64,000 nt of DNA from Macrostomum lignano (Eukaryota). Position 1 is the first letter of the stretch; every line of letters begins with the position of its first letter. This document shows positions 1 through 64,000 of the stretch, one piece after another. The notes beneath the pieces were generated by a model that saw nothing but the letters and a program-made list of their open reading frames with translations, had not been told where the DNA came from and did no database searches. Position numbers and translations under genes: made by a program. The DNA lies in contig NIVC01003187.1 in the NCBI GenBank assembly GCA_002269645.1, positions 49,417 through 113,416 on the forward strand, written 5' to 3'.

Positions 1-257
1 TCAGTTTATTGAGTAGACTCAATTCAGTTCACTGAGTAGACTCAATTCAGTTTATTGAGTAGACTCAATTCAGTTTACTGAGTAGACTCAATTCAGTTTA
101 CTGAGTAGACTCAATTCAGTTTATTGAGTAGACTCAATTCAGTTTACTGAGTAGACTCAATTCAGTTTACTGAGTAGATTCAATTCAGTTTATTGAGGTA
201 GACTCAATTCAGTTTATTGAGTAGACTCAATTCAGTTTATTGATTAGACTCAATTCA
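1..257. repeat. 23-bp minisatellite (TCAGTTTAYTGAGTAGACTCAAT), about 11 copies, truncated by the window edge
   Basis: Unit visible directly; contains the inverted stem TTGAG-TAGA-CTCAA. Confidence 0.95.
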
Positions 258-568
258 ATTTTTCCAAAAAAATTTTCTATCGAAGCTATCCAGCTGGCTT
301 TGAAAGTTTTACAGGGCATTTTAACTGCTTATTTGGTTGTGATTTTTGTTGCTTTTTATTAGTTGTTGGGTTGATTAGATGATAGTCGAATCGCATTAAC
401 CAGCTGTTATCATTACTGCTAGTATCCAATCTCACGATTTGATTATTATCAATTTAAGGCTGAGTGCACTGAAATGCATATCTGACTCATCGTCTAGCCT
501 ATGAGTGAATCTGCTGCACTGATCGTATGGGACTCAAGCTCTAGCACTTATTCCTAATCAGTTTTAGT

Positions 569-1551
569 CATTGAATCTGCCTCTCTTCTCCCATTGAATC
601 TGCTTCTCTGCTCCCATTGAATCTGCCTCTCTGCTCCCATTGAATCTGCCTCTCTGCTCCCATTGAATCTGCCTCTCTGCTCCCATTGAATCTGCTTCTC
701 TGCTCCCATTGAATCTGCCTCTCTTCTCCCATTGAATCTGCTTCTCTGCTCCCATTGAATCTGCCTCTCTTCTCCCATTGAATCTGCTTCTCTGCTCCCA
801 TTGAATCTGCCTCTCTTCTCCCATTGAAGCTGCCTCTCTTCTCCCATTGAATCTGCCTCTCTTCTCCCATTGAATCTGCCTCTCTTCTCCCATTGAATCT
901 GCCTCTCTGCTCCCATTGAATCTGCCTCTCTGCTCCCATTGAATCTGCCTCTCTGCTCCCATTGAATCTGCCTCTCTGCTCCCATTGAATCTGCCTCTCT
1001 TCTCCCATTGAATCTGCTTCTCTGCTCCCATTGAATCTGCCTCTCTGCTCCCATTGAATCTGCCTCTCTGCTCCCATTGAATCTGCCTCTCTGCTCCCAT
1101 TGAATCTGCCTCTCTGCTCCCATTGAATCTGCCTCTCTTCTCCCATTGAATCTGCCTCTCTGCTCCCATTGAATCTGCCTCTCTGCTCCCATTGAATCTG
1201 CCTCTCTGCTCCCATTGAATCTGCCTCTCTGCTCCCATTGAATCTGCCTCTCTGCTCCCATTGAATCTGCTTCTCTGCTCCCATTGAATCTGCCTCTCTG
1301 CTCCCATTGAATCTGCTTCTCTGCTCCCATTAAATCTGCCTCTCTGCTCCCATTGAATCTGCTTCTCTGCTCCCATTGAATCTGCCTCTCTGCTCCCATT
1401 GAATCTGCCTCTCTGCTCCCATTGAATCTGCCTCTCTGCTCCCATTGAATCTGCTTCTCTGCTCCCATTGAATCTGCCTCTCTGCTCCCATTGAATCTGC
1501 CTCTCTGCTCCCATTGAATCTGCCTCTCTGCTCCCATTGAATCCGCCTCTC
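569..1551. repeat. 23-bp minisatellite (CATTGAATCTGCCTCTCTGCTCC), about 42 copies
   Basis: Head-to-tail units; all three minus-strand frames give the same repeating peptide, as expected for a stop-free non-coding unit. Confidence 0.97.
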
Positions 1552-1707
1552 TTCCTCTCTGGAGTGTGCCGTTGGTAAATGGATTTCATTTACTAGACAG
1601 CCAGGCCACTACCCCTATTCGGTAGTACTTTACCAGCTAATAGCGAGCTCATTCAGAGCCATCTGCTTTAGCAGCAGCAGCAGAAAATAGCCATTAAAAT
1701 CTTGCAG

Positions 1708-3510
1708 CGGCCCAACTCCAATGCCACTTTGGACCGTCGAGCCAGCGTCCCTCTGCAGAAACAGCAGCCCCAGCAGCCCCAGCAGCAGCCATCGTCCTCT
1801 TTGCAAAAGCAGATTTCAGCGGAACAGCATCAGCCGTCGTCAGCTGCTGATGGCATCGTTCGCGAGTCGGACAGCAATGACATCCTGCCGCAGCAGGGCA
1901 TCGCCAAGGCTCTGCTGAGCGTTTGGCGAGATAAGGAGCTGCAGAAGCAGCAGACTCAACAGCAGGAGCAGCAATTGCTTCAGAGGAAGCGACAATCTCT
2001 TGCATCATTCGAGCGCTCGCCGTCTTCGTCCTCGCTGTCCTCGGCAGCGGGGGCTCGGCGACAGTCTTCGTACAGCCAGGCGAGCGGGCCGCCGTCTCCC
2101 AGGAGGGCGGAGGTACCGGCGGCAATGTAGAATATCTCAGAGACAAAATCACCCGCAGTTCACTGGGCCACGCTAATCTAATAATTACCCAAATGGATTG
2201 CTAGTCGGAGCCTTCATCATTTCCTGTTTGAAAACAGCACAAATCCTTGGCTAATTGTTTTACAGTTTGATTTAAATCACGCCTACTAGATTAGCAATCC
2301 ATTCGAGGACAGCTAATGATTGCCAGCCAGTAGAAGCGAATGATTCACAAACACTCAAGTGAACTAGATGCTGCTCAATAATGATTGCAATGCGGTATTG
2401 CAAAGCTTGCACCTGCTTAAGCCTCAGTAAAACAAGATTATAATTTATTTTCAGCACTGATTTTAGTCACCGATATCAGTTACCATGAGCTCAAGTTTTT
2501 GTTATTAAATTTCTTTGAAGTTTGAAGAAGCTCAATGATTGCAGAGTTGCTCTGAAAAAGTATGCTTTAGTTTGTCACGAATTTGCACTTTTGTACGTTT
2601 GCACTTTTGTATCCTAGGGCTCGGGCACTACGCGTAAATGTACGAGGTAATAATCAGTAAAAAAACTATAAAATTATAAAGTTTTAGTGTCTAATAACAA
2701 CAGAGTGATCAGACTCGAAGTAATGAAAGGGAAAGAGCGCATATTTTCAATAAGCAGTCAAACTCTTTAAGTTGCAACTACAATTCGTGTGCACTGTAAA
2801 TGTACATGCGCACTGTTAAAAGTACATGCACATGTTAAAAGTACACGTGCGCTATTAAAGTACTGCGCACTATTTAAGTACGTGCGCACTATTAGAGTAC
2901 GTGAGCACTATTAGAGTACGCGCGCACTATTGAAGTAAATGCGCACTATTAAAGTACTGAGCGCCCGCTCGCCGTCCCACTCCAGGCCGTCGCCCCGACC
3001 CAGCGCCGACCCTACCAGCCGCAGCCCAACATGGACTTTGACTACACCGCCCCGGTGCGCAGTGCCGCCGAATCTGAGTCCAGCCCGGTTGAGCGGCCGC
3101 CGGACGTTGTCCGGTCAGGCGATCCAAATCCGGCCGATGAGCTGCCGCCGGCCAACTTCACCCGCTCGGCGCTGCAGATGTGGAAGAACAAGGAGGTGGA
3201 AGGCGGCAAGGTTGCGCCAAATCCCGAGACCTCCGAGCGGCTCCGACAGCGCGCCCGCGAGACCTCCGGGGTCAACAACAACATCCGATTGCCGGGGGCC
3301 GCCTCCGTTGGTGTCTCCGGCTCCCGTGATTCCGACGACGCTGAGAGGCCGTCGTCGCCGCAGCCGCAGCCGCGCGACGAATCGTCGGAGAACGAACCGT
3401 CGGTGCCGCCAGCAGACGTGGCTCGCTGGGGCGCCGGCGACGGCAACGACGAAATGCCGAAACAGGGCATCACGCAGAATCTGCGCTCGATGTTCAGCGG
3501 CGGCCAGTAG
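1708..3510 (+). CDS. Last two exons (1708-2112, 2986-3510) of a gene whose 5' part is not identified; Q/S/P-rich protein with three copies of a P-x-x-G/F-x-x-x-x-L-x-x-W/F motif
   Basis: Acceptor ttgcag at 1707, donor GAG|gtaccg at 2112, acceptor ctccag at 2985; phase-0 join in frame, ending in TAG at 3510; GC-rich codon-like composition against AT-rich flanks. Confidence 0.7.
2790..2960. repeat. Degenerate ~20-bp repeat (GCGCACTATTARAGTAC-like) in the intron upstream of the 2986 acceptor
   Basis: Repeated gcactgttaaaagtac / gcactattagagtac words. Confidence 0.75.
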
Positions 3511-4099
3511 TAGACTCGCGTACTTTTAGCATGTACTTTTCGACGTTTCTTAAGATATAGACTACTAAAGTGCATATGTACTCTAGGAAGTTGTGCGCAC
3601 TCTAACAGTGTACGCTATCAAAGCAACCCCGCCCCATTCCCAATTAAAAACTCCGTTAAGCACCAATAAAAATGGAATGGACTTTTTTATTTTGCTTTTT
3701 TGTAACTTTTTTCTTAACAATATTTTTATAAGCGAGCTCGTCAGGCCTCCCAACGCTGAACACAACGATTTTGATCTTGCTTTGCTGCATAACTCGATAA
3801 TTTGCTACTCTGTTCACACTAAGCCTATGAGCTGCTATTGCTTCTGTACTCTTGTAATTTGATTTAATTCGAATGTGCTTAGCAAGCTCGCTTATCTTGG
3901 TTAGCTGGATCCCACCGATTCATTCCCACATTTTAACCGCGGTTTTTTATAAAATATAATACACAAATATTTTTCCTTCTTTTCAAAATTTCCTCTTTTG
4001 TTGCGTTCCATCGGCTTTTTGTATGCTAGCCTTTATTAGCTACTGAGCACAATAGTAGTATGTATTGTATTTTATTGCGTCGAATTTGCACTCCAATGC

Positions 4100-4369
4100 G
4101 CGCATTGGTAAAGTGCGCGCCTATATAAGCGCCCATCGATAAAAGTGCGCACCTATATAAGCGCGCATTGGTAAAGTGCGCACCTATATAAGGGCGCATT
4201 GATAAAAGTGCGCACCTATATAAGCGCGCATTGGTAAAGTGCGCACCTATATAAGCGCGCATCGATAAAAGTGTGCACCTATATAAGCGCGCATTGGTAA
4301 AGTGCGCTTCTATATAAGCGCGCATTGATAAAAGTGCGCATCTATATAAGCGCGCTTTGCAAATCCTGC

Positions 4370-4401
<32 letters not shown>
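4100..4401. repeat. 31-bp minisatellite (AAAGTGCGCACCTATATAAGCGCGCATTGRT), about 8 copies, followed by a (TG)n microsatellite
   Basis: Units visible directly; rich in short palindromes (GTGCGCAC, TATATA, GCGCGC). Confidence 0.92.
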
Positions 4402-4404
<3 letters not shown>

Positions 4405-4759
4405 GTTTTTAAAAGCCTGATTCCTATTGTTATTCCATCTCCATATATAATGATATTCCTATTGGTTCCTGTTATTATAAAGTAATTGATATTTATAAAT
4501 TCCGAAAATTATTTACCGATATGATAATTGAACCCAGTGTACTCGCTTATGCCTTGTTTTCGATATGCTACGGTACTGTAGTGAGTGGAAGTATTAACAT
4601 TGTAGCCAGTTAGCGTTAACTGATTGTCCAATAAAATCGGTTGAAACTGTTGATTTTTTAATGAGATACCCTGCCACCGGCTCCAACACAGTGGGGAGAG
4701 TAATGCGCTGCAAACTGTTGATTGTAACTGACTTAGCATTTGTTCTTTGTGTGATTCAG

Positions 4760-5915
4760 TGGCTGGAAACCATGTGGGTTGTAGCTGGAAACCATGTGGG
4801 TTGTAAGCTGGAAACCATGTGGGTTGTAAGCTGGAAACCATGCGGTATGTAACTGGCCACCATGTGGATTGTAGTTGGCACCATGTGGGTTGTAGCTGGA
4901 AACCATGTGGTATGTAACTGGCCACCATGTGGATTGTAGTTGGCACCATGTGGGTTGTAAGCTGGAAACCATGTGGGTTGTAAGCTGGAAACCATGTGGG
5001 TTGTAGCTGGAAACCATGTGGGTTGTAGATGGAAACCATGTGGGTTGTAAGCTGGAAACCATGTGGGTTGTAGCAGGAAGGCACGTGGATTGTAGCTGGA
5101 AACCATGTGGGTTGTAGCTGGAAACCATTTGGATTGTAGCTGGATACCATGTGGGTTGTAAGCTGGAAACCATTTGGATTGTAGCTGGATACCATGTGGG
5201 TTGTAAGCTGGAAACCATTTGGATTGTAGCTGGATACCATGTGGGTTGTAAGCTGGAAACCATTTGGATTGTAGCTGGATACCATGTGGGTTGTAAGCTG
5301 GAAACCATTTGGATTGTAGCTGGAAACCATGTGGGTTGTAAGTTGGAAACCATGTGGGTTTTAGCTGGAAACCATGTGGGTTGTAAGTTGGAAACCATGT
5401 GGGTTGTAAGTTGGAAACCATGTAGGTTTTAGCTGGAAACCATGTGGGTTGTAAGTTGGAAACCATGTGGGTTGTAGCTGGAAACCATGTGGTTTGTAGC
5501 TGGAAACCATGTAGGTTTTAGCTGGAAACCATGTGGGTTGTAAGTTGGAAACCATGTGGGTTGTAGCTGGAAACCATGTGGGTTGTAGCTGGAAACCATG
5601 TGGGTTGTAGCTGGAAACCATGTGGGTTGTAAGTTGGAAACCATGTGGGTTGTAGCAGGAAGGCACGTGGATTGTAGCTGGAAACCATGTGGGTTGTAAG
5701 CTGGAAACCATGTGGGTTGTAGCTGGAAACCATTTGGATTGTAGCAGGAAGGCACGTGGATTGTAGCAGGAAGGCACGTGGATTGTAGCTGGAAACCATG
5801 TGGGTTGTAGCTGGAAACCATTTGGATTGTAGCTGGATACCATGTGGGTTGTAGCTGGAAACCATGTGGGTTGTAGCTGGAAACCATGTGGTTTGTAGCT
5901 GGAAACCATGTGGAT
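4760..5915. repeat. 21/22-bp minisatellite (GCTGGAAACCATGTGGGTTGTA[A]) with variant units and a local 43-bp higher-order repeat
   Basis: About 50 units; alternating ATTTGGATT and ATGTGGGTT variants around 5120-5330. Confidence 0.95.
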
Positions 5916-6695
5916 TGTTCATCTAGCTCGTACAATATATCGAAATGAATCATGGTGACTTTCCAGTTAAAATTAGACTAAGTAGGTTTGAAATTTTCTG
6001 CATATTTAAACATTCAAGCTGTGGTTTCGCTTTTAGTGGATGTTTTGAATGTCTAATTTTATATTCAACAGTTGGTAATGGGTACCGCACAGTTACTGCA
6101 GTTAAACTCTTGTTAAATGCTTGCAGTCGGTTTGAAAAACCTTTATCATTTAACTTCAGCTTGGGGGGGATGTCTGCATAGAACGCATGCAGCTGCTTGT
6201 TCCTCAAATGCGCAGAATTACACCATAAGGCAGATTGGAGCAGGATGTGAAGGTTAAAAATATCTCCCCTGCCCCCAGTTTTTCCCCAAATCCCCTCTCC
6301 ATATATGGAAAGGAGCTGTGGGATGGATAGAAGCCTACAGGACGAGTCCTGTTTCTCTCCCGCTTCCCGGTTCTCCTTTTTCCTTCCCTCCCTTGTAGTT
6401 TCCTTCCCTCCCTGCAGAGATTCTGAGTACACCGGCTGAGTACTCCAGTGTACTCACAGGATGCCTCAGCGGTCGATAATTGCAGCCTCAGTCTGGCTTA
6501 GTTAGTCTCGCCTCTTCTCTGCAGTTTTGAGCGTCTCCATGGCAACTGCGCAGAGAGGCTGTGGTGGATGGACGGGAGAGGAACGTTGAGGATGGATTAT
6601 CGATCCGAGTCTCAGTGCACTGGCCAAGCCAGATAAATCCCCAACCAGTTGGCATTCGCAGCCCTCTCCTTCCTCACTGCGAGAAACACTCAACC

Positions 6696-8498
6696 ATGCA
6701 GTCTCCGCGCTTCATCAATAACAGCCGCTCCCAGCTGGTGCTGGCCCTGCTGCTCCTGGCGACCGCCCTGCCGGCCCCGGCCGCTGCCTCCGGCGGCTAC
6801 GCCGACTACCTGGCCAGCATCGAGAAGCGGAACCAGCGCCTTCATGACGACTACCTGGGCAGCCTGGCCGATGGACAGCGCAGCTTCCTGGACGATCTGA
6901 ACGGCCATGTGGCCGACCTGCAGGCCCGGCACTACGTCAGCGACTCCGCCTACCCGGCCGGCTTCGACGCCGACCGCTACTGGTCGGAGCTGCTCGAGCG
7001 GACCGCCCAGGCTGCCGATGCCCAGCGGGCTGCTCGCAGCGGCCTCGGTGAACTCGACGACGACCGCCTAGTTGACGACTCCGACATCGTTGTCGGCGGC
7101 GGCGGCCCGGCCCGGCGCGAGGAGGAGCCGTTCCTCAACCGGATCTGGGGCGCGCAGAAGGTCAGCGGCGGCGCCGGCGAGCCCGGCCAGGTGACGGGCC
7201 CGGAGGACCGGCCGCAGCCGGCCAAGGTGATGAGCGACACCCTGCCGAGCTACTGTAACCCGCCCAACCCCTGCCCGGTGGGCGCCGACCCCACCAAGCT
7301 GACCGCCCCCTGCGACAGCCACGTCAGCGACACTGCCGAGTACAACCGGAACGACGCCCTGACGAAGATGGCCGCCGGGCAGTGCCCCTGCGACAACGAG
7401 CACATGGAGTGCCCAGCTGGCAGCGTTGGCATCAATTCCAAGAAAGCCTCGCAGGTAAACATCTGACTCCCAAATTTCAGATTACAATATTTATCTTTCA
7501 TACCAGCTGAAGATAAATTCCTATTCTCAATATGCTACAGATGGGCGGTCACCTCAATCCGTTCCTGCTTGGCAACAAGCGGGACAAGCTGGATGCCAAG
7601 AAGTCGCCACGGTACTCCATAAGCAAGCGCGGCGTGCGGGCTAAATTTCAGAGCCGAGTGGTGCGTTGAGATGGGAAGGGGAAGGGGAGAGGGCTTTGAT
7701 GATCTAAATCTTAACTTTAGACGGTAAAAAAATTATAGTCTGGTGCTGGCGGGATGGTTTGGCCATAGACTATAAAATTACCATAGACTAAAAATACCCA
7801 TAGACTATTGGTTTTTGCGAGCTATCTCAGCCAAGGAGCAAGCAAACTCATCCATCCCATAGATTTCAATACGACGAAGGAGGTGGTTTGAACCATAGAC
7901 TATCACGTTTTTTCAACCAAACTCATCCAACGGGCGAGCAATCTCAGCCATAGCTTGTCTGCCCATTCATTTCCTTTTCCCTTCTTTCTTTCCTCCTCCT
8001 CCGATGGCTCAGTTGCGACGAACCAATTAAATTTTTCGCTTAATAAACAAGCTATGGCTGAGATTGCTCGCCCGTTGGATGAGTTTGGTTGAAAAAACGT
8101 GATAGTCTATGGTTCAAACCACCTCCTTCGTCGTATTGAAATCTATGGGATGGATGAGTTTGCTTGCTCCTTGGCTGAGTTAGCTCGCAAAAACCAATAG
8201 TCTATGGGTATTTTATAGTCTATGGTAATTTTATAGTCTATGGCCATTTTATTGTCTATGGCTATTTTAAAGTCTATAACCAAACCGTTCCAACATCAAC
8301 GCTGCGTTTTTTTTGCATGAGACGAGTTTCAGTTTGATCATCAACAAGCGGGAGAGCTGTCTAAATAATGTCTGCTTGCACAACCCCACCCCGCAGATGG
8401 AGAAGAAGAACCCCTGGCTTGATGGCGTGGACGCCCTTGACACCGTCGAGAAGAAAGCCGGGCGCCACGTCTACCTGGAGGAGCCGCTGGTGGAGTGA
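6696..8498 (+). CDS. SCG5: Neuroendocrine protein 7B2 (secretogranin V, PC2 chaperone/inhibitor); exon 6696-7454, then C-terminal exons 7541-7669 (or 7541-7660) and 8397-8498
   Basis: Signal peptide (SQLVLALLLLATALPAPAAA); 7B2 motifs IWGAQKVSGGAGE, LPSYCNPPNPCPVG and CPCDNEHMECP; donor CAG|gtaaac at 7454; acceptors ctacag (7540) and ccgcag (8396); both downstream exons encode NP[F/W]LxG...KK CT-peptide-like sequences. Confidence 0.93.
7760..8246. mobile_element. Foldback/MITE-like inverted repeat: ~200-bp arms (7760-7958 and 8047-8246), 88-bp spacer
   Basis: Arms are near-perfect reverse complements (TGGCCATAGACTATAAAATTACC... vs ...GGTAATTTTATAGTCTATGGCCA) with internal CCATAGACTA sub-repeats; no clear TSD found. 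Confidence 0.85.
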
Positions 8499-10154
8499 CT
8501 CTCTCCGAGTGACTCTATCCTCGCACGAAGCTAAAAGCATCATCAATGCAGCTCACCCGGAGAGCAATTATCCTGGAATTATCCAAAACTTTATTACGAG
8601 TACTATTTTTGATGCAAAGCTATTTAAAAGATCTCTGAGTATTTTTAAAAAAGACGCGAACTAACATCGAAACAGCGCTAGCAAATAATACAACCGGGTC
8701 TGCTAAAATTCTCTCCAAAGAAAATATTAACAAGCAAAATTTAACAGCCTTTTTCTCGATTTTTCTCTGTGCAGCCCGAAGCATTCAGCAATTTTTTTTC
8801 GATTTTCCCTGCCGCCTTCGTGATTTCTATTTCTTGGAAAATTGTGTTTGAACCCAGGTGTTCAGGGAAATCCCTACAAATCAAAGTGAGGCTCAAAGAC
8901 GCCGGTCCCGAGACAAAAACTGCTGGTCCCGTCTGGTCTGTGAAGGCTTTTTCAAGATAATTGGCCTAGCTACGGCCGTGACACGTGTTGAGCTGCTTCG
9001 ACGAAAAGTGACCAATTTTTCGAAAATAATTGCGTCTTTCTCTGCATCACCTGATCCAGTCCAGCAGCCATTTCAATAGCCTCACCTGGTGCCACAATTC
9101 TAAGCCCAATAGTTGTTGTTGTTAAACAGGGTGGGAAGCCGGGGGCTACCCGCGGATCAGCCCTGAGAGGGGCTCTGCCGCTGAGGGGCACTAGGCGTAA
9201 ACAACTTGCTAATTGGTTCAACAATAATGTACATTAGCCAGTCCACTGAAATGTACATGGCAGCTTTAGGCTAGAATTCCGAGAAAGACAATAAAAATGG
9301 GGCGGGGCGAGAGGGTAGTGTGGAAAGGCGTGGTTGGAGAGTTTAAGCTGGGTGGTAAGAGCCTTGGCTTTAAAAATACATTAAAATGCTTCAGTTTAAC
9401 TTGCTACTGAACTGAAAGTAGCTTACACGCAAATGTGTTGAGTGGCCCATCCAGGTAATTCTAGTATCTGCGTCTAGAACTGACATCCAGTTTGCAAAGT
9501 GATTTCTAAAGTTTCTTCAACAGAAAATTGACTTGGCGCTGCTTGAATAGAAATCCATGAGGAGCGATTCCTGGAACCAGCAGATGTCAGATTGACTTGT
9601 TGACGTCAACAGTTTGTTGCCACTGTTCTAGGGATAATCTCGTTGGCCAGATGGTAGTCCCTAATCCACATTAGTGGCAGCTGCTGGTGAGCATCGCATT
9701 GGCCTTACAGACTGGAATTTACCTCTCGATTTCTGCATTGCTCGAGATGCGATTGCATCAGAGACAGTCAAATTTATTATTGTAGCACTAATAAAGCGGA
9801 GAGACTCAGCTATTGACATGCAGTTTGAGTCGAATGAGTGGTCTGGGCCTGAATGTCGCTCCCGTTATCGCGGCGTCCTCCGACTATTCTGCCTCGCCAC
9901 ATTGAGTCTTGGAAACAGTGGGTGGCCCCCTAAGTCTTAGACGAATGTCGTAAACTACAACCTTTGATTAGGCTTATGACTTATAGAACTTAAAACTAAG
10001 ACAGATAACTCAGCGCTAATGCTAACACTATTGTTTTACTTTCTTGCTCTTTTGAGCTACTGGCTAGCAATCAGCGCCCCCCGTTGGGGAGCAAACAAAG
10101 AATGGAGCAAGAAGTTTTGAATACACTATCAAATGCATCTAGCTTCTGACCTCT

Positions 10155-10495
10155 CAGCCTTGACATCTTATCAATTCCCCCCATAAGCCTTGACATCTTA
10201 GCAATTCCCCCCATAAGCCTTGACATCTTAGCAATTCCCCCCATAAGCCTTGACATCTTAGCAATTCCCCCCATAAGCCTTGACATCTTAGCAATTCCAT
10301 CCGTAAGCCTTGACATCTTAGCAATTCCCCCTGTAAGCCTTGACATCTTAGCAATTCCCCCTGTAAGCCTTGACATCTTAGCAATTCCCCCTGTAAGCCT
10401 TGACATCTTAGCAATTCCCCCTGTAAGCCTTGACATCTTAGCAATTCCCCCTGTAAGCCTTGACATCTTATCAACTCCTCCTGTAAGCCTTGACA
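10155..10495. repeat. 30-bp minisatellite (CCTTGACATCTTAGCAATTCCCCCYRTAAG), about 11 copies
   Basis: Direct inspection; the surrounding segment is bracketed by an identical 32-bp direct repeat (10030-10061 and 10512-10543). Confidence 0.95.
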
Positions 10496-11250
10496 CCTGC
10501 GAATGTTAACAATTGTTTTACTTTCTTGCTCTTTTGAGCTACTAAATTAGCTATAAGTAAGTATAGCTCATAGTGTAAGTCAGCATGTACTTCTGAGATC
10601 ATATTCTTTATAAATAATTCTGATGCACTGACATCTCAATGCTCGAGAGACACTACTACCTATAGTAAGTAGCATAATAGGGCAGTGTTCATGGAAAGAT
10701 CAAGCCCAAAACGTTCCTGAAAACGTGATTCTAACTTTTAGCCTCTTCATTTTCTTCATTTTTTTCTATTTTTAAGTTTTGCTTCAAAGCCTGAACAAAG
10801 CTTTTCTTTACTAATTGGATCCTCAAAGCTTTGTTTGTTGCCGTCCAGCAAAATCCATTAGATAAACAGCAAGGGCAATGTTTTAATTCTGGCAAGTTCT
10901 CTGACAGCTCGTCGAATCTAGGTCGTTTCCGCATCAATTAGCTTAATGTCTAATCAACCTGATAAAAGGGGAGCCAGAAGCTTTTGTCAGAATTTCCTCG
11001 ATGCTTTCTTTAGAAGCATAGAGTTCAGTGGTCTCGGTGGCTCCCTGGTCCAGCTAGCATGGGGAGATGAAGAGAGTTCCGCTTCGAGTCAAGAACTCTA
11101 GTAGAAACCTAAAAAAGACTATTTGCAAATTAGTTCGCCACAAATACGAAAAAATTCTGAGCTTGATTGAAGCTGAAGTTTAGGTAAACTGGGTCCCAGA
11201 TGTCTATGGCAATACCCCAGGCTTACTAGGTAGTATTAACAGTAGAACTA

Positions 11251-11632
11251 CACCTTTTCCGTTCAAATTCAACAAAACTCACATGCTACGAGTATTTCGA
11301 CAAGCTGACATACAATTTCATCATTCTATATTTAGCTACTTCAACCGTCATTCGAATTCGGCAAGCGGCATTCAATTTCGCAGTCGGATATTCTATTTTC
11401 ATAACATAATTGAATGGGAAATCTGCATGCAAAAGCAAGTTTTGTACATAGACAGAATAAACGCCCTCACTATGGTATGAAATAGAGAATATTCGATTGC
11501 CGAACTTGAATGGGTCCTTGCCGAATTCGAATGACGGTTGAAGTAGCTAAATATAGAATGATGGAATTGAATGTCAGCTTGTCGAAATACTCGTAGCATG
11601 TGAGTTTTGTTGAATTTGAACGGGAAAAGGTG
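11251..11632. mobile_element. Tc1/mariner-type MITE, 382 bp, long imperfect TIRs, TA target-site duplication
   Basis: TA|CACCTTTTCCGTTCAAATTCAACAAAACTCACATGCTACGAG ... CTCGTAGCATGTGAGTTTTGTTGAATTTGAACGGGAAAAGGTG|TA; arms pair over about 150 bp. Confidence 0.85.
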
Positions 11633-12149
11633 TACCCGGTGCCGACGGCATCGTGATGACGAAATGCTTGAGAGACTGTCTGCGCGGATGTCCAGCATGG
11701 CTTGCCTGCACTATCGAGGCTTGATCAGCGAAACTTGAGATATTCGCTTCAGGATGTCATTATCTTAGTCACCTGCTGCCACCTGTTGAAGGTCCAGCAG
11801 CTCCGCCTGAGGGAAGGCCAGTGACCAATGAAGTCAAGAGCTGATGCAGGCACATGTGGTCGGCGTGCTGATGAAATTTGGAGGCTTGGCAAGGCGGCAC
11901 TGAATACACTAGTGCTTATGGAAAAAATCCGACCATCTGGCAGAATCGTTGAATATCTCGATATTCCAGAGAGCTGGCGACTTGATTCTTGTTTGAGAAG
12001 GTGCGCAACAAAAATTTTGCCCGTGTTCTTGAATTTCATGTGCCTGCGTTGCTCCGTTCCGGCGCAGCAAAAAATGTCAGGGGGACGTCTTAATTGCTCT
12101 ACGGGCGAAGAAATGACTTGATATTCCTACCGTTAAACTCGCGAACTTG

Positions 12150-12470
12150 GTCGCAAATGTCTATGGCAAAACCCTTAGTCTTACTAGACTGTACGCAGAT
12201 CTCTGTAGCATTGAACTGGCAAACTTTGTCGCAAATGTCTATGTCAAAGCCCTTAGTCTTACTAGACTGTACGAGCTATGCAGATCTCTGTAGCATTGAA
12301 CTGGCAAACTTTGTCGCGTCGCAAATGTCTATGGCAAAACCCTTAGTCTTACTAGACTGTACGCAGATCTCTGTAGCATTGAACTGGCAAACTTTGTCGC
12401 AAATGTCTATGTCAAAACCCTTAGTCTTACTAAACTGTATGCAGATCTCTGTAGCATTGAACTGGCAACT
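12150..12470. repeat. ~78-bp tandem repeat, about 4 copies
   Basis: GTCGCAAATGTCTATG(G/T)CAAAACCCTTAGTCTTACTAGACTGTA...GCATTGAACTGGCAAACTTT repeated. Confidence 0.9.
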
Positions 12471-13697
12471 TGGTCTCAGGCACTGTATATTCTGCAAACA
12501 CCGATTTGGGATCAAATCATACGACCGAAGCTTCAGAAGGTTTTCCCAGCTATCTACTCGTTCGCTACTTGTGAGCTGCGGGCAGCCACTATCACAACGG
12601 TTTCGGCAAAAGACACGAGAAAGCAATTACGAATAAATAGGAAGGCTTAAAGCATGCTCATAGAGTGTATATCATACCTTGCAAAGCTGCTGAAGTCATG
12701 TCAGAGCATCAATTTTTTATCAAAGTCTCATTATGTTATTATTTATTTAGGCCCTCTGCCTGTCACAGCTAGCTGTCAAAGCATCTGCAAACATAATGAT
12801 TTTGCGTGTTTGTTGAGCACTTTTACTTCTATAACATGAGACAAAGCTATTTAATTTTGAATTTCGCTTTGACATCGATGGTCATCCATCTTACTTTTAT
12901 CTGGTAAGGGGGGTTATCGAGCAATTATCTTGACCGAAACGGCGACTTTGAAGATCCAATTAACTCGGGGCTGCGGGGGCGGGGGCTTGTGTCGGTGGGC
13001 TGTTCTGCGATTCAAACAACCCATGACGAGGTCCAGCCACTAAGACATACATGTAGAGAGTGTACATGCCCGACGATTCGAAATTCAGGGTCAGCGGAAT
13101 GTCAAGAGTTGCCCCAGCGCGCTTGCTGCTGAGTTGCCCTCGTAACCCTGCTGCGAATGCTAATTAATTATGGTGCGGGTTCAGCACTCAAGGAAGCACC
13201 CGGCCTTCGGCTGCTGGACAGACTGAGCAACACCGCTGGCGGGCCCTCTTGGCCCTTAGAGTCTTCTCTCATCCCATGCTTAACGAGTTCGCTGTGCCGA
13301 TATAGCATTTCTGGACAAAAATAGCTTGATAAACTTGTGAGTCCACTTTGGGCAAAACACCTACAAGCTACTCGCTTTGTTTGCGAGCGCAGCGTCTTTG
13401 ATACTTATTCGGAAACAAACTATGAGTATTGACTACACTGTGAATAGCAGCTTGTTTCATAAATAGTATCAGTCCATTTTCTGTTTCAATCATAGCAAAC
13501 AAACTGTGTATCTCCTAGCGCAAACAGCTAACTGGAAAATACTCGACAGCTCGAGTCTGAAAGCCAATGGGAAGATAGCGGCCTAGTCAGCCAGTCGATA
13601 AATAAGACAGGACAGCAACGCTCCGGCTACGCAGCACTCGGCTCCGCCTCGCTCTCCTCGAAACCTTGAACCTTAACCGAACCTCAACCGAACTGAG

Positions 13698-14021
13698 ATG
13701 CAACCAGTTACAGTGGTTCTACCGATTCTGCTTCTGCTGGCGACGGTGCAGCAGTCCTCAGCCGCCGCGATCACTGCTGGCGATGTGGACTCAACGGACG
13801 AAACGGTCGCTGACCTCGCCCGACACTGCGACATTCGGCGCCGACTGAAACTGCCCACTCCGGCGGCGCTGTGCGTTGAGCTGCTGCGGGACAGGGCCGC
13901 GGACGCGCCGCCAGACAAGCGGGCGTGGCTGCAGTCGTCGCAGCTGTCCTACCAGAGATTCATGGACAAAATGCGCGAGGGTGACGAGAAGCAGCGGTAC
14001 AATGTCATGCGATACGGCTGA
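13698..14021 (+). CDS. Single-exon secreted neuropeptide precursor, 107 aa; predicted 31-residue C-terminal amidated peptide ending RYNVMRY-NH2
   Basis: Hydrophobic signal peptide MQPVTVVLPILLLLATVQQSSA; RRR and KR basic sites; terminal Gly-stop amidation signal; AATAAA signals at about 14082-14098. Confidence 0.85.
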   Translation: MQPVTVVLPILLLLATVQQSSAAAITAGDVDSTDETVADLARHCDIRRRLKLPTPAALCVELLRDRAADAPPDKRAWLQSSQLSYQRFMDKMREGDEKQRYNVMRYG

Positions 14022-14879
14022 GATGCAAATAGATTCCCTTCTATCTGACGAGTTCGCTCCTCTGTTGTTGTCATCAAGTTGAATAAATTATTAATAAATT
14101 TCAGCTTGTGGAGCATGAATCTATTTTAAATGATTCTTAGCGGCTACTTCTATCTGTATTGGTTTTTATCTATCTATTACAGACTGCATTTTGGCGAAAA
14201 TTCTCTTATAATATTTAATATATTTCCCATGGGCCTTCACTAAAAAAGAGTCGACCCAAGGACCGCTAGGAACACTTCGAGTAGTAGTCCTTGGATCGAT
14301 CCTGGCCTCGTTTAATAGGTATCATTCGATCATTGCTTGATTAATAAGCTTTGTTAGAATCCCACTGGCAGCCAATGTAGATATAGGAAAAAGAGTAGAG
14401 CGGGCATACAATTGGTACTGAAGCAATTGACAAAATTATTGATCCCATTTAGATAGCAATTTATGCTTTAAGCGTTTTGCTCATTCTAATCTCTCCAAGA
14501 GCTCATCAGTCATAGGCTCATATTTCGCATTGTTCACTCTTGGAGACAATATGATCCGAGTTTCTTAATGCATTTGCTTTGACAAATTGGAGAAAATGCA
14601 TTGGGACTGTCATATAGTTTCCGAAAATACCCAGCAGTCCGGCCCTCGAGAAAGGAGTCAGCAGAGTTCGATTTCTGATCCGCGTTATGCACGGAAGTGA
14701 TCGGACTGATAGAATTATTAAATATGACTTCATGGCGTGAACTAATTAACTAATTTCTCTGATGCAATAAAGTGTCTGTCGGACTTGACAGGGAGCTGAT
14801 CGGTGCTACACTGCTCAGGTTTTGTAACACATCGCAGTGGGCGACCTAAACACTCCATTAAAATCGGTGGTGGTTACTA

Positions 14880-15652
14880 AATGCTCACACAAATGGTACT
14901 CACACAAACGTTGCTCACACAAATGGTGCTCACACAAATTGAGCTCACACAAATGGTGCTCACAGAAATGGTGCTCACACAAATGGTGCTCACACAAATA
15001 ATGCTTACACAAATAGTGCTCACACAAATGGTCCTCACACAAATAGTGCTCACACAAATGGTGCTCACACGAAAAATGCTCACACAAATGGTGCTCACAC
15101 AAATTAAGCTCACAGAAATGGTTCTCACATAAATAGTGCTTACACAAATAGTGCTCACACAAATAGTGCTTACACAAATGGTGCTCACGCAAATGGTGCT
15201 CACACAAATGGTGCTCACAAAAATGGTGCTCACACAAATAATGCTTACACAAATGGTGCTCACACAAATGGTGCTCACACAAATAATGCTCACACAAATA
15301 GTGCTCAAACAAATAGTGCTCACACAAATAGTGCTCACACAAATAGTGCTCAAACAAATAGTGCTCACACAAATAGTGCTCACACAAATAGTGCTCACAC
15401 AAATAGTGCTCACACAAATAGTGCTCACACAAATGGTGCTCACACAAATAGTGCTCACACAAATAGTGCTCAAACAAATAGTGCTCACACAAATGGTGCT
15501 CACACAAATAGTTCTCACACAAATAGTGCTCACACAAATAGTGCTCACACAAATGGTGCTCACACAAATAGTTCTCACACAAATAGTGCTCACACAAATG
15601 GTGCTCACACAAATAGTTCTCACACAAATAGTGCTCACACAAATGGTGCTCA
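14880..15652. repeat. 15-bp minisatellite (GTGCTCACACAAATR), about 51 copies; related short array at about 16295-16425
   Basis: Direct inspection; the unit length is a multiple of 3, which explains the CEHYL / VLTQI / STICV ORFs. Confidence 0.96.
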
Positions 15653-16753
15653 CCCGTGTTTCAAATCCGCAACTGGACCAGCTATGGTACGGGTCATTTT
15701 TTCACCACATTTATTCCACGCTTGAGTTTCCGAAGCTGGCTACTGAAGAGTAGGAAGAATCGTGCAGAATCTGCTTCTATACTACCGAGTAGAACATACG
15801 AACTATACTAAGCATTCTGCAATTCATTATTACTTGCATATTAAAGCAAGCCGCAATGTTTGCCAAGCAAAAGTAATTTGTGCTTCGAGCATGAGCAGCG
15901 CCTCTGCTTGGCCTGTCCTCCAAATGTATCATTCGGTGGTGCGTCTGCAAATCACAACAAAAAGAATTACCAGTTTTCTGACAGGCCGCGGCAGCAGCCA
16001 ACTTGGACTCAAAAGTTATATAGAAGGCCAATCTTTTTAATTACGCGGTTTGGAGCTGGGGGCCTGCCTCTCTATGTGAATGTGTGTCAGTTCAGGCAGA
16101 CCTGAGCCGTGGAGTCCTTGAATTACAATCTAGAGTTGGAAACTCTCTTATCTTAACCCGAATTTTACACACAGCATAGGTAGGTGCGAAGCTGCTACAG
16201 CTTCACTGTTCGGGGCCACCCTGTTCAGCATTTGCAACACGTGACAGTGAGAGGACAAAACTTTCAATTGAAATCGTATTAACAGAAAGTGGTAATGATC
16301 ACACAAATGGTGATCACACAAATGGTGATCACACAAATGGTGCTCACACAAATGGTGATCACTGATCACACAAATGGTGATCAGTGATCACACAAATGGT
16401 GATCACACAAATGATTCTTACACAGATTGAAATTCCTCGTATTCTCAGTTATTCTTTATAAAAATATAAAATTAACAGTCTTCTGCTAAAAGGCAAAACC
16501 CTAGGTGTCTTAAATATGAGGGTTTTGACTCTTTTTGAGTAGTTGTTAATTGAGAAGTTGAGAAGTTGAGAAGTTGTTTGCTAACTCTACTCCAAATTCT
16601 GGTTCCAGGTCGCCTTGACTGCTGAGTGCGGTGGACCTTAAGTGCAAACCCTTACAGTTTAAAATAGGAGGGTGTCAGCTGACAGCGACCTTGAATGCTG
16701 GCCAATGAGAGCTCAGGAAGCAAACTGGAAAGAGGAGAAGTGGACATAACCGC

Positions 16754-16759
16754 TATAAA
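16754..16759 (+). promoter_or_regulatory. Candidate TATA box of the PPP1R3-like gene
   Basis: TATAAA in GCTATAAAGGG about 85 bp upstream of the ATG at 16841; CCAAT-like GGCCAATG at about 16700. Confidence 0.45.
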
Positions 16760-16840
16760 GGGTTTAAGCTAGCACACTGAGCGGGCAGTTTTTCCAGCAG
16801 CGAGAGAAGGCAGCATCCAGCCGCAAGAACCGGTTTAGCA

Positions 16841-17719
16841 ATGTGCCAGTTTAAAGTAGTCAACCAGCAGCAGCAGGCGGCTGGCGGCTGCCAGTGCCGC
16901 TGCGGCCAGCAACTGGAAGCCCCGCCTGCTTCTACAACAACTGACGAGTTGCGTCAGCTACCCGTAGAGATTCTCGCCAGGTACGTGAGCGTCAGGCGGC
17001 CCCTAGAAGCATGCCATCGGACAGTCTCGGACACTACGTCGGCCTATTCGCCAGCCTTGGCGGCCCAGCTGACAGCCAGCGGCGAGCCGGGCTGCGCCAA
17101 CGGAAGGCGACACCGAGTCCGTTTCGCCGACGACATGGGCCGGTCGCTGATCGAGATTCGACTGTACCAGCCGGACCCGCCCACCTGCTTCGATAACGAA
17201 TTGGAAGACAAACAGCAGGACAGCGACTGGCAGACAGAGCTGGACGATAGCTACCAAGATGCGCCAAGGCTCGTGTGCGACTTCGAGCTGCTGAGCCGGG
17301 AGCAGGTGCTGGCGTCACTAACAACTGATGGCATTCGACTAGAGAAGCTGGGCCTGAACCTGCGCACCAGCTGTATCGTCGGCAGGGCCGTGGTGACCAA
17401 CCTGGTCTACCAGAAGCGAGTCTTTGTCCGCGTCACCCTGGACGCCTGGCGCACCTATGTCGACGTGGACGCCACCTTTGCCGGATCAATCGACAACCGG
17501 TTGGACGCGTTTGCCTTCCGGTTGCCGCTGTCCGCAGCTGAGGGTCTGGATCTGGCCAACGAGCCTGCCGAGTTCGAATTCTGTCTCGGCTTTGAGTCCG
17601 GCCTGGAGCCGGCCGACAGGCGCTGCCTGTGGGACAGCAACGGCGGTAGGAACTATCGGGCCTCGCTGCTGCCGCCACCTCGGCGGGCCACGTTTTGCAT
17701 TGACAGCGACGAAGAGTGA
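16841..17719 (+). CDS. PPP1R3: Protein phosphatase 1 glycogen-targeting regulatory subunit (PPP1R3 family, CBM21 domain), intronless, 292 aa
   Basis: PP1-docking RVxF motif (RRHRVRFADDMG) followed by CBM21 hallmarks (GRAVVTNLVYQKRVFVRVTLDAW, DAFAFRL, EFCL, WDSNGGRNY); the paralogue cannot be assigned. Confidence 0.9.
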   Translation: MCQFKVVNQQQQAAGGCQCRCGQQLEAPPASTTTDELRQLPVEILARYVSVRRPLEACHRTVSDTTSAYSPALAAQLTASGEPGCANGRRHRVRFADDMGRSLIEIRLYQPDPPTCFDNELEDKQQDSDWQTELDDSYQDAPRLVCDFELLSREQVLASLTTDGIRLEKLGLNLRTSCIVGRAVVTNLVYQKRVFVRVTLDAWRTYVDVDATFAGSIDNRLDAFAFRLPLSAAEGLDLANEPAEFEFCLGFESGLEPADRRCLWDSNGGRNYRASLLPPPRRATFCIDSDEE

Positions 17720-20601
17720 CGGAGATGCAGGAGATGACTGAGCACTAATAATAAGATTACTGGGATGTGCTCACAATCTTATGTTGTTAATTACGATAAA
17801 ATTTAAAATTAATTCGTATAAATGCATATCATACAACATGCATAGGATCAACGCTAGCTATAAAATACTCTGGGAAAATGCGTTTCATTGTTCTGCATTT
17901 TCAAGAAGCGAAGTATTTTAGAAAGTAATAAGTCCGGATTCAAAATTTTACCGCTATACACTATAAAACACTAGCTTATAGTTCTAAATTGTGAAATGAG
18001 CTTTATTTGATTATTCTGTGTTGTATTGACCTGCGCAGACTGTTAATTGGACCCACTTCGATCGATAGGTCGTGTAAATTTCGTATGCTAGATTAATTGT
18101 TCATCCTGGTGTCCGATGCGCTATTTCTCATTTTTTACATGCTAAACAATTAAATGCATGCTGTTTATTTTTGTAGAGAATATAACAGACTATTTTATCT
18201 AGATCGCGTCGCACTATTTATTCATGCGCGTATCATGCATCGTCATCCTGTCATCGTGTCCTCGTGTCACCGTGTCGTTGTACTTTAACAAATTTTAAAT
18301 CGAGTGTACTAAAACAAAATCATTATGTCTGGTATAGCTAGGACATACCGCGTACATGCTAACCGATATCAAACTAAACTATGACGTCATATTATTAATA
18401 TAGTTAGTATGAAGTTTGGAATTTAATATAATGATAATAATCTTCTACTATTGTCATTTTTGTCGCTAAAAAACTTTTTAAAAGCCTTGTTCCTTTTAAA
18501 AAAGTTTACAACTAAGCAACAATTTTATTAAATAAATAACAATTACAAAAGAAAAATAACTATTGCTTAATGTATAACGCACATATTTTAGCTATAATTA
18601 CTAATTAATAGCAATATCCTTGGTGGCTTTTACTGATTTTATTTAAAAGACAGCAAATAAACTAACTAAAAATGCAGGTCAAAATTTTATATACTCGTAG
18701 AATTCTATAAAAATCAGTTCAACCCTAACCGCGAGGTCAAAGCAGTCAGTTTATTGTCAAATTAATATATATTTAGAAAAATCTGGCTTATTGAATTTTT
18801 GACAACGTGCCCCAGGCACGTTTTTAGCTCAGAAAACCGTTATGAGCCAAGCCTTCTTAATCACATATAATTTATAGTCCTTTTTAGATTTTGGAAATCT
18901 CTGACCTCCACCTGTCGAGTTTATTTACCAAGTTTTGCTCGAATCTCCGCTTATAAGAGCGTACTGGAGGCATAGAGAGTCTAGTAAAAGTTAAATTCTC
19001 GTATCTGTCTCCAAAACCATGCAGTCCTGCTTTCAAAACACACAGTGCACTTTCTCAATCTGCTTTTTTGTAGGAGTGCTGAACGCTATTAGTCAACATA
19101 CAAAAATAGCTCTCGAAAGAACTGTGCAATGAGGCAATGGTCATTCTAATGACGTTTTTTGCTGGTTGAGCAGTATGAATGCGCTCACAATCTCTCGTAA
19201 TGAATGTAACCACCCAAATACGTCACGAACCTACTTCATCACTGCAAGCGAGGTGCAAGGGTTTATTGAAACGAAAAATTTTCAGACAACTCGAATTGCA
19301 TGAATTGAGGACTTGAGGCTTGAGTAGAAACCTTCATTTAGTTAGTTTAATATAATTACGGCATTAGGGCGGAAAATAACTTTAAGGCCTATAGTCTGCT
19401 ATTTGCATGCGACATTGGGTTGAATTTGGTGCACTAAATTAGCATGCGGAAACAGTCGATTTTGGTGTGAAGAACTAATTCTGTCAGCAGCTGACACACT
19501 GCACTGGAGATTGCATGCAGTATAAAGCCGTCCCTGGAAGGAAAAGCAACCCTTTTTTCAGTACAAATCACTTTTTTTTACTGTTTTTTTCTATTGAGTC
19601 ACATGCTCACTTGGTCCTGTACCATTGAATGATTTTTCCTAGAAAAAACCTGGATAGTCCTCACCTCACCTTTACGCCCCCTGTGGGGGGGCGCTTCATA
19701 AGACCTAAATTTCACAACGCCTAAAGCACATGACTTCACATCACCTAAATTTCACATCGCCTAAATTTCACAACGCCTAAAATTTCTGCACGCTCCTTCA
19801 CATCGCCTAAATTTCATATCGCCTAAATTTCATAACGCCTAAAACCGAAAATGCATCCTACTTCATATCGCCTAAATTTCATATCGCCTAAATTTCACAA
19901 CGCCTAAAAATCTGCATGCTCTTTCATATCGCCTAAACTTCATATCGCCTAAATTTCACAACACCTAAAACTGAATGTGAAGGAGAGAAGCAAAGATTTT
20001 AGGCGTTGTGAAATTTAGGCGATATGAAATTTAGGCGATGTGAAGGAGGCTGCACTTTTGATTTTAGGCGTTGTGAAATTTAGGCGATATGAAATTTAGG
20101 CGTTGTGAAGTGTGGTGGTTTTAGGGCCGGGGCTGTTGCCCCCAGGACCCCGGGTCCTGCACGTAATGGCGTGGTGAACTATCTGTGCAGTATGAGACTG
20201 GTATGGCCTTTATCCCAGCCAGCGATGCTCACACCTGCCTCCCCTGGCGGGCTGATAGCTCAAGAGACTCTGTCTCCTGATTTTCACCTTGCAAGGCGCA
20301 CTTCGAAGGGTACTCGTCCCGTGGGTGTTAAGGCAGGCCCCCTTGGGCCCTGCCGAGCTGATTCGTTGGCGCCGGGTCCTGGTGTGACCATAAACGCACC
20401 CTCTAATGTCCCAGTGTAACTCCGTGCTGATGGACGCTTGGCCAGGGAGTAGTCTGGTCGCTAACGGTTCCCCTTGCGCTTTTGGGTCCCCCCGCAGGGT
20501 GGTATTTTGCTTTTTGGGGGCCTGCCGCTTGGTTTGGGGTTGCGGCCTTGCGGCTCTTTGCCTGTGTTCTGCAGGAAGTCCCACCTTTTTACTTCCAGCC
20601 A

Positions 20602-22121
20602 ATGGCTTCTAACCGAAGTAACAAACCGGCTGTGGATGACACAGTGCCTCCGGCCTCGGCTGGGGCCGTGGACTCCTCGGCCATACCACCTGCTACCATC
20701 GGGGACGCCTCGGCGAGACCCGTGGAGCCAACTCTGAGCGGTGCCTCCGAGAAGACACCTGCTACTCCAGCTGCTAAGAAACGCAGCACCACCTCTGGAG
20801 CTGCCCGCCGTCGACTTAACAAGGCGAGGCGGGCCAAGGAGGGCGGAAGCCAAACCGGTGCCAGGGGCCAACGGCCCGCGGCAGCGGAAGCTTCCCAGTC
20901 TGGGGCGGTGGCGGAAGAGGGCCTCGAGCCCACGGAAGCCCCTGCCCAGGATAGGGAGGCCGATGCAGCCGGGAGGGTGGACAGCCCACCTGAAGAAAGC
21001 TCCACTGACCCCGGGCCTCCTACGCTGATGCGGCAAAGAGGCAACCGGCGGTTGTCATCCTGGGAAAGGACGCGCGCCTGTCTCCCGATCAGCTGAAGCA
21101 GGTGAGAAGTGCCGTTGATGGCCTCCTGTGGAAGCAAACTCTGAAGGGCACGCCTCTGAACATTCATTCGAATGCGACGAGGGACTCGTGCCTTCTCATT
21201 TGGCCCAGTGATGCTGACTCGGGTCGGCGGCTCCTTGAGCTGCTGCCCGAGCAGAGCTGGGACCTCAACCTAGCCTTCTGCAGAGAGGACGAGCGCCCCC
21301 GGACCAAGAGGCATCGAATCTGGGTCCCGGCCAGGAGCGTTGTTACCTCTGCTGACGAGCTCCGGAAAGGACTGCTAGCAGTCAACCGGGAGCTTCCCGC
21401 CGCGGGCCTAGTGGTGCATGACACCCTTAAGCGCACCGACGGCACTGGCTTCACAGCCATCCTGGGGCTGTCGGACGCCTGGATGAGGCGTTATCCACAC
21501 GGCAGCTTCATCAACGTCGGCCTTTGGAAGCTGCGCATCCGCTCCTACGAGGCCGACCCTCCCCGTGGCAGTGAGCAGGGCGGGCGGGATGCGGAGGCGG
21601 CCGGGGCCGAGGCGCAAGCCTCTGCTCAGACTGCCAAAGCAAACCGCCCTGCCCGGCAGCACGGCCGCGCGGGCAAAGCTGAGCGCGCTGCTGAGGGCGG
21701 AGGCGACCGACGCCCGGCGCGTAGCACCAAGCGGCGCGGCCTGTACCAGCGTGCAGCTGAGGCAGTCCGTACCGCCAAAATCTCCCAGCTGAGGCGAGAG
21801 GTCGCCGGGACGCCTAGGCGCACCAGTTCGTCCAGGGAGGGTGGGGACGTCCCAGCTGGGCCCAACCCCTCGGGGCAGGGCCGACTGGAGACGGACCCGC
21901 CTGCCCAGGCGGCTGGCTGCTCCAGGGCATTGGGCCAATCTGAGGCGGAGGACCCCATGGATGGTGGGCAAAGGGCGGCGAACGCTGCCTACTGCCTTCC
22001 GGCCAATCGGGGGCCTTTTGCTGAAGAAGAGCCCATGGACACCGGCGACCCCGACCCGAAGCCGGTGAGCGCCGAGGAGGAGGAGGAACTCCTGGCGGCT
22101 GCAACATCCGATCTGCAATGA
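20602..22121 (+). pseudogene. LINE ORF1 (gag-like), one apparent -1 frameshift near 21020
   Basis: ATG at 20602; ORF pieces 20482-21096 and 21102-22121 are in different frames and join if one base is restored near CCTACGCTGATGCGG; position upstream of ORF2. Confidence 0.75.
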
Positions 22122-25100
22122 TGCCAACGACTACCTGGTGTCTGCAGATCAACACCCAGCACTGCGTGGCGGCGTCGGTCAACCTGATGCGCACGGCAGA
22201 GCAACAGCTTCCGGGCCTGGTCTTCGTACAGGAGCCCTGGATGACTAAAGGTAAGCCAAATAATGTGCCATCTTGACTTACTGACTTAGCTGCAGGGGGC
22301 GTCCGGCGGATGCAGCGAGGAGGCGGAGGAGACCGCCCATTCCGCTAGCCCCTGGCGACCAACGACTTCCGTTGAAGTGGTGTCGCTCAGGGGGACCCGT
22401 CGGTCTCGCCTGCAGCGCGGTCCTCCTCACCGACGGTGGGGAAGAAATCAGCTCGTCCGGTGTCCCTGAGGTACCGGGCGAGCAGTGGGATGCTCTCGGG
22501 CCTGCAAACGTCGGAGAGAACCGGGTTTGGCCCGAGGTGAGTAAGCCTGGCCCTGGTGAAAACCGGGCAGTGGCAGATAAAATGCTCGGCGTTTTCACTG
22601 CCTGAGCGGCAGAAGGGGCACCGCTCCTCGGGTACTTGGCCCTGAAGGAAGCGGTGGCGAGAGAAGCAGCCATGCCCGGAGAGGGCCATGCTAACTGCTC
22701 TGAGGTCTCTGCGGTTGAGCCTGAGGAGGGCTCTACGCAGGAGAGGAGAGGGACAGGGGACGGCAGCACGGGATTGCCTACAATTCCGGGTGTCGTGCCA
22801 CCTGCGGAGATGCTCGGAGTCAGCCCAGCGCTTAACGCGGGAATTGATCACCGAGGCGGGGATGGGGCACCCGGGCCCGGCCCCAATAGCGCGCCGGCGG
22901 AGCCAGCCTTGGCCAGCAGGTCAGCGCGCTCGTTGCCGAGGAAGCCGGCGTGGCCCGGGATCCATCTGAGCTCCACCTGGTTGCCTAGCGCAAGCCCGTT
23001 GAGCTGGGTGTTGCAGTCCAGGACGGACCTGGAGCTGGCGGTGCTGCGGCAGAGGGCCCGAAGGGCTGCTTGGCTGTCAGAGTGAAAAATAAATTTCCGG
23101 CCGCTAAGCTGCCTTCGGCGCAGCTCTGCCGCGCAGGAGCTGATGGCAAGCACCTCGCTCTGAAAAACACTGGAGTTGAGCCCAGTGTGCTGGGAGTAGC
23201 TCCACACCACTTCTCCCTTGAAGAAGACGCAAGCTCCGAAGCCTGAAAGACCATGCCTCATAGAGCCGTCAGTGTAACAGTGGACTTCAGAGTCGCTCCA
23301 GCTGTCACTCGCCTCGTGTCGAGGCTGAATGGTGACCTTATACCTTTGGCTCAGGAGAAGGGTGGCTGGGATCGAGTCCGTGAGGATGTTGAGCCCGCCA
23401 CACTCCTCGAGAGCCTTGAGGCAGAGGTCAGAGTGCGGGATAAGCGACCGCTTCTTAAAGGCCCGCACTTTCTTGAAGGCCACCCCAGCATCCAGAAGAC
23501 GCCGGGTGCTCATCGCCGCCTCTCCTTTGATATAAATATCCAAAGGAGGGGCGCAGAGGAAGGCATTCATGCCTTCAAAAGGAGTAGAGGGTCTCAGCCT
23601 CGCCCAAGATCTCTGGTCTTTGCTGCAAAAGCTTTTGAGGCATGGATGAGACCTGATCTCTCGACTGGGGACATCTGTGTTGTTCAAATCAATAACCTCA
23701 TTCCCAATAAACCTGTGCTGGTAGCTTCTGCCTATTTCCCGGGCGATGCCCCAGTTGTCTGCGACGCGTTAGTCAACCTTACTGACTATGCTGCGTCCCA
23801 TCGGTTCGAGCTGCTCATTGCAGGGGATGTGAACGCACACCACCTGCATTGGGGCAGCAAGAACATCAATAGCAGAGGCGAGGAGCTGCTGGCCTATGTC
23901 AGCAGCACTAACCTCAACTTCTGTAACGTGGGCAATGCACCAACGTTCAATAATGGGCGGTGGGCCGAAGTCATCGACACCACCATCGCCTCACCCGGAC
24001 TGCTTTCCGCAGTTACGGGCTGGCGAGTGTGGGACGAGGACTCGCTCTCGGACCACCGCTTTATCCGCTTTTGCATTGGGCCGACCAAGCAAAAGCCTAA
24101 GGTCACTTGGAGTCGGAACGTCAGAAACACCGATTGGGCCGCCTTTGGCTCGAAGCTGAGCCGCGGCCTTCGGGATCTTGACCCCCCCAGTGACCTCTCT
24201 GACTGCCAGGTGGTGGACGATCTCGCCTCCTCCCTGGGCGGGGCGATCACCACTGCCTTTGAAGCAGCCTGCCCCCTAAAGGCCTATAAAGGCAAGAAAT
24301 CTGCTCCCTGGTGGAACCCAGAGCTCGGGGCCCTTCGGCGCCGAGCCAGGACCCTCCAAAGGCGAGCGCTCAAAACCAAAGACCCATCTGACAGAGAGGC
24401 CTATACCCGTGCGATCCACGAGTTTAAGGGCCAAGTCAGAAGGGCCAAGACGGCCAAGTGGCGCCAATATTGCGAAGGGCTTGAGGGCTCTCGCCCCGTA
24501 GCCCGCGTGGTTAAGGCACTCACTAATGACCGTTTTTCTAAACTCTCTGTTGTGAAGAGACCTGACGGCTCGGTCACAGAGAGTTCGGAAGAGACTCTAG
24601 AGCTCATGCTCAACAGTTTTTTCCCTAAATCTCCGACTCAGCAGGGCCCGCCCGACCACACAGTGGGAGGGCAAGGCCTAGCAAAGTCTATGATCACCAA
24701 AGACCGCATTATTAGAGCGGCAAGGTCCTTTAACCCGTTCAAGGCGCCTGGGCCCGACGGCATCTACCCAGCGTTCTTGCACGAGGCGGTGAAAAACCAC
24801 CGCTTCCTGGACCTGCTCTGTCGTCTCCTTCGAGCTTGTATGGAGCTGGGCTATGTACCAGTTGCATGGAGAGAGGCCCGGGTGGTCTTTATCCCCAAGC
24901 CTGGAAAGAGCGACTACCAATCGGTGAAGGCCTTCAGGCCTATCAGCCTCACTTCTTTCTGCCTCAAGCTCCTCGAGAGACTGGTGCTTTGGCGCCTACT
25001 TTCGGTCGAGCTGAAGCGCTTCCCACTCTCGCAGAACCAGCACGCCTTCCGCGCGGCAGGTCAACCGAGAGTGCTCTCCATGTCATTGTTGACTTCCTGG

Positions 25101-27112
25101 AGAGGGCCGTTCTTGGCAGCGGCTTTGCCCTCTCGCTTTTCCTGGACATTGAGGGGGCCTTCGACAACGTCATCTTCGAGGCCTTTTGCAGAGCCCTGGA
25201 ATCCAGGGCCACGCACCCTCACCTTGTCCGGTGGATCATGTTCATGATCCGAAACCGCACTGTTGTGGCCCACCTGAGCGGCAGCTCTCTTTCGGTGCCT
25301 GTCCTGAAAGGGGGCCCCCAGGGCGGCGTTCTCACCCCCGTTCTCTGGAACATGGTCATGGATGAGTTGCTTTGCAGTGATCTCCACGACCCCATTCTCA
25401 AGGTGGGCTATGCCGATGATGTGACCGCGATATGCGCGGGCCCCTCGGTTGATACCATCAGAGACCTTCTGCAGGGCTTTCTGGGACGAGCGGAGCGTTG
25501 GGCAGACCAATGTGGCCTTAGACTCTCAGAGTCGAAAACCACAGCAGTCATGTTTACCAACAAACTGCTCTGGACCATTAAGCCCCTCACCCTCTATGGA
25601 AAGAATATTTCCATGGAGAAGCAGGTCCGCTGCCTGGGCCTCACTCTGGACCACAGGCTTAACTGGACTCCGCACATTCAAACTAAAGCCAAAAAAGCCC
25701 TGGCTGTACTGGCTCAGATCAGGCGCGCCGTGGGCACCACCTGGGGGCTCACCCCCAGGAAGCTGTGGTGGATTTACACTGCCATCATCCGCCCCTCGAT
25801 CAGTTACGCCAGCCTCGTGTGGGCTAGCGGCCTGAGCGTCAAGAGCAACCTCGACGCTCTCTACAAAATCCAGGGCAGAGCCTGCCGCATGACTATGGGC
25901 GCTCCACCCTCTACTCCTTTTGAAGGCATGAATGCCTTCCTCTGCGCCCCTCCTTTGGATATTTATATCAAAGGAGAGGCGGCGATGAGCACCCGGCGTC
26001 TTCTGGATGCTGGGGTGGCCTTCAAGAAAGTGCGGGCCTTTAAGAAGCGGTCGCTTATCCCGCACTCTGACCTCTGCCTCAAGGCTCTCGAGGAGTGTGG
26101 CGGGCTCAACATCCTCACGGACTCGATCCCAGCCACCCTTCTCCTGAGCCAAAGGTATAAGGTCACCATTCAGCCTCGACACGAGGCGAGTGACAGCTGG
26201 AGCGACTCTGAAGTCCACTGTTACACTGACGGCTCTATGAGGCATGGTCTTTCAGGCTTCGGAGCTTGCGTCTTCTTCAAGGGAGAAGTGGTGTGGAGCT
26301 ACTCCCAGCACACTGGGCTCAACTCCAGTGTTTTTCAGAGCGAGGTGCTTGCCATCAGCTCCTGCGCGGCAGAGCTGCGCCGAAGGCAGCTTAGCGGCCG
26401 GAAATTTATTTTTCACTCTGACAGCCAAGCAGCCCTTCGGGCCCTCTGCCGCAGCACCGCCAGCTCCAGGTCCGTCCTGGACTGCAACACCCAGCTCAAC
26501 GGGCTTGCGCTAGGCAACCAGGTGGAGCTCAGATGGATCCCGGGCCACGCCGGCTTCCTCGGCAACGAGCGCGCTGACCTGCTGGCCAAGGCTGGCTCCG
26601 CCGGCGCGCTATTGGGGCCGGGCCCGGGTGCCCCCATCCCCGCCTCGGTGATCAATTCCCGCGTTAAGCGCTGGGCTGACTCCGAGCATCTCCGCAGGTG
26701 GCACGACACCCGGAATTGTAGGCAATCCCGTGCTGCCGTCCCCTGTCCCTCTCCTCTCCTGCGTAGAGCCCTCCTCAGGCTCAACCGCAGAGACCTCAGA
26801 GCAGTTAGCATGGCCCTCTCCGGGCATGGCTGCTTCTCTCGCCACCGCTTCCTTCAGGGCCAAGTACCCGAGGAGCGGTGCCCCTTCTGCCGCTCAGGCA
26901 GTGAAAACGCCGAGCATTTTATCTGCCACTGCCCGGTTTTCACCAGGGCCAGGCTTACTCACCTCGGGCCAAACCCGGTTCTCTCCGACGTTTGCAGGCC
27001 CGAGAGCATCCCACTGCTCGCCCGGTACCTCAGGGACACCGGACGAGCTGATTTCTTCCCCACCGTCGGTGAGGAGGACCGCGCTGCAGGCGAGACCGAC
27101 GGGTCCCCCTGA
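22118..27112 (+). pseudogene. LINE ORF2 (APE-RT-RNase H-zinc finger), interrupted at 22273-23592 and frameshifted near 25057
   Basis: APE motifs QINTQH, VQEPW, GDVNAHH, SDHR; RT motifs KAPGPDG, FRPISLTS, FLDIEGAFDNV, GGPQGGVLTP, YADD; RNase H motifs YTDGS, FQSEV, SDSQAA, WIPGHAGFLGNERAD; CPFC...HFICHCP. Confidence 0.93.
22273..23592 (-). mobile_element. Inverted 1.32-kb copy of the same LINE's 3' end (matches 25906-27227), inserted in the endonuclease region
   Basis: Minus-strand ORFs reproduce the RNase H and zinc-finger peptide exactly; begins with the reverse-complement tail TTGACTTACTGACTTAG; only single-base indel differences noticed; no TSD at its junctions. Confidence 0.93.
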
Positions 27113-28149
27113 GCGACACCACTTCAACGGAAGTCGTTGGTCGCCAGGGGCTAGCGGAATGGGCGGTCTCCTCCGCCTCCTCGCTGCATCCGCCGGACGC
27201 CCCCTGCAGCTAAGTCAAGTAAGTCAAGTGGTGGTTTTAGGCGTTGTGAAATTTAGGTCTTATGAAAGCGTCCCCCCCCCCTCTGTGGCTGTGGCCCTTT
27301 GTCCTTACACGGCCCCTGGCCTGAAGCAAATAGATGTTTTAGCTTTAGTTAGGTCTGCATTATACTCTCATAATTCTAACCAGTCATAACACACCCCAAG
27401 GCAGATGATAGGCTTGTAAGAGCCAGCAACTGCCCTCCAGTGTGTCCCGAAGGACCCAAACGGGCAAGAAGAGTAGGGTCGATTCTCTCTATCTCTGGGC
27501 TTAGCCTTGCAGTTAAAGGGGGAGAGAGGGAGCGCATAAACAAGCAGGGCAGGGAGGGGACCAGGAGTAAATAAAGGGTAAGATTTGGGGTGGGGCTAGG
27601 TGTACTCTTAGCTTCAGATCACGTGCCCTTTGAGTGAACCCGATTTCTAATATAGTTTTACTGTTTGATAAAATTAATTGCATTTTCTAACCATTCTACT
27701 GCTAGTAACAGTAATAAATTTTACTTCTAAAAAAGTTGCTCAAACAAATTAACCGACCGTGCCTAGGAATCCAGACTTCAATCGTACAATCAGGATTTTT
27801 GTACAAAATCAACTGGTCTTTTCAAAGTTGAGATGCAATTGACACCGTTGGCAAAAAAAATGTACCAAACTCAAGTAAACTCAAAGCGAGTGCCACCACG
27901 CGGCCCTGACGAGCGGGCACCTCCAACATCGTGATTTTTCTATTAACGCACCAAACCAGGCATGTCTGCATATTATACAATGGTCCTGCACCATGTTCAG
28001 CATTCAGCTCTGTCTGGACGACCTTCAGGACCTTCAACGGTGCCAAGCTATTCCTGCTGACATCGGCTGGGAATCCGGAGATTCGGGATGACATGGACAT
28101 CTGCTGTCTTCAATGCGGAAATCTGCACTGGCAAAGGACACTGCTGTCC

Positions 28150-29022
28150 ACTACTTTTGCATCACAGGAATCCGATGTTCGTCTGGCCAAGGGCTCAGAG
28201 GTGTGGAGTGGTGAGCAAGTTGTTTGCCGCTTGGCTGATCCATTCAGAGGACACTGGTATAACATCACATGTGACAGATTCTTCTCGAGTCCTGCGCTGG
28301 CCAATCACTTGTACCGAGAAATGGGATTCACATTTCACCATGATGCGAACTCGTGGTGGCCTGCCAGCCGATCTCAAGAATTCAACTCAAACCATGGCTC
28401 CACACAAGATCGAATTCCGGTTTTCTGAGGAGCTCACGTGTGTGTCCTACTGCCCCAAGGCGGGCCGAAACGTGATGTTGCTGTCCACCATGCATCACGA
28501 CAGCAATTGCTTCCCAATGGCAAGCCTGTAGCAATAGGCACGTACTACAATTCCACCAAGAGTGGCACGGACACCTGCAACAGGATGTTCCGCACATCCG
28601 AGTCCGACTGCAAGCGAAAGTCCGACTCATGCGAGAAGGCAATCTTCTCCGGCGGCGTACTCAACATAGCAGCTGTGAATGCCGCTGCTATCTGGACACT
28701 GGCGCACCCGGAGCTCTGCGCCTCGCCGAACTATCGCAACGAGTTCCAGCGCAAGGCAGCTGCGCAACTTCTGCAACCTCTGATCGAGGAGCGCTCGCAA
28801 TCGGCCGCTCTTCAGAATCTGTCCGATCATCACCGGCTGATGTTCCAGCTCGCAGGTTGTCAAATCAACGACGAGCAAATGAAGGAACAGGCACGCGAAG
28901 AGGCGGCTGTGGTGTCAGTTGGTGGCAAAAAGCGCTGTGCAACATGCGCGAGACAAAAGTCAAAGGACGAGAAGCGTGCCTTGTGTGCGACAACAAGGAA
29001 GTGCTGCATGTGGGACGAATGA
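28150..29022 (+). pseudogene. Degenerate piggyBac-family (PGBD-like) transposase fragment
   Basis: Across frameshifts: YNITCDRFFSSPALANHL, FRFSEELTCVSYCPKAGRNVMLLSTMHH, YYNSTKSGTDTCNRM, LNIAAVNAAAIW, and a Cys-rich C-terminus; flanked by inverted ~150-bp repeats (27890-28045 vs 29260-29600). Confidence 0.8.
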
Positions 29023-29668
29023 ATTTGCCGAAGACACTGCGATGGAAGAGACAGTGAGTCACCATTACTGCGCACGTTTTGCACCAAATTTAATAGAGAC
29101 AATTGATTCCGCTTTTGTGTCTATGTGTCGGTGTTCAGATCCTTCCGCTCTGAATTTGCTGTAATATCATTTTTGACAAATTAAATATTTTATAATTTTT
29201 AGTCGCCAGTTAAATATGTAACTCTCCAATTTAACAAGGTGCAAAAGCATTTTATAATATACAGACATGCCTGGTTTGGTGCCTTGATAAAAAAATCACG
29301 ATGTTGGAGGTGCCCGCTCGTCAGGGCCGCGTGGTGGCACTCCGTTGAAGGTCCCGAAGGTCGTCCAGACAGAGCTGAATGCTGAACATGGTGTAGGATT
29401 ATTTTATAATATGCAAACATTCCTGGTTTGGTGCCTTGAAAGAAAAATCACGATGTTGGCGGTGTCAGCTCGTCGGGGCTTCGTGGTGGCACTCGTTGAA
29501 GGTCCCGAAGGTCACCTGTATGTCGGATGTTGGAGGTGCCCGCTCGTCAGGGCCGCGTGGTGGCACTCCGTTGAAGGTCCCGAAGGTCGCCTGTATGTCT
29601 ACAGGTCAGCCTAGAGGGTCGCCATCGTCCATTTCATTCATCGATTATCCAACGGCGACGGTGCGGTA

Positions 29669-29973
29669 CGAAGGGGCCTGATCTGCTACAACTTGGACTA
29701 GCTCGGCATGAATTTTGGTTGCGTTTTCACCGAGCTGCGATCGCATGAAAACATAAAATCTCCACTGATTAGCAGTGATATTTTCCATTTGAAGGCTGAA
29801 AACGAGACTGTACGTTAATCAAAATGCTCTAGGAAGCGAAAAAATCAGTGCAATGAGCTGAAAATTTATGAACAAACGCAAAATATACTCATATGAGATT
29901 TAAGAATGGTTACATTTAAACGTTTATTTAAAAAGTTATGAGCCAGTTGCCAAGACTTTTTGCGCACCCCTCG
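29669..29973. mobile_element. Possible degenerate mariner-like MITE
   Basis: TA|CGAAGGGG ... CCCCTCG|TA ends with weak further pairing; the right end reads TACGAGGGGTGCGCAAAAAGT on the minus strand. Confidence 0.3.
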
Positions 29974-31097
29974 TATTCCATTTCAGTTTTGGGAACGCAG
30001 CCGTCTCTGAGATGCCGATCGGGTGCTTTTGTTGAAGGTCCCAACGGTCGCCGCCGATGCTCCAGACGGAGATGAAGGGGACCCTGGTGCCTGGGACGCT
30101 GAGAAAAAAGGCCTCTACGACAGATGGACCCAGATTATAGAGCCAATAGGGATTCACCACAAAAGTTTATACAGTGTAGTGTTTGCTGTCCTTGCCACTA
30201 GTGTCTTGGACAAAAATCGTTGAATATCTCGACGATGCTGACGTCGGATGACTTTGAAAGTTAGTTCGTCGGAAAGGGCGGAAAATTTTGATCGATATGG
30301 TGGACTTTTACGAAAATCGGTAATTCGGTTTGCGAGCTATCGTGAAATGGGTCGTGTGTATTTGTAATACACCCCCGTGGTCTTTCCCCACGGGGAAAAA
30401 TAGCGTGGTCTTTCTACTGTTAAGTGTCACTATGTGGGGCAGAGAGTGTTCTGGGGCTTTGGAACACCAGGTCTTCAGTGGGGCGGGATATGTGAAGTGG
30501 AGGGGCATGGTCCCTTTCTGCTAAGGAAAACAACAAAAAATTCTTAAAACAAAAATATCAGAAGCTACTCGTCTGTGCGCATAAAATTTTTTCACTACAT
30601 TCCAATGAAACTTGATGGTGCCATAAATTAATTTACAAAAAACTTTTTAGCGCTGACATGGGCAATAAAACTTGCTTTTATTAGCTAATCATAAAAAAAA
30701 GCTTTAGGTACGCTCGTAGTTAGAAAATGGTTTAAATGACAGAGCGGCAGAAAAAAAGTAAGAAAGAGCGGCAGGTGGCTCAACGACTCAAACAATCGGC
30801 CATGGCAACCGAACTCTGTCAATTATTACAAAGCTTCATCGCGCTGGTCTAACACAGTCCTCTGGCCCAGCAGGAGGCTCGAATGTGCGTTTAGAGACAG
30901 AGAGAAAGAGAGAGAGAGAGAGAGTAGCGCAGAGACAGGAGAGTGGCAGCCGGTGAAGCACAGAAATGTGCAGTGCGAACTGCCAAGTGGCGGCGAGGCG
31001 CTCATTTAACTTGGCTGGCTTAGACCGAAACCCCCTGCCCATCGCGTGAGAGCGCTCTTTCTCATGCTAACTCTGGCGGCCGGAGCAGGCTAAGGCT

Positions 31098-34000
31098 ATG
31101 CAGAATTCGCCTCAGCGGCAAGGGCAGCAGCGGAGGCCGCAGAAACTGCAGCTGAAGCCGATGCAGCCACCGGCGGCGAGGCATCAGCTGGCTGACCTGG
31201 GCGCCTCCGGCAAGCTGGTGACATTCTACCGGAATGGCGATCCGCACTTTCGCGGCCTAGGCGTCTCCATTAACGATCGGACTTTTGTTTCCATGGCAAC
31301 GCTGACCGCTTGGCTGAACGAAAAAATAAGCACGCCGTCGGGAGTGAGACACGTCTTTAGACTGCCAGATGGGAAACAGGTTCGAGTCTTTGTGTGGAAT
31401 ACGTGCAATTATGCTGACTAGCATAGACAGATGGAGAAGTAGTTTCAGCTAAAACAAGAAAGCTGACACTTACGAGTATCGGAGCGGCGGGTAACGCGTC
31501 CTACGATTCAGTCCCAGGGTTCGATTCGACGCACGATCGTAGAATAATCTGGGGTTTGTGGACGGAATGTGTGGGCGTACTCAGGGGCCGGCACAGCCTC
31601 CTGTGATTTTATGACAAACTATTCCTGTCCACCTGTCTACCCGAATTCTATTTTGCAAGGTGACGCAACTTGCCGATTTTGAGGCCGGCGGTCACTACGT
31701 GGTGTCCAGCAGCCCCAAGCTGGTCCGCTCTGTAGAGTACGGCGGTCCTCGGCCGGCCTGGCGAATGAAGCCGCCGAGCGCCAAAGCCGGTAAGCGCACC
31801 CGCGACGATCTTCGTCTGCTGTTCGGTCGGGAAAGCGCCGGGATCGCCGGCGAAAGCGACGAGCAGCGCCGACACCTGCAGCGGCACGGAGCTGCCGGCC
31901 CGAGGAGCGGCGGTGATGCGACTGGCCAGGGAGCTCCGAGCAAGCCGCGCAGCGTGGTCTTCATCAGCAACACGCACCGGCAGAGCCGGGAGCGCCTGCT
32001 GATCAACCCAGGCAAGGCTGCCGCAGCTGACGGGCTGGATACTATGTTGGAGGACCTCGGCAGCCTGCTGGTGATGGCCAACCCGCCTGCTACTTGCCTT
32101 TACACAGCCTACCCGCCATACAGAAAGGTTTGCTGGAAAATTTCTAATGCTTTTTCTTATGAAACTGTAGATACGAAAGTATAAAACGTCCTTCTGCAGG
32201 TAATAAAGCTGTCGCAACTGTTCAGCGAGTACAAAGACTACGACAGTTTCATCGCCTGCGGCCAAGAATTCCTGCCAGCAGAGTTGCGCAGCCGACCGCT
32301 GGAGGCGGCTGCTGTCTGGGGTGACGAACCCATACGTGGCGGCGGCGTTGGAGACGGCAGTGAAGGAGGGGCGCAAAGACTAGGAAGGCTGGAGCCGGTG
32401 GCGCCAACGTCCGGGCAGGTCAACGGGTCGACGCAGATGCAACAGGCTCAGGCGCAGCAGCAGACGCAGCAGCCACCGCAATCACCATTGCCACCGCCGC
32501 CTCCTCCGCCGCCGCCTCAGTGGCCTCGCAATGGCGAGGAGAATCGGCTTGATGAGCAGCAGCGACTGCGGCTGCTTCAACTCCAGCAGGAGCAGCTTCA
32601 GGTTCAGCAGCAGCAGCAACTGGGAGACAGGAGCCCGGCAGTTGGTATGGAGTTTCTCTAATAGAACAGAAAGCACTGTGCTAGTTTTCACTGGGCCAGC
32701 TATTTTTTATGTTTTGCCCCTTATCTCACAGCCGGCAGATACGAAGCAGCAGAAGACAGCGACGCTGTTAACAGTGAAGATGAAGAGATTGGCAGCTTCC
32801 AGCAGCTCCCGCAGCTGTCGGGTCGCGAGTCGATGCAGAAACCTCCAGCGGCTACCGTCAGAATCCGCGGAACCTTACACAGTGAGCTGCTGCTTATTTT
32901 TTTACTTCAACCATCATCAACAAGCACTTGCTCCAGCTGCCCGTTCCACCCTCAACCGCCCGCTACTTCCAGCTTTCCCAGCTCCCACAGCAACAGTGCC
33001 GAGTCGTCAACAGCTGCAGCCACCGGACGTGTCTCTCCATTTGGATTGGGTCTACGGCTGCAATAGCTCGGCGGGCCTGCTGGCGCTGCCTACCGGGGAC
33101 CTGCTGTACGCCTCCGGAAATGTTCTGATCCTACTGGACTCAAAACGGCATAGACAGAGGCACTACACTGAGCACACTGCACTGGTCACGTGGTAAGTTG
33201 TGGGGCAGTGAAGCCATGCAGCCACTGAGACGAAGATGCGTGGGTGATCGTGCGTTGGTACCTGCGTAGTGCGGGTTCAGGGGTCAGCGACTGACGTCTT
33301 GATAGCTTCGGGTCTACTGTTGCCTTGGTTTTTAGCAGAGCCCAGAAAACCCCTCGCCTGGCGAATTCTCTGAGGACAAAGAACCCAGGATGGTCGTGAG
33401 ATTGGAACTGAGGAAAAGCAAGGCATTTGCGTTGTATTATTGTCGGTTGTATTGTACGGGTATGACTTGCCTGGCTTGGCTTTTTCCCCTAGACCATATC
33501 CAGACTGAGTCGCTCTGCTTGCCCAAAAATCCGCAGCGCCGCAGCCCACCCTGTGAATGCCTACATCGCCTCTGGCCAGGCGGCATCCCGATCCGGAGCT
33601 CCAGTCCAAATCCGCATCTGGGACGCCGAGAGTCTGGAGACTCGGGTTGTCTTGTCCGAGCCGCATCTGCAGACTGGCATCACGTCGATTTCATTTTCGG
33701 GTGAAAGCCTCGGAGCTTACCTGCTCGCTGTGGACTCGCCGAAGCCGCCCGGACATCGACAGACGTTGACTGTCTTTGACTGGGCAGCCCGTCGGGAGGT
33801 GCTGAAGTCGCAGACTGCGCGAGATCAAATCAGTCGAGCTGTGTTCCACCCGGAGGACGACTCAATAATCGTGACTGTGGGCGCCGAGCGACCGAGCTTC
33901 TGGCGCATCTTCCATGACAGTGCGGGCCGGAGCCGGGCACTGCGCGACAAAAAGAGCGGCGTGTTTGCACCTGGATCAGCGGCACCAAGCCAGAAAGATG

Positions 34001-37000
34001 AGGTGACGGCCGTGGCCTTCGATCTTGTCGGCAACGTAATAACCGGGGACTCGGCTGGCCGCCTGCAACTGTGGTGTCGCGACCAAGATGACGCATTCGT
34101 GCTCAGACCAGTGGAACGACTGAATCACGCGCATTCGGTGTGTAATATCTAAATATACTAAATATTATACTAAAAATTAAAATTAAAATACTAACTCTAG
34201 CTTTAGTATAACCTGATGTGTCTATTCGATAAATCTTCGTCTAATTTATATGCTAACTTCACACAGGAGGCAATCCAATGCATGTACATTCTGGGCGATG
34301 GCGCTCTGATTTCGGTGTCGGCAAAGCGAATTCACGTCTGGGACACACTGAATGGCTACAGTCATGTCAAGGAGGCATTGGTAATTCGTCAGATTTTGCT
34401 CTTGGTTGTGCCCTGGTGTCCTGAACTTACATAGGTCCTGAAATAACTCTCTGAATTCAGACCAGCGGCCAGGTCTCGGAGGACATTGCCGCATTGGCAC
34501 TGAAGCATCCGCGTAGTCTAGACGGACGGCTGGTGGTGGCCACAACTGGCAATTGCATCCTAGAGGGCTCTCTGCACGATCAGTTTTTCTGCCTTGTACA
34601 GGTGCGGCACAGTTTTACATTAAAAAAATAAGGGGTCATATCTCTACCTTTTGAATTAATACTCGCACAACAGGGTCATAAATCGTCCTCAAACGCTAAC
34701 GGTTTGATTGTGAGCGCCCATCCGAGTGAGCCGGATCTGGCAACCTGCGGCGGCGCCGACGACGACATGTCAGTCTGCCGTTGGTCGGCCAGTCAGTGCC
34801 GCTTGGTCTGGCGGGTTGCCGTCGAAGACGCCTGCTCTAGCGCGGCCTACCATCCTCGAGGCCACCTGCTACTGCTGGGCACGGCCACGGGTCGGATAGT
34901 GGCACTGCAGCATGCGCGCGGGGAGTACGCCATATCCTGTCAGGTCACCGAACGAGGCCAGGCCGTTGTGTGCGTCCGTTTTAGCAGCAGTAAGTGACAT
35001 GCTTTGGAATTCCTTTGTAATGGAAAAATGTTGCTGACAGTAATTTGAATACGAGCGTACAAAGCTATCAAAATCAGCAATGCGACTGTTATGATTGATG
35101 CCATCAAGGTTCTTTCCTTCTTCGACGCTTCTGTTTAGTTCAATAAGTTTTGTTTTCAAACCTGAGATGAGACGCGTCTATAAAGTACCCGCCTAACCCA
35201 ACTCCGTGCTGCCAAGACGGCCGTCTGCTGGCCCTGGGCACCAGCGACGGGCGAATCTACATGATGTCTGTCGAAGACAACGGACTCGTTTATCGAAAAT
35301 ACCGTCAAGGAACTCTGACCGGCCACTCAAGTCCGGTGGTCCGGCTGGACTTTTCAGTGGATTCAGCCACCCTTCGAAGTCAGTCTGAGGACTTGGAAGT
35401 CAGATTCTGTAAGTCTGTGATGAAAATTGGATTCTTGTCGAGTTTACAAGTCAAAAAGCCGCGAGTCTTTCTAGCTGTTCGCTGGTGCTTTAACTCTGCA
35501 CGCAGGGTCGGTGCCAAACATGTCTGAGGTCCCTGGCGCGGAATCCGTCAGTAACGTGAGATTCTCCACCGAGACATGCTCACTGAGTTACTATCACGCT
35601 GCAGCTTGGCAGCTTCATCAAGCCAGTTCAGACACTGGCATCACAGCCTCGTGCCTGTCCGGTCACGGAGACCTGCTCTGTGCTGGCGACAGCGCAGGAC
35701 AAGTGAGCATCTTCCGCTATCCAACGCATCCACTACAGGTGAGCCAGCAAAGCTGAGTGGTAGACGAAGGAATATCATCTGGCTGGGTTATTTTGCAATG
35801 GCCTTACTTCCCTATCCCACAAATTATGGTTTACTTTGAGGTAACCTTAAAAGGTCATTTCGATGCAATCAAAGGGTATTGCGATCAACTACTCGTAGTA
35901 TAGAGTACAAATGAAGCATAGACATTTGTGACTCGTTTCGAAAAGTAACCCACCCTCAAGACATCAAGTTTCATTATACCTTAGTAGCTTCGTTAAGGGT
36001 GATTTGTAGCATCAACTAATAGTACGCCGCTAAAGTTTTATAAGTTAACATTGTATATGTCAGTTCTACATGAAACCGCGAATGGCATGAAATGGCGTGA
36101 AACCGTGAATGGCTCATTAAATCAGCTACATGTATGGTTCCTTAGATTGTCTCATCCTACTCGGATAACTGTGGAACATCTAGAGCTATTACGTGCTTAC
36201 AAGCCCTGACCTCACGGGAGGGGCGCATTTATTAGATCAAAACCAATCGGGGCTTGCCGCGTCTGCGTGGTGACTCTGGATAACTTTTGTGCTGATCGTA
36301 TGGCCTCTGCGCGGGCGAAGTATCTTTCAAGTGTCTGCCCTATCAACTTACGATGGTTTTAGGTGATTTGCCTACCATGGTTATAACGGGTAACGGAGAA
36401 TCAGGGTTCCATTCCGGAGAGGGAGCCTGAAAAACGGCGTGCACTTTAGCAGCGTACTATTAGTTGATGCTACAGATTAAGCTGAGTGATTATCGGTGAC
36501 TCGAGATTAAGGCTTGTCTTTTTCATTTGGTTTTTACATGTAAAACTCACACTGGAGACGAGAAGAGAGATGAGAAATCAGTGGAGAGAAGAGTAGAGAG
36601 AGGAGAGAAGAGAGGAGAAGGGAAATGAGAGGAGAGAAGGGAGAGAAGAAGAGAGAGGAAAATGGAGAAGAGAGGAGAGAAGAGAAGGGAAAGGAGAGGA
36701 TAGGATAGGATAGGATAAGATAGGATAGGAGAGGAGAGGAGAGGAGAGGAGAGGAGAGGAGAGGAGAGGAGAGGAGAGGAGAGGAGAGGAGAGGAGAGGA
36801 GGGGAGAGAAGAGGAGAGGATAGGAGAGGAGAGGAGAGGAGAGGAGAGGAGAGGAGAGGAGAGGAGAGGAGAGGATAGGAGAGGAGAGGAGAGGAGAGGA
36901 GAGGAGAGGAGAGGAGAGGAGAGGAGAGGAGAGGAGAGGAGAGGAGAGGAGAGGAGAGGAGAGGAGAGGAGAGGAGGGGAGAGGAGAGTAGGGAAGAGGA

Positions 37001-37351
37001 GAGGAGAGGAGATATCAGAGAAGAGACACGAACCTTGAGTGCGCTGGATTGCTATTATGGATTTCCTACAGACCCAAAGGCCAAATAGAGAGGCTTGTCG
37101 GGCCGCATGTGGCCTGCTGGCCGGAGTTTGTTAACCCCTGTATGTGGCTCGTATATAAACGAACCCGCCCTGTGCTTAAACCCCCACCCTTCCAATCTAC
37201 CACCATACAGAGCCAGTGCGTGACCTCCGACGCTCTGGTGTCGTCAGTTCGCGATTTGATGTTCGCATTCGGCGACTCCAGACTGCTGGTCACGGACAGA
37301 GAGGCCGCTTCGCTGATGCAGTGGAGTCTGGTGCCGGAGCGGCGCTCCTGA
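31098..37351 (+). CDS. DCX-EMAP: DCX-EMAP-like protein: two doublecortin domains, Q/P-rich linker, HELP motif, WD40 (TAPE) domain. Exons approx. 31098-31379, 31660-32127, 32200-32644, 32732-32881, ~32925-33192, 33537-34137, 34267-34380, 34461-34601, 34674-34989, 35217-35408, 35506-35738, 37211-37351
   Basis: DCX motif VTFYRNGDPHFRG...GVRHVF; second DCX-like block ending FIACGQE; HELP motif LHLDWVYG; WD repeats (IASGQ, VITGDSAG, LTGHSSPVVRLDFS, SIFRYP); GT-AG sites with consistent phases; the 32881-32925 junction is less certain. Confidence 0.88.
36005..36474. mobile_element. 470-bp non-autonomous TIR element (32-bp TIRs, TGT...ACA ends, GATT duplication) carrying an 18S rRNA fragment
   Basis: TGTAGCATCAACTAATAGTACGCCGCTAAAGT (36005-36036) vs ACTTTAGCAGCGTACTATTAGTTGATGCTACA (36443-36474), 1 mismatch; GATT at 36001-36004 and 36475-36478. 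Confidence 0.85.
36071..36438 (+). pseudogene. 18S rRNA (fragment): Degenerate fragment of 18S rRNA 5' domain (about 370 bp), not a functional rRNA gene
   Basis: Conserved SSU motifs GAATGGCTCATTAAATCAG, GGATAACTGTGG, CTGCCCTATCAACT, CCTACCATGG, GGAGAATCAGGGTTC.ATTCCGGAGAGGGAGCCTGA, with small insertions and substitutions; no rDNA flanks. Confidence 0.93.
36560..37140. mobile_element. (GAGAG)n microsatellite followed by the right end of a hAT-like MITE (same family as 39846-40369); left end not seen
   Basis: ...ATAGAGAGGCTTGTCGGGCCGCATGTGGCCTGCTGGCCGGAGTTTGTTAACCCCTG matches the 3' end of the 39846 copy. Confidence 0.7.
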
Positions 37352-37764
37352 GCATCAACGATGTACTCATAAATATTACCTTTATTTACCGTTTGTATTG
37401 ATACAAATAAAATTCCTTGATATTAATAATACAATAACAGTTTTTCTGTAATTTTACTCGTTCGGATGTTTTATTTTTGCGAGCACAAGAATCTAAATAT
37501 ATATTTTTCATTTTGCTTCGATGCTCCGAATGTCTAAACAATCTGTTTTCAAAGTTAGGAACAGGTTTTCGAAAAAGCTGTTAGCCGGGTAGGAATCGTG
37601 GAGTGTCAGCGTTTACTTTGCAGCAAGCGGTGTCACTGTCTTTTAAGCGCATGTAAGCTTAAATATTAATAACGTGAAAATAAATTTAATCGAAACGAGA
37701 AAAAATTAATGACCAGTCAAAAGGCATTTACATTGACTGGCTTTCCGAATTGGAAAATTTAATA

Positions 37765-39180
37765 ATGAGACACTGAGGTCATGAGACAGTACAAACAGTG
37801 AATCAGGACATTGGAAAATGAGACCCACACGGAGGTCACGAGACAGCACAAACAGTGAATCAGGACATTGGAAAATAAGACACACTGAGGTCATGAAACA
37901 GCACAAACAGTGAATCAGGACATTGGGAAATGAGACACACACGGAGGTCATGGGACAGCACAAACAGTGAATCAGGACATTGGAAAATGAGACCCACACG
38001 GAGGTCATGAGACAGCACAAACAGTGAATCGGGACATTGGGAAATGAGACACACACTGAGGTCACGAGACAGCACAAACAGTGAATCAGGACATTGGGAA
38101 ATGAGACCCACACGGAGGTCATGAGACAGCACAAACAGTGAATCGGGACATTGGGAAATGAGACCCACACTGAGGTCACGAAACAGCACAAACAGTGAAT
38201 CAGGACATTGGAAAATGAGACACACTGAGGTCATGAGACAGTACAAACAGTGAATCGGGACATTGGAAAATGAGACCCACACGGAGGTCATGAGACAGCA
38301 CAAACAGTGAATCGGGACATTGGAAAATGAGACACACACTGAGGTCACGAGACAGCACAAACAGTGAATCGGGACATTGGAAAATGAGACACACACTGAG
38401 GTCGCGAGACAGCACAAACAGTGAATCAGGACATTGGAAAATGAGACACACACTGAGGTCATGAGACAGTACAAACAGTGAATCAGGACATTGGAAAATG
38501 AGACACACACTGAGGTCATGAGACAGCACAAACAGTGAATCAGGACATTGGAAAATGAGACCCACACGGAGGTCATGAGACAGCGCAAACAGTGAATCAG
38601 GACATTGGAAAATGAGACCCACACGGAGGTCATGAGACAGTACAAAACAGTGAATCAGGACATTGGGAAATGAGACACACATTGAGGTCATGAGACAGCA
38701 CAAACAGTGAATCAGGACATTGGAAAATGAGACACACACTGAGGTCATGAGACAGCACAAACAGTGAATCAGGACATTGGAAAATGAGACCCACACGGAG
38801 GTCATGAGACAGCACAAACAGTGAATCAGGACATTGGGAAATGAGACCCACACGGAGGTCATGAGACAGCACAAACAGTGAATCGGGACATTGGAAAATG
38901 AGACCCACACGGAGGTCATGAGACAGCACAAACAGTGAATCGGGACATTGGAAAATGAGACACACACTGAGGTCATGAGACAGTACAAACAGTGAATCAG
39001 GACATTGGAAAATGAGACACACACTGAGGTCATGAGACAGCACAAACAGTGAATCGGGACATTGGAAAATGAGACACACACTGAGGTCGCGAGACAGCAC
39101 AAACAGTGAATCGGGACATCGGGAAATGAGACCCACACGGAGGTCATGAGACAGTACAAACAGTGAATCAGGACATTGGG
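37765..39180. repeat. 57-bp minisatellite, about 25 copies, between the convergent 3' ends of DCX-EMAP and the ankyrin gene
   Basis: GAGGTCATGAGACAGCACAAACAGTGAATCAGGACATTGGAAAATGAGACACACACT, period 57 measured directly. Confidence 0.96.
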
Positions 39181-39299
39181 AGAACGAGACACTGACACGA
39201 ACCCGTACTTACGCTGTCGTAGAGATTGTCCTGACAAATGGCACCAGCTTAGCTGAATTCTTATATTTGTAAAATGGTTTTGACGCCTGCACGCTTTGT

Positions 39300-41202
39300 T
39301 CAAAGCTGCAGAGACACCCCTTCAACAGGCGGGTAGCATGGGATTCTGTCCAGGATGCGGCGCAACTCGTCCTGCACGTGTGGAAGATCAGCGGCCTGCT
39401 TGATTCGGCCTTGCAGCGAAGCCTTTGGCGTCTGGTAGAGCTTGTTCAAGGCGTACATGCCGTCCGCTCCGAACGGGTCCTGGTTAAGCACCTCGTCTAG
39501 GATAGCGTTGATGACGCGCGGCGAAGACTTCAGCATAGCGTAGTGCAGATGGTTGCATCGCTCGTTTAGGTCGCCGCACAGGTGATGCATCTGGGCGCCG
39601 TGGAGTACTAGCGGAGAGATCAGCTCAATGAGGCGCTCCGACTTCAGACACAGGGACAGCGGAGTCTTAATACGCGTAGAGCATAATATTTGCTACCAGT
39701 TAGTGCTACGAATTGCTTTTATTGGATTCAGATGGTGACTTGGTTGGGGAAATTACTTCACAGGAGTGTTTGGGTTAAGGTATATGGTTTCAAAATCTTT
39801 GGAGCGAGGTTTTCAATGTTATACGACTTTGCCATTGCCCTAAAGCAGGGGTCGGGAAAGCAGGGACCGGAGCAGGGAAAGAAGAGACAATAGTAGGGAG
39901 ATCAGAAAAGGAAAGGCGAGAGAATAAAGGAGAAGCGAGGAGACGAGAGGGGAGAGGAGTGATGAATAGAAGAAGAGAGAAGAAGAGAGAGGAGAGAAGA
40001 AGAGAGAGGAGAGAGGAGAGAGGAGAGAGGAGAGATGAGAGAGAGGAGAGGAGAAAGTAGAGGAGAGGAGGAGATCAGGGGAGATGAGACGAGATGAGAC
40101 GAGAAGAGACGAGAGGAGAGGAGAGGAGAGGAGAGGAGAGGAGAGGAGAGGAGAGGAGAGGAGAGGAGAGGAGAGGAGAGGAGAGCAGAGAAAAGAGGAG
40201 AGAGGAGAGAAGAGGAGCGGAGGGAGGAGATAAGAGAGAAAAGCGCTGAGAGAGACTTAAACATTGTGCGGCCCGTGTTGCTAATGTGAAGCTTCAAAGG
40301 AGGCGAGGGCCGGATAGAGAGGCTTTGCGAGCCGCATGTGGCCCACGGGCCGGAGTTCGCCGACCCCTGCCCTAAATTCTCACCCGTCCAAACTTGTTGG
40401 GCATATTAACGTAGACGGACACGAATCCAAGCTTGTCCAGTTCAGTCAGAATGCTCTTTAGCTGCCTCAACAGTTCGCTGCTCGACTTCAGTTGATTCTC
40501 AGGTGCCTCAAGGAACCGATGAAGTGGGCTGAAAGAGAGTTGTGAATTTGTGTAGGAGAGATAGGTTTGAGAGATAGGAGTTTCTAGCAATCTAGTGACA
40601 TCTCAGAAATTCCCCTATAAGCCTTGAAATCTTGCAATTCTGCCAATTCCGCTGACTCCTGAGCACATTCAAGCGCAAGCACGCACTCATACACACGCCC
40701 ACAAAGGGTGTACAGCGGCCCTGACTTTCTAATACAGACTGGTCGGAAGTGCCGTCAAGAGCAATCTAAATACGGATGATGAGGATGGTAGGGATGAAGA
40801 TGGAAGTTGTATGGGAGTCAAGACTATAGGTAATATCTAGATGTAACCCCTAGAGTTTAGTCGCTCAAATACATAAGCCCTGACCCTAGATGTGCATTAC
40901 GTGTCCAAACTCTTGATATCCACTGTGTAGTCAATCGGCTGTCGCTTCACCAGCATCTCTTTCAGCTTCTCCTTGGTTGCAATCTGACACGTGGAGCTTC
41001 TGTTCTTCTGATCCGGCGGCTTTCCTTTCAACAGCACCACATCCTCGTTGGCCTCAACCGGATCCTGCACGCTGATCCTGTCGAAATTCGAGCAGAAGCC
41101 GTTATATTGTGCATCGCTGCCGCCGCTGCCGCCGCTGCTGTCGCTGCTGTCGCTTCTGATGCTGTCAACTCTGCAATTGTCGTCCTGATTACCGTCCGAC
41201 AT
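39300..41202 (-). CDS. Small ankyrin-repeat protein (~270 aa); exons 41202-40901, 40528-40384, 39665-39300
   Basis: Splicing recreates ankyrin motifs across both junctions (SLDT|PLHRFL and VNMPNKFGR|TPLSLCL...LVLHGAQ); donors gtaatg and gtgaga, acceptors ttcag and ttaag; phases are consistent. Confidence 0.75.
39846..40369. mobile_element. hAT-like MITE with an internal (GAGAG)n tract, in intron 2 of the ankyrin gene
   Basis: TIRs CAGGGGTCGG / CCGACCCCTG; 8-bp flanks CCCTAAAG / CCCTAAAT (7 of 8 match, TSD-like). Confidence 0.8.
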
Positions 41203-42224
41203 GCTCTATGCTCGGAGTTTTTAAGGCTTGCAGTTCTATTCAAACACGAAGAAGATATTTCGTTTGACCCTGTGCCCGAGCGCGCCCGAGAGGCTGGGCC
41301 CGGTAAACAGATTTATGCGCAGTTGAGAGAAATAATAATTTGGCAACAGACAAGCCAACCAATGCCGCTTGCTTGTCGAGCAAGTGCTGCACTTTCCTTG
41401 CACAAGATACTCCTAAGCCACTGTGCGCTGTGCGGTGTACATTGGCCCAGCAAAACACAGCGGTTTAGAAATTTGGTTTCTGTAAAGCAAATTAATAGTG
41501 CACAACAATTGTTTAGAAGCAGAAACCGTGCCTGAATGCAAAAATAACCCAATAGAGATCAATTTTATCCTTCCGTTTCTCTGGATACCTCGGGGTTACC
41601 ATTTAACGTCTGGACTGGAAACCCACGAATAGGTACAGTCATGGCCACGAGAAGGAAGGACTCGCGCTAGCACTGATCCCAGATGCTTTTATAATATCAA
41701 TTTCTTGTGTTTTTTTATTGTCTCTGCCAGCAAATGCAGCATTGAGACACCCAGAGATTGGTACTCTGTTGGGCGACGATAAACTATCATATCGATCAAA
41801 TTGTAATAGTGAGCAAGCGTATTAATTTACTGAATAACAATGACAAGTCAAAGTCTATACCGACTACTTACTGCTCCAAGTAGAAGTTTCTGTTCATTAT
41901 AATCTTGCTTTAAAATAGTCAAGGACTTTAATAGGTATCAAAACGCTGCTTTCGTGTTTAAACGTCAATTCTGAATTATATATCGTTCTGACATATCGTT
42001 CAAGCTGATGTCAACCGACTTCCTTCCGTGGACCTGTTTCTGCCAAAGAAAACAAGAAACAAGACCGCTCTGGCTGCTTGACTGCAATACCGGCAGTGAT
42101 TTTCCAGTCAGTAAAATGCAAAAGAGAATATTATAAAATGGAAACTCTTCACTTAAGAAAAAGAAAATTCTTCTGAAAAAACACGTTTGGTCCTTGTTTT
42201 TCACATTTTTGGCTAACTCTTGTC

Positions 42225-42575
42225 TCACAGGTAAACTCTCATTATCTAATAGCGAGTCTGACTGTCTTAGAGGTAAACTCTCATTATCTAATAGCGAGTC
42301 TGACTCACAGGTAAACTCTCAGTATCTAATAGCGAGTCTGTCTCACAGGTAAACTCTCATTATCTAATAGCGAGTCTCACTGTCTTAGAGGTAAACTCTC
42401 ATTATCTAATAGCGAGTCTGACTGTCTCACAGGTAAACTCTCAGTATCTAATAGCGAGTCTGTCTCACAGGTAAACTCTCATTATCTAATAGCGAGTCTC
42501 ACTGTCTCACAGGTAAACTCTCATTATCTAATAGCGAGTCTCACTGTCTTAGAGGTAAACTCTCAGTATCTAATG
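42225..42575. repeat. ~38-42-bp minisatellite (AGGTAAACTCTCATTATCTAATAGCGAGTCT...), about 9 copies
   Basis: Direct inspection. Confidence 0.92.
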
Positions 42576-42954
42576 GAAATTCTACTGTATCTCATTTTGA
42601 ATCCCAGAAAAATGTCACAAATATTACAGAAGCCTGCCAAATTAAGCTGCAATAAATGCGGCGGCTGTTCCTGAAGCAAAGTCGCTCCCTTCACGCAGCC
42701 TCCCCCTCTGTCTCTGTCCGCAAAACACCTTTATCAGCTGGGCCCGCAGCATCCGGTCATGACCGATCTGCACGAACAGGATGCTGTGAGCTTCATCCAC
42801 CTGCTCCAACTGCGTTAATTTATAGCCAACTAGACTACCCGGGGGGACAGGAAGATTTTCAACTTTTTATATTGATTTTTTTTGTGTTAGTCAGCCTGAC
42901 TGCCTGCCGGCTGTATCTGTCAGTTCCCGAACTGCGGATGGAAGGAACGGCTCA

Positions 42955-43030
42955 CGTACATGCTGGTCGCGCACGGATTCGAACCTGGGTGTGTAGTTTG
43001 GCGCTAGGTTCAGACGCTTTATATCGCTAC
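42955..43030 (-). mobile_element. Possible degenerate tRNA-derived SINE head
   Basis: Minus strand carries a box-B-like GGTTCGAATCC; no convincing full cloverleaf. Confidence 0.3.
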
Positions 43031-43379
43031 ACTACTCAAGAGATGATATTCTAAATGATAAAGCAATAATTCCTTTTGAATTTTTATGCAAAATATTGAA
43101 GCAAAAGTGTCATGAACGCGTTCTCTTTAACCCGGACCTCTCATCCTCTTCCTCTTGAAATTATTAATCCAATCTATTCCCTCTCCTTCTCCATCTCCCT
43201 GATTCAGCTTCAGACTTTCTCCCTTTTTATCCCTGTCTGAGCGAACTTCTCTATTTTGCTCTTTACCGTTTAATTTTCACTTCTCAATATCCTCTGCTAG
43301 GTGGATTCGCTGCCGTCTCACTAATCTATCGCTGCTCTATCGCGCCTCCCTGCCCAGTCTCCACGGCTTATCGCTCGGC

Positions 43380-43620
43380 CAGCGGACGAGAGCCGGAGAC
43401 CCTGGGCCAAATAGCCAATGGCTGACCGGCGCTGTCTGGTAGATTAGGCTCGATAGACAGGATTAGCAGCGCTCCGCATCCCTGCCGCTGCCTATTCATC
43501 GGCTTCCTCTAAACCTTCCTCTTCCCTTCGTCTCCGGTTGGCTTCCCAGATCCTCAAACAGTCCCCTGCGCCCCGCCCCACTCCGCCTTTCCTCTTCCTC
43601 TTGCGCGGGCTCCTCTTCGC
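43380..43620. promoter_or_regulatory. Candidate bidirectional promoter region between the ankyrin gene (-) and SCYL2 (+)
   Basis: GC-rich island with CCAAT (GCCAATGG) and GC-box (CCCCGCCCC) words between head-to-head genes. Confidence 0.4.
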
Positions 43621-43874
43621 TCGCTCAGTCCCTATGACTGCATTTTGCCAGCAAGCTCAGAAAATCGCGCCGAAAAGCTCCAATCTGCCGAGGCGTTTTT
43701 AAAAAAAAGCCGCCGCATTTTCCTGTCCAGTTCGGTACTGAGAGATTGAGACAGTCGGTAGGCATACAAACTGGGCGGTAGCTCTGCTACTGGCTGGCTG
43801 AGCAAGCAAACAAATTTGCTTGACTGACCGGCAGCAACAAAGACTAGCAGGCCCTCCCAGTTATCGCTCTTGCA

Positions 43875-46800
43875 ATGCGCAGCAGCAGCGGCGGTGGCGG
43901 CGGTAGCAACCTGGCCTCGCGTTCGCCAGACACTTCGCCAACAATTGGCCGACTTTTTCAGATTCGAAGGCAGACTGGCAGCGCCGGCCAGGAGCTGCTG
44001 TGGCGAGTGTTCGACGCCGTCCGACTGGAGGACAGAAAGGTTAGCAACCCTTTAGCCCTACCCTAACCCTATCGTATCTTTAGCTCTCGCTCAAGCATAG
44101 CCTTGACTCTAAAGCACTTATCCTAGCACTTATCCTAGAGCCCTGACCCTAGAGCCCTGACCCTAGAGCATTTACCCTAAAACCCTTACCCTAGAGCATT
44201 TACCCTAGAACCCTTACCCTAGAGCATTTACCCTAGAACCCTTACCCTAGAGCATTTACCCTAGAACCCTTACCCTAGAGCATTTACCCTAGAACCCTTA
44301 CCCTAGAGCATTTACCCTAGAACCCTTACCCTAGAGCATTTACCCTAGAACCCTTTATCTAGAGCTTTGACCCTAGTGCCCTGACCCTAGAGCATTTACC
44401 CTAGAACCCTTTCTCGAGAGCCCTTACCCTAGAGCCCTTACCCTAGAGCATTTACCCTAGAACCCTTTCTCGAGAGCCCTTACCCTAGAGCCCTTACCCT
44501 AGAGCATTTACCCTAGAACCCTTTCTCGAGAGCCCTTACCCTAGAACCCTTACCCTAGAACCCTGACCCTAGAGCCCTTACCCTAGAGCATTTTTAACTA
44601 TTATCTAAGATTTGAAAGGAAATTTTATAAAAGATTAGGCGAAGCAAGTGATTGCGTATTAAAGTGTAGGTGCTTGTGGGAAGAATTTGTATTGAACAAT
44701 AGAATTTCAGTTCTAAGCAATTGAACCAAAGTGAAGAAGGACACTGACAAGTCACATCGGACGCTGATTAATCACGCTTCCTCATTTTGGCAGTCGAGCA
44801 AGTAAAAATTGAAAAGTTCCCCCCCCCCCCAGCGAAAGAGGCAGACATCGGCAGCGGGACCAGCGGTCAGCTTTCTTGAGTTGCCAGCCGCACTGATTAG
44901 GGTGGCACAAACACGGCGATCCCCTGCGGGCTCCTGGCTGCAATCAGCCGTCGTATTAATTAATTGCGGCGTGTCCAATCAGACGGAGTCGGGCCGCTTG
45001 CTCCCCAGCGACAAGACTGTTATCCTCTCCTTCTGGCTTGAGGAATAGAATTCTCGTGTCTATCTGCCACAAGATTTTCCACCTATATGAATTTCAGGAA
45101 TTATCCTCTAGTGTAGCGAGACTTGCTTTTTTGCGAGGACCCTCCTGACGGGGCGAGCCGGTGTGTGTCTGATTTTTAATCAATGGAGATTTCCCAGCCT
45201 CTTCTCTGTGTGTGTGCTGCAGCTTTCCGATTCTTCAAAGATTCAATTAATTTCCTTGTCTATTCAAAAAGGGACCGATCTGCAGCTGCAAAGAAAGACT
45301 TTGTTCTTTATTGGCCTCTTTCACTGTATTCCTGTACAGTCAGTTGCTACTGCTAAGCTGTAATGAACGGCAGTGGCCAAAGTCAAAGGGAGGAATCAAT
45401 AAAAAACATGGGAAATCCTGGCCCCCTAGGAGAGCTCAGGTCCGACCGGAAGAGGTTGCGGCAACCGCGCGCAGAAATGAAATGATTTTGGGGGATCCTG
45501 TGCGGAAACAGGAAGACGTTCAAGTCATCGGTTCTATAATCAGCCCAGGGGGATGAAGTCAAAATAAAATAGGGAAGTCAGCGCTCTGCATTTGCCCTTC
45601 GCTTGCACTTTCCATTGCTCCGAAATCGGACTCAATAGCATCTCTGTAGCATTGCAAACTGAGTGGAGTTTTGGGGATTTTTGCTGCTAAAGTAGTTTCT
45701 GGTCTGCTAAACTGTTTAGCGCCTCGGTTTTTTCGACTTGATAGAAGCAAATCTATCTCAGCTCCCTCCATCTCGGCTGCTTTGAGCTCCGAAAAAATAG
45801 TTTAGAAACAAATTTTCTCGCATTTTGTGGCATCAATTTCAAACCGAATTTCGTCTTTTATCAGCAAGAGTCTGGCTTGCAAAGAACAAAACGGCTGGAT
45901 GAGAGAGCGGTGGCACTGTCTGTACGGTCTCTGACAGCTGACAGAGCTGTGAACAACTGGATGAGAGAGCGGTGGCACTGTCTGTACGGTCTCTGACAGC
46001 TGACAGAGCTGTGAACAACTGGATGAGAGAGCGGTGGCACTGTCCGTACGGTCTCTGACAGCTGACAGAGCTGTGAACAACTGGATGACAGAGCGGTGAC
46101 GCTGTCCGTACGGTCTCTGACAGCTGACAGAGCTGTGAACAACTGGATGAGAGAGCGGTGGCACTGTCCGTACGGTCTCTGACAGCTGACAGAGCTGTGA
46201 ACAACTGGATGAGAGAGCGGTGGCACTGTCCGTACGGTCTCTGACAGCTGACAGAGCTGTGAGCAACTGGATGAGAGAGCGGTGGCACTGTCTGTACGGT
46301 CTCTGACAGCTGACAGAGCTGTGAACAACTGGATGAGAGAGCGGTGGCACTGTCCGTACGGTCTCTGACAGCTGACAGAGCTGTGAACAACTGGATGAGA
46401 GAGCGGTGACGCTGTCCGTACGGTCTCTGACAGCTGACAGAGCTGTGAACAACTGGATGAGAGAGCGGTGGCACTGTCCGTACGGTCTCTGACAGCTGAC
46501 AGAGCTGTGAACAACTGGATGAGAGAGCGGTGGCACTGTCCGTACGGTCTCTGACAGCTGACAGAGCTGTGAACAACTGGATAGCGTTCTGCTGTCCATG
46601 TATAACAAAGGTGGTGCGACCTTGGTAAAATATTCTTTAGGGCCATCTGGAAGCGAAGTTTAAATTATTTTTTTTGGTCTCGGTACTCGTACATGAATTT
46701 TGTGTAAAGACTTCTTAACACATAAAGAAGACCTACCTGTGCTGACCCCCGAACGAAATGTACTTACGTTACACTTTTAGCACTAAAGGCTTATTAATAT

Positions 46801-49800
46801 TAATTCCTTAAGCACGATTTATTACCTCCAGGAATGCTCCTTGTTCATCTTTGACAAGCGAACGGCCGACAAGTTGCACAAGCCGAAACGAAAGGAAACA
46901 GTGTCCGAGATACTCAGGCGGGAAGTCAGATACCTGGAGAGATTCCGGCATCCGAAACTGTTGCAAATCTGGCACCCGATTGAAGAGTCCGGGTGAGCAT
47001 TAGCAGAATGAGTTTAGACGCGTGATCGAGTACCCAGCTGCGGAGTTTTTTCAGGTGTTTTTACCCCTATAAAAGTACCCTTCGGAAGCCGCAATCATGC
47101 ATCCTTACTTTTCCTCAAAGTCTGTGTTTTTTTCTAATCTTGCCTAAGCCTAAGCTCAGCTCAAGGATGCCCGCCGGCTCAGAGGCTGAAGCGAGATAAA
47201 GAATCTCTGCCCCCCCCGCCCCCGACCCGAGTGGCTCCAACAGGTGGCTGAACGCTAACAGGCAGATGGAAAGCGGTAGGCACGGGGTCGGAGTCATTGG
47301 GTGCTTTCTGCTTGCTGACTAAGAGATTAAATTCGGAGCGGGCGATCCTGGACAGCGATGTCTGAATGAACGAGGTAAAGTGCAGGTCCATTGACAGCTG
47401 AAGCAGACGGACGCTGTACTTGCAAGTCACGCAGATTTCGCTGGCCGCTCGCATTAGCGAGATGAGAAGATTTCAGGTTTTTTTAATTCCCAATATCTCA
47501 CCGGCTGGACTTCCGGATTGCAAATGCAGCAAGCAGGTGCTTTGTCGGGAGCACGAGAATTTCCCGCAGGATTTTTTCAGTCGGAATTTCAAGTCAAATC
47601 CAATCGGATTAGAAATCTAGTCTACGCCTGTAGTCTACTTCTAATCTAGTCTAGTTGACGTCTAGTCTAGCCTAGTCTAGTCTAGTCCAGTCTAGTCTAG
47701 TCTAGTCCAGTTTAGTCTAGACTAGTTCTAATCTAGTCTAGTTGATGTCTAGTCTAGTTGATGTCTAGTCTAGCCTAGTCTAGTCTAGTCCAGTCTAGTC
47801 TAGTCCAGTCTAGTCTAGTCCAGTCCAGTTTAGTCTAGACTAGTTCTAATCTAGTCTAGTTGACGTCTAGTCTAGCCTAGTCTAGTCTAGTCTAGTCCAG
47901 TCTAGTCTAGTCCAGTCTAGTTTAGTCTAGACTAGTTCTAATCTAGTCTAGCATTGTCTTTAGACTGTATTTGACTCGTACATGTAATTGAGATTTGCAA
48001 GTTCAGTAGGTGAGATAATTGGGAATTCAGTACTCGAATTTTTGAAATTATGAATTAATTTTGATTCGACATGCAGCGAATTTAGGGGATATTAGGCTAC
48101 TCTAAATACAGGGTAGATACAAAGACAAAAGGATGCAGCGTCTCTCATTATTCCCAGCCTCGCTGTCTTCTCAATGCCTTCTATGGCATTTTCCATATGC
48201 CGATGTCAGCTGCTGTCCTGAGAGCAGAAGCGCGGGAAGGGCTGCTGGGTTAATCGCTGACAAACACAGGCTGCAATTAGACAGGCGGGCAGGCAGACAG
48301 GCAGGTCTCTAATAAACATAAGACCTCATTCCTAATGGAGCTCTCTGCGAAAAGGAGAGTGGGTGAAGCTGTATTCAGGTAGATGAAGACCTGCACACTT
48401 TTTTATCCGAGCTCATGCATCTATGCCTGGCGTTGTAAGCTTTTTTGTTTAACCTTTTCTACCCATATTTTCCCCGGTTGATAATCACCCTGACTGTGCA
48501 GCGACAATTCTGGGTATTAAAACTTACCCCCCCCCCCTATGACATTGTCTGGAATTGCGACTGGGGCCGCCAGCACCAGAGGCGCCAGACCTCGTTGGTG
48601 TCAAAGTAGTTGTTGAGGAACCAGGGGCACCACTACTGCTGAGAAGGGGGCGCCATCATCTTTTACAGCTTATTAGGGGCACTCCGGCGGGTTGCCATCA
48701 CAAACCCGAAAAATCACAAACCCGAAAAATCACAACTCCGAAAGTACTTCCCATCATAAACCCGGAATATCACAAACCTAAAATATCATAAATCCGGAAA
48801 TCATAAACCCGGAATATCATTAACCCGGAATATCATAAACCCGGAATATCATAAACCCGGAAATCATAAACCAGGAATATCATAAACCCGAAATATCACA
48901 AAACCGGAATATCATAAACCCGAAATATCACAATACCGGAATATCATAACTCCGAAAGTTGCCCAACGGTATTTTGGTTTACAGAGTTCTGATATTTCGG
49001 GTTTGTGATGTTCCGGGTTTAAAATGCCCCCCTTCCTTGCCTCCCCTGGTGCGGGTCTGAGAACACACACACACACCGGTGCACACTGCTACAGCTTGCA
49101 CAGGGTGACAGGGCTCTGCCATTCTCACTTGTCAGGCACTTTGCTCCCCGGGGGGTGAGCCCTCAAGAGCTCGTATACCGGTATAGGACAAGGTAATACC
49201 TACAATCGGCTATCCCAGACACTACTCTCCACGTTTGTTGGTTGAGGGTTGTAGCCTAGTGTTTAGAGCGTCGGACTCACGACTGGAAGGTCGGGGGTTC
49301 GATTCTCGATCTACTCAGAACAATTTGTGTCCTTGAGCAAGGCACTTATAACTCTGCATTGCTTCAGTTCACACAGTTGTAAAATGGGTGCCAGCATTAG
49401 CTGGGGTAATTGAGGGTGTGTGTGGCGACCCCCCCAGTCCTTGGACTGAACAGCCGTAGCAGCCTTCAGATGCGCCGCGCAATAGCTGCGGCTGAGCTGT
49501 CGGTTGCACATCTGCCCATTGAACAACGTCAAGTCATGGCATCTGAAAGCGTGTTTCAAGTTTCTCCTAACTTTAGAAAAAAATGATTTCCACATCACTA
49601 ACTATCGAGATGATTGTCGTTTCTTTTGTTAACTCGAAACTCGGTGTCACGCAATCCTTTGTTGCTCACTCGGTTTTCGGTTACCGAAGCGTGCAAACTA
49701 AAGTAAACCGGCTGACTGATCGAGTCGTCACTCCCCGATTCCCCTTCGATGCGCACCGCAGGGACAGCCTGGCGTTCGCCACCGAGCCCGTCTGGGGCAG

Positions 49801-52800
49801 CCTGGCCAACTTTCTGGGAAACTGCGACAGAGTGCCCAGCGTGCCGCAGGAAATCAAGGTGAGTGACTGCGTCTCAAGTCCGCATCGTGATTGCAGCTTG
49901 TACAGTGCCCCAACTTCGGCCACCGTTGCAGGAGGGCTTCTCTGGCGAGCTAGAGATCAAGCAAGGAATCTATCAGGTTTGTGCACTGGCCTTGTGTCTG
50001 ATCGGTCTATCCTTGTGTCTGATCGGTCTGTCCTTGTGTCTGATCGGTCTATCCTTGTGTCTGATCGGTCTGGCCTCGTGTCTGATCGGTCTGGCCTCAC
50101 GGACTACTTAATTAGTCCGTGTCTGGCCTTGTGTCTGATCGGTCTGTCCTTGTGTCTGATCGGTCTGTTTTTGTGTCTGATCGGTCTGATCTTGTGTCTG
50201 ATCAGTCTGTCCCTGCGTCATCAGTCTGTTATTGTGTCTGATTGATAGATCATCATTGCACCTGATCGTGCTGTCCTTGTGAATAATTATTATGCCATCA
50301 TTGTGTCTGATTATTGCGTCATCATTGTGTCTGATTATTGCGTCATCATTGTGTCTGATTATTACGTCATCATTGTGTCTGATCGATCTGTACAAGATCC
50401 CTGGTACATGCGTTTTGAGCCACAGAAAACGATTTTTGCAGATCAACGAAGCACTGAAGTACCTGCACTTCACCCAACGCGTGATCCATGGCAATCTCAG
50501 CCTCTTCTCTATCATTGTCACCAAGCGCGGCTGCTGGAAACTTTCCGGCCTCGGCTTTGTGGAAAAATCTCCAGAAACTCACGTGAGAACGGGTGATTCT
50601 GTCTTGAATGAGAATAACTACCTCGTACTTACGCAATAAGACAGAGCGCACACAACTTTTTATTCCTGTCCCTCAAATGGTTGGCATTGGCGTCATCTTG
50701 ACGTTAATTGCGCATTCAAAGTCCATCGCCGAACTCAAAAATGAACTCTGTAAACCTAAGGAATCAGACCCGAGTCTTCTATCACATGAGAGCGAGCGGC
50801 AGTACACAGAGGGCAGGGGTTGCAGACGTCGGCACAGTGTAAAGTGCATCTCATAGCGCGAGGCCTGGCATAGCACGCACAGAATGCGGAAGCCTCCAGC
50901 TGGCTTAAACGGTTCCCGGCAGGGCGACTTTGCACTTTTGCAATGAAAGGCTTCGTCAGGCCGACAAGGCCAGTAATTGGCCCGTTACAAGCCGGCTTCC
51001 GCAGGAGTTTTCAGGCCGAGCCCACGTGCTCGAGAATGAATAGCGTAGAAAAAACTGCGAACACAAAGCGCGACTCCGCCTCTGTTAGTCAGGGCTTGGG
51101 ATTCTGCAGAGTTCGTGCCACTATTCTTCTGTCTATTGTAAGTACAACTCGCTCGAGTTTTATGAGCCCAAAGGGTCCGTTGTAAAACCTCCCTCAGGTA
51201 CGGCTCGTACTTATAGATTGACCTAGAAAGTTAGCATGTTGGCTGATTATGAGTTGAAGGTGGAGGATACAACTACATTGAGGCATTCGCAGGAAAGCCG
51301 TGGGCACCCTGGAGAACATCGGTTCCACAACCAGCTCTGACGGCAGTTCTGCCCGTTCCGCTGACTCCTGAGCACATTCAAGCGCGCCAATACTGCACTC
51401 TGGCATGCACTCACAGACACTCACACAGGGTGTACAGCGGCCCTGACTTTCTCTGTGCTTTGGGGGGGGGGTGGGGCTCATCGCACGACTATCCCGGAAA
51501 GATTTCGTTTTCAAAGCCCCAAATGAATCGAATCGAACCAGGATGGAAGAGTCTGCTGGACACTTTGTACATTGCGATCGAGTCTTATCAAAATTATTTT
51601 CTACTTAATTTTTGTGATCAATACAAACACAAAGTACAACTTCCCCATAATCGCCCTCACCAGGACGCCTACAATTACACCCAATGGTCGGCCAAGGTGT
51701 CGAAGATGGCTCAGCCGGATCTAGACTTCATGGCTCCCGACTTGCAGTTGCACGGCAGGGCTACTCAGGCCTGTGACATGTTCTCCTTTGGTCTGGTCAT
51801 TCACGCCGTGTTCAATGCCGGCGTCTCTTTGCTGGAGTCGCAGCGGAATGCGCAGAATTACCAGCGAAGGGTTGCGGAGGTGATTGGAGTTTATCAAATT
51901 GAGATTTTCGGCTTATTGTGCATGGATTAGGGCTTACGGAGTCGGAGTAGCGATCGGTGATTGTCCAGTATCAAATGTAGTTTATCGATTAGTGAATGGT
52001 GTTTATCGATTAACGGATAGTGTTTATCGATTAACGGATAGTGTTTATCTATCAACGGATAGTGTTTATCGATTAACGGATGGTGTTTATCTATTAACGG
52101 ATAGTGTTTATCAATTAACGGATAGTGTTTATCGATTAACGGATAGTGTTTATCGATTAACGGATAGTGTTTATCTATTAACGGATAGTGTTTATTGATT
52201 AGCGAATGGTGTTTATCGATTAACGGATAGTGTTTATCTATTAACGGATAGTGTTTATCGATTAACGGACAGTGTTTATCTATTAACGGATAGTGTTTAT
52301 CGATTAACGGACAGTGTTTATCTATTAACGGATAGTGTTTATCTATTAACGGATGGTATTTATCTATTAACGGATAGTGTTTATCGATTAACGGATAGTG
52401 TTTATCGATTAACGGATAGTGTTTATCGATTAACGGATAGTGTTTATCGATTAACGGATAGTGCTTATCTATTAACGGATGGTGTTTATCTATTAACGGA
52501 TAGTGTTTATCGATTAACTGATAGTGTTTATCGATTAACGGATAGTGTTTATCGATTAGCAATTTGGGCAGCTAGTATCAGCATCTCATTAGCCTGATTA
52601 ATTAATATTCCTATGCATTGATAAATTCGTACGCCTCTATTTGAGATGGGCCGGGCACTTAGCAAATGGCAGCTTTCAGAGCATTTAAAAGCACTTATCT
52701 CGCGCTGCTGCATTGGGGCAGGGCAGATGTCCTCGCCGTTCCCTCCATCTCTGCGTTTTCCAATCTCACAGTTGAGCAAAGAGGCCTGACTGGGCCTTTT

Positions 52801-55800
52801 TTAAACCTCCAGTCTCTCAGCTATCGGCTTCTAATAGTATTTCCCAGAAAGCAGGGAATCCAGCTGAGCAGCTCGAGAGTCGAGAAAGATGAGGGACTCG
52901 AAAATTAAAGAGGGAGAACGACGGACGGGGATATGGCGATTCTAAGGAGATAGATAGGAGTCTTAGTCGGGGATCTTTAATTAAACAGAGCTGCCCGGGT
53001 CTATCGACATCAACAAAGGACATGCCTGCGAGTGGCGAAAAATGGGGATTATGGGGATCAGGGAGAAGTTTTTAGAGATTTTTTAAGGAGGCGAGAAAAT
53101 TGAAGGATGACGATGTCTGGAGGGGCTTTCTGGCAGCCCAGCTGCCTTTCCTTGATCCCCATTTATGATTTTGATCCTCGATTTCTGCGGGCGACTCCTT
53201 CACAGTCAGCAGGCTGCTAGTAGGTAGTGTCAGCAGGCTGCCAGTAGGTAGTGTCAGCAGGCTGCTAGTAGGTAGTGTCAGCAGCCTGCCAGTAGGTAGT
53301 GTCAGCAGGCTGCTAGTAGGTAGTGTCAGCAGGCTGCTAGTAGGTAGTGTCAGCAGGCTGCTAGTAGGTAGTGTCAGCAGGCTGCCAGTAGGTAGTGTCA
53401 GCAGGCTGCCAGTAGGTAGTGTCAGCAGGCTGCCAGTAGGTAGTGTCAGCAGCCTGCCAGTAGGTAGTGTCAGCAGGCTGCTAGTAGGTAGTGTCAGCAG
53501 GCTGCTAGTAGGTAGTGTCAGCAGCCTGCCAGTAGGTAGTGTCAGCAGGCTGCTAGTAGGTAGTGTCAGCAGGCTGCTAGTAGGTAGTGTCAGCAGTCTG
53601 CCAGTAGGTAGTGTCAGCAGGCTGCTAGTAGGTAGTGTCAGCAGGCTGCCAGTAGGTAGTGTCAGCTGGCTGCTAGTAGGTAGTGTCAGCAGACTGCTAG
53701 TAGGTAGTGTCAGCAGGCTGCTAGTAGGTAGTGTCAGCAGGCTGCTAGTAGGTAGTGTCAGCAGAATGCTAGTAGGTAGTGTCAGCAGGCTGCTAGTAGG
53801 TAGTGTCAGCAGGCTGCTAGTAGGTAGTGTCAGCAGGCTGCTAGTAGGTAGTGTCAGCAGGCTGCTAGTAGGTAGTGTCAGCAGGCTGCTAGTAGGTAGT
53901 GTCAGCAGGCTGCTAGTAGGTAGTGTCAGCAGGCTGCTAGTAGGTAGTGTCAGCAGGCTGCCAGTAGGTAGTGTCAGCAGGCTGCCAGTAGGTAGTGTCA
54001 GCAGGCTGCCAGTAGGTAGTGTCAGCAGGCTGCTAGTAGGTAGTGTCAGCAGGCTGCTAGTAGGTAGTGTCAGCAGGCTGCTAGTAGGTAGTGTCAGCAG
54101 GCTGCTAGTAGGTAGTGTCAGCAGGCTGCTAGTAGGTAGTGTCAGCAGGCTGCTAGTAGGTAGTGTCAGCAGGCTGCTAGTAGGTAGTGTCAGCAGGCTG
54201 CTAGTAGGTAGTGTCAGCAGGCTGCTAGTAGGTAGTGTCAGCAGGCTGCTAGTAGGTAGTGTCAGCAGGCTGCTAGTAGGTAGTGTCAGCAGGCTGCTAG
54301 TAGGTAGTGTCAGCTGGCTGCTAGTAGGTAGTGTCAGCAGGCTGCTAGTAGGTAGTGTCAGCTGGCTGCTAGTAGGTAGTGTCAGCAGGCTGCTAGTAGG
54401 TAGTGTCAGCAGGCTGCTAGTAGGTAGTGTCAGCAGGCTGCTAGTAGGTAGTGTCAGCAGGCTGCTAGTAGGTAGTGTCAGCAGGCTGCTAGTAGGTAGT
54501 GTCAGCAGGCTGCTAGTAGGTAGTGTCAGCAGGCTGCCAGTAGGTAGTGTCAGCAGGCTGCCAGTAGGTAGTGTCAGCAGGCTGCCAGTAGGTAGTGTCA
54601 GCAGGCAGTTCAACAGACTTTCTGTCACTGGCCGCACTGCAGCTGCCGAAAATTCTGCCCCAGGCGCTGTCTGCGCTACCCCACGAACTGGCTGACAGTG
54701 TGGAGAAACTGCTGGACAGGGAGGCGCGTCACCGACCCGCCGCGCAGATGTTTTCCAAGGTGAGTGAAAGCGCTAACGACAGCTGCCTTGAGCAAGCTGT
54801 TTGACCGAAGATTATTGGTCCTGTTTAACTTAATCGATTCTTACCTAAATGACTGGGCTCTAACTCTTTTAGTCTAGCTTCGTCGCTGTTTGGCTGAAGG
54901 TTCAAGCCCTGTTTAGCCTCTCCTCGTCGCTGATTGGCTGAAGATCCAAGCCCCGTTTAGACCCTCCTCGTCGCTGATTGGCTGAAGGGTCTAACCCCGT
55001 TTATCCTCTCCTTGTCGCTGATTGGCTAAAGTGTATAACTCGGTTCTATAATCTAACATAATCTGCAAATGAAAAAAGTGAAAGATTAAAGAATGTAAGC
55101 AATGTTACCAGTTGCAGTACTCTACTTAAGGAGTCGACAACAATATTTGGTCTATTAGGAATTTTCTATACTTAAATTTTTCGATAATTTACTGGCAAGG
55201 CGATTGCTAACCAATTACCCGCACTCGAATTGCAGATCAAGTACTTTCAAGACCCCCTGCTGCTGGCGCTGGAAGGCCTCTCCACTTGCGAAGCAAAGAC
55301 AATGGACCAGAAGAGGGAGTTTTTCAGCCTGCTGATGCAAACAATGATGCGGGAACAGTTTCCCAAGGTAAAAAAGGGGTTGGCACCGTTTTTTGCTTCA
55401 CTTCTGTTTGGGAGTGGGAGCGAGAGGAGATAAAAATAATCACAAAATAATAGTTTTTCCCACACTGTCCTTTCACTTTGTTTATCATTGGCTTTTTATT
55501 TAGCGGAAGCATTGTCAGGAAATTTCAATTGTTGAACACATCTTAGTGGGCTCGCCTGTTGCCCGTTTCACCTGTCTACTATAGAGAATATGACATTGTT
55601 TAGGGGATCAATTCCCATTTATTTGAGCTTAAGGAATTTTTGCTGAGCTCTCTTCCCCTCTGCTGGGTTGTTTTCTCCTCTCCTCCTAAACTCTCCTCTC
55701 CACTCCTGAGTTCTCTTCTCCTGAGTTCTCTTCTCTCCTGAGTTCTCTTCTCTTGAGTTCTCTTCTCTCCTGAGTTCTCTTCTCTTGAGTTCTCTTCTCC

Positions 55801-58800
55801 TGAGTTCTCTTCTCTCCTGAGTTCTCTTCTCTCCTAAGTTCTCTTCTCTTGAGTTCTCTTCTCCTGAGTTCTCTTCTCTCCTGAGTTCTCTTCTCTTGAG
55901 TTCTCTTCTCCTGAGTTCTCTTCTCTCCTGAGTTCTCTTCTCTCCTAAGTTCTCTTCTCCTGAGTTCTCTTCTCCTGAGTTCTCTTCTCTCCTGAGTTCT
56001 CTTTTCTCCTGAGTTCTCTTCTCCTGAGTTCTCTTCTCTCCTGAGTTCTCTTCTCTTGAGTTCTCTTCTCCTGAGTTCTCTTCTCTCCTGAGTTCCCTCT
56101 TCTCCTGAATTCTCTCCTCTCCTGAGCTGTTTTCTCCTGACCCGAGTTCTTTTCTCCTCTGCTGAGTTCTCTCCCTTAATCTGTTTCCCCCTTCTCAACC
56201 TTGGTCGCTTGACGATTTCCTTCATCCCTTGTTTAAGACTAACCAAAGCCTTTATCCGAGCTACAGGTGTATATGTGCTTCTCATCCCAATGCGCCAGTA
56301 CTAATGCTTGTCTCCGGTTGTTTTCGACTTGATTTTTTTTGTTTTGTTCAAGCAGATCAGCGCGGAAGTGAAATTCGTGACAGATTCATCCCGGGATTTG
56401 CTCAGATTTCAGACTCGGATTACGACCAGCTTTGGCTCTTTCGATGGAAACAACCTGTCCGAGATTTCACGAAAGGTGGCAACACTGAGCTGTTTAAACC
56501 AACCAGCCTGTCAATCATGCGAATTAAAACTGGATTTGCAGAGTCGGGGGCTGAATGAGTCTGGGCCATTGATGGCGCTAGTCGATGCAAAACAATCAGA
56601 CAAAAGGCTTGACATCAGAAGTCTGGAGGAAGGCTGCTTTTTCAGGCAGTGAATTTATACTGGGCTATCACTAATTAATTGAAATTTGTCGATGAATTTT
56701 TCTCTAAAATTAGAGCTGCATTTATGAGCTGACGGAAATTTAACAAGCGCTTTCAGGTGACTTGAGTGCGGCAGCCTATTTTAATTTTTTGCAGCTGAAA
56801 CCGTGGCACAAGCAGCGAGTATTATTGATTCAATTATCTCTGAAAAAACAGCAGAACAGATTGAATCCTCCTTCTGAGAGCAGAGCAGGACTGAACCCCC
56901 TTCTGAGAGCAGAGCAGGACTGAACCCCCTTCTGAGAGCAGAGCAGGACTGAACCCCCTTCTGAGAGCAGAGCAGGACTGAACCCCCTTCTGAGAACAGA
57001 GCAGGACTGAACCCCCTTCTGAGAACAGAGCAGGACTGAACCCCCTTCTGAGAGCAGAGCAGGACTGAACCCCCTTCTGAGAACAGAGCAGGACTGAACC
57101 CCCTTCTGAGAGCAGAGCAGGACTGAACCCCCTTCTGAGAACAGAGCAGGACTGAACCCCCTTCTGAGAACAGAGCAGGACTGAACCCCCTTCTGAGAAC
57201 AGAGCAGGACTGAACCCCCTTCTGAGAACAGAGCAGCTCCAAGGTGAACGCGTCTGACTCCCGCTCCATGGTAGTGCATAGCCCTCCTGCAAACAATTAC
57301 TTTTTGCAAGCTTCCGTTCACCTTTGCAGGCTATTCTGCTTAAGCGGGTGGTGCCACTGCTGGTTGAGAACCTGCACCAGGCGGCTGAGCTCACCCACTT
57401 CGTGCTGCCCTGCCTGTTCCAGGCGGTTGTGCAGGCCACTCGGGCTGAGTTTGCTGCTCACCTGTGCGAGCCGCTGCTGGAGCTGCTGCGCCGGCCCAAG
57501 ACTGCTCAGGTGCGGCCTGATTCTGTGTGCGCGTTTGCTTGAACAAATGTAGGTCATGAAGGCTCAACAGTTTTGGCACCTTCAAAATTTTTGGCGTAGC
57601 TCAAGTATGCACGGTACCGTTAATTTTTACCTTCAATAAGTAGGCTTTGCCCATAAATCAGTGAATGGTTGCAGATTTTATTGAATTTTCCTCATCCTTG
57701 ATCTTGTTGATTAAATGGCGAGGCCACTAGTGGATTATCTCAGGGTCTTTCAAAATTCACTCGTTTCTAAACAGAACATCTGAACCTTTGTATTGATTCT
57801 TCAAGTCATTTTGCGAGCCATTTTCCAAAGTCGGGGCTCTAAACTCCATCTTAGGAATTAGATAGCAAGAAACCTCTTGGCCCTACCTTTGCTTCTCTGA
57901 ATATTGGCATTTGCTATGTACCATTAACTTGTAGACCAGTCTGGTCATAGTCGAGCACATTGATGTTCTGGTTGACAAACTCTCAGACGAGGACATCAGA
58001 GAAGATCTGCTGCCTCTGGTGTTTGCGATGCTGGAGTCCAACAGCGCGTCCGGACAAGTAAGTCTCGGCGTTGGTGGGAACCTGGGTGACTGGTTGAGAT
58101 TTGGATAGATATATAGGAACTTTACGAACTTGTGAGGCACGGGTGACGCGTTAAACAATCGAATGTTACAGAGTAGATTTTACACCATTATCCCGCACGT
58201 CTCGCAGGAGGCGGCTCTGAACTCCTTCGCTGTACTGCAAGATCACATCGACGAGCAGACGATGCGCCGGCTAATTCTGCCAAAGGCGAAAGCCGTCTTC
58301 TGCCGCAGCTCCAGCCTGCTGCCTGTGAGTAAAGATTCGGACAGTCATGTTACAGTTAGCCTACTCATAATAGATAAAAGTGCGTTTTCTCGATTTTCAG
58401 ATGCAAATCAACGCGCTGGCCTGCATAGATCAGTTGATTGATCGGCTGGACAAGATGATCATTTTGGAGGAGATTTTGCCGTTCCTTCTGGAAATCAACT
58501 TTACGGACACCGACATTTATATGGCAGTTATTCGTGAGTAATGTCATATTTTTTACTTGTTCAGCTCAGTCAAGGGCAATTCAGAAGCAATCGTTAATTC
58601 GCAGACATCTACAAGCATATGCTTTCCGACAAGAAGTTCGGCCTGACCTTCAGCCTGATTGCCACTAAAGTGCTGCCGCACCTCATTCCCTACACTGTCA
58701 ATCCAAATCTGAGGCGCGAGGACTTTCGCGTTGTCATGGAAACGCTCAGTTTGATGTGGATGCGTCTGGAGAACGGCCGGTCCGCTCAAATGAAGCTGAC

Positions 58801-60927
58801 GGAGGTCAACGGAAGCGACTCGATGGAGGACTCCGGGTGAGGATGCTGAAAAAGCAGGGTGGCACCGCGATGAATGTACTTTTCTACAATCACAAAATCA
58901 TTCTAAATAGCCAAATACACCGAGTTCGATTCCGAATGCGCCACATATTCTGTGCATCCTGTGTGAGCGAGTGCCTGCAATGTGCATCGTGTGTGTGAAT
59001 CGTGTGTGCTTGCCTTCTGCATGGTCGCCTTAATTTGAGGCAATATTCAAAGCCCTTTGCAACTAGCTATGCTTATATTTCTGATGCTCTTTCCACACCC
59101 TTGACTCGCAAGATTAACCTCAGTTAGATCTGATTTTATATCAACACAGCACCGAATAACACTTCTGGTCTTTTTTCCGATAAGACGTCGAACTGCGGTG
59201 TCCTTGACGTCGAAAGTGACGCACCAGATCATTTTCTGGGCGTTTGCGGAGCGTTGGTGGGCAATTGAATGGGCTGATTTAATGCGTCCAGAAAGTTGTC
59301 TACCTGGATTCAGTTTTACTATAGAGCTTAGTAGAGTTGTAAGCGCACGAAATGAATTTAGTTCCGAAAATGAAAACTCTTCAGCAGCCACACCAGGCCG
59401 CCGCTCATCACCATGCAGCAGCCGAGCTTCGAGTCTGAACTGACGCTAATGGTAGACGATGACGACAAGTTTCAGCATCGCAGGCGGAGCTCCTCCGGTC
59501 TGCAGCGCAAGGAGCAGATTAAGAAGCTTAACGAGACAGCTACCGGTGTGCACTCCAATCCAGGTAGGGTTAGGGCCTGTTCGGACTAACACTTATCTAC
59601 GGCTATTGAATGATTAACTAACCAGTTCTTTATGATCAATAGCTTGATGGCGATGTGTTGAACTTATTCCATAATTAATTCGCAATAAGCACTCCTGAGT
59701 CTGATTGCTTTCCAGATTTATAGTCAATTTTATTTGTAGTGTATTGATTGCAGCATGTTTGCTTATCCAGACACTCCGGATCAAAAGTGCGAAAGCCCGG
59801 TCTGTCCCCGATCCGACAATGTGCTAAGCAGCGCTGAAAAATTTCCCGGAGTCACTTTGTTCCGACCAATTATCCAATTACAATGCCAAGCAGGCTTTAG
59901 CTGACAGGTGAGCCAAATGCTTGTGACAGCTGAGCCGATCTCATGCAAGCATCCAAGATGGCCGTGACGAATTGGACCCAGTGAGACTTGCTGCAAAAAT
60001 CCAGTGATTTATGACTTCCAAAGCCGTCGTTTTATCATTTTCGAATGGAGAAGCTTTTTTTGTCTGCCATTAGTTGGCATGATGAGTGGAGCATGGTTCC
60101 ACACTTTGCTAGAGTTCTTTGCGACGAGTGCTTTTGAGATTTCGTTAAGGCCGAGCAAAAACAAGAGAATGATCACGTAAAATTGATGAAGCGTTTTTAT
60201 ATCATCGAAATCAAGTGATGTAGAAAACATTTTGTAACAACTCGGACTGCGAGGGAAGATGGAGTGGTGTCGGAGCTTGGGGTTAGGGAGAGCTAGGGAG
60301 TGAGGTGGCTGTAGGAGCTTGGGGTTAGGGAGGGCTAGGGAGTGAGGTGGCTGTCGGAGCTTGGGGTTAGGGAGGGCTAGGGAGTGAGGTGGCTGTCGGA
60401 GCTTGGGGTTAGGGAGGGCTAGGGAGTGAGGTGGCTGTCGGAGCTTGGGGTTAGGGAGGGCTAGGGAGTGAGGTGGCTGTCGGAGCTTGGGGTTAGGGAG
60501 GCTAGGGAGTGAGGTGGCTGTCGGAGCTTGGGGGGAGCTTGAGGAGCTAGGGATTTGAGACTAGGGAGTGAGGTGGCTGTTAACAAAGATTTAACATTTG
60601 AAGGAGTAAATAAAAGCTTTGACGAGTGAAGGGGTCTGAGGACTTTGCTGGAAAAAATTCATGCTGGAATGACTTCCTTAGTAAGCGACAAGTCCTTAGT
60701 AGAGCTACAAGCTATTATGCCGTCCAAGGCCTGCACAAGAAGCCCGGCCAGTTCAAGACCGAATAAAATTCGCAACCAAGCGAGCCAAACCAATTTTCGC
60801 AGACCTGTCGGCCGCTCCGCTAAGCAAGCGCATCGAGGCCATCTCCAAGCTGTTGGAGGCGAGCAGGGCAGGCGATATAACCAATGCGATATCGCGGTAC
60901 CGAGACTCGCGAAGGCGCAGCTCCTGA
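43875..60927 (+). CDS. SCYL2: SCY1-like pseudokinase, SCYL2/CVAK104-like (pseudokinase plus HEAT repeats). Exons 43875-44039, 46832-46992, 49762-49858, 49932-49976, 50442-50582, 51664-51879, 54643-54759, 55236-55367, 57330-57509, 57935-58057, 58208-58324, 58401-58533, 58605-58836, 59388-59563, probable last exon 60803-60927
   Basis: Motifs LWRVFDA, LFIFDK, RFRHPKLLQIWHPIEES, LAFATEPVWGSLANFLG, LKYLH...IHGNL, WKLSGLGF, PDLDFMAPD, CDMFSFG, QINALACI, VLPHLIP; phases consistent for exons 1-14; the 3' end is less certain. Confidence 0.9.
44105..44595. repeat. 12/13-bp telomere-like degenerate repeat (CCTTACCCTAGAA / CATTTACCCTAGAG) at the start of SCYL2 intron 1
   Basis: Direct inspection; the core ACCCTA resembles the reverse complement of TTAGGG. 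Confidence 0.9.
45895..46580. repeat. 62-bp minisatellite, about 11 copies
   Basis: GAGAGAGCGGTGGCACTGTCYGTACGGTCTCTGACAGCTGACAGAGCTGTGAACAACTGGAT, period 62. Confidence 0.96.
47618..47950. repeat. (CTAGT)n pentamer microsatellite with variants
   Basis: Direct inspection. Confidence 0.93.
48677..49030. mobile_element. Small foldback-like element made of 16-17-bp ATATCATAAACCCGGA sub-repeats
   Basis: Forward sub-repeats at 48700-48950, reverse-orientation copies at about 48990-49020, and short GGGGCA / TGCCCC ends. Confidence 0.55.
49246..49510 (+). mobile_element. tRNA-derived SINE with a CORE-like central domain
   Basis: Box A-like TAGCCTAGTGTTTAGAGCG, box B GGTTCGATTCT, then GTGTCCTTGAGCAAGGCACTTATAACTCTGCATTGCTTCAGTTCACACAGTTGTAAAATGGG, similar to the MIR CORE as recalled. 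Confidence 0.7.
49990..50385. repeat. Compound 21-bp (TGTGTCTGATCGGTCTRTCCT) and 24-bp (TGTGTCTGATTATTGCGTCATCAT) minisatellites filling SCYL2 intron 4
   Basis: Direct inspection; shared TGTGTCTGAT core. Confidence 0.9.
51990..52557. repeat. 21-bp minisatellite (GATAGTGTTTATCGATTAACG), about 27 copies
   Basis: Direct inspection. Confidence 0.96.
53203..54606. repeat. 24-bp minisatellite (CAGCAGGCTGCTAGTAGGTAGTGT), about 58 copies, ending ~35 bp before the exon 7 acceptor
   Basis: Direct inspection; explains the LLTLPTSS and LLVGSVSR ORFs. Confidence 0.97.
54870..55030. repeat. ~43-bp degenerate repeat x4 with core TCGTCGCTGATTGGCT
   Basis: Four copies of the core, each containing ATTGG (a reverse CCAAT). 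Confidence 0.8.
55700..56160. repeat. Pyrimidine-rich 15/17-bp repeat (GAGTTCTCTTCT[CT]CCT)
   Basis: Direct inspection. Confidence 0.93.
56865..57237. repeat. 29-bp minisatellite (CAGAGCAGGACTGAACCCCCTTCTGAGAR), about 13 copies
   Basis: Period 29 measured directly. Confidence 0.96.
60270..60580. repeat. 42-bp G-rich minisatellite containing TTAGGG, about 7 copies
   Basis: TGAGGTGGCTGTCGGAGCTTGGGGTTAGGGAGGGCTAGGGAG, period 42. Confidence 0.93.
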
Positions 60928-62244
60928 CTCGGCAAACTTCAGAGGACAATGTGATGCGAAGGCCCAGCCATGGGAACCCGAGTCCCAGTCGCCTGTGCGA
61001 CTCAGGTGCTTGTCTCTGGGATGAGGAAAGATGGGAAAGGGATGTGTTGAAAAAAACTTGATAAGCTAAGGTTGGAAAACATTATAACACTATATGGAAT
61101 AATAGTACTTAGACTTTTGGGGAATTCTAAAGGCCATAGTGTTACACATTACAGTGCTAAGTAGCCTCAGATTTTCTATCACAGAGTGGTCGTATGTCTC
61201 AAAGAATTAGCTTTGAGGGATTTTCGTGTCTTACAACGGGCTCCCCTGACACCGAAATCTGCTCTTAGTTCGTCCTAATGAAATGATTTTCTGTGTGCCT
61301 ACTAATTGTATGAGACATGCTCAACAAAAATAGGGGTACGAACTTAAGCGTAAACATTACAGAAATGACTGGTCGTGAATTCGGTCATGAGTTAGCATTA
61401 GTAACAATATCTGGATTGGCCCATGCCAAGCCCCATTTAGCTCATACTATCCACTGTCGCATGCTTTGGTCCGTGTGTCTCGTTATACCATCTCGCAAGT
61501 AATCGCAGCCTAGATGACTATTTATTTTGTTTTTTTTCATCCTTTCCTGGTTACTAAGCGTCTGTATTAGACTACTGCATGCTCGCTCGCACTCGGTAGC
61601 TGACTTGCACATCACTATTTTGTTTTCCTATGCCAATGTAAGCCGTTGTTTACTTTTTTATGCCGGATAGCTTTGCTTTAATAGCCTCTTTAGCCATCTA
61701 CATCGGAGTTGGATGCCCTATCTGTTTATCCGGTCAGTTCAATAGGCGGCCACTTGAAGACACTTGTGTGCGCTATTCTTCGCTTGCAGCTTGAGAGCAA
61801 TGCAGTTGCTCCTTCCTGTCCCTGATGGATTTAGAATATGGCCCCAATTATGATCACGAGCACCGGTAATAGCAGTTGAAAAGAGAGACAGTGTACAGGT
61901 AGCACTATAGCTGGGTAACTCGAGTTCAACAGTGCCTACTAGTGGACAGATGAGCAATTCAGTTTAAAAAGACGACGTTGCATGCCGTCAGTAGGCTTTG
62001 CATAAACAAATTATTTAATATCTCCTTTGAAAATCAATAGAAGAGATAGCGAGATAGAAATCGAGTTTAATAGGCCGTTTATTCATCAGAAACAACTTTG
62101 CTTTAGTCAGCTGAGTCGTACTCATAGGATGCAATGTAATTAGGGATGCTGATAAGCTTTCGTGGAATAAGCTTTCCCTTTTCGCTGCTATTGTCAGATA
62201 AAATAGTTCGATATTGGATTGTTTTCTCAGCCACGGCTTCCAGA

Positions 62245-62743
62245 AGACGAGAACCTCTTCTTCTTCCAGTCATAGGTCCCGGGAGACGAGAAACTCTTCT
62301 TCTTCCAGTCGTAGGTCCCGGGAGACGAGAACCTCTTCTTCTTCCAGTCATAGGTCCCGGAGACGAGAACCTCTTCTTCTTCCAGTCATAGGTCCCGGAA
62401 GACGAGAACCTCTTCTTCTTCCAGTCATAGGTTCCAGGAGACGAGAACCTCTTCTTCTTCCAGTCATAGGTCCCGGAGACGAGAACCTCTTCTTCTTCCA
62501 GTCATAGGTCCCGGAGACGAGAACCTCTTCTTCTTCCAGTCATAGGTCCCGGAAGACGAGAACCTCTTCTTCTTCCAGTCATAGGTTCCTAGAGACGAGA
62601 ACCTCTTCTTCTTCCAGTCATAGGTCCCGGGAGACGAGAACCTCTTCTTCTTCCAGTCATAGGTTCCAGGAGACGAGAACCTTTTCTTCTTCCAGTCATA
62701 GGTTCCAGGAGACGAGAACCTCTTCTTCTTCCAGTCATAGGTC
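62245..62743. repeat. 38/39-bp minisatellite (AGACGAGAACCTCTTCTTCTTCCAGTCATAGGTCCCGG), about 13 copies
   Basis: Direct inspection. Confidence 0.95.
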
Positions 62744-64000
62744 TGAATTTCTTATGGCTTCGAAGTGATTATGGAAAAGGAAACGAAGTTCTGAATCCCA
62801 GCCGGTTCGAGTTCGAATTTCACGAACTGGACTAACAGCAGGGATGTCAGGGGGATATTGCTAGGGCTTTTATTGTGCAGAGCATTCTCGGGTTGCGTGT
62901 TTTGGCTGCATCTCTTCACCCTGCGTAGCCAATGGATAACGATTCGGTACCCGCCAACTCAAGCAATAGCATTTGAGTCTTCCCTAATCCCTCAGTAATC
63001 TTAATACATCCATGGTAGTTAGCTAGATTTTCATCATTACTTCCTTTCAACTGCTTCGCGTAATTATTTTAATCCTTCCATTTAGCTTAAGGAGAAATTT
63101 TGCAGAACCATCGCACATTGGGAAATGAGATCATAAGCTCTCATAAGTGGTTCTATGAAAAGTGAAACAAGATTAAAAACTCTCTAACAACACATGCCGC
63201 ATGCTTCTTTCACGAATTTCTAAATCCGATAAAACTTCTGACCTATCGCCTCGATAGCAGGTATACAAACAAGCCGTTCTCTCGTTGATGCGTTTCCTTT
63301 GTTGCCTTTAGTTGCACCGACTCCGACTGTCAAGTTTCGCTTGCACGAACGTCAGGCCGATTGCTCTCAGGTGTGCAGAAGACGTAACATGTGGTTGCCC
63401 AGTAATTTTTTCCGTTCCCAGATGGTTGCAGTTCAGCCGAAGCCAGGTGCAGTCGGGGGAAGAACGGATGTAGATGGGGCAAGGATAATAAGCTGAGAGG
63501 GCTAAGGTCTGTTGCAGAGTGGATGGCTTAGCACTCGTGTCTATACTGCTAAGTCGATATTGAATTCTCCACAGCCGCAAAGCTAGTGTTGCCCGCCCCA
63601 TACCCAATTAGCTATGCAAGCAAAGAGCTGCTCAGGGTATGAAAGACAAAAGTTCTTATACGAATAAAAATTCTAAGACCAAGCTTTAGTCCATTTATGG
63701 ATTGTGGAACTTTTAGTGTTCCATTGCTTAAACCGGATACTGTATTTTGACAGTTATATTGTAGCTTTGCAGACTTTACTCAGTAAAGGATCTAAAAAAT
63801 GAAATGCACCTGACACCAACCTCACTCCGCCGGAGGTGACTCATTCGCATTCAGTAGCAACATCTCGTTCGGGATGAAACCTTAGGTTACCCATTTGCGT
63901 CACGTGACGACGCCTTCTATTAGTGATGATAAATCGATTAATTCAATAAATTTTAAACCTCGATGCACTTTCTTTAAAATCTTTCTGTATTCGTGTAAAA

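Follow-up and report, generated by a model that had tools for sequence, protein, structure and literature searches.

Results

The last coding intron of a DCX-EMAP gene in Macrostomum lignano carries a 470-bp element that is bounded by TIRs and contains a fragment of the 18S rRNA gene. The element lies on contig NIVC01003187.1, within the 64-kb stretch of DNA that was analysed and that is referred to here as the window (Table 1). The exon upstream of the intron ends ...YPTHPLQ at 35738, and the joined exons match Pfam Beta-prop_EML_2 at positions 5-265 of 266 (E=1e-54). An initial reading of the bases alone (the sequence-only reading) had placed the element in the last DCX-EMAP intron in the sense orientation, and both the exon/Pfam fit and the strand of the gene confirm this location: the annotated sister loci show the DCX-EMAP gene on the + strand, so that the 18S piece is in the sense orientation. 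A protein search with the first EMAP exon returned only a 51% paralogue.

Table 1. Positions within the window of the element, its parts and the surrounding intron and exon.
Feature	Positions	Strand	Evidence
Intron of DCX-EMAP that hosts the element (last coding intron; phase 0, GT...AG)	35739-37210	+	Exon joining and Pfam
Left TSD copy (GATT)	36001-36004	.	Direct reading; identical in 3/3 locus copies
Left TIR, 32 bp, TGTAGCATCAACTAATAGTACGCCGCTAAAGT, start TGTAG (TGTNR pattern)	36005-36036	+	31/32 bases complementary to right arm
16-nt spacer TTTATAAGTTAACATT	36037-36052	+	Outside the Rfam match
18S rRNA gene fragment (cargo), reference 18S positions ~53-419, decayed pseudogene	36053-36438	+	Rfam RF01960, 190.5/181.9 bits
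27-nt local tandem duplication, full plus 10-nt partial copy of GTGAAACCGCGAATGGC	36070-36096	+	Direct reading, 18S alignment and Rfam
4-nt junction GTGC, 18S homology end to right TIR	36439-36442	+	Direct reading and 18S alignment
Right TIR, 32 bp, end CTACA	36443-36474	-	Direct reading, repeat search and core scan
Right TSD copy (GATT)	36475-36478	.	Direct reading; identical in 3/3 locus copies
Exon after the intron, ends in TGA	37211-37351	+	Completes Beta-prop_EML_2 to position 265/266

Direct reading of the sequence bore out the proposed structure of 32-bp TIRs with one mismatch and GATT on both sides, the reverse complement of the right TIR differing from the left TIR by a single base (C/T). 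The same pair was recovered by a repeat search as 35-nt arms, 94% complementary and with 406 nt between them; complementarity of the arms ends after 32 bp, or after 35 bp with the partly palindromic flank included. A 23-nt TIR core (≤3 mismatches) was found at only two places in the 64 kb, both of them the TIRs, with 0 expected from shuffles. The rebuilt target is GGGT-GATT-AAGC (TGATTA in context), and the predicted empty site reads ...GGGTGATTAAGCTG.... The longest stop-free frame in the element spans 68 codons and contains no Pfam domain. In size and lack of coding capacity the element falls within the range of a MITE (< ~800 bp, non-coding), and it has the TIRs (31/32 match) and flanking TSD (GATT/GATT) of one. 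Several further foldback or MITE-like palindromes are present in the window.

The interior was identified by Rfam, where SSU_rRNA_eukarya matched positions 36053-36453 (+) over model positions 53-429 of 1831 (190.5 bits, E=2e-53), the sole gathering-level Rfam match across the whole window. This agrees with the claim that an 18S fragment fills nearly all of the interior, in which just 16 + 4 nt are not clearly 18S. The 4-bp gap reported between the 18S end and the right TIR is also present, homology stopping at 36438. By eye, the 16-nt spacer has a gapped resemblance to AAGATTAAGCCAT and may represent 18S positions ~38-52 in degenerate form, continuing the cargo; the cargo itself starts at ~18S position 41-53 and ends at 419. 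A small duplication had been described at the 5′ start of the cargo, and the local duplication found there reads ATGAAACCGCGAATGGC followed by ATGAAATGGC, precedes GTGAAACCGTGAATGGC and appears in the Rfam alignment as a 24-nt insertion relative to the model. A second insertion, of 6 nt at ~36126-36131, repeats CTACAT from 36066. No clear junction microhomology was seen, with at most 2-3 nt (CAC) at the right junction.

The cargo is a pseudogene in the course of decay. Its score is 182-190 bits, whereas a functional 18S reaches 287.2 bits over that stretch of the model; the cargo covers only the stated part of the model, conserved positions are mutated and its 5′ end is rearranged. A hand count on the alignments gave ~6 changes at ~100 near-universal 18S positions in the cargo and 0 in the reference. 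The divergence of the cargo is ~15% from either of two reference 18S genes, both of which are metagenome genes rather than the host's own. The motifs ATGGTTCCTTAGAT... and GGTGACTCTGGATAAC in the cargo are animal-type and common to both reference genes, and we take them to be unlike those of diatom prey. By eye the right TIR resembles 18S ~608-629; an 18S origin of the TIRs or flanks was rejected, 28/300 shuffles matching or beating the best local alignment.

The same element, at the same site and with the same GATT flanks, was found in two further contigs of the assembly, NIVC01001233.1 (19657-20123) and NIVC01000352.1 (19664-20133). Relative to the window element, one sister copy is identical, while the other differs by 4 substitutions and a 3-bp indel. 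We take the sister loci to be the other two subgenome copies, and the three locus copies in the assembly match the three subgenomes reported for M. lignano. Because site and flanks are shared by all three locus copies, the element is genuine genomic DNA that was inserted before the genome duplication, and the extra copies reflect duplication of the locus rather than transposition. An empty-site test on both retrieved sister loci showed that each already carries the element, with no empty site in either; since both are occupied, they provide a minimum age only. One copy of the locus (g1) keeps 18S-like states (CCGCG, GATGG-TAGGTGATATGCC) that are lost in the other two (g2 and g3), indicating that decay is ongoing. 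CpG hypermutability was considered as the source of the differences between copies and rejected, as there was no enrichment (12/108 polarised substitutions versus 13.4% CpG sites).

Searches of the 64-kb window and of both 21-kb sister loci for further copies returned no independent copy of the element; the copies seen number three, all at one site in the three locus copies. At the protein level, the seven exact ORFs of the element were absent from a collection of 15 billion proteins, which barely covers unannotated M. lignano DNA, and a concatenated six-frame query of the element against the protein database retrieved only generic 18S read-through ORFs at ~50% identity, a negative too weak to be informative. 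The coverage of that database can be gauged from the young LINE in the window, which had no M. lignano genomic or Logan counterpart there, only UniRef entries without contigs. Scanning for the TIR gave 0 matches in IMG/VR, 0 in JGI metagenomes and four bacterial 20-mer matches in GTDB genomes; the last have neither an extension nor an inverted partner and are thus attributed to chance. A full-text literature search for the TIR sequence returned 0. None of the window ORFs of at least 110 aa stood out as an integrase gene, the Pfam scan being limited to seven ORFs of the window. With no second independent insertion and no empty site seen, transposition is inferred solely from the TIRs, the TSD and the TGTNR termini. 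The idea of a non-autonomous transposon with captured rDNA stands in part: the element is TIR/TSD-bounded and non-coding, its interior is almost entirely 18S and it is host DNA in three copies, but only same-site copies were found, which lend no support to the further proposal of rDNA dispersal by an rRNA-MITE family.

Discussion

The explanation that we favour, and consider probable, is that the element is the relic of a non-autonomous DNA transposon in which 18S filler took the place of the interior during break repair. According to this model, the starting point would have been a small non-autonomous cut-and-paste DNA transposon with ends of the integrase-type (Ginger2-like) DDE kind. Its interior would then have been swapped for ~385-400 bp of animal-type 18S rDNA, with retention of the TIRs and of ~16 nt next to the left TIR and 4 nt next to the right one. 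The most likely route for the 18S piece is copying as filler through template switching during repair of a transposase-induced double-strand break (abortive gap repair), and the templated small duplications at the 5′ end of the cargo would be scars of error-prone synthesis. Two observations count against the filler route, namely that ~400 bp is among the longer captures for gap repair and that the junctions have no clear microhomology. When the M. lignano genome duplicated, the last DCX-EMAP intron would already have contained the loaded element, which may have been loaded there or before it arrived; the relic, now immobile, would since have decayed neutrally. Lacking a promoter and any complete rRNA domain, the element would be expected to contribute only a 32-bp hairpin stem to the intron of the pre-mRNA.

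An unlikely but credible alternative is that the locus holds one member of a multi-copy rRNA-carrying MITE family, in which a single 18S capture was followed by repeated mobilisation and the copy reached the intron already loaded. Most non-autonomous TE copies in genomes belong to amplified families, and here the ends look intact, with TIR arms matching at 31/32 positions and a perfect TSD. Moreover, ~6% change at near-universal cargo positions predicts ~3.8 TIR mismatches and only 1 was observed (Poisson P ~0.1), a weak hint that the TIRs may have been kept functional while the cargo decayed; TIRs younger than the cargo were also considered as proof of mobility after capture, for which this difference is too weak. 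However, the absence of an independent copy from the window and the sister loci speaks against a family, as does the fact that the three known copies share site and flanks and hence represent locus duplication, and the generic 18S-derived ORFs that were all the element's reading frames recovered from the protein database add a weak negative. We regard an amplified Ginger-like MITE family in Macrostomum, with the 18S fragment as its sole cargo, as doubtful.

It is likewise rather unlikely that the structure arose as a one-off in two steps, with a palindromic MITE (32-bp arms, ~20-nt centre) inserting first and a later break at its centre capturing rDNA or an rRNA-derived fragment. Such an origin predicts that other members of the TIR family have unrelated interiors or none. 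Short inverted repeats are prone to breakage at the centre, the window contains several other foldback or MITE-like palindromes, the non-18S interior amounts to only ~20 nt, and the templated micro-duplications of the cargo are typical of error-prone end joining. On the other hand, two independent events would be required at one ~80-bp target, and the cargo is placed asymmetrically, 16 nt from one arm versus 4 nt from the other. On present data this sequence of events is indistinguishable from gap repair in place.

A third proposal dispenses with the transposon: 18S sequence would have been inserted at a chromosomal break, the 32-bp inverted repeat generated by fold-back template switching, and GATT would be junction microhomology. 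The right flank holds GATTAAGC, AGATTAAG and GCTTGTCT, which match 18S 30-49, just 5′ of the cargo start, and as many 7-mers in common with 18S 1-60 occur in only 0.4% of the 60-nt segments of the window. However, this is a post-hoc signal, the flanks and TIR align locally to 18S no better than shuffles do, and cargo k-mers are not enriched in the flanks, while TGTNR termini combined with an exactly abutting 4-bp direct repeat and a 31/32 TIR are the product of a DDE transposase. We consider this origin very improbable. A repair patchwork marked by enrichment of cargo k-mers in the flanks was rejected as not significant. The post-hoc excess of 18S 30-49 k-mers in the right flank is left unexplained. 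Finally, an artefact of assembly, or an erroneous joining of contaminant or prey 18S to the contig, has nothing in its favour beyond the oddity of an rRNA fragment inside an intron and is for practical purposes refuted by three separately assembled contigs that share the site and have a few private substitutions and an indel, the cargo moreover being rearranged, decayed and TIR-bounded, unlike a clean rRNA read.

If the favoured explanation of 18S filler in a transposon relic is right, the element is a tidy, well-dated case of a DNA transposon interior swapped for rDNA, predating the M. lignano genome duplication, and adds one modest observation on the capture of filler DNA in animals. For annotation, it means that RepeatMasker or Rfam SSU rRNA matches in M. 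lignano introns need not indicate rDNA loci or contamination. The sequence-only reading had also raised the element as a confounder of 18S barcoding, which looks weak: the fragment is partial (~41-53 to 419) and decayed and thus poses no threat, and it presumably lacks the usual flanking 18S primer sites. Were an amplified family to exist, introns would contain hundreds of scattered 18S pieces that lack a promoter and are each closed by a 32-bp hairpin stem; these could be a source of rRNA-homologous small RNAs, and the family would be a DNA-transposon counterpart of rRNA-derived SINEs. Many loaded copies would define an rRNA-carrying MITE family and be the first pointer to an integrase-type (Ginger-like) transposon in a flatworm.

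Comparison with known systems

The sequence-only reading had likened the ends of the element to those of Ginger-type transposons. Ginger elements have TGTNR termini and a 4-bp TSD (Bao, Kapitonov & Jurka 2010, PMC2836005), listed as 4 bp for Ginger1 and as 4 or 5 bp for Ginger2, and the TIR-bounded element resembles Ginger2/TDD (and Ginger1) in its TGTAG...CTACA termini and its GATT/GATT duplication, the latter known from one insertion only. TIR length and target site do not agree. Ginger TIRs are 40-270 bp (Ginger1) or 50-180 bp (Ginger2) in length compared with 32 bp here, and Ginger1 targets CCGG or CCGT/ACGG rather than GATT, while Ginger2 prefers AT-rich RTATAY where the element has TGATTA, which, for a preference judged at a single site, is weak evidence (PMC2836005). 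Non-autonomous Ginger copies share only their ends (PMC2836005), and the element is likewise non-autonomous; it differs in that no integrase-like transposase with its ends was found among the window ORFs. The ends thus fit integrase-type (Ginger2-like) transposons, a putative and incomplete class assignment.

In its cargo the element resembles Pack-type transposons (Pack-MULE, Pack-CACTA, Pack-TYPE; PMC8903248), being a non-autonomous, TIR/TSD-bounded element with captured gene sequence inside, here from an rRNA gene rather than a protein-coding one. Pack-type elements are known mainly from plants and carry protein-coding fragments, often several per element, with multi-copy mobilisation demonstrated (PMC8903248), whereas the present element has an animal host and a single rRNA-gene fragment. 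Derivatives of abortive gap repair in Ac/Ds and P elements (PMC3260210, PMC4423477) share with it the retained parental termini, foreign filler and templated junction duplications. Such repair can occur in place with the original TSD retained, and the filler typically measures from a few bp to tens of bp (PMC3260210, PMC4423477), compared with ~400 bp of rDNA here.

Other mobile sequences derive from ribosomal RNA genes, among them 28S/5S-derived SINEs and Cassandra TRIMs with 5S (PMC4994717; bioRxiv 10.1101/2023.07.14.548913). These retroposons move via RNA and have an internal pol III promoter or LTRs, tails or LTRs, and longer variable TSDs. In contrast, the element has TIRs and a 4-bp TSD, there is no A-rich or simple-repeat tail inside the TSDs, and its internal piece of the pol I-made 18S is promoterless. 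Pokey, of the piggyBac family, and its MITEs in Daphnia rDNA (PMC4912750, PMC4260951) are also DNA transposons closely tied to rDNA. Pokey inserts into 28S genes at a TTAA target (PMC4912750, PMC4260951); the M. lignano element is the reverse, with rDNA inside a transposon in the intron of a protein-coding gene.

Structure of the element

The sequence-only reading had described 18S rRNA sequence enclosed by terminal inverted repeats (TIRs), and direct reading matched its layout at 36001–36478 exactly (GATT, 32-bp TIRs with one mismatch, 18S interior).

Boundaries of the element carrying the 18S rRNA fragment
Feature	Position in the window	Details	Basis
Left GATT	36001–36004	TSD copy	Direct reading
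Left TIR arm	36005–36036	32 bp, TGTAGCATCAACTAATAGTACGCCGCTAAAGT	Direct reading
Right TIR arm	36443–36474	Inverted partner, one C/T difference to left	Direct reading
Right GATT	36475–36478	TSD copy	Direct reading

Repeat detection in the window called the arm pair as a 35-nt inverted repeat with 94% complementarity, the extra 3 nt arising because GATT is partly self-complementary. The only gathering-level Rfam match in the window was SSU_rRNA_eukarya at 36053–36453 (+; model positions 53–429, 190.5 bits). Homology to 18S stops at 36438, so that 4 nt (GTGC) separate it from the right arm, just as the fragment had been read to end 4 bp from the right TIR. The small duplication claimed for the 5′ start of the 18S cargo was also recovered: a complete GTGAAACCGCGAATGGC and a 10-nt piece of it (36070–36096) precede the genuine copy. 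Further into the cargo, a 6-nt insertion at about 36126 (CTACAT) repeats a string 60 nt upstream. The element contains no ORF longer than 68 codons and no Pfam domain. In the sense intron RNA, the TIRs are predicted to pair into a long stem (MFE −172 kcal/mol, z = −5.0 versus shuffles), although any consequence of such a fold would be speculation.

The element lies in the last coding intron of a DCX-EMAP gene

The EMAP beta-propeller exons end at 35738 (...YPTHPLQ) and are followed by GT; an exon at 37211–37351, preceded by AG at 37209–37210, encodes SQCVTSDALV...LMQWSLVPERRS and a stop codon. Once joined, these exons match Pfam Beta-prop_EML_2 over positions 5–265 of 266 (E = 1e-54). The element therefore begins 266 nt from the 5′ end of the last coding intron, and the earlier placement of the 18S fragment there, in sense orientation, fits both the exon borders and the domain match.

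The same intron carries a GA-rich repeat array (36542–36992; copy spacing 10–19 nt) that starts about 65 nt beyond the right end of the element. Farther downstream, highly repetitive ORFs at about 37.7–39.3 kb and 39.9–40.3 kb are suggestive of additional tandem arrays. On the opposite strand of the penultimate EMAP exon, at 35598–35648 (−), there is a weak match to the archaeal C/D-box snoRNA family sR14 (14.8 bits, cut-off 38; E = 0.46), most likely due to chance.

Three loci share the insertion

A single-exon CBM21 gene at 16841–17719 is annotated on NIVC01003187.1 of GCA_002269645.1 (Mlig_3_7 genome of the flatworm Macrostomum lignano), a 113-kb contig whose final 64 kb make up the window. 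Two further proteins, Mlig017224g1 and g3, share the 90% cluster of its product. The corresponding sister loci, L005 (NIVC01001233.1) and L006 (NIVC01000352.1), have the gene order of the window: Secretogranin V, a 107-aa gene, CBM21 and an 1100-aa DCX-EMAP. Each aligns to the window right through the element and has both TIRs, and a three-way alignment showed the same flanks and GATT at both ends in 3/3 loci; no empty site was present among them. Over the element L006 is identical to the window, while L005 differs by four substitutions and a 3-bp indel, all in the cargo; over about 5 kb the loci differ by 1.05–1.86%. The presence of the element at the same site on three contigs ruled out both an assembly error and a read from prey or a contaminant.

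M. lignano is reported to have three subgenomes following a recent whole-genome duplication (PMC10733133). The three loci, which were not mapped to subgenomes, are taken to be the three subgenome copies, and if so, the insertion is older than the genome duplication.

The window is identical to L006 over 800 bp (35741–36540) though 1.26% different upstream, a pattern suggestive of recent gene conversion or recombination involving these copies. Compared with L005, the window differs at 4/467 positions in the element and 11/330 in the flanking intron (one-sided P about 0.013, post hoc).

Other differences between the loci involve further mobile elements. A block of about 7.6 kb (19675–27288) is found only in the window copy; in both sister loci, the bases corresponding to 19674 and 27289 are adjacent. 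Within the block lies a non-LTR retrotransposon (Exo_endo_phos_2, RVT_1 and RNase_H ORFs at 23253–25247 and 24836–27112), arranged with inverted arms at 22282–23592 and 25906–27217 that are 99–100% identical, and the insertion is thus later than the locus duplication. A second window-specific block (27864–30559) includes an element with a perfect 43-nt inverted repeat (27888–27930 and 29526–29568), one ORF of which has a weak piggyBac-type DDE_Tnp_1_7 match (E = 0.003, under the Pfam cut-off). The DCX-EMAP copy just downstream of these blocks, g2 (31572–37351), is absent from the protein collection, which does contain g1 and g3, each annotated with 1100 aa; the blocks may have disturbed its annotation or expression. 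Foldback or MITE-like palindromes whose TIRs bear no relation to that of the 18S-carrying element lie at 7760–8246, 11255–11627, 19723–20122 and 48702–49026. L005 seems to lack the first of these, and small TIR elements may therefore have been active after the locus was duplicated.

State and source of the 18S cargo

The cargo scored 182–190 bits in Rfam, against 287 bits over the same model region for a functional 18S, the full-length gene at L004:3289–5119 on a metagenome contig. Its divergence from two reference 18S genes is about 15% in each case, compared with 7.5% between the two, and it departs from both at 35/307 columns where they agree, part of which must be lineage-specific. Changes were therefore counted by hand at near-universal positions (upper-case in the Rfam consensus), leaving out the rearranged 5′ end. 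The ancestral element was changed at about 6 in about 100 such positions and the reference at none; changes in the cargo include UAAUAC>UAUUAC, GAU>CAU and GAGAAAC>GAAAAAC. In addition, the 18S-like states CCGCG and GATGG-TAGGTGATATGCC are kept in L005 and lost in the window and L006. The cargo is accordingly a pseudogene: promoterless, partial and decaying. The motifs ATGGTTCCTTAGAT, GGTGACTCTGGATAAC and GCTGATCG.ATGGCC are of animal type, common to both references and presumably unlike diatom 18S, so that the host is the likely source.

Origin of the element

The strong form of the sequence-only reading was an amplified rRNA-MITE family dispersing rDNA. Beyond the element's own arms, no further arms were found in the window, L005 or L006; within the 64 kb, a 23-nt TIR core (≤3 mismatches, 0 sites expected) and a TIR 14-mer (≤2 mismatches) gave no additional site. 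A TIR scan of IMG/VR and JGI metagenomes gave 0 matches, and ORFs of the element were absent from the protein collection, a database with little coverage of unannotated M. lignano DNA. A protein search with the concatenated reading frames returned nothing beyond ordinary 18S read-through ORFs. A young LINE in the window likewise had no M. lignano genomic entry in that database, which is therefore silent on the copy number of the element. These searches, of low power, thus revealed no other copy. The sister copies, sharing site and flanks, are no evidence of transposition, and we consider an amplified family possible but doubtful. Separately, four 20-mer TIR matches in bacterial genomes had no extension and no inverted partner.

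Besides its TIRs, only 16 nt and 4 nt of the parent element remain. This near-total loss of the parent interior, together with the small templated duplications at the cargo 5′ end, gives a picture of abortive gap repair, in which template switching ('filler DNA') would have put the 18S piece between the TIRs. Ds-like elements, among other internally deleted ones, are products of abortive gap repair with template switching, a process that probably also underlies Pack-type capture. Gap-repair filler DNA and Pack-type elements are treated in passages of PMC3260210, PMC4423477 and PMC8903248. Gap repair could act in place and keep the original TSD, and hence intact TIRs, TSD and cargo at one locus are no proof that the loaded element moved. 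As an indirect check for such movement, joint decay of TIRs and cargo at about 6% predicts about 3.8 arm mismatches, and one was observed, at most a faint hint (P about 0.1).

A single event that brought rDNA into a palindromic MITE already in place, which the present data do not distinguish from in-place gap repair, seems unlikely. Less probable still is an 18S insertion with a fold-back inverted duplication and no transposon: its sole support, found post hoc, is an excess in the right flank (36475–36534) of k-mers from 18S positions 30–49 (GATTAAGC, AGATTAAG, GCTTGTCT), the stretch just 5′ of the cargo start, such that just 0.4% of 60-nt segments in the window have that many 7-mers in common with 18S positions 1–60, whereas alignment statistics and cargo k-mer tests of the flanks were negative.

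Relationship to known transposons

The observation made from the sequence is confirmed and its interpretation partly supported. TGTNR termini and 4-bp TSDs occur in both Ginger1 and Ginger2 (PMC2836005; summarized in PMC10045372), and the TGTAG ends and 4-bp duplication of the element bear out the Ginger-type ends proposed for it. Its TIR length and target do not follow: TIRs are 40–270 bp in Ginger1 and 50–180 bp in Ginger2, compared with 32 bp here, and Ginger1 targets CCGG/CCGT and Ginger2 prefers RTATAY, whereas the target here is GATT (TGATTA). We therefore call the element Ginger2-like in its ends, without assigning it to the Ginger2 family. It adds to the known non-autonomous DNA transposons that have taken up host sequence, and is unusual among them for its rRNA-gene cargo and for integrase-type ends in a flatworm.
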